A DNA stretch of 54,941 nt, counting the filler, from Jimgerdemannia flammicorona (taxonomy: Eukaryota), in the NCBI GenBank assembly GCA_003990765.1. It is 2 parts of 2 records of this genome, joined end to end, with 100 filler letters (N's around TTAATTAATTAA, not from the genome) between each part and the next. Parts side by side here need not be neighbours in the genome. Positions count along the whole stretch, not along the records: positions 27,524 to 54,941 come from RBNJ01000631.1; 1 more part is not named here. One strand, written 5' to 3'. Both the position numbers and the translations under genes were made by a program. The notes beneath the pieces were generated by a model. That model searched no databases and was not told the origin of the DNA. It worked only from the letters and a program-made list of their open reading frames with translations. Shown one piece after another: positions 1 through 54,941 of this stretch (positions are counted from its first letter, which is position 1; every line of letters begins with the position of its first letter).

Positions 1-1499
1 GGGGGGGGGGGGGGGGGGGTAGTTGGGATGCTTAGTACTCGAACATCGGATGGTGGAAGCTGCGGACAGATCATTCTTTATAGAAATGTTGGAAAGTTCA
101 GTCGAAACGTCTGGAAATTCGGCCAAGGCAAGTGCAAGTCGGCAAGTCGGATGGTCGGCCGCAGTATATCAGGTTTTTTTTGCGTCAATACTTATAACAT
201 TAACAGATACCTTTCTGCTGTTTTCCTCTCTCTCCCTATGCCATATTGATAGCGACTCTGCATTTTTTGACGTGATCCTCAAAACCTTCAACCCGTTCAC
301 ACCCTCGCCGCCACCATCAACATGGACAAGAACAAGGTGAACAAGGTGAGGATGAGACGCGACGCTGAAAGGGAATCGGCAGTTCGCAGAGGCAGGAGAG
401 GGGGAGTTCTGTGGAGACGTTTTTTGCGTCCTGTCAACCCACCGCCACGGAAAAGGATGTTTTTTACTGCCGACGTAAGTCCTTTTTTATTTCGCGTCCA
501 ATATTATCGAAGAATTGCTCGTTGTATATACCAAGTTTGAGGTTGCGAATAAACTATAAAGTTCAAGGAAAGCGTTTTTATTGATGAAACCGTTGCAGCA
601 AAAAATAAAATAAAACAAAATATAAAGCTCAAGAAAAGAGAATACTAAGAAGTAAAATATATGAGATTCTCTGGCGATTAATGGTATCGACGAAGCTGGC
701 GACAATCGACGTAATCGACGTAGTCGACGTAGTCGACGATTCGCTTTTCTTGATATCACTCCACTGATTGAATATGGTTGTCAAGAATTACGGAACCAGT
801 ATTAGACTAAACATCAAAGCAATCCAACCACATGAGAGGGAAATGCCCCACACGGTCATCCGTCGGTTTGTAGTCAAACAGAGCCCCGACCACGTCGGGA
901 AGTTCTCGACCGTTGTGGACAGAACCAGTCGTAAATGACATATATACAGGTTTTGGTTATATCATGGTAGCTTGCAGGTAAGTAATTTCACAGAAAGGAA
1001 GTGCAATTAGGCTTTTGCAAAAATCATCAGAGAACTCTCCGGCTGGACCCCAAACCAGGGTTTACAGCTGTCGAGTTTCATCGCGCTCCTGCTGGGCTTG
1101 GCATGGCCTTTTCTTGTAAGCCTCGATCTCAGTGTCTTGCGCTGCCGTTACAGCGATCAAAAAAAAAAAAAAAACAGAAAAAAGCTCTCCCGTAGCCGTG
1201 CGACAAAAATAGACTCTGGATCGGTGGCGTATATACATACAAATGTAATAAACATACGGTGGTAGCCTATCAGTCCTGTTGTGCCGCGTGCAATAAACAC
1301 CAAGCATCGGGTGGAGCTCGATATCGGCGACGATTTGAACAAACAGAAGCCAGCGCCGCTGGCCAGATTCGAGGGCCGTGTTGTAACTATTGTTGACTAT
1401 AGGAATGATTCAGCAAGCTTGATTAGTTGAGTTTATTATCCGCGTATGATCTGAATATTTCGCTTGGCCCTATTAACTGCAAACTCTACAACTCGTTTA

Positions 1500-2310
1500 C
1501 TCACGAAGCGCTATGAGGACGTTGAAAAGCAGGATGTTGGTCACCAAAGTAAAGGCAATTATTATAATTATTAGGCTCTGGCCTCCTCGGCCTGGCAAAT
1601 GTATTTCACAGCCGCCGACCCGACTCCGACTTGTTGTCCGACGCGTGGGAGAACCCTCACTATGCGTCCATTTTACCGTCTTGTGGTAAGTTCGGGAAAG
1701 TTTTTCGTGGATAATAATAATAGTACTGCGCAGAGAGGTTTTAGCGCGTGCGCTTACGTGTGCGTTGCGCTGTTTTCTACATGGCCCTCTCATCAACTCC
1801 CTTTCGCCATAGCCGAAAACATTATGAATACCTGTGTGGAGGCAGTTCGCGCCATGTTTTTTTTTTTTTTTTTTTTTTGCCTTACTCGGAGGCTGGTGCA
1901 AAATCTAACGTTTTACATTCAAAAACAAGATGCATTACTTGATTCTCGCCATTCTTTCTGAACTTTACTAATATTTGTCTGGACGACCTCAACTTTGATC
2001 ATTGAAAACCGCCTTCGTCGCAGTACGATTGTAAATCCCAGGGAAACTCAGCAAATAACTTAGCAATAATCGTAAAAAGGGGGAATAATGCATCGTCATG
2101 ACATTTTATTTTATTTAGGAGAAGCCCGCTACCCCCTATTCTAAGTTTGTTTGACTTCTGCTCTTCCCTAGCGACGTTATTCTCCCGGGCACCATCTCTA
2201 TTATCCTTCCAACAGCGGGTTGTTCCGATTGTGATGATCACGCTGTTGAAGGATCGACAGCCGGTCCCGGGGCTGGGGTTTTGTGTTTGTGGATTCCCTA
2301 CAATAATCTA
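1500..2310 (-). pseudogene. Decayed paralog of the 4640-6090 Ser/Thr/Pro-rich gene
   Basis: Colinear DNA and peptide matches at an offset of about 3.0-3.2 kb. SFNSVIITIG..WKDNRDGARENNVAREEQKSNKL (2140-2253) matches SFNSVTTIG..WKDNRDCAWGNIAAKEEELKSNEL. The GERELMRGP block at 1750-1810 matches 4937-4992. gcctcctcggcctggcaaatgtattt (about 1581) matches gcctccgcggcctgcaaatgtattt (about 4803). Internal deletions and an in-frame stop at 2308-2310 are present. Boundaries are approximate. Confidence 0.7.
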
Positions 2311-3592
2311 CCCACACAAACACAGATCATCTCTCAACCATCCTGCTGGTGTACCCGAAACAGTGGGCGCTGGTTATTATATCGGAGTTTCGGTAATGCG
2401 AAATTCCACCTTGGCCATCACCCACCACGACCCGAAACGAGAATACTGCAGTTGATCAGGATCGTCTTTAACGGTGGTCTTGAAACTCGTTGATGCGAGC
2501 GAACGATGACTACGCGTTTATTGAACACAGACTGGCCGAATTCGCACAGGGGGACCGAAACGAGCCGGCATATAATTATGTAATGTGAATTGTCCTGAGC
2601 AGTCAGGATTCAGTTGTTGGATTTCCATCTATTCATATCGGCATGCCCATACCGAAAACCTTCTTTTTTACCGCGAGGAACAACATTCCACATGATCGTT
2701 GCAGGGGTGGACGCCAGGGGCGACATGTGCCCTCTGTGCGAGCCGGTGCATGGAACTGGGGAACTGGGGGAGGTTAGGATGTGAGGGCGTTGCGGCCGCG
2801 AAATTGTACGCCTTGCTGCGGATATTGTCTCCCGCTAAGCCCCGAAGCCATGGGGGGGAGAAGGTTTTCCCGACGACGGCAGTGTCATTATATTTGAATT
2901 TTATATATAAACCTGTATTTCGGGAAACCGGTCCATTAGCAGCAGGCATACCCGAATTCCACGAGCACACTGACATTAGTAGCAGTCTGGCGATCAGCCG
3001 GTGCGTGCTTCATTTGCATGGGGTTCTTCTTAGAATTCAAGCAAATCTCGACATAGATTCATCGAAATCTAGTATTATGATGACAATACTCAATCGTTTT
3101 ACCCTATTTTGCTCCCTGGTGGGTTCTCTCCTTTTTATTTTATTTTTATCCGCTTATAATATCGATGTGGTGGCCCGAGATATACCGCATTAACAAATGA
3201 TCCTTTGTTATGGAAACTGGTTACTATTTCAGTTATAAAAATATTATATCATATATATGCATCATTACAGAGGGCCCGTGAATTAAATATTTTGCTTGCT
3301 GGTCCTTCTGACGTTTTCGCAACTTGTTCATACCATCCTGCTTTATCGATTTCCGAATGATTCAATTTATGAACGGCAGGCTTCAAAGTGGTAAACGATC
3401 CTAACTTAATTTCAATCGCACAAGAGGGTAGCGAATGCGATAGCACATGGCGATCCCCCAACCTCTCGAACATCTCCCCAACTCATCCCCCGCCACCGTT
3501 TCTCCCTTTGGCCCCTACCCACCCGCCTCTACTCATCTTCGGCCCGTACCGACGCTCTGGTTGCTCTCCAGGTGCCGGTGCGCCTCTGGAAT

Positions 3593-4430
3593 CTACGTGA
3601 TAATGTCCACGCCCTTGTTTCCCGTGAGCTCAAGAGCCTAGGGAATGACGATGGGTGAGACGTAATCATGGCGAACCCAAAAGACCTAAAAGTGATATCA
3701 CCACAAACCTTCTCTTTCCGATCAATGATCTTGTAGTAGAACCCGATTGTGGCGCCGAGGATTCAGTCAGCTTGGCCTTTTCATCCGAATCGGCGGTAGC
3801 GAAGCCACGGTTACTATAGGGATAAAGAAAGCAATTGATGATATGAACGACACTCCAACTTCGCGTTCAATACAAGGAGCAAGGAGAATTAAACAAGAGC
3901 TAGGAATCACAGCAAGAAAAACGTCTCCACGTTAGAGAATTGAAAAAGGTAAACATACACCTTTACCAGCCTGACCAGCTGGATCACCGCTGTCCCGATA
4001 CCTGACCCGCATGTCCCGGACCTCGCAGTGAGCGGCGATGAAGTGCAAGGCTTGAACCAGACCTGTGCAAGATGTGAATGTTACAGGTGAGTACTCGTCC
4101 AACAAAAGTCGCGAGAATGCGTACTAAGGGAATGGCTGCGGCTTGATGGAAGATGAATGTGTCTGAAATGTGCATGGCTAGGTCGTGGTTAAGAACGGCG
4201 TTCTGGAGAAGGAGAAGAGACGACGTCAGGAAGGTGAATTTGAGGATATCATAAAACAGTTCGTGGTGTGGAGTGGATGCACGAGGGCCCACGACGTCTC
4301 CCTTAAACACCTCTTGTTGCCGCCCGCCACTCCCCGAGTCCAGAAAAATCGCATTATAGCTATACTCGGGCTGGACCTCCTCAGAGCTCAGTGCGTACTA
4401 CTGAGCAGCGTGGTAGGATAGCAGGGATTG
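3593..4430 (-). pseudogene. NADPH:quinone oxidoreductase (PIG3/zeta-crystallin-like, MDR superfamily) pseudogene with introns
   Basis: Manually spliced pieces: DFSGLGE..FKGD (about 4290-4350); exon 4125-4202 NAVLNHDLAMHISDTFIFHQAAAIP; exon 3967-4062 VW-F/QALHFIA../GSGIGTAVIQLVRL; exon 3709-3813 FATADSDEKAKLTES/LGATIGFYYK; exon 3593-3637 ALELTGNKGVDIIT*. Motif order matches MDR quinone reductases, including the Gly-rich NADPH-binding loop. GT-AG introns are present, along with several frameshifts and a premature stop. Confidence 0.8.
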
Positions 4431-5076
4431 GAGGGGGATTCGGGCTGTATATGAAGGGATAGAACATGAGGGTGATTCGTTAGGCGGCCACGTGATGTCG
4501 GCTAGAGCAAGTTTCGTGGTTTAGTTATCAGTGCTGGCTTGACCAGCGACGAGGGACAAACTGCGGTGGTATAAACTATGCAATATAAATGTAATAAAAG
4601 AATATAAGTACCGCTCTGTGTGATAGATCCTCGCGAAATCGTTGAACTATGCGGCAGCGACACTCATCCTCAGCGCTACCTTCCACATCTCGCCCGTTCG
4701 TCACGCCTTCAAGTACTAACCCTTACCTCCCGTGTGTCGATGCGTACGTCAGCTCTCTCATCAGGCATGGGCTCGAGTGACAGCATGGTGAGACGATGGC
4801 CAGCCTCCGCGGCCTGCAAATGTATTTGGCTCGGAGGTCCGATAATACCGGCAGACGCATTCCGTGACGTATTTGGCGATGTGGGGGGGAGGTTCGGGTT
4901 CGTTTATCCGAGTGGCTTGTAATATACAAATTTGGGGCGCTTACGCTTGCGCAGTCTTCTACGTGGCCCTCTCATTAATTCACGCTCGCCGTGGTATATA
5001 TACATACTATCATTTATTAAATTCAATTATACAAGTATTAACTATCTAAACTATACTTCTATAGGCACCCACCCTC

Positions 5077-6090
5077 TCACAGTTGGCCGTTTCTCATCCC
5101 CACCCCCTGGCTCAGGTGGATCGAGTTGTTCCTCCGGAGATTCTCTGCATCCGTACGAAATTTAAGTTCGTTTGACTTCAGCTCCTCTTCCTTAGCGGCG
5201 ATATTCCCCCAGGCACAATCTCTGTTATCCTTCCAAGCGCGGTTTTTATGTTGGGTGTTCGCTTTGTCCGTGGAGGATTCCCCGGACGTTGAAAAGTTGC
5301 TCCCGATTGTGGTCACGCTGTTGAAAGAAGATTGTTTCCGAATATGAATTGACAGCGAACGGCGAGATTGGCCCGGCGCCGGGGTTTTGTGTTCGTGGTT
5401 GGGCGGGGAGATCGTGATCTTTGGGAGGCTGGAAGATATGCCAGCAGAATGGGGGGATGTAGCGGATCCGTCTTCTTGGGGCTCGGCGGTAAAAGCGTCA
5501 AGAAAGATGGGTGAGCTTCCAGGGACAATTGATCCTTCTCCTTCGGTGTTGCCGGTTGAATGTCTTTTAAGAAGAGGGGACGAAGTGCGGCGAGGGAGGC
5601 TTTCCGTGGGATTGGGGAGGTCATTTGTCCTTGTGGGTGCGACAGGTGTAGTCTCTAGACGGGTGGTGTTTATAGAAGCCTTCTTGGAAAATATGCTGAA
5701 CAACCGATTGAACGAGTGCGTTGAATTGCTGTGGTGCTTGTTCACGTAGGGAGGTTTGGCCTCGGCGGTTGTAGCCTCGTTATGGGTAACGTTGTCCGTG
5801 GGCGCCATTTTGTGCGTCAATTTCTGGCGTAGGTTCAACGAGACCTGTGAGAGGTTAAAGCGCTTGTACCCAGGATCTTCGGGCTCGGCAGTTGCGACCT
5901 CAGGACGAGCAGTGTTGTCCGTGGGAGACTTCCTACGGAAGACTGGTGAAAGCCGCCGGTGGTGGTTAGGGTGGAGGTTGCCGTCATCGTGTGGGGCATG
6001 ATTGAGCAAAGCTAGATCAGAATCAGGATGGTTAGGTGTCGTTACAGGGAAAATGGAGTCGGATAGGGGAGGATGAAGCATATCCGTCAT
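5077..6090 (-). CDS. Ser/Thr/Pro-rich, probably disordered hypothetical protein (337-aa ORF); likely the first exon of a spliced gene continuing to about 4640
   Basis: Long ATG-initiated ORF in CpG-rich DNA. It contains a degenerate internal repeat (PTDNTARPEVATAEPEDPGY / PTDNVTHNEATTAEAKPPY). Downstream minus-strand GTAAG donor sites occur near 4944 and 4726, and the block at 4937-4992 is conserved in the paralog. No domain recognised. Confidence 0.6.
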   Translation of the reverse strand: MTDMLHPPLSDSIFPVTTPNHPDSDLALLNHAPHDDGNLHPNHHRRLSPVFRRKSPTDNTARPEVATAEPEDPGYKRFNLSQVSLNLRQKLTHKMAPTDNVTHNEATTAEAKPPYVNKHHSNSTHSFNRLFSIFSKKASINTTRLETTPVAPTRTNDLPNPTESLPRRTSSPLLKRHSTGNTEGEGSIVPGSSPIFLDAFTAEPQEDGSATSPHSAGISSSLPKITISPPNHEHKTPAPGQSRRSLSIHIRKQSSFNSVTTIGSNFSTSGESSTDKANTQHKNRAWKDNRDCAWGNIAAKEEELKSNELKFRTDAENLRRNNSIHLSQGVGMRNGQL

Positions 6091-6399
6091 GGTGTTTCGT
6101 TTTTTTGTTTTTTGTGTTTTCTCGTTTGAAGGGGGATGGATGACAAATTAAATACCCAAAATCACCACATGACACTCGGGTCACGCGGGTCATTCACTGT
6201 TGAAGGGGGATGTTTAGTGTACATCATAGGGTGGTTCTTCGAAGGAAAGTCCAGTTGGAAAGTCTAGAAAGTCGTGCAGCCGGGGTCAAGTAGGCAAGTC
6301 CGCAGTTGTTGGCCCATGAGCTAAGCCACGTCTCAGGTCTCGTGACTGTTAATTACGGCGATTTCTCTATAACCTAATTCTTGTCACTGATTTGACTGT

Positions 6400-8208
6400 A
6401 AAAAAAAAATTTGAGTATCTTAAGGTACAGGGTCCATTGTTACTACCTGAGCCCAGATCAAGACCTTTTTTGAGAATTTGCAAGTCTCTAATCTCCTTAA
6501 CAACCATATTTCAATGGCTTATATATGTAAATTTCACATAACTGAGTTTTTATTTGATATTATCTTCTACTTCTACTTTATTCTCCTTATCTACTCTTGA
6601 TACTCCTTTGTCTACATCAGCTACCACTATTGCCAGATAGTGTGACCATATTATTACTGTTATCTCCTTATCTAGCTAAGTTATTATATACTTACTAGTT
6701 TTTATTATTTAAAGCTATTACTGATCTAGCTTTATTATTTTAAGCTATTACTAGCTCTTTCTTATCCTTGTCTACTCAAGCTATTGTCACCCAATCTTTG
6801 TCAACTTAAGTTGCTGCTAGCTCATCATTATATAGCTTCTCTTATAGACAAGTATAATATTTCTATCAATATTCTCCTTAGCTATATATTTATATATATA
6901 TATAAGTATTTTAAAAGAGTTTTTTAAATAAATAAATAGTAAATTATATAAAAGAGTAAAGCTGTCTGGAAATATATATAAAAAAATGAGTTGCAGGATC
7001 AGTGAAATAAGTTTCTTAAGCTCAGGAATAGTGGTTTAGTAATAAATATTTAAGATCTTATTACTATTTACAAGAATCTAAAGTTTTTGAAAATTAATTA
7101 TAGATATGTTAAAATACTTAGATATGTAAACTATACTGTATCTGAGAAATTTTTTGAGAATTGTATATATAACAATTGCCATCATAAGGTTTAGAAGTCT
7201 TTTAAAAATACTTCTTTATAAGTAGATATACTTAAATCTATCAAAACAGCTAAATTACTATTAATAGTAATATAGACTATCTTAAGTATATCTACTCTTA
7301 CTATTATTTCTTGAGTGAAGAGTATTATAGAGATTATTCATCAATGGAAAGATAGAACAATCAAGTAGTTTACAGATTCATACTATAATATAGTTAATTG
7401 ATATATTTTTAAGAATAGAGTTTCTAAGTATAAGATAAGAATTAATTTATTTAAAATAAGCAGAAATTAGTAAGAATTATTAGTAAACTATATTTTAGTA
7501 GTAAAATTATCAAATTGTACTAATTTCTTAAATTTTTTATATTATTCTTAAATTATAATATCTATATAAAGAATATATTAATTATTAAAGTAATATAGAT
7601 CAATTTGTTACAGTATATTCAAATATTAATAAAAATAGACAAAGAATTATATAGAGTATCCAAAAGATAATAAATAGATTAAAAGAATATAATAGTTATA
7701 ATAAGCAAATATAATTAAGTGAGAATTAAATAAATATATAATATATATATATCACTCTTATCAATATAATATTAATTTTATTTTATAATAGATAGAGATA
7801 AATATTATAATTAATATAGTTATCAATATATAGATTCAATAAGATAAGGTTAAAGATCATATAGATATACTTGGTATTTTTGCTAAAGAAGAAGCCATTG
7901 ATGATTTTGAAATAATTTAAATTGAAAAATTTCCAGTCCTTATTAATAATAATTATAAAAAATTATCTATAGTAGATTATATTAAAAGCAAGAGATTTAT
8001 AATATTAATACAATTATAGTAAAAAACTATAATCAATAAGTAATTATTTCTAATATATATTAATATATATATATATCAGATATCTTATTTATTAATATTA
8101 TTATATATTATAGAATTATTAAAGCTTAAACTATATTTCATCAAGAATGTAACTTTAAGTTTAATTCTACTTTCTTAATAAAAGATATATTAGGTTATAT
8201 ATATTTGT
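6400..8208. repeat. Extremely AT-rich, CpG-free relic (unidentified decayed repeat); continues at 17473-18561 beyond the Gypsy insertion
   Basis: Abrupt compositional switch near 6380-6400. No ORFs of 60 aa or more. Contains the TTGT target site duplicated by the Gypsy element. Family not identifiable. Confidence 0.45.
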
Positions 8209-9770
8209 TGTAATAGTGACCTCAGAATGATGATATCAGTATAGAAGACAGCCTTTTCTTATAAGCCACCAGATTGGAGTATAAGAAGATTATATAGTAT
8301 GATTCACCCAGGCTATGAGATAAATAATAATGATCAACTATAAGTCATTATGACCACAGAACAGGCATCTTGAGGAATATAAAAGAAGGATCAAGGAATT
8401 ATAGTAGTAGTAACCCAACAAGACCCATTAATTCCAAAATAGCTCAAAGACTTACTATAAATGAAATGTCTGCTACTTGCCAAACCTCAAGGTCAAGAAA
8501 CTACTAAAGTACCTCAGTCAAAGAAAGAATGTTCCAAGACATCAGAAGAGTCATAAAGACCTATACCACAAGGACTCCTAGTGTTAATCTAAGTACTGGT
8601 GACTCTTATCATTATATTCTCTACCACTATGAAATGGAAACAAGAATCACCATTGCTACTGAATGTCTTTAAATGTGGCAGAAGTATGAAATAGAAAACC
8701 TTCTCTGCTGGAAGTTTCCACAGATCAGCTCTCAAGAGCTATAAGATACTACTCCCATAGATATATGTATATAAAATAAGGATAGCCAAAAAGATTCATC
8801 AGATCTTTAGACATGTACTATGGTCAATCTCCAAATTAGAGTATATCAGAGTCTCAGACTTCAGAGATTGTCAGTCCACTGTATCAATATACTAGAAGCC
8901 AGGGTGGCTACAGAAGTCCAGTTCACTATCACCCTCAATAGTGATGAAGTAGAAGACTTCTGGCATCTCATCCTCCAGGACAACCCAGATCAATTCTTAC
9001 AAAAATTGATCTCAGTATTCTAAGACCCAAGCATCCAGGTTAGACCTCCCCAAGACCCCACATTTGTCTCTTATTTTGTAAAAGAGAACCTTATAGACTA
9101 GAGAGCCCCAGATCTCCTTACTCTCCCTGCTGCTGCTGAATGTGATGATGTCATCAGCAATGATATCATCTTATACAATATATACAAAACATACAACAAG
9201 ACCAAAACATTTGCAGATCTCATCTTCAGTAATAACAAGGATAAAGCCCCCATAGTCCTGAATATTCTGCTCTAAGTTCCTTGGTTACACTGAATTATAC
9301 TGGCATTCTTTTCTTATGTAACAGCTATTCTTCTACTGACATTCTGATCTTGTGTGACTCAGAATTATTTTAGCACTCTTTTTCTATATTACTGAAATTA
9401 TTCCAGCATCCTGAACTTATGCAACCATCTGTGCTAACACTAGAACTTAGTAGTTTTCTGATTTCCAGTATTTTATTTGATTATTAGAATTTATATTTAG
9501 CTTTATATCTTAGCAATTATTGAATTATATTTTGTATAAATACCTCTCTTATTTCCTTTGAAATAAAGTCAGTCAAGTTCACTTATATATAATTTCTTAT
9601 AAGCAATCTAAAGAGATAATAAGACAGTTTAAAGATAAATTTTGAGGACTATAAGACCTTGAAAAGGTACTCTAATAAGAACTTACTTATAACAAACTTG
9701 AGTTAGTCTAAGAGATATATCTTGAAGAGAATCTGATGTATTTGAAGGACTCAGCAACCACTATATGACA
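8209..9770 (+). repeat. 5' LTR of Gypsy copy 1
   Basis: Starts TGTAATAGTGACC and ends CTATATGACA; colinear with 15911-17472. Confidence 0.93.
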
Positions 9771-11892
9771 ACTTAGTGCTCATTGGCTAGTGATTCAAGA
9801 TGAATCTCTCACTTTTAAGCTGAAAAATGAACAACCACTACAACAACTACTCTGACTATAAGGGTCACCCTTGTGAGAATTTAAGATAAGATGGAAATAT
9901 ATCTCCCTATATTTTATGGATATATTACTGAAGAGTCAACCCTGACCTATATCTCCCTACATTTTATGGATATATTACTGAAGAGTCAATCCTGACCTTC
10001 ATTGAAGACTTTGAATAATTTGCCACTATATGAACTCTCAAAATGAATACACAATTGGCCCTTCTACTAGTCAGCCTCAGAGGACCTGCCAGAGACAAGT
10101 TCAATGTAACCACTATTACTGATGTTGGTACAGCCAGACTTGCCAATATAAAGACCTTCTTCAGAACTATATACTATACTAAAGAGATCAAGCAAGCTCT
10201 CAAGGATCAACTCAATACTATCTGCCAGAGACTCAGTGAAGATCCCAACTCATTCTATATCTGAATCTGCCACTAGATTGTCTTGGCTAGCTATGATGAC
10301 TGTCTCAAGGAACAAATAGTAGATTCAACCTTCCTCAAAGGAGTTCACCCTGAAATTGCCCTAGCAATCCAGTCTACTCCAGCTATACTGACCCTTGATC
10401 AGAAAGTAATCTTTGTATAGAGATATTAGACTGCCAGACACCCCACCAAATACTTAATGGAGAAAATAACTGGCATCAAATTGGAGCTATCAAAGTCAAC
10501 TAGTATTATACCCATCATAGTTGTAAACAGATAACTATCTCCATCTACCCCTAAGGCAGCCAAAGCTGACCCAGTGGAGGGACTTGTCAAGCAGTTTGCT
10601 GAGATGACTACACACCTTGGTAATATTATTAGAGAAGTCCAAAGTACCAACAGGAGACCAGTATAGAGATTTGCAGCTGCTATAGAAGAATACAATATCA
10701 TATACTTTAGATGTAGAAAAGAAGGATACTATATAAAGAGTTATATGATCAAAATAAGATATAAAGCCCAACTAAGTAATACTATCAGAACTAGAGAACA
10801 AATCAATACAGTAGTTATCAAGGAGATTGATGATACTGATGATAAAGAATACTACAAAGAGCTCAAATTCTACCCTGCTACTAAAGATACCAGAACCTGG
10901 TCCAAGCTCTATGATAAGAAGAGCAACAGAAAGCCAGTTGGAAGACTGAAGAAGACCTTAGCTATTACTATCCAAAGCAAGACCCAATCTAAGAAGATTG
11001 ATCAAGATATAGAGTTAGATAAAGCTGCCCACCAAATCATTGAAGGCACTACTTCAGTCTCAGGAGAAAGTGAAAGTAAGAAAGAACAGAAGCTGTAAAA
11101 GACCAAGATCTACTAATATGATATCTATAAGGATCTCAAAGAACAGAAGGTCAATACTACTTTTAGACAACTAGTTAAAGTCCCTGCCTTCAGACAGCAG
11201 TTGAGCGTAGGACTTATAACTACTGTCAAGAACCAAGAATACAAGATTGTAGAAGCTCACAATATATAAGAAGAATCTGAAGACTCAGGTGAAAAATCTG
11301 AAGACTAGTGCAAAACATCAGCCTATACTCTATATCAGATTGAAGATTATATCTTTGATACCATCATTGATACTAGTGCTGGAGGATGCCTCATAAGCAA
11401 GAAGACAATTGACTGCCTAGGCTGAGATATTGAAGAGTCCACCAAGATGGTCTATATTATAGCAGATGGTATACAAGCTACCCCCCTTAGAAAAATCTGA
11501 GAAGTCTCCATTAAGATAGGAGGAGCTACTATCTCAGTAGATGTGATTTTTACAAGTACCACTAACTATGATATCTTCATTGGCAACCAATGGCTTCATA
11601 AGGCTAAGGCTATTATTGATCTCAATGCCTAGAAGATGTAGATCAACTATAGAGAAAGAAAGGTACAAGTCTCTATCAATATCTACAAAGGAGTTCTATA
11701 GACATAGAGAAAGGAGATGAAGAGGACACAGAAGTCTTCATGTACTTGGTGAACAAGAACAAAAACAGGACACCCAAGCTTACAAATGAGCAGTGGTATA
11801 ACAAGATCATCATGGCTATGCCTCTTAAAGAAGATGCCCCCATGATACTAAGATGTACTGCTCTGAACACCTGAATGACTACTAGTCCTGTA

Positions 11893-12316
11893 TAGTGCTC
11901 CTAATGAATTGAATTGAATCGAATTTGGCCCAAACTCAATTCAATTTGATCAAATCAAGGGTCTAATTCGATTTGATTTAAATCAAATCAAAGGTCCAAT
12001 TCGATTCAAAGTTCGATTCAAACCTTAATTTTAAAAATATAATAACTCGACGAAAACTCATCCAAATTTAATATATTTTAGCTTGTTAGATTCACTGTAT
12101 TAATGTGATTCTAACAAGCTAAAGTACGATAGATTTGGATGAGTTTACACTGAGTTATTGCATTTTGAAATTTAGGGTTTAAATTAGACTCTCAATTTGA
12201 TTCAACTTTTGATTTGATTCAAATTGATTCAAATTGAAAAATCCCCAATTTGATTTGACTCATTTAACCCTCAATTTGATTTGATTCGAATTGATTCAAC
12301 TCATTTGGGAGCACTA
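11893..12316. mobile_element. 424-bp non-autonomous hAT-type MITE with foldback structure, inserted in Gypsy copy 1
   Basis: 8-bp TSD GTCCTGTA (11885-11892, 12317-12324). Imperfect TIR of about 22 bp (TAGTGCTCCTAATGAATTGAAT / ATTCAACTCATTTGGGAGCACTA). Empty site visible in Gypsy copy 2 (about 24393-24415). Subterminal GAATC/GATTC-type pentamers. Confidence 0.9.
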
Positions 12317-12449
12317 GTCCTGTATCAGTGAAGTCAGAAAAATCTGCCAACAGAAGTATAAGCAAGAAGCTGCTGAAGCAAAAAAGAAAGCTGAAGAAGA
12401 TGACCAGCCTTCAGAGCTTCAAGCTGACAGTGATGATGAGGAGGAACAA

Positions 12450-12880
12450 GAACCAGATATCACCCTCAAGGTCAAGAAGTTTCACCCTGAAGCCAAGATC
12501 CCAGAATATAAGACTAAAGGAGCTATAGGAATAGACCTTATCAGTATTCAAGATGCTACTCTCAAACTATAGACCACCACTCTACTTGGCACTGGAATTG
12601 GAGTCAAGTTGTCAGAGAACTATGCTGGAATTATCAAGACCAGGAGTAGTTTGGCCAAAAGTGAAATCTCAGTTGAAGGAGGAGTAATTAACCCTGATTA
12701 CACAGGCAAGATTTTCCTTATAGTCAGGAATTACAACCCTATCACCCCATTCAAAGTCAAGAAGTATGACAGGATTAGCCAGATGCTGATCCACAAAATC
12801 AAGAAGCCCAAGATCACTGAAGCCATTGAACTCATCAAAACCAAGAGAGGAGAACAAGACTTTGGATCTACTAGAAGAGG
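12450..12880 (+). pseudogene. dUTPase domain within Gypsy pol (between protease and RT)
   Basis: Motifs GIDL, RSSLAK, GGVINPDYTGKI, DRISQMLI and RGEQDFGST correspond to trimeric dUTPase motifs I-V. Second copy at about 23850-24250 (-). Confidence 0.9.
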
Positions 12881-15800
12881 AGTCTATACTGCCACTAAGA
12901 TTACTGAACTTGAGTACAAGAAAGACAGGACCAGAACAAGTATACATATACTATTGGAGAAAACTTTCCCCTAGAAGAACAACTTCTCAAGATCTTGTAC
13001 CAGAATGAAGAAGTACTTACTATAGACTTCAGGAATATCCACAATCAAGAATCCAAGTACTACTATGAAGTTGACACCAGTGATACCAAGCCCATCTACC
13101 AGAAAGCCAGACCTATACCACCTACCTATAGAGAATGGCTGCAAGCAGAACTCAAGGAAATGGAAGAAGTCAGAATCATCAAGCAAGCTATTAGTCCCTG
13201 GGCTTCACCCATTGTTCTTGCTCCAAAGAAAGGAGTAAGCCTGGAGAGTTTGCCCCAAGACTCTGCATTGACTATAGAAAGCTCAATGTAATTACCAAGA
13301 AGGATAGACAGCCCTTGCCAAATATTCAAGAAATCCTTACCACCCTTTAAAGTGAAGCCAAATACTACACCATCTTGGATCTGTTCTCAGGTTTCCATCA
13401 GATTGGTCTCACTCAAGATGCTAGTGAGAAATCAGTCTTCATTATACCTGATGTCATCTATATCTACCTGTGAATGCCATTTGGAATGTATAATGCTCTA
13501 GCAAGTTTTCAGCGAATGATGAACAGAGTCTTCAGCAATGAGATCAGAAAATAGCTCTTTGTCTATGTTAATGATATTATTATCTTCAGCAATACTACAT
13601 GGAAACATATCAACTATATATAGCTAGCCCTCAAGAAGCTCAAGAAGCATGGTCTCTATATCAAGCCCAAGAAGTATAAGTTTATAGCTCAGGAAATCAC
13701 TACCTAGGACACCTTATCAACCAGACTAGAATCCATACAGACCTCATGAAGATTGAGGCTGTTGCAGTCTACCCAAGACCCAGAACAACTACAGAAGTCC
13801 ATGCCTTCCTTGGACTGGCCTTCTACTATAGAAGATTTATCAAAGGATACTCTAACATTACAGTACCTATCTATGAGCTACTGAAGAAGGAGATCAAATT
13901 TGAATGGACTAAGAAATACTAAGAAATCTTCAATAAACTCAAGACCAGATTGGAACCTAGAGTTCATCCTGCAGACAGATGTAAGTGCTATAGGACTTGG
14001 AGTAGTTCTAGCTCAAAAGAAAGATGGACATGAATATGTTATCTCCTATATAAGCCAAGGTACCTATGAAGCAGAACAGAACTATGAGTTATGCAAGCTC
14101 AAATGCTTAGCAGTAGTTTGAGCAGTAGATAATTCCACTACTACCTAGCTGGGAAATACTTTACTATTCAAACAGACCATTCTGCTCTTGCCTGATTATT
14201 CCACACTCTGAATCCCAAAGGAATATATACCAGATAGATCTACAGATTGCAAGAGTATGACTATACTATCAAGCACTACCCAGGAAGAACCAATGTCAAT
14301 ACTGATGTACTCTTAAGGATACCCCAAAATACTCCCATCAAGACTATTCAACATAAATAAGGAGTTATACTATGGATTAATCAGCTATCTTGGGCAGCAG
14401 AAGATGTCCAACCACCTCGAACTCTGGACAATCACTATTATCAACTGGACTTAGAAATAGTTTGAACTAAATAACACTATACTCAGAAAAGGAGGAAAGC
14501 TTATAATACCCAAACACAAGAAGTATTAAGTAATGAAGAAAGTATATGAACAAGGATATCAAGGAGAAACTAATATATATGATAAGGTAAGAAGAACTAT
14601 GTGGTGGTCCAAAATGGAAGAAGACCTGTGCCAATTTGTCAAAGGGTGTGATAAGCATCAAAAACAGAAACAAGATCAGCAAGACCAGACATCTGGGTCA
14701 TTAAGAATTGAGCCTATCCTCTTTCACCACATCACAATGGATATCATTGGGCCACTACCAGTAATACTATCAGGAAACTGCTACATTATAGTTATTGTAG
14801 ACCTCTTTACCAAATAGATAGAAGCAGAAGTATTACAAGAAGCCAATGTCCTCTCTATAGCTAACTTCCTGCACCAAGAAATCATCTACTATAAGACACC
14901 AAAGCAAATTACCACAGACTGCAGCACAGAATTTATCAATGAATTCTATAAGATAATATATTAGAAATACAAGATTCAGTACATCAAAACCACTGTATAC
15001 TACCCTCAAGGAAATAGACAGATAGAGAGAACCAATAAGACCCTCAAGAACATTCTGGCAAAGATCTCAGACACATATGAGAATTGGGATAACTACCTCC
15101 CAACTGCTCTCTCTGTTCTATAAGACATATGGTCACAGAGTACATACTTTATCTCAAGAGAACTGCTCTTCAGAGAAAACGATTCCAATAGAACCTCAGC
15201 CACAAATCTAGATCTAACTTAGAGATAGGTTGACTCAGAAATCTAGAGACTATACCAAATCAGAAAGAAGGCTGAAGATTATATCATCAAGTTATAAGCA
15301 CTCATAAGAAAGAATACAGAAAAGAATCACAAGACCCTAGAACTCATCTAAATCAGAGAAAAGGTCCTACTGTATTGAAATATGGTAGAAGCCTCATAGT
15401 TATGAAAACTGGAGTCCAAATAGGAAGGACCCTTCAATATATAAGATATCAAGAGAACTACCTTCTGGCTTAGAAAACTCTCAGGGACCATACTGCCTAC
15501 TATAGTACACAGGAACAGACTCAAGAAGTACTATGAACCTATATAAGAGAAGTAAAATGTAATGACTACCTGTGAGGTTCTAGTCTATGAATCATAACAG
15601 CATCTCTCATAACTAGCAGGCAATCTGTCTGGACTATTCTCTAAGGGATATAGTACCAGCAACTACTCATCTATGAAACTTTTGAAGCCAGAGGAGTTCA
15701 AACCATCAACTTATTAGTCAAGATCATAATTAAGCCCTTGCTCTATATAAAGGAAGTGACTCTTCACCATCACACCAAAATATATAAGAAAGACACCAGC

Positions 15801-15910
15801 CTATAAATACCACTTTTCAATCCCCTACTAGAGGTTATGAGATCAACAAATTTTTCAGGACTAGACTAATGAATAAGGATGTTTAAGAAGATCCTTATTC
15901 AGAAGGAAGA

Positions 15911-17472
15911 TGTAACAGTGACCTCAAAATAATGATATCAGTACTGGAGACAGTCTTTCCTTACAAACTACTAGATTGAAGCATAAGAAGATCATATGGC
16001 ATAATTTACCCAGGCTATGAGATGAGTAATGATTACCAATGTAAGTCATTGTGTCTACAGGACAGGCATCTTGAGGAATATAAAAGAAGGATTAAGGAAC
16101 CACAGTAGCAGCAACCCAATAATACCCACCAATTACAAAATAGCTCAAAGACTTATCACAAATGAAATGTCTACTGCTCACCAAACCTCAAGGTCAAGAA
16201 ACCACCAAGGCATCTCAGTTAAAGAAAGGATGTTTCAAGACATCAGAAGAGTCATGAGAACCTACACCACAAGGACTCCTAGTGTCAACCTGAGTACTGG
16301 TGACCCTTATCATTATATTCTCTACTATTGTGAAATGGAAACAAGAATTACTATTGCTACTGAATGCCTTCAAATGTGGCAGAAGTATGAAATAGGAAAC
16401 CTTCTCTACTGGGAGTTTTCACAGACCAGCCCTCAAGAGTTACAAGATACCACTCTCATAGATATATATAAAATAAGGCCAGCCAAAAAGATTCATCAGA
16501 TCTTTAGGCATATACTATAGTTGATCTCCAACTTGAAGTATATCAGAGTCTCAGACTTCAGAGATCTATCAGCCTATCATATCAATGCACTAGAAGCCAG
16601 AGTGACTACAGAAGCTCAGTCTACTATCACTCTCAATAGTGATGAAGTAGAAGACTTCTAGTATCCCATCCTCCAGAACAACCCAGATCAATTCCTGTAA
16701 GAATTGATCTCAGTATTCTAAGACTCAAGTATCTAGGTTAGACCTCTCCAAGACCCCATATTTATCCCTTATTTTGTAGAAGAGAATCTCATAGACTGGA
16801 GAGCCCCAGATCTCCTTACTCTCTCTGCCACTGCCAAACATGATGATGTTATCAGCAATGATATCATTCTGTATGATATATGCAAAATATATAATGAGAC
16901 TGAAATGTTTACAGATCTCATCTCCTTCAGCAATAATGAGGATGAAGCTACCATAGTCCTGAACATTCTGCTCTAAGTTCCTTGGTTATACTGAATTATT
17001 CTGATATTCTTTTCCTGTATAATAGCTATTCCTCCACTGGTATTCTAATCTTGTATAACTCAGAATTATTCCAGCACTCTTTCCTATATCACTAAAATTA
17101 TACCAGTATCCTGAACTTATGTAACCATCTGTACTGATACTAAAACTTAGTAGTTTTCTGTGTTCCAGTATTTTATTTGATTATTGGAATTTATATTTAG
17201 CTTTATATCTTAGCAACTATTGAATTATATTTTGTATAAATACCCCTCTTATTTTCTTCAAAATAAAGTCAGTCAAGTTCACTTATACACAATTCCTTGT
17301 GAGCAATCTAAAGAGATAACAAGATAGTTTAAAGATAAGAAGTTTGAGGACTATAAGACCTTGGGAAGATACTCCAATAAGAACTTACTTATAATAAACT
17401 TAAGTTAGTCTAAGAGATATATCTTGAAGAGAATCTGACATATTTAAAAGACTCAGCAACTACTATATAGCA
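15911..17472 (+). repeat. 3' LTR of Gypsy copy 1
   Basis: Preceded by the PPT; starts TGTAACAGTGACC, ends CTATATAGCA, followed by TSD TTGT. Confidence 0.93.
16167..16976 (+). pseudogene. 270-codon ORF of unknown function embedded in the Gypsy LTR (also 8466-9275)
   Basis: ATG at 16167 to TAA at 16974-16976 in one frame. In-frame stops are mostly sense codons in the other LTR (TAG/TGG, TAA/CAA). The N-terminal part is also seen in copy 2 (ORF 20337-20552). Confidence 0.7.
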
Positions 17473-18561
17473 TTGTATATATATTTATAAAAATATAATT
17501 TTGAAGATCAAAAGAATAGTAATAGAAAGGTTATTATATATAAAGGCAAATTAGTAAGTATTTAAATATATTAATTAATATATTTGATTACAAAAATACT
17601 AATGGCTCTTTATATATAGTATTCTTTTATATAGTAATTTAATTAATAATTAGTAAATATTACTGTAATTTATATAACTAAAATGATCAATAATAGAATT
17701 TTAGCTATACAGAGAAGAAATAGATAGATAATCTATTATTATCTATCAAAGTTAGTAAATATATATAAAGTCTATATAAGTGTAAAGTATAAGTAAGTGA
17801 TAGTACTAAATCTGTTTGAGTATTGATAAATAATAACTTGAAAGCTTTTCATATACTCTATTAAGCAAAAGATATAATTAGAGCTAAATAATATATAAAT
17901 ATTTTTATTTATTTCTTTAAATGTATTAGCCAAATATATATTATTATTAGTATATTATAGTATATTTATTTATTTATATTTCTTTGTATTTTATATAGAG
18001 ATAAAGTTTTGCAGATATAATAAAGATATAATATCAGATAGAATATAAGTAATTTTGATATTAAATTTTTATAAAATCCATTAAACTAATGATAAGTTTT
18101 GCTCAATAATTTTAATTTTAATAACTTTATTCTATTTGAACTAATATAATCTCTATTGTCTAAAGAAATATAATCATTTTATTTATATTATAATAATTAT
18201 ATAAAATATATATATTTAGTTTATATCTATTTGAATTGGAAATACTACTGTGGTAATTTATTAGATATACTTTTTATTAAAGTCAATAAGTATAATTATA
18301 TTTATATATATATGATCCTTTGCTTTACTCTATATTTAAAGAGAAATTTATATAATATAGATTATACATATAAAGTAGTATCTTTATAATACTCACTCTT
18401 TTCAAAAAGATAAATATTAGTACTGGTATTATTATATAACTCTAAAATAGAATATTTAATAGCTATATATTTAGGGTAGATAGAGTATTGAGTTTAATAA
18501 TTTAACTATTATATAGTATATAGTCAGCTCAAATAATATATAGAGATCTTTATATAAAACC

Positions 18562-19705
18562 TATTGAGATGACAACTCAATATGTCAATATATGACCTTA
18601 TGCTATTCTATCAGATTTATATCATTCATCAGTAATATAGAGAAATATGCAACTTATGCAACTTTAATAAAATATCTCTCTTTATAATAAAGGTTATGAG
18701 CCCTACTAAGTACTAAATAGCTATAGCAAAAATATCTCTTTAAATATACTACATATATATACTAGAAATGTTTGAAAACCAGCCTAGCAATATAAGTATG
18801 GAAATAGACATACTAATTGTAAGTATTCCTCCTATAGGTGTAACCTCAATAAGTATGGGAAATATAGTCTTAGTTATTAGTATAAATATAGTCAAAAGAT
18901 CCATTCTGATCTTCAATGAGAAAGACTATGCTATTTGGGTACTTTATATGATGAATCTCCTTGATAAATGTAGCTTAGTAGAATATATAAAGCTATAAGC
19001 ACTAATTCAAGATTATAATCTCACAAATAATTGCTCAGCATTATACAAAATTATATTTATATTGTTGAACTTGCAAATAAAGCTTATAATACATACTATG
19101 ATAGCTCATAACATGTAAGAGATCCTATATAAGTATCATATACAAGCATCTATATCAAATCAATTCCATCTAAAATCTCAGCTATTCAATTTTTGAATGA
19201 AGCCAAAGAAGAGCATCTGCAATTATACCAGTCATATTGATGATCTAGTGAATTAAGTGAATTCTCTTAGTATGTCTACAGATTGCATTAGTAATAAAGA
19301 TAAGGTTATAGTACTCACAAGAAGACTTCTAAATGTATATAATATTATCATCATAGCTATGTATAAGAGCAGCAGTCTCTCAGACTATGTCTACATAATA
19401 ATGAGTCTTATGAATGAGGAAATATATTAAGGAAATAGTATCAATAATGATAAGAATACTTTCTATGAGTCTTATAGATAAGGTGGTAAACAAGGTCAAA
19501 AATGTAGTCAACAAGATCAGTAAACCCAAACCCAAGCTCAACAATATAATAATAACCAGTCTAGCCAATCAATCAAATATGATGGTTATTGTGAATACTG
19601 CAGCAAGTATGGATATAGAAAATATCAATACTATAACTAAAAAAATTATAAGAAGAGTGGTAAAAATAAGCAATAATGTGAAAAAAGCCAGTATTGGCAA
19701 TATAG
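18562..19705 (+). mobile_element. Ty1/copia 5' fragment (short LTR, PBS, decayed gag), interrupted by Gypsy copy 2
   Basis: LTR of about 130 bp at 18562-18691. PBS GGTTATGAGCCC at 18692-18703 is of the copia type that uses an internal tRNAi-Met fragment. Gag-like FNEKDYAIW and a decayed knuckle GYCEYCSKYGYRKYQY at about 19585-19633. Confidence 0.8.
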
Positions 19706-22700
19706 TGTCATGTAGTGGTCGCTGAGTCCTTTAAATATGCCAGATTCTCTTCAAGATATATCTCTTAGACTAACTCAAGTTTGTTATAAGCAAGTTCTTA
19801 TTGGAGTGCCTTCTCGAGGTCTTATAGTCCTCAAACTTCTTATCTTTAAACGTCTTATTATCTCTTAGATTGCTTGCAAGAAAGTGTATATATTGTACTA
19901 AGAGAAACTGACTTTATTTCAAAGAAAATAAGAGGAGTATTTATACAAAATATAATTCAATGGTTGCTAAGATATAAAGCTAAATATAAATTCCAATAAC
20001 TAAAATATAATGCCAGGACAGGAAAGACTGCTAAGTTTCAGGGTCAGCACTAATGATTATACAGATTTAGAATACTGGTATAATTCAGTATTACCTCAGA
20101 ATGCTGATGCTGGCATAATTCAGTGTAACCAAAGAACTTTAGAGCAGAATGTTCAAGACCATAGGGGCTTCATCCTCATTAGAGGTTAGGATGTCTTTGA
20201 AGGAGATAAGGTCTGCAAATTCATTGTCATTACATAGATTGCACATTTTATATATATCCATGGGAGTGATATCTTGTAGCTCTTGAGTGCTGGCCTGTAG
20301 GAACTCCTGGCAGAGGAGGTTTCCTATTTCATACTCCTACCATATTTGGAGGTATTCAGTAACAATGGTGATCCTTGTTTCCATTTTACAGTAGTAGAGG
20401 ATAAAGTGATAAGGATCTGCAGTATCCAGGTTGACACTAGGAGTCCTTCTTACATGGGTCCTCATGGCTCTTCTGATGTCTTGGAATATCCTTTCTTCAA
20501 CTAAGGTGCCTTGGTGATTCCTTGACCTTGAGGTTTGGTGAGTGGCAGGCATTTTATTTGTAGTAAGTCTTTGAGCTATTTTGGAATTGGTGGGTCTTGT
20601 TGGTTACTGTTACTATGGTTCCTTGATTCTTCTTTTATATTTCTCAAGATGCTTATACTGTGGTCACAATAACTCACAGTTGGTTATCATGCTCATCTTG
20701 TCTGCCATATGATCTTCTTATGCTCTAATCTGGTAGCTTGTAAGGAAAGGCTGTCTCCTGTGCTGATGTTATCATTCTGGGGTCACTGTTACATCTTCCT
20801 CCTGAATAAAGATCTTCTTGAGCATCCTTATTCATTGGTCCAGTCCTGAAAAATTTGCTAATCCTATAACCTCTGGCAAAGGGTTGAAAAGTGATATTTA
20901 TAGACTGGCATCTTCCTTATGTATTTTGGCATGATAGTGAAGGGCCACTCCCTTCATATAAAGCAAGGGCCTGATTCTGATCTTGACCAATCTGTTGACA
21001 GTTTGAACTCCTCTAGTTTTGAAAGTCTCACAGATGAGTAGTTGCTGGTACTGTATTCCTTAGAGAATGGTCCAGACAGATAGTCTGCTGGTCATAGAAC
21101 ATACTATTATGATTCATGAACTAGAACCTCATGGGCAGTCATTATGTTTTGCTTCTCTTGTATAGGTTTATGATACTTCTTGAGTCTGTTCCTATATACT
21201 GTGGTAGGCAGTATGGTCTCTGAGATTTTTCTAAGCCAGAAGATAGTTCCCTTGATATCTTGGATATAGAAAGGTCCTTCCTATTTGGGCTCCAGTTTTT
21301 GTGACCATGAGGCTTCTACTATATTTTGATACAGTAGGACCTTTTCTCCAATTTGGATGGGTTCTAGGGTCTTGTAATTCTTTTCTGTATTCTTTCTTGT
21401 CAGTACTTGTGACTTGATGATGTAATCTTCAGGCTTCTTCCTAATTTGGTATAGTCTCTGGATTTCTACATTGATCTGTCTCCAAGTTAGGTCTAGATTT
21501 GTGGCTGAGGTTCCATCAGAATCTTCTTCTCTAAAGAGCAGTTCCCTTGGGGTAAAGTGTGTACTCTGTAACTGTATGTCTCATAGGACAGAGAGGACAG
21601 TTGGGAGATAATTATCCCAATTCTCATATGTCTCTGAGATCTTCACCAGGATGTTCTTGAGGGTCTTGTTGGTTCTCTCTGTCTATCCATTTCCTTGAGG
21701 GTGGTATGCAGTGGTCTTGATGTGCTGGATCTTGTATTTCTGATACATTATCTTATGGAATCTATTGACAAATTCTATGCTATGGTCTGTTGTGATTTGC
21801 TTTGGTGTCTTGTAGCAGCAGATGATTTCTCAGTGCAGGAAGTCAGCTATAGAGAGGGCATTGGCTTCTTGTAATGCTCCTGCTTCTATCTATTTGGTAA
21901 AGAGGTCTACAATAACTATAATATAGTAGTTTCCTGATAGTGTTACCCAATGATATCTATTGCAATATGGTAGAAGGAGATAGGTTCAATTTTTGATGAT
22001 CCAGATGCCTGGTCTTGCTGATCTTGTTTCTGTTTTTGGTACTTATTACACCCTTTGACAAATTGGTGCAGGTCTTCTTCCATTTTGGGCCACCACATAG
22101 TTCTTCTTATGTGTTGGTTCCTCCTAGGTGTCCTTGCTCATATACTTCCTTCATTACTTGATACTTCTTGTATTTGAGTATTACTAGCTTTCCTTCTTTT
22201 CTGAGTATAGTGTTGTCTAGTTCAAACTATTTCCAAGTCCAGTTGATGATAGTGATTGTCCAGAGTTCAAGGTGGTTGGGCATCTTCTACTGCCCAAGAT
22301 AGCTGATTAATCCATAGTATAACTTCTTATTCATGTTGAGTAATATTGATGGGGGTATTTTGGGGTATCCTTGAGAGTGTATCAGCATTGGTGTTGGTTC
22401 TTCCTGAGTGGTGCTTGACAGTACAGTCATACTCTTACAGCCTGTAGATCCATCTGGTATATATTCCTTTGAGATTCAGAGTATAGAATAGCCAGGCAAG
22501 AGTGGAATGGTCTGTTTGAATAGTGAAGTATTTTCTAGCTAAGTAGTAGTAGAACTTGTCTACTGCCCAAACTACTGCTAAGTATTTGAGCTTACATGAC
22601 TCACAGTTCTGTTCTGCTCTACAGATACCTTGACTTACATAGGAGATGACATATTCATGTCCATCTTTCTTCTGGGCTAGGACTGCTCCAAGTCCTATAG

Positions 22701-25700
22701 TACTTGCATCTGTCTGCAGGATGAATTCTAGGTTCCAATCTGGTCTTTTGAGAATAGGTGCTTGGGTCAACCTGGTCTTGAGTTCATTGAAGGTTTCTTG
22801 GTATTCCTTGGTCCATTTGAATTTGGTTTCCTTCTTCAGTAGCTCATAGATAGGTACTGCAATGTTGGAGTATCCTTTGATGAATCTTCTGTAGTAGCTG
22901 GCCAGTCCAAAGAAGGCATGGACTTCTGTAGTCATTCTGGGTCTCAGGTAGGCTGTAACAGCCTCAATCTTTATAGGGTCTATGTGGATTCCAGTCTGGT
23001 TGATGAGGTGTCCTAGATAGGTGATTTCTTGAGCCACAAACTTGCATTTCTTGGGCTTGATGTAAAGGCCATGCTTCTTGAGCTTCTTGAGGGCTAGCTG
23101 TATATGATTGATATGTTCCCATATAGTGTTGCTGAAGATGATCACATCATCAATATAGACAAAGAGCCATTTTCCAATCTCATTGCTGAAGATTCTATTC
23201 ATCATTTGCTGGAAACTTGCTGGAGCATTGCACATTTCAAATGGCATTCACAGGTAGATATAGGTGGCATCAGGTATGATGAAGGCTGATTTCTCACTGG
23301 TATCTTGAATGAGATCAATCTGATAGAAGTCTGAGAACAGATCCAAGGTGGTGTAGTATTTGGCTTCACTTCCAAGGGTGGTAAGGATTTCTTGAATATT
23401 TGGTAAGGGCTGCCTATCCTTCTTGGTGATGGCATTGAGCTTCCTGTAGTCAATGCAGAGTCTTGGTGCAAACTCTCCAGGCTTGCTTCTTTTCTTTGGG
23501 GTGAGGATAATGGGTGAAGCCCAGGAACTGATAGCTTGCTTGATGATTCTGGCTTCTTCTATTTTCTTGAGTTCTGCTTGCAGCCATTCTCTGTAGGCAG
23601 GTGGTATGGGTTTGGCTTTCTGGTAGATGGGCTTGATATCATCAGTGTCAACTTCATAATAGTACTTGGATTCTTGATTATAGATATCCCTGAAGTCTGT
23701 AGTAAGTACTCCTTCATTCTGATGCAGGATCTTGAGAAGTTGTTCTTCTAGGGGAAAGTTTTCTCTAATAGTATATGTGTACTTGTTCTGGTCATTGTAT
23801 TTCTTGTGTTCAAGTTCAGTAATCTTGGTGGCAGCATAGACTCCTCTTCCAGTAAATCCAAAGTCTTGTTCTTCTCTCTTGGTCTTGATGAGTTCAATGG
23901 CTTCAGTGATCTTAGACTTCTTGATTTCATAGATTAGCATCTGGCTAATTCTATCATGCTTCTTGATTTCGAATGGAGTGGTGGGGTTGTGGTTCCTAAC
24001 TATGAGGAAGATCTTGCCAGAGTAATCAGGATCAATTACTCCTCCTTTAACTGAGATTTCACTTTTGGTCAGACTGCTTCTGGACTTGATAATTCTGGCA
24101 TAGTTTTCTGACAGCTTGACTCCAATTCCAGTGCCAAGTAGGGTGGTGGTCTGTGGTTTAAGAGTAGCATCTTGAATGCTGGCAAGGTCCATTCCTATGG
24201 CTCCTTCAGTCTTGTATTCTGGGATCTTGGCTTCAGGGTGGAACTTCTTGACCTTGAGAGTGATATCTGGTTCTTGTCCTTCCTCATCATCACTGTCAGC
24301 TTGAAGCTCTGGGGGCTGGTCATCTTCTTCAGCTTTTCTTTTTGCTTCAGTAGCTTCTTGCTCATGTTTCTGTTAGCAGATTTTCCTGACTTCACTGATA
24401 CAGGACCAGCAGTCATTTAGGTGTTCAGTGCAGTACATCCTGGTACCATGGGGGCATCTTCCTTGAGGGACATAGCTATCAATAATCTTGTTGTATCACT
24501 GCTCATCTGTGAGCTTGGGTGTTTTGTTCTTGTTCTTGTTCTTATTCACCAAGTACATAAAGACCTCTGTTTCCTCTTCATCTCCTTCCTCTATATCTGG
24601 TAGAACTCCTTTATAGATATTGATAGAGACTTGTACCTTTCTTCCTCTATAGTTGATCTGCATCTTCTAGATATTGAGGTCAATGATGGCCTTGGCCTTG
24701 TGAAGCCATTGGTTGCTAATGAGGATATCATAGTTAGTGGCACTTATAACAATCACATCTACTGGGATGGTAGCTCCTTCTATCTTAATGGGGACTTCTC
24801 AGATTTTGCCAAGGGGGGTAGCTCATGTACTATCTGCTATAACATAGACTATCTTGGTGGACTCTTCAATGTTCCAGCCTAGGCAGTCAATTGTCTTCTT
24901 ACTTATAAGGCATCCTCCAGCACTGGTATCAATGATAGAATCAAAGATACAGTCTTCAATCTGACATGAGGTATAGGCTGATGTCTTGTACTAGTCTTCA
25001 GATTCTTCGGATTCTTTCTATGCATTGAGCTTCTACAATCTTGTACTCTTGATTCTTAACAGTAGTTGCAAGTCCTACTCTCAACTGCTGTCTGAAGACA
25101 GGAACTTTGGCTAGCTGTCCAAAAGTAGCATTGACCTTCTATTCCTTGAGATACTTGTAGATATCATACTGATAGATCTTGGTCTTGTGTAGCTTCTATT
25201 CCTTCTTGCTTTCACTTTCTCCTGAGACTGGAGTAGAGCCTTCAATAATTTGGTGGGCAGCTTTATCTAACTCTATGTCTTGATCAATCTCCTTGGGTTG
25301 AGTCTTACTTTGAATAGTGACAGCTGGAGTCTTCTTTGGTCTTCCAACTGGCTTGCCATTGCTCTTCTCATCATAGAGCTTGGACCAGGTTCTGGTACCT
25401 TCAGTAGCAGGGTAGAATTTAAGCTCTTTGTAGTATTCTTCATCATTAGTATCGCCAATCTCCTTAATGACTACTGCATTAGTTTGTTCTCTGGTTCTGC
25501 TAGCATTGCTTGGTTGGGCTTTGCATCTTGTTTTGGTCATGCAATTCTTTACATAGTGGCCTTCTTCTCTATATCTGAAGTATGTAATATTGTATTCTTC
25601 TGTAGCAGCTGCAAATCTCTGTACTGGTCTCCTGTTAATACTTTGGACTTCTCTAACAACATCATCAAGGTGTGCAGTCATCTTAGTGAACTGCTTGGCA

Positions 25701-27423
25701 AGTTCCTCTACTGGGTCAGCTTTAGCTACCTTGGGGGTAGGTGGGGTTGGTTGTCTGTTTACAACTATAGCAAGTATGATACTAGTTGGCTTTGATGACT
25801 CTATCTTGATATCAGTTATTTTCTCTATTAAGTGTTCAGCAGAGTATCTAACAGTCCAATATCTCTATGCAAAGACCACTTTCTGATCAAGAGTCAGTAC
25901 AGCTGGGGTAGACCAGATTGCTAGGGCAATTTCAGAGTGAACTCCTTTGAGGAAGATTGAATCTGCTATTTGTTCTTAAGGGCATCATCATAGTTAGCCA
26001 AGATAATCTGATAGCAGATTCAGATATAGAATGAGTTGGGATCTTCACTAAGTCCTTGGCAGTTAGTGTTGAGTTGATTCTTGAGAGCTTGCTTGATCTC
26101 TTCAGTATAGTATATTGTTCTGAGGAAGGCCTTCATATTAGCAAGTTTGGCTGCACTATTATCAGCAATAGTGATTATATTGAACTTATCTCTAGTAGGT
26201 CCTCTGAGGCTGACTGGTAGAAGGGCCAATTGTGCATCCACACCAAGGGTTTGTATAGTGGCAAATTGTTTAAAGTCTTCAATGAAGGTCAGGATTGACT
26301 CTTCAGTAGTATATCCATAGAATATAGGGAGATACATTTCCATCTTGTCTTGAATTCTTGCAGGGGTGACTCTTGTAGTCAGGGTAGTTATTGTAGGGGT
26401 TGTTCATTTTTCAGCTTGAAAGTGAGAGATTCATCTTGAATCACCAGTCAATGGGCACCAAGTTGTCACATAGTGGTCGCTGAGTTCTTCAAATATACCA
26501 GATTCTCTTCAAATTGTATCTCTTAGACTAATTCAAGTTTGTTATAAGCAAGTTCTTATTGGAGTGCCTTCCCAAGGTCTTATAGTCCTCAAACTTCTTA
26601 TCTTTAAACTATTTTGTTATCTCTTAAATTGTTTATAAGGAAGTGTGTATATTATACTAAGAGGAACTGATTTTATTTCAAAGGAAATAAGAGGGGTATT
26701 TATACAAAATATAATTCAATGGTTGCTAAGATATAAAGCTAAATATAAATTTCAATAACTAAAATAAAATGCCAGGACAGGAAAACCTGCTAAGTTCCAG
26801 GGTCAGCACTGATAGTTGTACAGGTTTAGGATGCTGGTATAATTCAGTGTTATCTCAGAATATTAGTGCTAGTATAATTTAGTGTCACATCAGAATGCCA
26901 GTGCTGGCATAATTCAGTTTAACAAAAGAACTTTAGAGCAGAATGTTCAAGACCATAGAGGCTTCATCCTCATCAGAGGTCAGGATGTCTTTGAAGGAGA
27001 TGAGGTTTATGAATTTGTCATTGTCACATAGGTTGTGCGTTTTACATATATCCATAGGAGTGATATCTTATAGCTTTTGAGTGCTGGCCTATGGGAACTC
27101 CTGGCAGAGGAGGTTTCCTATTTCATACTGCTGCCACATTTGGAGGCATTTAGTAGCAATAGTGATTCTTGTTTCCATTTCACAGCAGTAGAGGATAAAG
27201 TGATAAGGATCTGCAGTACTCAGGTTGATACTAAGAGTTCTTCTTTTTAAGCTATTTTGGGATTGGTAGGTCTTGTTGGTTACTGTTACTGTGGTTCCTT
27301 GATCTTTCTTTTATATTTCTTGAGATGCTTGTACTGTGATCACAATGACTCACAGTTGGTCATCATTACTCATCTTATATGCTATATGATCTTCTTGTGC
27401 TCTGATCTGATAGCTTGTATTTT
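19706..27423 (-). mobile_element. Ty3/Gypsy copy 2 (same family as copy 1, shorter LTR variant); 5' LTR runs into the gap
   Basis: 3' LTR 19706-20793 (1088 bp), PPT 20794-20803, 5' LTR 26464 to beyond 27423, PBS TGGTGCCCATTG at about 26449-26460. ORFs 26020-26343 and 25196-25681 (gag), 23248-24192 (dUTPase+RT), 22435-23247 (RT YIDD + RNase H TDAS). Confidence 0.95.
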
Positions 27424-27523
27424 NNNNNNNNNNNNNNNNNNNNNNNNNNNNNNNNNNNNNNNNNNNNTTAATTAATTAANNNNNNNNNNNNNNNNNNNNN
27501 NNNNNNNNNNNNNNNNNNNNNNN
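27424..27523. other. Artificial contig linker (N44-TTAATTAATTAA-N44)
   Basis: Exactly 100 bp and symmetric; the central 12-mer gives stop codons in all six frames. Confidence 0.97.
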
Positions 27524-28342
27524 CATGAGTGGAAAGGGTAAGGCAATAGTTGGCATTTCAATCGCTCTTTTTATCAAAGAAGTTCATTTTACTAAGTTAT
27601 TTCTAATTTCAGATACGTGGAAACTATGCATGAATGCATTCTACACCGCAAAGTGAGAATTTCCTCTCACCTCGACCATCGTTACTTCTATGTCTCGTCA
27701 ACGGGTGGAAACTACTCCTGCGGATTGGCACGTGACACTTTGGCAAGGTTACTCCGCCACTACGGAGAGGACGCTTTTTTCATAACGACAGGGATCACAG
27801 CTTTGAAGGACTTCAAGAACAATTCATCAGTGCTTGGCTTTCTTGTGGAGCAGATGTGTCTCAGTAGCATTGCGCACAAAGGATTGAAGAGCCTAGAATT
27901 CCCGAATATGAAGACCATAGTTTTCACACAACCATATCCCGAATACGATCTATCGCACAAGTACGCACTTTATGTCCCATCGGCTTACAATTTCAAGGCG
28001 ATTGACGGGCTAATTCTGGATTTGTCAAAGGCGAAACAGGCTCATCTTATTCCTATTCAGATCACCATCGCGCAGACACTCTCAAATTCGCAGGAAAACT
28101 TCTATGCAAACTGGAATAATTGGATAGGTCGCTTTCAAAACCACCAACTGCAGACTACGTTCCTTTGGATCGAGAAGAATAAACGAGGGCTGGAAGAACT
28201 GGAGGAGGAGAAAAAGAAACGACGGAGTGGAACCGTATTAGTGCATCCACAATACAACGTACTCCATATCACCGTTGAGGATGTGAATAAAGAACTTGGC
28301 GAAACTCTAGCAAGGGTTCTTGATGGTCGGATTTCCGAATAA
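27524..28342 (+). CDS. 3' part of a Crinkler (CRN/CR)-like protein with a C-terminal restriction-endonuclease-fold domain; exons 27524-27537 and 27613-28342
   Basis: Intron GTAAGG(27538)...CTAA...TTTCAG(27612) splices in frame (HEWKG-YVETMHEC). Motifs GFLVEQ, LYVPSAYNFKAIDGLIL and LIPIQITIA resemble the E...P..NF.AID...QxT signature of CR-REase domains. The frame is intact and CpG is retained. The 5' end is lost at the contig edge. Confidence 0.7.
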
Positions 28343-28490
28343 CGAAATGTATATGAGAGAAGTAGGTTATGGTAGAGAGAGAAAGGGTGGTTTTGTTCTA
28401 ACTGATGTAATAGTATTATTATATATAAATAGTTGCAATTACAGTTATTATGTTTTAATGAGATTATATCTCAGAATATAAAAAAAAAAA

Positions 28491-30642
28491 GAGATTATAT
28501 CTCAGAAGATTAAAGAGAAGAGATTTATTGTTATATTAGAGAATATTAACAAATAAGAGTTAAAGTATAATTATATTAGATATTTATATTATTTATTAAG
28601 AGATAATAAATATATTTTTTTGACTGTTTTGAATCTATATTTAGAGGAAATATTTTAAAAGTTTATAACTTTTAAAATTATAATAGCTTTTAAAAAAAAA
28701 ATGTTAATAATTTTTTATATATTAATTCTATCTTTAGGATATATTTTTAACAGAAAAACAATGTTTCAAAATAACATTTTTTTCAAATTTTAATTTGTCA
28801 GCTAAATGATTTTAAAAGATGATCTTATCTATAATTAAAGAGATAATTAATAGATAGATTAAATATATATACATATTAGTAATTTTGGTTTGTAAATTAA
28901 AATATATTAGTATACTAAAGTAAGGTCTAATAGTATATATAAGAATTTTAATTGAGATATATTATATTTAATAAAACTATATTCTAATAGAATAAATATA
29001 TTTTAAATAATTAGAATAGTCTATTAGCTTTAAGTTCTATATTTTTATGTTTCAATGGCTATAATAATAATATATTTTAGTATTACTTTTAGTTATATAT
29101 ACTATATATATTAAAAAAATATTATATTTATATCTAAGTTTATTAAATTTAGACTTATTAATAAGTTGGATATAGTAAAAGAGAGGCTCTTTATTAAAGT
29201 TACATAAATTGCATATTTTATGTATTACTGATAAATAATATATATTTGATAGAATAGCATAAGTTATATATTGATATATCAAGTTACAATCTCAATACTC
29301 CTGCTCAATAAGATATATAATCCAAAAAGAATGCAAACTAGATTAAAAAAATAATAATAAAGTAATACAATGAATACAAAAACTTGAACTACATATAATA
29401 CAAAAAATTATATATATAAAATCGTATATCTAAGAAATTTTTGCAGATTAAAAAGTATTCTGTAATATGTGAAATCCTTATAAAAATCCACTTATAGATG
29501 AGAGATATATATAGTAAAAATGTAAGATATAAGAGATAATAATACAAATATAGAAAGGGAAGTCTTTTGAGAATCTGAAAAAAAAAAAAAAGATATTATA
29601 TCTCAGAAGATTAAAGAGAAGAGATTTATTATTATATTAAAGAATGTTAACAAATGAGAGTTAAAGTATTAATATATTAGATATTTATATTATTTATTAA
29701 GAGATAATAAATATATTTCTTTGAATGTTTTGAATCAATATTTAGAGAAAATATTTTAAAAGTTTAGCTTTTAAAAAAAAAAATTCAATAATTTTTTATA
29801 TATTAATTCTATTTTTAGGATATATTTTTAATAGAAAAACAATGTTTCAAAATAAAATTTTAATTTATCTGCTGAATGATTGTAAAAGATGATCTTATCT
29901 ATAATTAAAGAGATAAATAATAGATAGATTAAATATATATACATATTAGTAATTTTGATTTATAAAATAAAATATATTAGTATACTAAAGTAAGGTCTAA
30001 TAATATATATAAGAATTTTAATTGAGATATATTATATTTAATAAAACTATATTCTAATAGAATAAATATATTATAAATAATTAGAATAGTTTATTAGCTT
30101 TATTTTTAAGTTTCAATTGCTATAATAGTAATATATTTTAGTATTACTTTTAGTTATATATATATTATATATATTAAAAAAATATTATATTTATATCTAA
30201 GTTTATCAAATTTAGATTATTAATAAGTTGGATATAGTAAAAGAGAGGCTCTTTATTGAAGTTACATAAATTGCATATTTTATATATTACTGATAAATAA
30301 TACATATATATTTGATAGAATAGTATAAGTTATATATTGATATATCAAGTTACAATCTCAATACTCTTGCTCAATAAAATATATAACCCAAAAAGAATGC
30401 AAACTAGATTAAAAAAATATAATAAAGCAATGCAATGAATACAAAAACTAGAACTACAAATAATATAAAGAATTATATATATAAAATCCTATATCTAAGA
30501 AATTTTTGCAGATTAAAAAGTATTCTATAATATGTAAAATACTTATAAAAATCCAATTATAGATGAGAGATATATATAGTAAAAATATAAGATATAGAAG
30601 ATAATAATGCAAATATAGTAAGAAAATTCTTTTGAGAATCTG

Positions 30643-30655
<13 letters not shown>
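28491..30655. repeat. Tandem duplication of about 1.1 kb (28491-29590 / 29591-30655), each unit ending in GAGAATCTG-poly(A)
   Basis: Both units start with ATTATATCTCAGAAGATTAAAGAGAAGAGATTTATT and are colinear. Each contains a minus-strand copia 3' LTR (starting 29297 and 30363) and a PPT. Confidence 0.88.
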
Positions 30656-30693
<38 letters not shown>

Positions 30694-30694
30694 A

Positions 30695-30778
<84 letters not shown>

Positions 30779-32390
30779 TGATTAATCACTAAACTGATAT
30801 GTATATTGTTTATAAGATCCATTCTATTAATGTATAGCTCAAACTTTGACTTTGAAAGAACTTTTATAAGTAAATCAGCAATCATATATTTTGTAGAAAT
30901 ATATTCTAAGTATATAGTATTATTTTCTATATATTTATAAATGAAATAATACTATATATTGATATATTTCATTCTTATAATATACTGGATTCTTGGTAAG
31001 TATAATTATAGACTGATTATTTTGATATAGTATAGAGCTCTATTTATGAGCAAATGTAAGTTCTTTTAACTATTTACAGTGCTAAATAGATTTCTTTATT
31101 ATCAATAATAATGCCTGGTACTTTGTCTATATTGATAATATTGTCATAAATGATTACTTATATATTTGCCATAAGATGATAGACTCTTGGTCATTTTCAT
31201 TAATATAGAAGAGGTATTTAGTTATAGATTAGTAGTCAGTAAGATTACTTTTCCAATTGATATCTGATATGCTAAATAGCCAAATATTATTCTTCTTGTT
31301 ATTTCTCTAGCTATTATTATTATTTAATATAAGTATATATTATATCATATCCTTAAGATATCTAAATATTCTCTTGACAATACTTTAATATGAATTATCA
31401 TAGCAGGATAAATACTTTACTACCTTATTTATAATATATAATATGTTAGGTCTCATTTTTAGTAAAAGATACATTAGAGAACTGACTGCTAGCTAATATA
31501 ATATATTGAATTATTTAAGGATTCTTTAAGTATATATCACTTATAAGAGATATATAGTATATATATATATTTCTATTATATATGATAGATATTACTAAAA
31601 AGAAAGATATATTACCCATATTTGTTAACTTTAACTCTATTAAGTCTATTCTTACTAGTAATAATAATTATATCATTAACTTAGATATTAATAAGACTAT
31701 ACTGCCATCATTATAAAATTAGATATATATGTAATTATCTGCTTTACAGTAGGTGCATCTATCATCAAGAAGATATTTATTAATCTTTTTATTCTACAAT
31801 TGTACTACTTACTTAATACTATATATTTATATAGTTTATATATGAGTTCACCTTTTTTATATTCTTGCAGTTGATGGATATATAGTTTAGTATCTATGTC
31901 ACTATTTAGAAATACTGTCTTAATATCTATTTGATGGATTTCTAGGATATATATATAGTATACTAATTATAAGAAGTATTCTAAGAGAAGTAATTTTGAA
32001 TATTAGTAAAAATGTCTTGTCATAATCTATATCATAATATGGCAAATTACTCTAAGTAACAAAATGAGCTTTATATTACTCTATATTTTAGTCACTCTTA
32101 TGCTTAATTCTATTGACCCACTTGAATTCAATTATTAGGCAATTTTATAGAAGAGGTGTGAGATTTTACATGCTATTCTCAATAAGTAAATCATATTACT
32201 CATTTATCATATATTCTCATTTTTTGTTATCTTAGAATTATATGACTTTCTCATATTTATTTATCTCATCAGATTTTGCAATATACATACATTCATTTAT
32301 ATACTTCAACATAGCTTATCTGATCTTGATATTACTATTACCTAGGGCTAACTAGTATATCTCAATAACTTTCTAATTTAGAATCAAACA
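30225..32390 (-). mobile_element. Ty1/copia 3' relic (RT, RNase H, T-rich 3' UTR, PPT, 3' LTR), 5'-truncated at the first telomeric junction
   Basis: Decayed motifs EIHQIDIKTVFLNSDID (about 31895-31945), NQSIIILTKNPVY (about 30980-31020) and MIADLLIKVLSKSKFE (30885). LTR at 30363-30225 is homologous to 18562-18691, with a purine tract at 30364-30372. Confidence 0.82.
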
Positions 32391-32400
32391 TAGGATTAGG

Positions 32401-33816
32401 CTTTAAGTAAGGATTTATTCATTATAGTGAAGATAAGGAGTTATAAATAGCAAAGACTTCTAAGATGAGAAAAATAAAAAGAGAGTAGTGAAGTAATCAA
32501 CTAGCTAAAAAAATAAACCAAAGACCAGAGAGGTGACCACCTTATGGATAAACTGGAGAAACCTTTTAGTCATATCTATAAGGATAACAAAATGCAAAAA
32601 GCAAAAAGAGAGAAGCTAAAATAAAATATACAAAAGCTCAGCACCAACTATAGAGACAATATTGACCTCAAACACTAAGTAACTAATATGAGATATATAA
32701 CTCAATATACTCTCAACAATAAAGAAATATGTCAAGGCAAATGAAGGGAAAGATTAAAATAAAAATAATATTCAATTGCTCAATTACTTAAGTATCTTCA
32801 TAATTTTGATTAGATAGGATCTAACTGTAATATGGTCACTAGAATTATACATAGTATCTATAGTATAATAGGTTATCTTATAAAGAGCATAAAAAGAGTA
32901 AATACAAAGTTCCTTCTACCATTCATCACTAGTGAACTAATTGAGTTGCTCATGACTAGAATCATCTTAGAATGCAGAATACAAACTGTTGAGAAGACTG
33001 TATCTATAGAGATAACTATGATGAAACTTATCTCTACAGGAGTAGAGGTAGGGTTGTCTAAAGTAGTTATAATACTAGACAAGAGCAGAAGTATAAGTTG
33101 GGAGAAAAAGAAAAGGATATAATCAGTCCTCTATGATTGTAAGCTACTATAGAGTGTGATATACCAAATGAGAGCCTGAGAAGAGGAGGCTCATTCCTAT
33201 AGTAACTGATCTCAAAGGAAGGACTGGAGGAAGGAGTAGAGTAAGTGAGTCTTACAGACTATCCCAGTACTAGTTGAGGAAGTTAAGCTAAGAGATTCAA
33301 TACTAGAACTTATCAATGATAGAACCTAGGAGATATATGACAAAGCACTCTCTCAGAGGACCAATGGGGTTATTACCGGACTTACCACACTAATCTAAAT
33401 AAGCTTAGAATATATAGCAGAGGTCTGATATATGATAAAGAAAGGAAGAGAGGGCAAGAATTAAACTGCAAAATAAGAATTAGCTGGAAACCCCAACTGC
33501 TTAAACAACATTATCATCAAAGAGCTATTTGAGATATTTCAGTAACTGAAGCCCTATAGTAGTAGCTAGAGAGGAAGTTTATAGAAGTAAAAGGTCATAC
33601 TCCAGCTGAGGTCTAATGAAGATATAAATAATGGCTAGCTTGACTATTAGTGATCAGAGGGGACTATAGATATAGTAGAACCCAAGAGTTCATTCTACCT
33701 ATCCTCCATTCTATAATATCAGACTGACAAAGTCAAATTTCTTATTTATATATGGCATGCTCAGATATATAGAGAAAGAGGGTTGCAGATATAGGTCACT
33801 AACAATCAGAATAGTA
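32401..33816 (-). mobile_element. Telomere-associated non-LTR retrotransposon, unit 1 (5'-truncated, heavily mutated)
   Basis: Begins TAGGATTAGG|CTTTAAGTAAG, a decayed form of the junction. Colinear with the 3' 1.4 kb of the other units and the most AT-rich copy. Confidence 0.88.
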
Positions 33817-33832
33817 TAGGGTTAGGGTTAGG

Positions 33833-34680
33833 CTTCAAGTAAGAATTTATTTATTGTAGAGAAGAAGAGATATATCAGAGCAACAAAAGACAAAGACTCC
33901 TAAGATGAGAAAAGTAAAACAAGGCCAGCAAAGTAAACAACTAGCTAAGAAGAACAAAACAAAGGCCAGAGAGGTGACCACCCTATGGACAGGCTAGATA
34001 AAACTATTTTGTCACAGCCATAAAGATAATAAATACAGGAAGCAAAGAAAAGGAAAGCTAAGATATAATATATGTTTGCCCAGTGCTAATTATATGAACC
34101 ATTTATCAACCAAACACCAAATGACTGACATGAGATGAATAACTCAATGTGCTCTCAACAACGGGGAACCAACTAGGGCAAATGAGAGGAAAGAAAGAAG
34201 TAAAGAAAATGTATGATCACTTGATCACCCAAGCAACTTTGTAATCTCAGTCAGGCAAAACCTGACTGCGAGGTGGCCACCAGAATTACACATGGCATCA
34301 ATAGCATGATAGGCCATCTCATAGAGAGCATGAAGAGGGTAGGCACGAAGTTCCTCCTGCCATTCGTCATTGGTAAACCAATCGAGCTGTTCATCTCCAT
34401 CAGAAGTACCTCAGAAAGCAGAATAAGAACCATCAAGAAGACTGCACCTGAGGAGATGATTATGATGAAACTTATCTCTATAGGGGTAGGGGTGGGGTTG
34501 GCCAAAGTAGCCATAATGCCAGGTGAGCACAGAATGCACCAGCCAGGAGAAGAAGGAGAAGAAACGGTCAGCTCCCTGCGACCGCAAGCTGCCTTTGGGA
34601 GTGATATACCGAATGAGAGCCTGAGAGGAGGAGGCCCATTCCTGCAGCAACTGATCCCAAAGGAAGGACTGGAGGAAGGA
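33833..34680 (-). mobile_element. Telomere-associated non-LTR retrotransposon, unit 2 (5'-truncated, about 0.85 kb)
   Basis: Preceded by TAGGGTTAGGGTTAGG (33817-33832). Contains the 3' UTR and the CCHC region (GYFGQPHPYPYRDKFHHNHLLRC). Confidence 0.92.
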
Positions 34681-34700
34681 GGGTTAGGGTTAGGGTTAGG
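34681..34700 (+). repeat. Interstitial telomeric repeat spacer (TTAGGG)n; equivalents at 32391-32400, 33817-33832, 39786-39802, 45125-45134, 51329-51348 and 53641-53653
   Basis: G-rich strand is on + at every junction; about 1.5-3.5 repeats; ends in TTAGG (decayed to CTAGA in unit 4) before CTTCAAG. Confidence 0.93.
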
Positions 34701-37700
34701 CTTCAAGTAAGAATTTATTCATTGTAGAGAAGGAAGGGTACATTGGAGCAACAAAAGACAAAGACACCTAAGATGAGAAAAGCAAAATGAGGCCAGTGAA
34801 GTAAACAACTAGCTAAGAAGAACAAAACAAAGACCAGAGAGGTGACCACTCTATGGATGGGCTGGATAAAACCATTTTGTCATGGCCATAAAGATAATAA
34901 ATGCAAAAAGCAAAGAAAAGAAGGGCTAAGATAAAATACACTTTCACCTGGTGCCAACTATATGAACCGTATCATCAACTAAATACCAAACGACTGATAT
35001 GAGATGAATAACTCAATGCGCTCTCAACAAGAATGAGGGGAAAGAAGGGAGTAAAGAAAATGTGCGATCGCTCGATCACCCAAGCTCTCAGTTAGGCAGA
35101 ACCCAACCGCGAGGTGGCCACCAGAATTATACATGGTATCTATAGCATGATAGGCTGTCTCGTAAAGTGTGTGAAGAGGGTAGGCATGAAGTTCCTCCTG
35201 CCATTCATCATTGGTAAACCAATCGAGCTGATCAGCAAGATCAGAAGAGCCTTGGAAAGCAGAATACAAACTGTCAAGAAGACCGCACCTGAGAAGATGG
35301 CCATGATGAAACTTATCTCCACAAGGGTAGAGACAGGGTTGGCCAAAATAGCCATAACACCAGGTAAGGGCAGAACACACAAGCCAGGGGGGGAAGGAGA
35401 GGATGCGATCAGCGGCCCACAACTGCAAGCAGCCTTTGGGGGTGATATACCGAATGAGAGCCTGGGAGGAGGAAGCCATTCCTATAGCAGCTGATCCCGA
35501 AGGAAGGACTGGAGGAAGGAGTGGAGCAAGCGAGTCTTGCGGACCTGGGGACGAAGGTCCCAGTACCAGTTGAGGAAGTCAAGCCAAGAGGTCTAATACC
35601 AGAACTTGTCAATAATAGAACCCGGGGGACACGTGACAAAGCGCTCACTAAGGGAACTGATGGGGTTGTTGCCCAACTTACTACACCAATCTAGGTGGGC
35701 TTGGAACATGCAGCAGAGGTCAGATGTATGATGAAGGAAGGAAGGGAGGCCAAGAATCAAACTGCCAAGCAAGGGACAGCCGGAAAATCCAACCGCCCAA
35801 GCGACAGCATTATCAAAGACCTGCTTGGGATGCTTCAACACCTGAAGCCCCATAGTAGTAGCTGGACAGGAAGCTCATAGAAGGGGGAGGCCATACTTCA
35901 GCTGAGGCCTGATAAATATTTGTACGATGGCCAACTTGACCATTGGTGACCAGAGAGGACCATGGGTACAGCAGAACCCAAGAGTTTATTTTGCCTTCAC
36001 TGTATTCTGTAACATAAGATTGACAAAGTCAAACCCTTTGTTGGTATACAGAATGCCCAGGTATACGTAGGAGGTGGGTCATGAGCAGGGTTCACCTCCA
36101 ATCAGCACAGTACAGTCAGCTGGGCCAACATAACCACACTTCTTGAGATTGAGCTCTATACCGTTCACCCGGAGCCAATCCTCGCAGAAATCAACCATTC
36201 TTTGCCCTTCTGCAGCAGTGCGGGGGGTAAGGGCGATATCATCAGCAAAGAAGAGCCCAAGGGGGAAGTCATACTCTTTGAACTGTTCATCAAAAGAGGC
36301 GGCGAGGGGATTGATAAAGACGTCAAACAGCCAAGGGGAGAGGAGGGAGCCCTGGAAGAGGCCATGCTCAGTGGGGACCAAAGGGGTGATGAGACCATTA
36401 ACAACTATCTGGTAAGAACAGTGATTGAATAGGCTTCGAATAATACTAAAGAGGGCCGCATCGGCACCTTGCGCCTCAAGGCGAGAAAGAATATACTTAA
36501 GGGGAACTCGATCATATGTCTGCCGGAGGTCCAAAAAGACACGGCGGCCCCATCCCTTAGCCCATGTCTTGTGCAATAACAATACATGAGAAAGAGATGA
36601 GAAGCAGATTCGGAAGCTGCCTTGGCAGCGCGACATTTCTGTCAGGCCACTTTGGCTCTTGATATATCCTTCCAAATACCGCTCAAAGAGTCTATGAAAC
36701 ATTTCAGTCAGAGCAATAGAGCGAATTCCATCGATTGTTCGTGATTCCTCCTTCTTGGGGACCAGGGTGATGATGACTGAGTTCCAGCAGCGGGGAGTGA
36801 GCCCCCAGACCATGTACATCGGGAAGAAGAACGAGAGGACTTCGAAAGGCTACAGGGGGCATCCTTCTCACCTGTCATTACCTGAAGGATCTGGACATGT
36901 AAGGAGTCGGCAACACATGCCTTTGAGAGGGGGTAGCTATTGATAGCCCTCCAAACCACAGGGTGGTCAAACCAAGACTGCAGCCCAAGAGCACCCATGC
37001 TGAGGGAGAAGACATCCTCAGAGTCATCAAGGCAAAGAGAGACGTCCGGTTGGCCGAAGATGGTGGTAAAGTGAGTATACATGTCATCGAATACTGGGAC
37101 ATTGGGGGAGTAAGACTGGAGAGGTGCGGAGGGGGTGGAGTGGTACTCTCGCTTAAAACCACAGATGGCATCAGAGACCAAGGATGCACTGCGAAGGAGG
37201 TCTCACCTAGGGAGCGGCACTGCCCTGATTTCTCTTATGTCATATGAGCCAAGAATGTCCTCACAAACTGACTGTAGACCAGAGGTCAAAAGGGTGTCAA
37301 GGGAATCCACAAACTGCTGGCGGTCTTCTATGAGCGAAAGCTGGCGATGTGGTCCCAGACAGAATAGATAGACCTAATAACGGTATTGCAAACGATATCC
37401 GCTGATTCCCGAAGGTGAGCTTGGATGACTGGATTGGTCAGATATCTCGCAGAGTAATGACAGATGCCAGTCAATGCAGCAACCAGCAATGGGGAGAAGG
37501 GGAAGGAGATGGTGAGGAGGGAGGGGTGGTCGGTAGTGACAGGAGGGATGAAGCAGGTGAGAGATGCATGGAGGGATGTGGTGGCGAATGCATGGTCAAT
37601 ACGTGTGGATCCAGCCACTGGGGTCAGTTGGTTCAATGACCACGTCATCAAGGAGGTGTCGACGACATCCATCTGATCACGAGGACTAGAGTTAATATCA

Positions 37701-39785
37701 CCAAGATGAGCACCGAAACGGGTATTGATGTCACCAATCAAAAGGGCCTTACCCAGGAAGGGTCCAGACACCAGATTACATAAGCCACCAATGGGAAGAG
37801 AGGGGGGAGCATAAACCCAAACCAAAGCCAAGCCCTGGAACATGAGCTGGATATGGAAGGGGTTGGCGGAGGACCCAAAAATGAGGGGAGCGAAACAGTT
37901 TGACACAAGGACCACGAGGCCACCATTCTGGTGACCCATGATCCTGTGCGATGCCAGGGGAGAGGACATGTGAATGAGCAGAGAGGGATGCAGCGGAATG
38001 TGCCATGTTTCACATATGAAAAGAATGTCAAGGGCAGGACCAATCAACTGACTGAGCACATCAAACTTGTCCTAGGGTAGTCCGTGTGCATTGAGGAACC
38101 CGACTCTCATTGTGGGCTGGGCACATTAGCACCAACAGCATGGGAAGCACCTGAGGTAGAAGCTTCAGCTTCCAAATCTATTGCCATATCTCCTGTCATG
38201 GCCACAGTACTACCTGCCTTCAAAGTAGGGCCGGCTAACGGGGAGGCAGGTGAGGGGAGAGCAAGGCCAAGTTCTGCAGCCCAAGCTCAGTAGAAGGTCT
38301 GCACCTCAGGCCTCTTTGCAGTGACTTCGCCCACCAACTGCCAGACCTGAGGCCTCCGTGGCATTCTTGTTGCATGGGAGCGCAGGGTTCCAGGCCATCA
38401 GCACTGAGAACCTAAGCACCTTTATCTTCTTTTGGAATGCTGTGATATAATCAGGGTGGAGCAGGAATTCGATGGTCAATGCCGAGACATACGACATGTT
38501 GAGAATCTTTGACAACATCACATGGACATCATATAAGTTCTTCCGGATCTGCCTGATCTTGAGATGGGCAAACCTGCCAATATAAACGTGCTGAAGCTGA
38601 GCACCCTTCGCAGTCAGCGACAAATGAGAGGTCGGCTTGTGGGTCATGCGTGAAAGGGCGGTGGCGGCAGCTGCCCTTTCCATCTCGCAGTAGGCCTGGG
38701 TCCTATCCTTGATAGAAACCTTCTTAGTGGTGGTGGCGTAAGATTTGGGGGAGGTGGGGGTCGAAGCAGGGGACAAAGACAGAACAGTGGTGCTGGGTCC
38801 CACAGGTGTAATCTGGGGCACTGGCCTGAGAGCCTTGGCCTTGCTCTTTTTAGGGAGCATGGCTTTAGCAGCTGGAGGCACAGCCGTGGGAGTTGCATCC
38901 TTTGGCAGTGTACCAGACTGCAATGTGGCGGCTTTAGCGGCCCGCTTATCCACTCTCTTTTGGGCCTTTGACCACATGTTTGTGGCAGGATCAGTAGGAG
39001 GGGGGGCCAAGGACTTTGGGGGGGCGGATATGGAAGGGGCAGTGGGGGTACTTCCCGAAGGAGCACCAGATGACGGGGGGATGGTGGGCACATGACACGC
39101 AGCAAGCTGCGCTATCAGCTGCATGTTGATCTTGGCCAGTTTGGCCACTTGAGTCACAGATCCGAGATCTGCTTCCTCATCATGGCCATCTCCATGACCA
39201 GATCGGGGTTGGCTGAGGGGCCCACATGACCGGCCATCGGGGTCATTCCCAAACTAGTGTTCGGGCGACCACGCTTGTTCCGATTAGGGGGTGGGGGTGT
39301 CCGAGAGTAGGGGGGGTGCTAGGCATCGTGGTCCAAATCAGAAGAGATCGCAATCTCTTCATCATCTTCTGCATCGCGCAGAGAAGATAAATATGACGAA
39401 ATTGGTCATACATCCCCGCACGACCTGCACATCGCCGTAAGGCTACCCTCACTAAAGCTAAGAGAGAGAAGACCGATGCCGCAACATTCAGTGTAGTAGA
39501 GAGAGGTGCTAAAGCGCACAAAGAGATGTATGGTATTGCCATCATCACCGATGATGGAGGAGGTGGCCAATATTGCTGAAATAGGCAGAGGTGTGTTTGT
39601 TTGTATTTGTGAAATTGTGAAATGTGGATCATGTGACCTTTGTTTGTGCAATGAAAAAATAATGTGGAAGGGGATATTTATACCCGATGGGTGGCTTAGC
39701 TAATCAAAGTGACCACTTTCTTAATTTGGAATAGCTTCGGGCTGTAAAGCCGAGTCTAGCCAAATGGGGAAATCACGTGAGCAGC
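34701..39785 (-). mobile_element. Telomere-associated non-LTR retrotransposon, unit 3 (full length, about 5.1 kb, disrupted)
   Basis: Preceded by GGGTTAGGGTTAGGGTTAGG (34681-34700). ORF1 about 39572-38107. ORF2 38110-35076 with APE (ICETW, VYAPP, IGDIN, RIDH, TDH), RT (FLDLRQTYDRVP, LFQGSLLSP, FFADD) and C-terminal CCHC. Confidence 0.95.
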
Positions 39786-39802
39786 TAAGGGTTAGGGCTA
39801 GA

Positions 39803-42800
39803 CTTCAAGTAAGAATTTATTCATTGTAGAGAAGATAAGGTACATCAGAGCAACAAAAGACAAAGACTCCTATAATGAGAAAAGCAGAATAAGGCCAGCG
39901 AAGTAAACGACTAGCTATGAAGTACAAAACAAAGACCAGAGAGGTGAACACCCTATGGACGGGCTGGAAAAAATCATTTTGTCATAGCCATAAAGATAAT
40001 AAATGCAGAAAGCAAAGAAAAGAAAGATTAAGATAAAATACACATTTGCCCAGTACCTACTACATGAACTGATCGACAACCAAATGCCCACCGACTAACA
40101 TAAGATGAATAACTCAATGCGTTCTCAACAACAGAGGGAACCAACTGAGGCAAATGAGGGGGAAGAAAGAAGTAAAGAAAATGTGTGATCGCTCGATCAC
40201 CCAAGCATCTTCGTAATCTCAGTCAGGCAGAACCCGACTGCTACCAGAATTACACATAGCATCTATTGTGTGGTAGGCAGTCTCAGAAAGAGTGTGAAGA
40301 GAGTAGGTACGAAGTTCCTCCTGCCATTCGTTATTGGAAAACCAATTGAGCTGTTCACTACGATCAGAAGAATCTCAGAAAGCAAAATACGAACCTTTGA
40401 GAAGACTGCACCTGAGGAGATGGCCATAATGAAACTTATCTCTACAGGGGCAGGAGCAGGGTTGGCCAAAATAGCCATAATGCTAGGCAAGGGCAGAACA
40501 CACAAGCCGGGGGAGAAGGAGAGGACGTGGTCAGCGCCCTGCGACCACAAGCAGCCTTTGGGGGTGATATACTGAATGAGAGCCTGGGAGGAGGAGGCCC
40601 ATTCCTGCAGCAGCTGGTCCTGAAGGAAGGACTGGAGGAAGGAGCAGAGTGAGCAAGTCTTGCGGACCTGGGGACGAAGGTCCCAGTACCAGTAGAGGAA
40701 GTCAAGCCAGGAGGTCCAATGCCAGAACTTGTCAATGATAGAACCCGGGGGACGCGTGACAAAGCGCTCACTAAGGGAGCTGTTAGGGTTGTTGCCCGAC
40801 TTGCTACACCAATCCAGATGGGCTTGGAACATGCAGCAGAGGTGAGACATTTGATGAAGGAAGGAAGGGAGGCTGAGAATTGAGATGCCAAGCAAGGGAT
40901 AGCTGGAAAATCCAACCACCCAAGCAATAGCGTCATCAAAGACCTGCTCGGGATACTTCAACACCTAAAGCCCCATAGTAGTAGCCAGACAAGAAGCTCA
41001 TAGAAGGGGGAGGCCATACTCTAGCTAAGGCCTGATGAATATTTGTAGGATGGCCAGCTTGACCATTGGCGACCAGAGAGGACCACGGGTATGGCAGAAA
41101 CCAAGAGTTCATTCCACCTTTGCTGAATTCTGCAACGTAAGGCTGATAAAGTCAAACCCTTTGTTGGTATATGGCACCCCCAGGTATATGTAGGAGGTGG
41201 GTCATGGGCAGAGGTCTCCCCCAATCAGCATGGTACAGTCAGCCAGGCCGACATAACTACACTTCTTAGGGTTGAGCTCCATACTGTTTGCCCAAAGCCA
41301 GTCTACGCAAAAGTCAACCATCCTTTGCCCTTCCACGGCAGTGTGGGGGGTAAGGGCGATATCATCGGCAAAGAAAAGCCCAAGGGGAAAGTCGTACTCC
41401 TTAAACTGTTCATCAAAGGAGGCAGCGAGGGGGTTGATGAAGACATCAAAGAGCCAGGAGGAGAGGAGGGAGCCCTGGAAGAGGCCGTGCTCAGTGGGGA
41501 CCGAAGGGGTGATGAGGCCATTAACAACCACCTGATAGGAACAGTGATTGAACAGGCTTTGGATAATGTTAAGGAGGGCTGCATCAGCACCTTACTCCTC
41601 AAGTTGGAGAAGAATGAGCTTGAGGGAGACTCGATCATACATCTGCCAGAGGTCCAAAAAGACATGGCAGCCCCATCCCTTGGCCCATATCTCGTGCAAA
41701 AGCAAGACATGGGAAAGGGACGAGAAGCGGGTTCAGAAGCCACCTTGGCAGCGCAACATCTCTGTCAGGCCACTTCAGCTTTTGACATAACCTTCCAAAC
41801 ACCGCTCGAAGAGTCTATGAAACATTTCAGTTGGAGCAATAGGGTGAAACCCATCAATCATATGTGATTCCTCCTTCTTGGGGTCTATGGTGATGATGGC
41901 AAAGTTCTAGCAGTTGGGAGTGAGCCCCCAAACCATGCATATCTGGAAGAAGAATGAGAGAGCTTTCAAGAGGCTACAGGGGGCATCCTTCTCACCTGCC
42001 ATCATCTGAAGGATCTGGACATGCAAGGAGTCAGCACCACATGCCTTTGAGAGGGGGTAGCTGCAGATAGCCCTCCAAACCACAGGTTGGTCGAACCAAG
42101 ACTGCAGTCCAAGAGCACCCATACTAAGGGGGAAGATATCCTCAGAGTCATCAAGGCGGAGGGAGGCGTCTGGCTGGCTGAAGATAGTGGCAAAGTGATC
42201 AACCACATCATCAAACACTGGGACATTGGGAGAGCAAGATTGGAGGGGAGCGAGGGGGGTAGAGTGGTATGCTTGCTTAAAACCACGGATAGCATCAGAG
42301 ACCAAAGATGCACTGCAAAGAAGGTCCTGCCGGGGGAGCGGCACCACCCTGATCTCTCTTGTGTCATATGAGCCAAGAATGTCCTCACAAACTGCCTGTA
42401 GACCAGAGGTCAAAAGGGCATCGAGGGAATCCACAAACTGCTGGCGATCTTCCACAGAGCGAAAGCCAGAGATATGATCCCTGATAGCGTAAATGGACCT
42501 AACAATAGTATCGCAAATGATATCTGCTGATTCCTGAAGGTGAGCTTAAATGACTGGGTCGGTCAGGTACCTCGCAGAGAAATGACGGATGCCAGCCAAG
42601 GCAGTAATTGGCAAGGGGGAGAAGGGGAAGGAGACGGTGAGGAGGGAGGGGTGATTGGTAGTGACAGGAGGAGTGGAGTATGTGAGAGACATGTGGAGGG
42701 ACGCGGTGGCAAACACGTGGTCAATGCGTGTGGAGCCAGCCACCAGGGTCAAGTGATTCAATGATCATGTCATCAGAGAGGTGTCAATGATATCCATCCG

Positions 42801-45124
42801 GTCACGGGGACCAGAGTTGACATCACCAAGATGTGCACTGAAGCAGGTATTGATGTCACCTATCAAAAGGGCTTTACCCGGAAAGGGACCAGATACCAGA
42901 TCGTGGAAACCACCAATGGGAAGAGAGGGGGGGGTGTAAACCCCGACCAAAGCCAGGCCCTGAAATATGAGCTGGATATAGAAGGGGTTGGTGGAGGACC
43001 CGGAAATGAGGTGAGTGAAACAGTTTGGCACAAGGACCACGAGACCAATGTTCTGGTGACCTATGATCCTGTGCGATGCCGGAGGGGAGGACATGGAATG
43101 AGCAGAGACACCCATATCGGAATGTGCCACGTTTTATATACGAAAAGAATGTCAAGGGCAGGACCAATCAACTGACTGAGTACATCAAACTTATCCTGGG
43201 GTAGTCCATGTATATTGAGGAACCCGACTCTCATTGTGGGCTGGGCACGTTGGTGCCAACAGCATGGGAAGCACCTGAGATAGAAGCTTCGGCTTCCAAA
43301 TCCATCGCCATATCACCCATCATGGCCACAGTACCACCTGCTTTCGAAGCAGGGCCGGCCAACAGGGAGGCGGGGGAGGAGAGAGTGAGGCCAAGTTCCA
43401 TGGCCCAAGCTTGGTAGAAGGTCTGCACCTCGGGCCTCTTCGCAGTTGCATCGCCTGCCAACTACCGGACCCAAGCATGGAATGATTGGAGTACCTATCT
43501 TCATGACCTCTGTGGCGTTCTTGTTGTGTGAGAGCGCAGGGTCCCAGACTGACAGTACCGAGAACCCGAGCGCCTTCATCTTCTTTTGGAACGCCCTGAC
43601 ATAATCAGAGTGGAGCAGGAATTCGATGGTCGACGCCGAGATATACGACATGTTGAGAACTTTTGACAATATCACATGGATGTTGTATAAGTTCTTCCAG
43701 ATCTGCCTGATCTTAAGATGGGTAAACCCATCGACGTAAACGCGCTGAAGCCTAGCTCCCTTCTCAGTTGGCGATAAATGAGAGGTCGGCTTGCGGGTCA
43801 TGCATGAAAGGGCGGTTGCGGCAGTTGCCCTTTCTGTCTCGGGGAAGGCCTGGGTCCTATCTTTGATAGAAACCTTCTTGGCGGCGGTGGTATACGATTT
43901 GGGGGGGGCAGGGGTCGAAGCAGAGGATGAAGACGGGCCGGCGGTGCTGGGTCCCACAGGTGTAACCTGGGGCACTGGCCTGTGAGCCTTGGCTTTGTCC
44001 TTTTTAGGGGGCGCGGCTTTAGTGGCCCGCTTGCCTGCTCGCTTCTGGGCCTTCGACTGCATGTTCGTGGCAGGACCAGTAGGAGAGGGGGCCGAGGATT
44101 TGGTGGGGGTGGATGTGGAAGGGGCAGTGGGGGTACTTCCTGAAAGAGCACCAGATGATAAGGGAGCAGGGGGCGCATGACGCGCAGCAAGCTGCACCAT
44201 CAGCTGGGCATTGATCTTGGCCAGTTCGGCCACTTGAGTCAGTAGATCTGAGATCTGCTTCCTCATCGCGGCCATCTCCATGATCAGATCGGGGTCAGCT
44301 GAGGAGCCCACATGACTAGCCGTTAGGATCATTTCCAAACTAGTATTTGGGCGACCACGCTTATTCCGATTCAGGGGCGGGGGCGTGGGAGAGAAGGGGG
44401 GGCGCTGGGCGTCATGGTCTGAATCAGAAGAGATCGCGATCTCTTCATCATCTTTCGCATCGTGCAGGGAAGATAAATATGACGAAATCAGTCGTACATC
44501 CCCACATGACCTGTACATCGCCATAAGGCTACCCTCGTCAAAGCCAAGGGAGAGAAGACCAACGCTACGACATTCAGCACAGCGGAGAGAGGCGCCGAAG
44601 TGCATAAAGAGACGGGTGGCAGTGCTGTCATCACCGATGATGGAGGAGGTGACCGACATTGCTGAAATAGGCGGAGGTGTGTTTGTTTGTTTATGTGAAA
44701 TTGTGAAATGTGGGTCACATGACCTTTGTTTGTGCAACGAAAAAAATAATGTGGAAGGGGGGTATCCCTTAGATGGTAATGCAGCCAAATATGGCTGCAA
44801 ATTTTTGAAAATTCATAGGTCTGAAAATAATAATAACTTTTCAAAAATATTTAAATTATTGATTTTTTATACTTTGGGTAAAATTTTATATAAAAATAAA
44901 ATTTTGAATTTAGATGAATTGAGTTATATTTCTAACAGAAAATGCAAACTTGAAAAAATCAGATTTTTTCAATTAAAAAATTACTGCTTAAAAGATGTTC
45001 CCATATACCATCTAAGGGATACTCAATGAGAGGCTTAGCTAATCAAAGTGACTGCTTTCTTAATTTGGAATAGCTTCAGGCCATAAAGCCGAGTCTAGCC
45101 AAAGGGGGAAATCAAGTCAGTGGC
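39803..45124 (-). mobile_element. Telomere-associated non-LTR retrotransposon, unit 4 (full length, MITE in 5' UTR)
   Basis: Preceded by TAAGGGTTAGGGCTAGA. ORF1 44659-43231 and ORF2 43234-40197, both interrupted. Its 5' end matches that of unit 3. Confidence 0.95.
44766..45018. mobile_element. 253-bp AT-rich MITE with 13-bp perfect TIRs (CCC...GGG ends)
   Basis: CCCTTAGATGGTA (44766-44778) / TACCATCTAAGGG (45006-45018). Absent at the homologous site of units 3 and 5. Confidence 0.88.
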
Positions 45125-45134
45125 TTAGGTTAGG

Positions 45135-48100
45135 CTTCAAGTAAGGATTTATTCATTGTAGAGAAGATAAGATACATCGGAGTAACAAAAGGCAAAGACT
45201 TCTAAGATGAGAAAAGCAAAACAAGGCCAGCGAAGTAAACAACTAGCTAAGAAGTACAAACAAATGCCAGAGAGGTGACCACCCTATAGATGGGCTGGAT
45301 AAAACTATTTTGTCATAGCCGTAAAGATGAAAATGTAATAAGCAAAGAAAGAAAGGTTAAGATAAAATACACATTTGTCTGGCACCAGCTATAAGGATCA
45401 TATCAACAACTAAACTCCAAGCGACTAACATGAGATGAATAACTCAATGCACTCTCACCAACGGGGAACCAACCAGGACAAATGAGGGGGAAGAAAGAAA
45501 TAAACAAAATGTGCGATCACTCGATCATCCAAACATCTTTGTAATCTCAGTCAGGCAGAACCAGACCACAAGATGGCTACCAGAGTTACACATGGCATTA
45601 TAGCATAGTAGGCTGTCTCATGAAGAGCATGAAGGGGGTAGGTGCAAAGCTCCTTCTGCCATTTATCACTAGTAAACCAATCGAGCTGTTCATCACGATC
45701 AGAAGAACCTCGGAAAGCAGAATATGAGCCATTAAGAAGACTGTACCACCACGATGAAACTTATCTCCACAGGGGCAGGGGTGGGGTTGGCCAAAATAGC
45801 CATAGTGCCAAGCAAGGGCAGAACGCACAAGCTGGGGGGGGAAGGAGAGGACACGGTCAGCACCCCGCAACTGCAAGTGGCCTTTGGGCGTGGTATACTG
45901 AACAAGAACCTGGGATGAGGAAGCCCATTCCTGCAGCAGCTGGTCCCAAAGAAAGAACTGGAGGTAGGAGCAGAGCGAGCGAGTCTTATGGACCTGGGGA
46001 CGAAGGTCCCAGTACCAGTCGAGGAAGTCAAGCCAAGAGGTCCAATGCTGGAACTTGTCAATAATAGAACCCGGGAGAAGTGTGACAAAGTGCTCGCTAA
46101 GGGGGCCAATGGGGTTGTTACCCAACTTGCTACACCAATCCAGGTGGGCTTGGAACATGTAGCAGAGGTCAGATGTATGATAAAGGAAGGAAGAGAGGTC
46201 AAGAATTGTACTCCCAAGCAAGGGATGGCCTGAAAATCCAACCGACCAAGCGATACTATCATCAAAGACCTGCTCGGGACGCTTCAATATCTGAAGCCCC
46301 ATGGTAGTAGCCAGACAGGAAGCTTGTAGAAGGGAGAGGCCATACTCCAGCTGAGGCCTGATGAATGTTTGTACGATGGACAACTTGACCATTGGCGACC
46401 AGAGGGGACCACGGGTATAGCAGAACCCAAGGGTTCATTCTGCCTTTGCTGTATTCTGCAATGCAAGGTTGATAAAGTCAAACCCTTTGTTGGTGTATAG
46501 CATGCTCAGGTACACATAGGAGGCGGGTCATGGGCAGGGTTTACCTCCAATCAGCACAGTACAGTCAGCCGGGCCAACATAACTACACTTCTTGGGATTG
46601 AGCTCTATACCATTCATCTGGAGCCAATCCTCGTAAAAATCAACCATTCTTTGCCCTTCTGCGGCAGTGCAGGGGTAAGGGTGATATCATCAGCAAAGAA
46701 AAGCCTGAGGGGGAAGTTGTACTCCTTGAACTACTCATCAAAGGAGGCGGCGAAGAGATCGATAAAGACATCAAATAGCTAGGAGGAGAGGAGGGAGCCC
46801 TGAAAGAGGCCATGCTCAGTGGGGACTGAAGGGGTGATGAGGCTATTGACAACCACCTGGTAAGAACAGTGATTGAACAGGCTTCAGATAATGCTAAGGA
46901 GGGCCGCATCGGTATCTCACGCCTCAAGGTGGGAAAGAATGCACTTGAGAGGGACTCGATCATATACCTGCCGGAGGTCCAGGAAGACACAGCAGCTCCA
47001 TCCCTTAGCCCACATCTCGTGCAATAACAAGATAAGAGAAAGGGACGAGAAGCGATTTCGGAAGCCACCTTGGCAATGTGACATTTCTGTCAGACCGCTT
47101 CGGCTATAGATATATCCTTCCAAACACTGCTCAAAGAGTCTACGAAACATTTCAGTCAGAGCGATAGGGCGAAATCCATCGATTGTTCGCGATTCCTCCT
47201 TCTTGGGGACCGGGGTGATGATGGCTGAGTTCCAGTGGTTGGGAGTGAGCCCCCAGACCATGCATATCTAGAAGAAGAACAAGAGGGCCTTCGAAAGGCT
47301 ACAGGGGGTGTCCATCTCACCTGCCATCACCCAAAGGATCTGGACATATAAGGAGTTGATACCACATACCTTTGAGAGAGGGTAGCTGCAGACAGCTCTC
47401 CAAACCACAGGTTGGTCAAATCAAGACTACAGCCCAAGAGCGCCCACGCCAAGGGAGAAGACATCCTCAGAGTCATCGAGGCAGAGGGAGATATCCGGTT
47501 GGCCGAAGATAGTGATAAAGTGAGCAACCACGTTATCGAACACCGGGACATTGTGGGAGTGGGACTGAAGGAGTGCAGAGGGGGTGGAGTGGTATGCTTG
47601 CTTAAAACCATGGATGGCATTAGAGACTGAGGTTGCACTGTAAAGGAGGTCATGCCTGGAGAGCAGCACCACTCTGATTTCTCTTGTATCATATGAGTCA
47701 AGAATGTCCTCACAGACTGACTGTAGACCAGAGGTCAAAAGGGCTCAAGGGAGTTCACAAACTGCTGGCGATCTTCCATGGAGTAAAAGCTGGCGATGTG
47801 GTCCCTGACAGAGTAGATAGACCTGATAATGGTATCGCAAACGATATCCGCTGATTCCCAAAGGTGAGCTTAGATGACCGGATTGGTCTGGTATCTCGCA
47901 GAGTAATGACGGATACCAGCCAAGGTGACAACCAGTGAGAGAGAGAAGGGGAAGGAGATGGTGAGGAGAGAGAGGTGATTGGTAGTGACAGGAGAGGTGG
48001 ATCAGGTGAGGGACGTGTGGAGGGATACGGTGGCAAACGTGCGGTCAACACGTGTGGATCCAGCCACTGAGGTCAGGTGGTTCAACGACCATGTCATCAA

Positions 48101-50151
48101 GGAGGTGTCGACAACATCCATTCGATCACAAGGACCAGAGTTGACATCACCAAGGCAGGCACCGAAGCAGGTATTGATGTCACTGATCAAAAGAGCCTTA
48201 CCCGGGAAGGGTCCAGACACCAGATCATGGAAGCCACCAATGGGAAGAGAGGGGTGGGCATAAACCCCAACCAAAGCCAAGTCCTGGAACATGAGCCGGA
48301 TATGGAAGGGGTTGGCAGAGGACCTGGAAATGAGGGGAGTGAAACAGTTTGACACAAGGACTACGAGACCACTATTCTGGTGACCCACGATCCTGTGCGA
48401 CACCGGAGGAGAGGACATGTGAATGAGTAGAGAGGGATGCAGTAGAATATACCACGTTTCACATATGAAAAGAACATCGAGGGCAGGACCAATCAACTGA
48501 CTGAGCACATCGAACTTGTCCTGAGGTAGTTCATGTGTATTGAGGAACCCGACTCTCATTGTGGGCCAGGTGCATTAGTGCCAACAGTGTGGGAAGTACC
48601 TGAGGTAGAAGCTTCGGCTTCCAAATCCATTACCATATCACCAGTCATGGCTACAGTACCACCTGCCTTCGAAGCAGGGCCGGCTGACAGGGAGACAGGG
48701 GAGGGGAGAATGAGGCCGAATTCCGTGGCCCAAGCTTGGTAGAAGGTCTGCACCTCGGGCCTCTTCGCAGTGGCTTCGCCCTCCAGCTGCCAGACCCAAG
48801 CATGGAATGATTGGAGTACCCATGTCTTCACAGCCTCCATGGCATTCTTGTTGCATGGGAGCGCGGGGTCCCAGGCCGACAGCACCAAGAACCTGAGCAC
48901 CTTCATCTTCTTATGGAACGCCGTGACATAATCAGGGTGGAGCAGGAATTCGATGGTCAATGCTGAGATATATGACATATTGAGAACTTTAGACAACATC
49001 ACATGGACGTCATACAAGTTCTTCTGAATCTGCCTGATCTTAAGATAGGCAAATCCGTCGACATAAATGCACTGAAGCCTAGCGCCCTTCTCAGTCAGCG
49101 ACAAATGAGAGGTCAGCTTGCAGGTCATGTGCAAAAGGGCAGCGGCGGCAGCTGCTCTTTCCATCTCGGGGTTGGCCTGGGTTCTATCCTTGATAGAAAC
49201 CTTCTTGGCAGCAGCGGTGTACGATTTGGGGGGGGTGGGGGTCGAAGCGGAGGACGAAGATGGGCTGGTGGCGCTGAGACCTGCAGGCGTAACCTGGGGC
49301 ACTGGCGCACCAGACTGTGACACAGTGGCTTTAGCGGCCCGCTTGTCCGCTCACTTCTGGGCCTTTGACCATATGTTCGCGACAGGACCAGTAGGAGGGG
49401 GGGCCGAGGACTTGGGGTGGGCGGATGTAGAAGGGGCGGTGGAGGTACTTCCCAAAGGAGCACCAGATGACGAGAGGGCAGTTGGCGCATGATGCGCAGC
49501 AAGCTGCGCCATCAGCTGGGTGTTGATTTTGGCCAGTTCGGCCACTTGAGTCAGCAGATCCTAGACTGCTTCCTCATCGCAGCCATTTCCATGATGAAAT
49601 CAGGGTCGGCTGAGGGGCCCGCACGACCGGCTGTTGTGGTCATTCCCAAACTAGTGTTCGGGTGACCACGCTTGTTCCGATTGAGGGGTGGGGGCATGGG
49701 AGAATAGGGGGGGCATGGGAGAATAGGGGGGGTGCTGGGTGTCATGGTCCGAATCGGAAGAGATCGCGATCTCTTCGTCATCTTCCGCATCGTGCAGGGA
49801 AGATAAATACACCGATATCGGTCGTGCATCCCCGCATGACCTGCACATCGCCATAAGGCTACCCTCACCGAAGCTGAGGGAGAGAAGACCAGTGCCGCGA
49901 TATTCAGCGTAGCGAAGAGCGATGCTGAAGCGCGCGAAAAGGTGAGTGGCGTTGCCATCATTGCCGATGACGGAGGAGGTGGCCGACATTGCCGAAATAG
50001 GCGAAGGTGTGTTTGTTTGTGTTTGTGAAATTGTGAAATGTAGGTCACGTGACCTTTGTTTGTACAATGAAAAAATAATGAGGAAGGGGGGTATTTATAC
50101 CCAATGGGAGGCTTAGCTAATCAAAGTGACTGCTTTCTTAATTTGGAATAG
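45135..50151 (-). mobile_element. Telomere-associated non-LTR retrotransposon, unit 5 (near full length, lacks about 50 bp of the 5' end)
   Basis: Preceded by TTAGGTTAGG. ORF1 49989-48556; ORF2 48559-45525 starting MRVGFLNTH..LFICETW (APE N-terminus). Confidence 0.95.
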
Positions 50152-51328
50152 GGTGAAGGTTGTGAGATTTAAGCAAAGATTTGTGCAAGAAATCGACAGA
50201 GTCGAGCAATAGCCATGTTAGATCGTGGAAATCTTTCGAACATCTCTCGTCAGACTTGCTATTGCTTAAATACCTTTCACTTGTCTGCTTCGGACTTAGT
50301 AATTGGTTACTGTTTATACAATGTAACATGAATTTAATCATGAACGAGAGTGAATTACTTCGCGGGTTTTACAATCGGGTAGCTTTGATTCACTGATCAA
50401 ATTGCATTAAAATAAAATTTTAATTAAGTTGTAATTGTATTACCGAGCGATTTTTCTTTTAAGATTAGGGTCAGGCGCGTGCTACCGATTAGAATAAAAC
50501 ACACATTGCACAGTGCAGGAAAAGGAAAGACGCAGTGTAACATTTTATGACCAGTCATGTTTATTACAGGGGCGTTTTGCCTGCCATAGATAACACCTTC
50601 TTGTTCTGCTTCTCAACTAGCTTCTTTAAGTTGAGACCGCGATAAATAACTGGGCTGTACTTCACAGAACAGTGTTTTGACAGAGTATTCATCACTCTGG
50701 CTGCCAAAGACAGTGCACGACGATGGTAATGATTACCAGAGTAGTTATGCATGTAAGGCGTAACATTAATCTCACTGAGCTTAGGGCCAGAATCTTCATT
50801 ATTCACACGAGATTCCTCTGAAAGCATTCAGGAGCGGTCTTGATAAGATTTAAGACTCAAAAGATAAGCTATCCGATTCGGTTTAAAGGCACGTCGTACC
50901 AAGAACTGATGGAATTCGGAGATAGCTTCTTCATAATTGTCATACTCTGATGAGTTCCGGATAAGGCGAGTATTCTCGTCTCTAAGCCATCCATCGATGT
51001 ACACTTGAGGATAATACGTATCCAGTATAGAGTAAATATGAAGGTTCATATCCTTATTATAGTTTCGGAACTGAATTGACCAAGTCTTATCAGCGTTGAG
51101 TTTCACATATGCTTTGAGATCGCAAAACGTAACTTCATTAGCTATGTGTTGTGTGAAATACAAACTAGAGCTCATCATTTCCAACGATGTTATAACATGC
51201 TTTGCAGCTTCGTCGCCCTTATCTGTAATAATAATGATATCATCGATAAATCGAAAGTAAAGTTCCGGCAAAATCCCTTGGTCATCAAGCCTAAGTTCAT
51301 GAAAGGCCATAAAGAGATTTGCTACATT
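50152..51328 (-). mobile_element. 5'-truncated endonuclease-deficient Penelope-like element (Coprina/Athena-like)
   Basis: Frame 51331-50564 reads PNVANLFMAFHE..YFRFIDDIIII..VTFCDL..YNKDMNLHIY..GWLRDENTRLIRNSS..FLVRRAF, i.e. the PLE RT C-terminal motifs and thumb. One in-frame TGA at 50828-50830. The 87-aa tail has no GIY-YIG motif. Unrelated to the flanking LINE. Confidence 0.88.
50205..50266 (-). ncRNA. Type I hammerhead ribozyme in the PLE 3' region
   Basis: Minus strand reads AGCAAUAGC-AAGU-CUGACGA-GAG(AUG)UUC-GAAA-GAU(UUCCACG)AUC-UA^-ACAUG-GCUAUUGCU. It has the intact CUGANGA/GAAA core, short stem II, stem III, a CUA cleavage triplet and a 9-bp distal stem I. Confidence 0.85.
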
Positions 51329-51348
51329 GGGTTAGGGTTAAGGTTAGG

Positions 51349-53640
51349 CTTCAAGTAAGAATTTATTCATTGTAGAGAAGATAAGATACATCGGAGCAAC
51401 AAACGGCAAAGACTCCTAAGATGAGAAAAGCAAAACAAGGCCAGCGAAGTAAACAACTAGCTAAGAAGTACAAAAACAAAGGCCAGAGAGGTGACCACCC
51501 TTTGGACGGGCTGGATAAAACCATTTTGTCACAGCCATAAAGATAATAAATGCCAGAAGCAAGAAAAGAAGTGCTAAGATAAAATACACATTCGCCCGGC
51601 GCCAACTACAGGAACGATATCGTCAACTGAACACCAAATGACTGACATGAGATGAATAACTCAATGCACTCTCAACAACGGGGGAACCAACCAAGGTGAA
51701 TGAGGTGAAAGAAAGAAATAAAGAAAATGTGCAATCGCTCGATCACCCAAGCATCTTCGTAATCTCGGTCAGGCAGAACCCGACTGCAAGATGGCCACCA
51801 GAATTGCACATGGCGTCGATAGCATGGTAGGCTGTCTCGTGAAGAGCGTAAAGAGGGTAGGCGCGAAGTTCTTCTTGCCATTCGTCACCGGTAAACCAGT
51901 CGAGCTGTTCATCTCGATCTAAAGAACCTCGGAAAGCAGAATACGAACCATCGAGAAGACCGCACCTGAGGAGATGGCCACAATGAAACTTATCTCCACA
52001 GGGGCAGGGGCGGGGTTGGCCAAAATAGCCATAACGCCAGGCGAGGGCAGAGCGCACAAGCCGGGGGAGGGAAGGAGAGGACATGATCGGCTCCCCTTGA
52101 CTGTAAACGGCCTTTGGGGGTGATATACTGAATGAGAGCCTAGGAGGAGGAGGCCCATTCCTGGAGCAGCTGGTCCCGAAGGAAAGACTGGAGGAAGGAG
52201 CAGAGCGAGCGAGTCTTGCGGACCTGGGGACGAAGGTCCCAGTACCTGTCGAGGAAGTCAAGCTAAGATGTCCATCGCCGGAACTTGTCAATAATAGAAC
52301 CCGGGGGACGTGTGACAAAATGCTCACTAAGGGGGCCGATGGAGTTGTTGCCCGACTTGCTACACCAATCCAGGTGGGCTTGGAACATGCAGCAGAGGTC
52401 AGACGTACGACGAAGAAAGGAGGAGAGGCCGAGAATCGAACTGCCAAGCAAGGGATGGCCGGAAAATCCAACCGCCCAAGCGACAGCATCATCAAAGACC
52501 TGCTCGGGATGCTTCAACACCTGAAGCCCTGTGGTAGTAGTCGGACAGGAAGCTCGTAGAAGGGGGAGGCCATACTTCAGCTGGGGCCTGATGAAAGTAC
52601 GTACGATGGCCAGCTTGACCATTGGCGACCAGAGGGGACCACGGGCGCGGCAGAAACCAAGAGTTCGTTCCGCCTTTGCTGTATTCTGCAAAGCTAGGTC
52701 GACAAAGTCAAACCCTTTGTTGGTGTACGGCACGCCCAGGTACACGTAAAAGGTGGGTCGCGGGCAGGGTTCGCCCCCAATCAGCACAGTACAGTCAGCA
52801 GGGCCAACATAACTACACTTCTTGGGATTGAGCTCTATACCGTTCGCCCGGAGCCAGTCTTCATAAAAATCAACCATCCTTTGCCCTTCCGCAGCAGTGC
52901 GGGGGGTAAGGGTGATATCATCAGCAAAGAAGAGCTCGAGGGGGAAGTCGTACTCCTTGAACTATTCATCAAAGGAGGCGGCGAGGGGATCGATAAAGAC
53001 ATCAAAGAGCCAGGGGGAGAGGAGGGAGCCCTGGAAAAGGCTGCGCTCAGTGGGGACCGAAGAGGTGATGAGGCCATTAACAACCACCTGATAAGAACAG
53101 TAATTGAACAGGCTTCGGATAATGCTAAGGAGGGCCGCATCGGCACCTCGCGCCTCAAGGCGGGAAAGAATGTACTTGAGGGGGACTCGATCATAATCCT
53201 GCCGGAGGTCCAAAAAGACACGGCGGCCCCATTCCTTAGCCCACGTCTCGTGCGATAACAGGACGTGAGAGAGGGACGAGAAGCGGGTTCGGAAGCCACC
53301 TTGGCAGCGCGACATTTCTGTCAGGCCACTTCGGCTCTTGACATATCCTTCCAAACATCGCTCGAAGAGTCTACGAAACATTTCAGTCAGAGCAATAGGG
53401 CGAAATCCATCAATCGTACGCGATTCCTCCTTCTTAGGGACCGGGGTGATGATGGCTGAGTTCCAGCGGCGGGAATTGAGCCCCCAGACCATGCACATCT
53501 GGAAGAAGAACGAAAGGGCTTTCGAAAGGCTACAGGGGGCGTCCTTCTCACCTGCCATCACCCGAAGGATCCGGACGTGCAAGGAGTCGGTACCGCATGC
53601 CTTAGAGAGGGGGTAGCTGCGGACAGCCCTCCAAACCGCA
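51349..53640 (-). mobile_element. Telomere-associated non-LTR retrotransposon, unit 6 (5'-truncated, about 2.3 kb; RT + CCHC)
   Basis: Preceded by GGGTTAGGGTTAAGGTTAGG (51329-51348). ORF pieces 52962-53582, 52263-52877 and 51743-52495. Few disruptions; CpG largely retained. Confidence 0.95.
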
Positions 53641-53653
53641 GGTTAGGGTTAGG

Positions 53654-54941
53654 CTTCAAGTAAGAATTTATTTATTGTAGAGAAGATAAGATATATCGGA
53701 GCAACAAAAGACAAAGACTCCTAAGATGAGAAAAGCAAAACAAGGCCAGCGAAGTAAACAACTAGCTAAGAAGTACAAAAACAAAGGCCAGAGAGGTGAC
53801 CACCCTTTGGACGGGCTGGATAAACCATTTTGTCACGGCCGTAAAGATAATAAATGCAAAAAGCAGAGAAGAGAGAAACTAAGAGAAATACACAAACGCC
53901 CGGCACCAACTACAGGAACCGTATCGACAACTGATCACCAAATGACTAACATGAGATGAATAACTCAATGCACTCTCAACAACGGGGGAACCAACCAAGG
54001 CGAATGAGGGGAAAGAAAGAAATAAAGAAAATGTGCGATCGCTCGATCACACAAGCATCTTCGTAATCTCGGTCAGGCAAAACCCGACTGCAAGATGGCC
54101 ACCAGAATTACACATGGCGTCGATAGCGTGGTAGGCTGTCTCGTGAAGAGCGTGAAGAGGGTAGGCGCGAAGTTCTTCCTGCCATTCGTCACCGGTAAAC
54201 CAGTCGAGCTGTTCATCTCGATCTGAAGAACCTCGGAAAGCAGAATACGAACCGTCGAGAAGACCGCACCTGAGGAGATGGCCACGATAAAACCTATCTC
54301 CACAGGGGCAGGGGCGGGGTTGGCCAAAATAGCCATAACGCCAGGCGAGGGCAGAGCGCACAAGCCGGGGGGGGAAGGAGAGGACACGGTCGGCTCCCCT
54401 CGACCGTAAACGGCCTTTGGGGGTGATGTACCGAACGAGAGCCTGGGAGGAGGAAGCCCATTCCTGAAGCAGCTGATCCCGGAGGAAGGACTGAAGGAAG
54501 GAGCGGAGCGAGCGAGTCTTGCGGACCTGGGGACGAAGGTCCCAGTACCAGTCGAGGAAGTCAAGCCAAGAGGTCCATCGCCGGAACTTGTCAATAATAG
54601 AACCCGGGGGACGCGTGACAAAGCGCTCGCTAAGGGGGCCGATGGGGTTGTTGCCCGACCTGCTACACCAATCCAGATGGGCTTGGAACATGCAGCAGAG
54701 GTCAGACGTACGACGAAGGAAGGAGGGGAGGCCGAGAATTGAACTGCCAAGCAAGGGACGGCCGGAAAATCCAACCGCCCAGGCGACAGCCTCGTCAAAG
54801 ACCTGCTCGGGACACTTCAACACCTGAAGCCCCGTGGTAGTAGCCGGACAGGAAGCTCGTAAAAGGGGGAGGCCATACTCCAGCTGAGGCCTGATGAAAG
54901 TACGTACGATGGCCAGCTTGACCATTGGCGACCAGAGGGGA
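53654..54941 (-). mobile_element. Telomere-associated non-LTR retrotransposon, unit 7 (most intact; runs off the window)
   Basis: Preceded by GGTTAGGGTTAGG (53641-53653). Uninterrupted 292-aa ORF2 C-terminus 54047-54925 with CPCGDRFYRGHLLRC. Confidence 0.95.

Follow-up and report, generated by a model that had tools for sequence, protein, structure and literature searches.

A Penelope-like element between LINE-like copies

The window analysed here, a whole stretch of 54,941 nucleotides (filler included) joined from two records of the Jimgerdemannia flammicorona genome, carries on its minus strand, from 33.8 kb to its end, a head-to-tail chain of LINE-like elements with RVT_1 and a C-terminal Cys/His motif. 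Each of these LINE elements ends in ...AATAAATTCTTACTTGAAG, followed by 10–17 nt of CCTAAC-type repeats, and on the plus strand TTAGGG repeats lie at 33817, 34684, 45125, 51332 and 53643. Between two of the LINE copies we found a Penelope-like element (PLE) of 1183 bp that is truncated at its 5′ end and runs from 51331 to 50149 on the minus strand. Its GC content is 0.39, against 0.51–0.53 in its neighbours. The features at this part of the locus are the following.

45135..50151, minus strand: LINE-like copy that carries the PLE at its 5′ end (BLAST homology)
50149..50161, minus strand: 3′ tail of the PLE, AACCTTCACCCTA, two degenerate reverse-complement telomeric units that form the end of the element (soil contig; LINE homology)
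50149..50563, minus strand: 3′ untranslated region (UTR) of the PLE, 415 nt, in which a hammerhead motif begins 297 nt after the stop codon
50564..51331, minus strand: reading frame of the PLE, 5′-truncated (phmmer relatives, alignments, translation)
51332..51348, plus strand: telomeric G-strand repeats, TTAGGGTTAAGGTTAGG, capping the PLE where its 5′ end is truncated (sequence and BLAST)

The reading frame starts in the middle of the reverse transcriptase (RT), after the QxxGxAMG motif (PNVANLF...), continues through RFIDD and a thumb-like region to the C-terminus, and contains one in-frame TGA at 50830–50828. When 167 aa of this frame were compared by phmmer with 1.84 billion representatives, 349 relatives were obtained at E ≤ 1e-3, the best of which (P0001, 667 aa) scored 5.4e-30 with 41% identity. 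An alignment of 24 relatives revealed that ADKNLG is common (with A, D and K individually present in 90% or more of the rows), and that PKLHK, RPIVP, DVxSMYTNI, QxxGxAMG, YxRYLDD and the thumb motif WIxGENIRLIRNSS are shared as well. According to the accessible text of a 2026 paper on Coprina-1_Alen from A. lentis, DKN, RT1–7 and thumb make up the layout typical of PLEs (PMC13159263). The copy in the window retains only RT5–7 and the thumb, and the DKN-type motif is known from its relatives. Other protein searches were less specific. The fragment itself had no match in Pfam, none in a word-based search among longer proteins and no relatives in viral_contigs, and a PDB profile search returned generic RT matches only, TERT included, which do not discriminate. 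Its atlas neighbours carry PF26215 (HTH_animal), some of them together with RVT_1.

No GIY-YIG domain follows the RT in the window, and among 18 long relatives Pfam identified RVT_1 in 15 and GIY-YIG in none. The last 55 residues of the frame align to residues 600–652 of P0001, about 15 residues short of the end of that protein; the frame therefore stops approximately where P0001 stops, which leaves no room for an endonuclease. We conclude from these protein comparisons that the element is a 5′-truncated, endonuclease-less (EN−) PLE. Its assignment to Coprina, from the TTAGGG telomere type and the missing endonuclease, is our best guess. The endonuclease-less, telomere-attaching nature of the element was absent from the sequence-only reading that preceded this analysis.

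The 3′ boundary was located with a second copy, found in a soil-metagenome contig (run X1, record 2, 436 nt) that matches 50149–50440 with 10 differences (approximately 97% identity over 292 nt) and continues past 50149 with 144 unrelated letters. Because the likeness of the soil contig stops at 50149, with a different flank beyond, we place the end of the PLE at this position. On the G strand of the soil contig, ...GGGGGGT precedes TAGGGTGAAGG, and on the minus strand its tail continues ACCC...; over the junction, the plus strand reads ...GGGGGG-T|TAGGG-TGAAGG in the soil copy versus ...GGAA|TAGGG-TGAAGG in the window. Homology of the adjoining LINE copy starts at 50151, and CTA (TAG on the plus strand) is shared between the PLE tail and the LINE 5′ end. 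This LINE copy lacks the first 51 nt of two full-length copies, and a loose end at 50151 in run X3 indicates that another copy has a longer LINE 5′ end.

At the other end of the element, the truncated RT frame adjoins CCTAACCTTAACCCTAACCC on the minus strand, that is, G-strand repeats on the plus strand, by which the antisense cDNA was extended. These repeats, at 51332–51348, carry the 3′ end of the next LINE copy. The telomere association of EN− PLEs is found here as a repeat-capped 5′ truncation together with reverse-complement telomeric sequence at the 3′ terminus. Both junctions fit the model for EN− PLEs, as set out in the accessible text of two papers, in which the C-rich tail primes on a chromosomal 3′ end and telomerase caps the cDNA (PMC13159263; PMC6431247). 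The junctions suggest that the C-rich tail of the element RNA would have paired with an exposed G-strand 3′ end at a chromosome end, which in this case would have lain within the 5′ end of a LINE copy, sharing CTA/TAG with the tail. The RT of the element would then have copied the RNA from that chromosomal primer, synthesis would have halted inside the RT gene, and telomerase would have capped the truncated cDNA with TTAGGG repeats, another LINE being added later.

The copy in the window is decayed. Its TGA at 50830–50828 is CGA in the soil copy (C at 50830). Among at least 27 listed differences over the element, the window has A or T where the soil copy has G or C in 20 and the reverse holds for 5, the other 2 being transversions; such a shift towards AT is of the kind left by RIP or deamination. 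Truncated at the 5′ end, interrupted by an in-frame stop, AT-shifted and devoid of a promoter of its own, the window copy is a dead relic. Another contig of run X1 extends 197 nt past the 5′ truncation point, and longer PLE copies therefore exist elsewhere. The sequencing runs with this stretch were three soil-metagenome DNA runs of one study, in small shares, with no RNA run among them.

A hammerhead motif in the 3′ untranslated region

Sequence inspection of the minus strand between 50266 and 50205 revealed all conserved core bases of a hammerhead ribozyme and its three helices. The parts of the motif, and what follows it up to the tail, are listed here in the 5′ to 3′ direction of the RNA.

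50205..50266, minus strand: type-I hammerhead motif as a whole, the sole descriptor match in the window
50266–50258, minus strand: 5′ strand of stem I, AGCAAUAGC
50257–50254, minus strand: proximal part of the 5′ strand of stem I, AAGU
50253–50247, minus strand: hammerhead core CUGACGA, C3 to A9
50246–50244 and 50240–50238, minus strand: helix II, GAG and UUC, with the loop AUG between them
50237–50234, minus strand: hammerhead GAAA, with G12 to A14 at 50237–50235
50234–50220, minus strand: helix III, AGAUU and GAUCU, with the 5-nt loop UCCAC
50219, minus strand: H17, an A, with the predicted cut between 50219 and 50218
50218–50205, minus strand: 3′ strand of stem I, ACAUG followed by GCUAUUGCU
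50204–50194, minus strand: hairpin CGAC-UCU-GUCG directly 3′ of stem I, predicted in the minimum free energy (MFE) fold
50162..50193, minus strand: spacer of 32 nt from the hairpin to the telomere-like tail

The core of a type-I hammerhead is complete (C3 U4 G5 A6 N7 G8 A9, G12 A13 A14 and an H17 that is not G), and so is the topology, with helix I open and the 5′ and 3′ ends of the RNA both in helix I. Helix I consists of 3 proximal pairs with an A.A mismatch and a bulged G, followed by 9 continuous pairs. Helix II has 3 bp (G-C, A-U and G.U, with G10.1-C11.1 at 50246/50238) and a triloop, and helix III has 5 bp, counting A15.1-U16.1 (50234/50220) and one U.G. Helix III with its loop, AGATTTCCACGATCT, differs from its own reverse complement and is non-palindromic. 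The cleavage triplet CUA and a C at position 7 are permitted in hammerheads, other choices being commoner.

The hammerhead parts and coordinates given by the sequence-only reading were all correct on the minus strand. It had drawn stem III as GAU/AUC with a 7-nt loop; the coordinates stand, and the helix extends to 5 bp with a loop of 5 nt. It had also put the ribozyme about 65 nt from the 3′ junction of the PLE, which agrees with a predicted cut 70 nt from 50149. The tail, 13 nt long with 2 mismatches to (CCCTAA)n, begins 43 nt from the ribozyme, and the element ends 56 nt past it. The 3′ module reads, in order, as an RT frame without endonuclease, 297 nt of UTR, the hammerhead, a 4-bp hairpin, the 32-nt spacer and the 13-nt tail.

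How often such a motif arises by chance was estimated with a type-I descriptor built on the CUGANGA and GAAA elements. Helices II and III each needed 3 bp or more, helix III had to end in U, H17 could be any base but G, and of the 4 proximal stem I pairs no fewer than 3 had to form; the distal 9-bp stem I was unneeded. On both strands of the window the descriptor matched once, at 50266–50205, and two looser descriptors still gave this hammerhead as the sole match within the window. Shuffled windows (300 shuffles, dinucleotides kept within 2-kb blocks) contained a mean of 0.01 matches, with any match in 3 of the 300, which corresponds to 0.01 expected matches per 110 kb of both strands.

Covariance models, proposed earlier as a check, did not report the motif: Rfam (with Hammerhead_1, RF00163, and related families) yielded 0 matches at gathering score over the whole window, and at E ≤ 10 no hammerhead family came up in the 701 and 101 bases around the motif. 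On the opposite strand a plastid 3′ UTR model matched at E = 8.6, which is explained by nothing more than the 9-bp inverted repeat. As a control, 20 loci encoding related RTs were searched at gathering score, again with 0 hammerheads, and 8 of these 20 Rfam-silent loci carry descriptor matches; the silence of Rfam on the PLE hammerhead therefore weighs little.

Relatives of the element provided a further control. A bulge-allowing descriptor (the usual 1-nt bulge before helix II) identified hammerheads in 12 of 59 distantly related loci, on the RT strand and downstream of the RT match, and in 0 of the same 59 on the opposite strand. These comprise 57 metagenome loci, found with a 3-row protein alignment and all distant (22–43% identity), and 2 MAG contigs. 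Because the 57 metagenome loci are distant and carry a different, mostly metazoan-type hammerhead (as in L049 and L058) or none, they are unusable for covariation of the window motif. The exact-helix pattern of the window hammerhead had 0 matches in genome_contigs and viral_contigs.

The proposal of a type-I hammerhead near the 3′ end of a PLE was borne out, since descriptor, protein relatives and alignments agree. Its identity as a PLE hammerhead is well supported by motif, position, strand and context. We consider it likely that the motif is the hammerhead ribozyme of the 3′-terminal module of an EN− PLE of the Athena/Coprina kind, most like fungal Coprina.

Folding, cleavage and competing readings

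Predicted folding energies do not favour the hammerhead form. Its secondary structure reaches −9.1 kcal/mol, compared with −17.3 kcal/mol for an alternative fold, about 8 kcal/mol more stable, that keeps distal helix I and pairs or buries the core. Helix II alone amounts to 0.0 kcal/mol and helix III alone to −0.8; the hammerhead fold is lost in the MFE structure of the full 415-nt UTR, and the 77-nt hammerhead stretch has a folding z-score of only −1.89. Two copies cofold 8.3 kcal/mol better than two monomers, via an extended duplex and not via the hammerhead. We put the catalytic competence of the window sequence at near even odds.

In the soil copy, 2 of the 10 differences fall within the 62-nt motif, as expected by chance. 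One changes A to G in loop III (50226) and the other changes U to C at helix I position 1.4 (50215), breaking a U-A pair; in this comparison with one other copy, neither change is compensatory. The bases of the catalytic core are kept in both copies, and the hairpin at 50204–50194 has no difference among those listed for the soil contig. The alternative fold at −17.3 kcal/mol is unaffected by both differences.

These data bear on several other readings of the motif. That an AT-rich untranslated stretch resembles the hammerhead consensus by chance is very improbable: the missing Rfam match, the weak helices and the 3 shuffled windows in 300 with a descriptor match would be in line with it, as would the lack of covariation data, a single other copy having been compared, but the low expectation was obtained before the unrequired 9-bp distal stem I was taken into account. 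In addition, the match lies on the sense strand of a 415-nt UTR, in a kind of element known for hammerheads, and the relatives have the motif on the sense strand (12 of 59 loci) and never on the antisense strand. Less easily set aside, but still unlikely in our view, is that the motif derives from a hammerhead but is inactive in cleavage, whether here or throughout the family, and serves only as a 3′ structural handle offering the tail to the RT or the chromosome end, a weak helix II and a competing fold keeping the site uncut. The energies of the two folds, the 0.0 kcal/mol of helix II and the loss of the hammerhead in the UTR structure all agree with this, and any copy that was integrated must stem from RNA left uncut at the site. 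Against it, both copies keep all the catalytic core bases, which a purely structural role would not need, and nearest-neighbour energies leave out the tertiary contacts of the hammerhead core. Moreover, a fungal PLE hammerhead cleaves as a monomer, according to the accessible text of its description (PMC4209133).

The sequence-only reading had instead proposed a minimal PLE hammerhead, active as a dimer or otherwise conditionally, that processes read-through transcripts of the co-oriented chain; we regard this as improbable. In its favour, the hammerheads of metazoan PLEs are of the minimal kind and cleave in dimeric form, as stated in the accessible text of the same source (PMC4209133), the retroelements of the chain are indeed co-oriented, and the two-copy cofold is the more stable one, though its duplex is no hammerhead. 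However, the motif cannot be called minimal, since a 5-bp helix III with a 5-nt loop resembles the monomer-active fungal variants described there (PMC4209133), and since helix III and its loop are non-palindromic, two copies gain no extended helix III from pairing. The window holds one PLE copy and one hammerhead; the terminal repeats to which the hammerhead had been ascribed are absent from it, as this 5′-truncated copy has no pseudo-LTR and a BLAST search of 50100–51760 against the window returned no second PLE piece. Processing of read-through chain transcripts looks unlikely here because the LINE upstream of the PLE is 5′-truncated, has no promoter and carries AATAAA approximately 20 nt before the junction.

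The preferred reading, a hammerhead of the EN− PLE 3′ module, would assign the ribozyme its role in active master copies. Published work on the family suggests that it would fold there as a monomer, that it may act as a 3′ fold presenting the tail, and that self-cleavage may shorten precursor RNAs that are multimeric or result from read-through. An integrated copy must derive from a template whose own 3′ hammerhead had stayed uncut. Integration did include the DNA on the 3′ side of the scissile bond, as had been pointed out, but this is not peculiar to the window copy: the design of EN− PLEs puts the reverse-complement telomeric repeats downstream of the hammerhead, going by the accessible text of one report (PMC6431247). 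Retention of the 3′ DNA is the rule in the family, since that DNA holds the priming tail. An elaboration that we judge doubtful, with a probability between those of the non-cleaving handle and the dimer, is that the ribozyme is gated, the competing fold shielding the tail, or that the 12-pair helix I retains the cleaved tail and the RT crosses the nick. If gated, the core would be buried in the full-length template, leaving the tail uncut before reverse transcription, and cleavage would occur only in another context, such as in read-through precursors or upon protein binding. If true, gating or nick crossing would explain why DNA 3′ of the scissile bond is present in all telomere-attaching PLE copies.

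Comparison with known systems

The EN− PLE module was reportedly described by Gladyshev and Arkhipova in 2007 and by Arkhipova and colleagues in 2017 for Athena (bdelloid rotifers, Terminons) and Coprina (fungi). Minimal, dimer-acting hammerheads of metazoan PLEs are said to have been treated by Lunse, Weinberg and Breaker in 2016/17. The window element resembles the Athena and Coprina EN− PLEs in its RT without GIY-YIG, its sense-strand hammerhead near the 3′ end, its C-rich telomere-complement tail downstream, its repeat-capped 5′ truncation and its place in a head-to-tail terminal chain. It differs from them in that the tail amounts to about two degenerate TTAGGG-complement units, 43 nt off the ribozyme and not adjoining it, whereas reverse-complement telomeric repeats are found immediately downstream of the hammerhead fold in EN− PLEs, according to the accessible text of Arkhipova & Yushenova 2019 (PMC6431247). 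Its partners in the chain are LINE-like elements and not PLE units, and it is attached to a non-telomeric 3′ end via a 3-nt overlap. The accessible text of Craig et al. was a further source against which the 3′ module was compared.

Hammerheads were found in all PLEs examined by Cervera & de la Pena 2014, whose accessible text sets apart two kinds: telomere-associated PLEs of fungi and protists have type-I variants that are stable as monomers and possess a large helix III, and metazoan PLEs have the minimal dimeric hammerhead (PMC4209133). The hammerhead of a Serpula lacrymans PLE, for instance, cleaves there as a monomer, with rates of 1.97 per min in 10 mM Mg and 0.16 per min in 1 mM Mg (PMC4209133). 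The window motif resembles such fungal hammerheads in being of type I with a sizeable helix III, which would allow a monomer to fold, and in the unusual sizes of its helices I and II with no obvious loop–loop tertiary motif. Its very short helix II (3 bp and a triloop) sets it apart from them, in a comparison made by description, the published sequences being given in figures only. With the hammerheads in the pseudo-LTRs of metazoan EN+ PLEs it shares the catalytic core, the type-I topology and the association with a PLE RT. In the metazoan minimal type, however, helix III spans 1–2 bp, its loop is small and palindromic, and helix II is often preceded by a bulged base, unlike the 5-bp helix III, the non-palindromic loop and the unbulged junction of the window motif. 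The consensus core and three-helix junction are also those of the Rfam hammerhead families, the reporting thresholds of whose covariance models it misses.

Collectively, the sequence comparisons identify the module as the published EN− PLE arrangement, here in a form whose spacer is longer and whose tail is short and degenerate. This arrangement has already been described for fungi and rotifers, and the window case is one more example of it. Here the module sits at a junction where a PLE joined a non-telomeric chromosome end within a LINE-like chain, and the element supports the published model of terminal retrotransposition without extending it.

The Penelope-like element and its soil counterpart

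The endonuclease-deficient, 5'-truncated Penelope-like element (PLE; 51331-50149, minus strand) was compared with a second copy, assembled in contigs of X1, a soil-metagenome DNA sequencing run. The in-frame TGA at 50828-50830 reads CGA in the soil copy and, in 20 of the 27 differences among those listed for 50149-51331, the window carries A/T and the soil copy G/C. Judged on these base differences, the window copy has shifted towards AT in the manner of RIP or deamination. Within the 3' UTR of the PLE, a segment roughly 90 nt long (50411-50507) showed a contig depth 5-10 times that of the neighbouring stretches in two of the soil runs (in X1, 52-70 vs 6-10), with contigs broken on either side. 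This segment may be common to a more abundant repeat.

One soil contig from X1 fuses LINE position 50151 directly to 51341, skipping the PLE's 1189 bp; the 51341 side of the joint consists of telomere repeat plus a LINE 3' end. This joint is either an arrangement from which the PLE is missing or a LINE-LINE junction that formed independently and shares the same 5' end. If it is an independent junction, LINE 5' ends may recurrently fall at CTATTCC, that is, at a start site.

PLE-like reverse transcriptases in bacterial bins

Two of the 59 distantly related PLE reverse transcriptase loci scanned for hammerheads, L058 (2693-2990) and L059 (about 2440-2736), lie on contigs of bacterial metagenome-assembled genomes titled Aquabacterium and Enterovibrio. 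CCCTAA repeats occur on both contigs, as do genes for distant PLE-like reverse transcriptases. L058 contains a minimal hammerhead as well, the palindromic ACTAGT lying at its helix III. These contigs look like eukaryotic contamination of bacterial bins.

The LINE-like chain and low-GC tracts

The following features were delimited in the window:

33817-54941, minus strand: head-to-tail LINE-like chain of at least six copies
6001-8000, 18001-20000, 28001-32000; 32396-32799: tracts whose GC is very low (0.18-0.26)
22435-24192, minus strand: LTR-retrotransposon pol gene fragment with dUTPase, RVT_1 and RNase H domains

Two copies in the chain are full-length, each of about 5.3 kb, and the remainder are 5'-truncated. 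Every copy terminates 3' with AATAAATTCTTACTTGAAG; CCTAAC repeats, 10-17 nt long, come immediately after it, and poly(A) is absent from the 3' ends of the copies across 33817-54941. All these 3' ends face lower coordinates, and the copies are more decayed in that same direction. One low-GC tract contains a LINE 3' end, at 73% identity after decay, together with a CCTAATCCTA remnant; the tracts probably belong, as old and mutated members, to the same terminal array. The chain looks like the product of stepwise terminal addition, with the chromosome end towards higher coordinates, a mode of addition like that of telomere-specific non-LTR elements.

Follow-up and report, generated by a model that had tools for sequence, protein, structure and literature searches.

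A 5'-truncated Penelope-like element without an endonuclease, probably added to a chromosome end, within a LINE chain of Jimgerdemannia flammicorona

We found that a polarised chain of LINE units in Jimgerdemannia flammicorona is interrupted by a dead, 5'-truncated Penelope-like element (PLE) without an endonuclease (EN), most likely a Coprina-type copy that was added to a chromosome end (a probability of roughly 80%). The Coprina-type label is given by the anatomy of the element and not by a tree. Terminal addition is supported by the telomeric tails and common polarity of the copies, by their location beneath terminal arrays, by the age gradient of the chain and by microhomology at the junctions, and not by the missing nuclease alone. 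The copy is a truncated member of a known, telomere-docking kind of PLE, and it is the mixed chain around it that is unusual. The window, by which we mean the whole analysed stretch of 54,941 nt, consists of two contigs with a short gap (27424-27467). The chain extends to the end of the second contig, where the window stops within LINE unit 7, and its own telomere lies outside this view. The features are the following.

32391-54941, minus strand: the whole chain of seven LINE units and the PLE, in one polarity, least decayed on the right and running off the contig end
45128-50151, minus strand: LINE unit 5 (APE-RT type), the target, with about 55 nt missing at its 5' end
50149-50153, plus strand: 3' junction, with TAG common to the LINE head and the telomere-complementary end of the PLE; added repeats are absent
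50149-50499, minus strand: 3' pseudo-LTR of about 350 nt; full-length elements carry it at the 5' end as well
50152-51332, minus strand: the 5'-truncated PLE copy, the 3' third of a 3.6-kb EN-less element, with 89-90% identity to about 2457-3632 of a full-length genome copy
50205-50266, minus strand: type I hammerhead motif, core start 50253, predicted cut after 50219, helix III of 5 bp
50564-51331, minus strand: reverse transcriptase (RT) remnant with the end of motif B, motif C (FRFIDD), thumb and C-terminal extension, ending in TAA without an endonuclease
51329-51348, plus strand: telomeric tract from the PLE truncation point to the 3' end of LINE unit 6; its first 4 nt are a PLE match and its last part is the LINE fixed tail
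51341-53644, minus strand: LINE unit 6, truncated at its 5' end and added on the distal side of the PLE

The 1.18 kb between LINE units 5 and 6 is dissimilar to the LINE units, and its minus-strand translation gives a PLE-type RT from just past motif B (PNVANL...FRFIDD) through the thumb, with the natural stop at 50564-50566 and one in-frame TGA at 50828-50830. Over 167 aa the protein shares 41% identity with an EN-less PLE protein (E 1e-38), and homologues of the RT include GIY-YIG-bearing PLEs. The PLE-type RT motifs are present (DK motif, PKxHK..RPI, GIAMG, RFIDD) and distinct from the LINE RT. A comparison with LINE ORF2, in which the query was the upstream RT part of another copy, found no similarity (best E 7.3), and a PDB sequence search returned two weak group II intron-like RT matches only (E 0.04). 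Upon searching the genome with the DNA of the window copy, we obtained 50 matches, many of them ending at exactly the same 3' base, so the observation is not due to chance. The sequence-only reading had placed a PLE-type RT without GIY-YIG between units 5 and 6 in their polarity, and sequence, translation and profile agree on this. A candidate degenerate GIY-YIG in the 3' UTR (CxxC..IGSTR, in another frame) was rejected, as it lies past the stop and continues into the terminal repeat, and the profile does not match it.

Complete copies of 3.6 kb were found at C5076:4054-7658 and C787:17874-14307, both consisting of a repeat of about 350 nt, a body of about 2.9 kb, the repeat again and then CCCTAA repeats. 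A single frame opens at an ATG just past the first repeat, spans the RT and closes behind the thumb; in C24122 it is open for 675 codons up to the first decay stop, and relatives are mostly 936-1077 aa long. It had been proposed that full-length copies be checked for an endonuclease, and those fetched carry GIY-YIG at neither end. For the profile search we built a GIY-YIG profile from 11 homologues; at a threshold of E<1e-6 it recovered 21 of the 101 homologues held out. In all six frames of 17 genome stretches and the window region it found no such domain (best E 0.69), and none was found in 77 environmental relatives, the loci of which were retrieved with a profile from the PLE RT and five relatives. 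Full-length relatives combining a GIY-YIG endonuclease with dispersed insertion, as in the EN-bearing PLEs (Penelope/Poseidon, Neptune, Hydra, Naiad/Chlamys), had been named in advance as evidence against terminal docking, and neither set contained one. In two quick trees, with the named Coprina, Athena and TERT not among the sequences, the RT falls with modest support outside the group with GIY-YIG proteins and joins three unnamed proteins, apart from the main cluster of telomere-motif relatives. The substitutions that separate the copies are for the most part CpG and CpA transitions; traits of this kind, together with the intron signals, suggest a fungal host. At their 5' ends, one or two tandem copies of the first ~70-94 nt precede the repeat in C26649, C11196, C787, C3382, C8944 and C11025, joined at a short T-rich match, which could reflect re-alignment of the RT at the template 5' end or an inherited structure. 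Healing at PLE 5' ends is often seen at an internal telomere-like motif in this tandem-repeat region.

Next, we examined the terminal repeat, which terminates in ACCCTAACCC and holds the type I hammerhead motif. Over the two strands of the window together, the hammerhead descriptor has a single match, and it was matched in 1 of 3000 shuffled versions of the repeat. An Rfam scan of 49900-51500 gave zero matches, the 15 genome copies showed no covariation (281 of 500 shuffles were as high, with the copies differing mostly by transitions), and the minimum-energy fold of the repeat retains only helix I. These three results speak against the motif. Conservation among relatives is the stronger evidence for the hammerhead. 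Among the environmental relatives, 64 of 77 carry a sense-strand hammerhead and 1 of 77 an antisense one. Of 45 distinct hammerheads, 41 have a telomere-like motif, variants allowed, at 40-74 nt (median 59) beyond the cut, and none has one upstream; the corresponding distance in the J. flammicorona family is 64 nt. Closed loops of ~3.5-4.4 kb were assembled for 33 of the 77 relatives, some of them the same element with different start points, a pattern that circular RNA monomers would be expected to give. The closed loops fit either circular RNA or tandem DNA. The seven internal ends of the repeat in this genome all read CCCTAACC(C), with C>T in one of them, so that about 10 nt of telomere complement are encoded by the element itself. 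Self-cleavage by the hammerhead and extension of a telomeric 3' overhang by the RT are predicted for this family on the basis of sequence.

We then located the 3' ends of the family across the genome. The PLE-end pattern gave 44 rows, and removing 17 false matches and the 7 internal repeat ends left 20 true 3' ends, a count that leaves out C11665 and in which the C3035 fragment (~20 nt) is tentative. A telomeric run of at least 9 nt follows 18 of the 20. The neighbour is a LINE at 13 ends, another PLE piece at 2, and nothing recognisable within 400 nt at 5, with all 15 identifiable neighbours in the same polarity (p 6e-5). The copies are oriented with their 5' ends towards TTAGGG arrays and are intermixed with LINEs, and in this fragmented assembly the contig-terminal arrays of C52, C8944 and C12646 have PLE pieces immediately beneath them. 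Mixed chains, which the sequence-only reading had suggested looking for at other chromosome ends, are present elsewhere in the genome. Tiny 3' fragments also occur in the chains, at C52:140-223 (~84 nt), C118:30333-30400 (~68 nt) and C3035 near 9260, and the C118 fragment begins at the predicted hammerhead cut.

Searching the genome at the protein level gave many weaker PLE matches, and those examined (13 loci and 20 wider regions) represent two further PLE families, here families 2 and 3. The profile search found no GIY-YIG in them (best E 6.5). Telomeric repeats were seen at 0 of 23 listed 3' ends and in 0 of 20 fetched regions; the elements end in poly(A) or a pyrimidine motif, with the telomeric doublet absent. 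The 23 listed 3' flanks are heterogeneous, except for one duplicated pair and one running into an element body. In one tree both families are nested among telomere-motif elements on a long branch. They are abundant (C270, C532, C11, C778, C10102, C6377 and others), form head-to-head inverted pairs and have separate ORF1 (with a Cys/His-rich basic tail) and RT frames that overlap at an A-run slippery site; a canonical hammerhead had no match in the two regions tested. An absent nuclease does not force terminal attachment, since families 2 and 3 are EN-less yet dispersed. The earlier argument that each junction was once a free terminus because the PLE shows no nuclease is accordingly not supported in this form, and the PLE can vouch for its own junction only. 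The open APE frame of the LINE could also supply nicks in trans.

The two dispersed families raise the question of whether the window element, too, inserts at ordinary internal breaks, its position in the chain being incidental. Such a reading can draw on their lack of GIY-YIG and heterogeneous, non-telomeric flanks, and on the copies in C1364 and C32744, which have no LINE neighbour (in C1364 none within 10 kb). The telomeric tails at 18 of 20 ends, the uniform polarity and the three copies under terminal arrays contradict it, and even the C1364 and C32744 copies end in 10 and 14 nt of telomeric repeat. Insertion at internal breaks is thus largely refuted, and we hold it to be extremely improbable.

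Upon closer examination of the window copy, both junction sequences are as first described, with a narrower meaning. At the 3' junction, GGAATAG|GGTGAAGG, the sequence stands but the telomere-like stretch does not represent added repeats, because TAG (50149-50151) is common to the LINE head and the PLE motif. The telomeric run of 5 nt here is the second shortest among the 20 PLE ends. Either no repeats were added or they were deleted later, and a deletion between two CTA motifs could equally account for the junction. The 5' cap at 51329-51348 is a genuine telomeric tract, but it is not specific to the PLE, as its right part is the register that starts LINE 3' ends (77 listed). The left 4 nt match the PLE itself, where 5 of 6 other copies read CACCC. 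The element breaks off at this 4-nt match to the telomeric register and is followed by about three repeats ending in the LINE fixed tail; because the break lies at such a match and the last part is LINE sequence, the cap is not assignable to telomerase alone.

The chain itself carries an age gradient. Identity of the units to a young LINE copy, from left to right, is 72, 86, 87, 86, 85, 90 and 91%, flat over units 2-5, and the CpG count rises from 0 to 48. An overlap of at least 3 nt with the telomeric register was found at 11 of 22 truncated LINE targets, against 6% by chance under the null. A telomere pattern gave 683 overlapping matches, and the 100 matches listed fall on 11 contigs. Among these telomere-ended contigs the LINE lies directly under the array in 8, within 3 kb in 2 and is absent from 1, so that 10 of the 11 carry it, with its 5' end outward. 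In C52 the chain LINE has an ORF2 that stays open for 993 aa and shows APE-like motifs (1798-4776 of the fetched C52 stretch); it matches Pfam Exo_endo_phos at only E 0.019, and its nearest database proteins are unnamed, at 31-35% identity. TERT exons were located in the genome, with a telomerase RNA-binding domain match of 106.8 bits; matches to this domain occur at two separate loci, C164:27429-27917 and C902:18572-18964. The proposal that two unrelated RT classes use the same ends is borne out, with an EN-deficient, telomere-attached PLE beside the LINE in the same polarity.

Under terminal addition, the PLE transcript would be cut by its hammerheads to unit length and might be circular. 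Its RNA, through CCCUAACCC, would pair with the G-rich strand 3' end of a very short or freshly broken chromosome end, which the RT would extend with no need for a nick. The primer in the window would have been the eroded head of LINE unit 5, paired via TAG. Synthesis, or later erosion, would have halted at GGGT. Healing would have followed, with telomerase adding one to three repeats, with the tail of LINE unit 6 joining directly, or with both. In this scheme a single 3' end would be used in turn by telomerase, the PLE and the APE-LINE, the LINE acting far more often.

Microhomology and short spacers are also expected from endonuclease-primed insertion. The AP endonuclease of the LINE might nick the G-strand of an intact telomere array close to its inner edge, with the PLE priming there or on the end left after distal loss, and the junctions would then be made ends and not spontaneously eroded ones. 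We consider this unlikely, though it is in keeping with the open LINE ORF2 and its APE-like motifs, with the LINE neighbours at 13 of 20 PLE ends, and with similar spacers for PLE and LINE (median 17.5 vs 15 nt, p 0.08), both far shorter than terminal arrays. The window 3' junction has no repeat tract to nick, the PLE spacers have a longer tail (at least 28 nt in 5 of 20 vs 1 of 77), and the same PLE layout occurs where no such LINE is reported, namely in the 13 terminal Ascochyta lentis copies, as far as the cited parts of PMC13159263 go.

A chain of this kind could also have been built mainly by recombination at the DNA level, in which strands invade at short interstitial telomere tracts and PLE pieces are copied from one end to another, instead of by fresh reverse transcription at this position. 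Array amplification of this sort has been proposed for MoTeR arrays (in the parts of PMC8381367 cited here). In J. flammicorona, 30 of 77 listed LINE ends join a full-length LINE head, and the window copy and the C5076 copy have 9 private alleles in common; the latter likewise adjoins a LINE head, 7 nt away. The PLE 3' targets nevertheless lie at many LINE positions (49, 56, 231, 940, 1762, 2266, 3217 and 5102), and the ~20-84-nt 3' fragments between repeats are what separate abortive RT events predict, which makes recombination as the main source quite improbable. The window copy was also considered as a duplicate of the C20344 copy, which has a similar truncation point, and this was rejected, with only 1 private shared allele.

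We also put forward, tentatively and as a whole rather doubtful, a broader model. Three unrelated RTs would alternate on one 3' end, and the nuclease-less PLE would be a tracer indicating that most additions by the endonuclease-bearing LINE, too, are made at very short free ends. The PLE RNA would be hammerhead-processed, possibly circular, and would carry a telomerase-sized (~10-nt) internal priming site, while a conserved retained intron would set the ORF1-to-RT ratio group-wide. A sister lineage in the same genome would have left the telomere and would spread internally without a nuclease of its own.

A GT..AG segment of 97 nt that contains a branch-like motif and is conserved in 7 of 7 PLE copies forms the candidate intron, which lies in the part missing from the window copy. 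Its in-silico removal leads into a lysine-rich +1 frame and a protein end at 312 aa. For comparison we used 36 relatives picked for a hammerhead, a telomere motif and the RT in one frame, plus the J. flammicorona family. A candidate of length 1 mod 3 that ends 690-900 nt into the ORF was found in 25 of 37, against 0-4 of 37 in four control windows, and the other two length classes gave 7 and 11 candidates in the same ORF window. All 25 derived tails contain 30-46% Lys+Arg. Retention of the intron would yield an ORF1-RT fusion and splicing a 312-aa ORF1 protein with a basic tail, so that the segment may set the output of the element. The frame shift on splicing, if it occurs, would account for how a structural protein as well as an RT can come from a single ORF in an element of the group nearest to telomerase. 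A literature search, with supplements and two primary papers that might describe one outside its scope, found no Coprina intron.

Head-to-tail telomeric retroelement arrays with several families per end are known from HeT-A/TART/TAHRE in Drosophila and TRAS/SART in Bombyx. The telomeric MoTeR arrays of Pyricularia are likewise head-to-tail, with the end common to several families (cited parts of PMC8381367). As far as these descriptions extend, all such arrays mix LINE-type families, whereas J. flammicorona mixes a LINE with a PLE and has a telomerase gene match. The same literature search, again with the two primary papers and supplements outside its scope, found no mixed LINE-PLE fungal chain. 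The PLE itself is of a textbook kind. In the portions cited of PMC8557442, EN-less PLEs attach to telomeric overhangs via reverse-complement repeats beside a hammerhead, and those of PMC13159263 report the 13 terminal Coprina copies of Ascochyta lentis and the distinction between one-ORF and two-ORF elements; telomere-linked PLEs are also described in Agaricus (PMC7473861, in part). With the Coprina clade (Coprina-1_Alen, PMC13159263; PMC8557442, both to the extent cited) our element shares a DKN-type RT motif, an RT core and thumb without GIY-YIG, direct terminal repeats, a reverse-complement telomeric stretch beside the hammerhead, an ORF pointing away from the telomere and telomeric repeats on both sides. 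It differs from what these portions describe in being the minor partner in long arrays of an unrelated APE-LINE, and in a frame of ~1000 codons that hides a candidate frame-shifting intron. Athena/Terminon elements of bdelloid rotifers (PMC8557442, same portions) are similarly EN-less and telomere-attached, with a hammerhead near the 3' end and polarised chains; unlike our element, they have separate ORF1 and RT, sometimes joined by a frameshift, are rotifer-specific and have a different repeat. The terminal repeats of fungal PLEs contain type I hammerheads whose helix III is large (PMC4209133, in the part cited), as predicted here, whereas helix II of the J. flammicorona motif has only 3 bp.

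Within one genome, a match to a telomerase gene occurs together with a telomere-targeted APE-LINE and an EN-less PLE that use the same ends, and with dispersed EN-less PLEs as a control. This coexistence of terminal and dispersed elements makes the choice between a free end and a nicked array testable by comparing junctions. Elsewhere in the window, 8209-27419 contains several decayed copies of LTR-type elements (dUTPase, RT, RNase H) in both orientations, and 28480-30656 contains a direct duplication of ~1.1 kb, very AT-rich and decayed, followed by a 132-nt A run.
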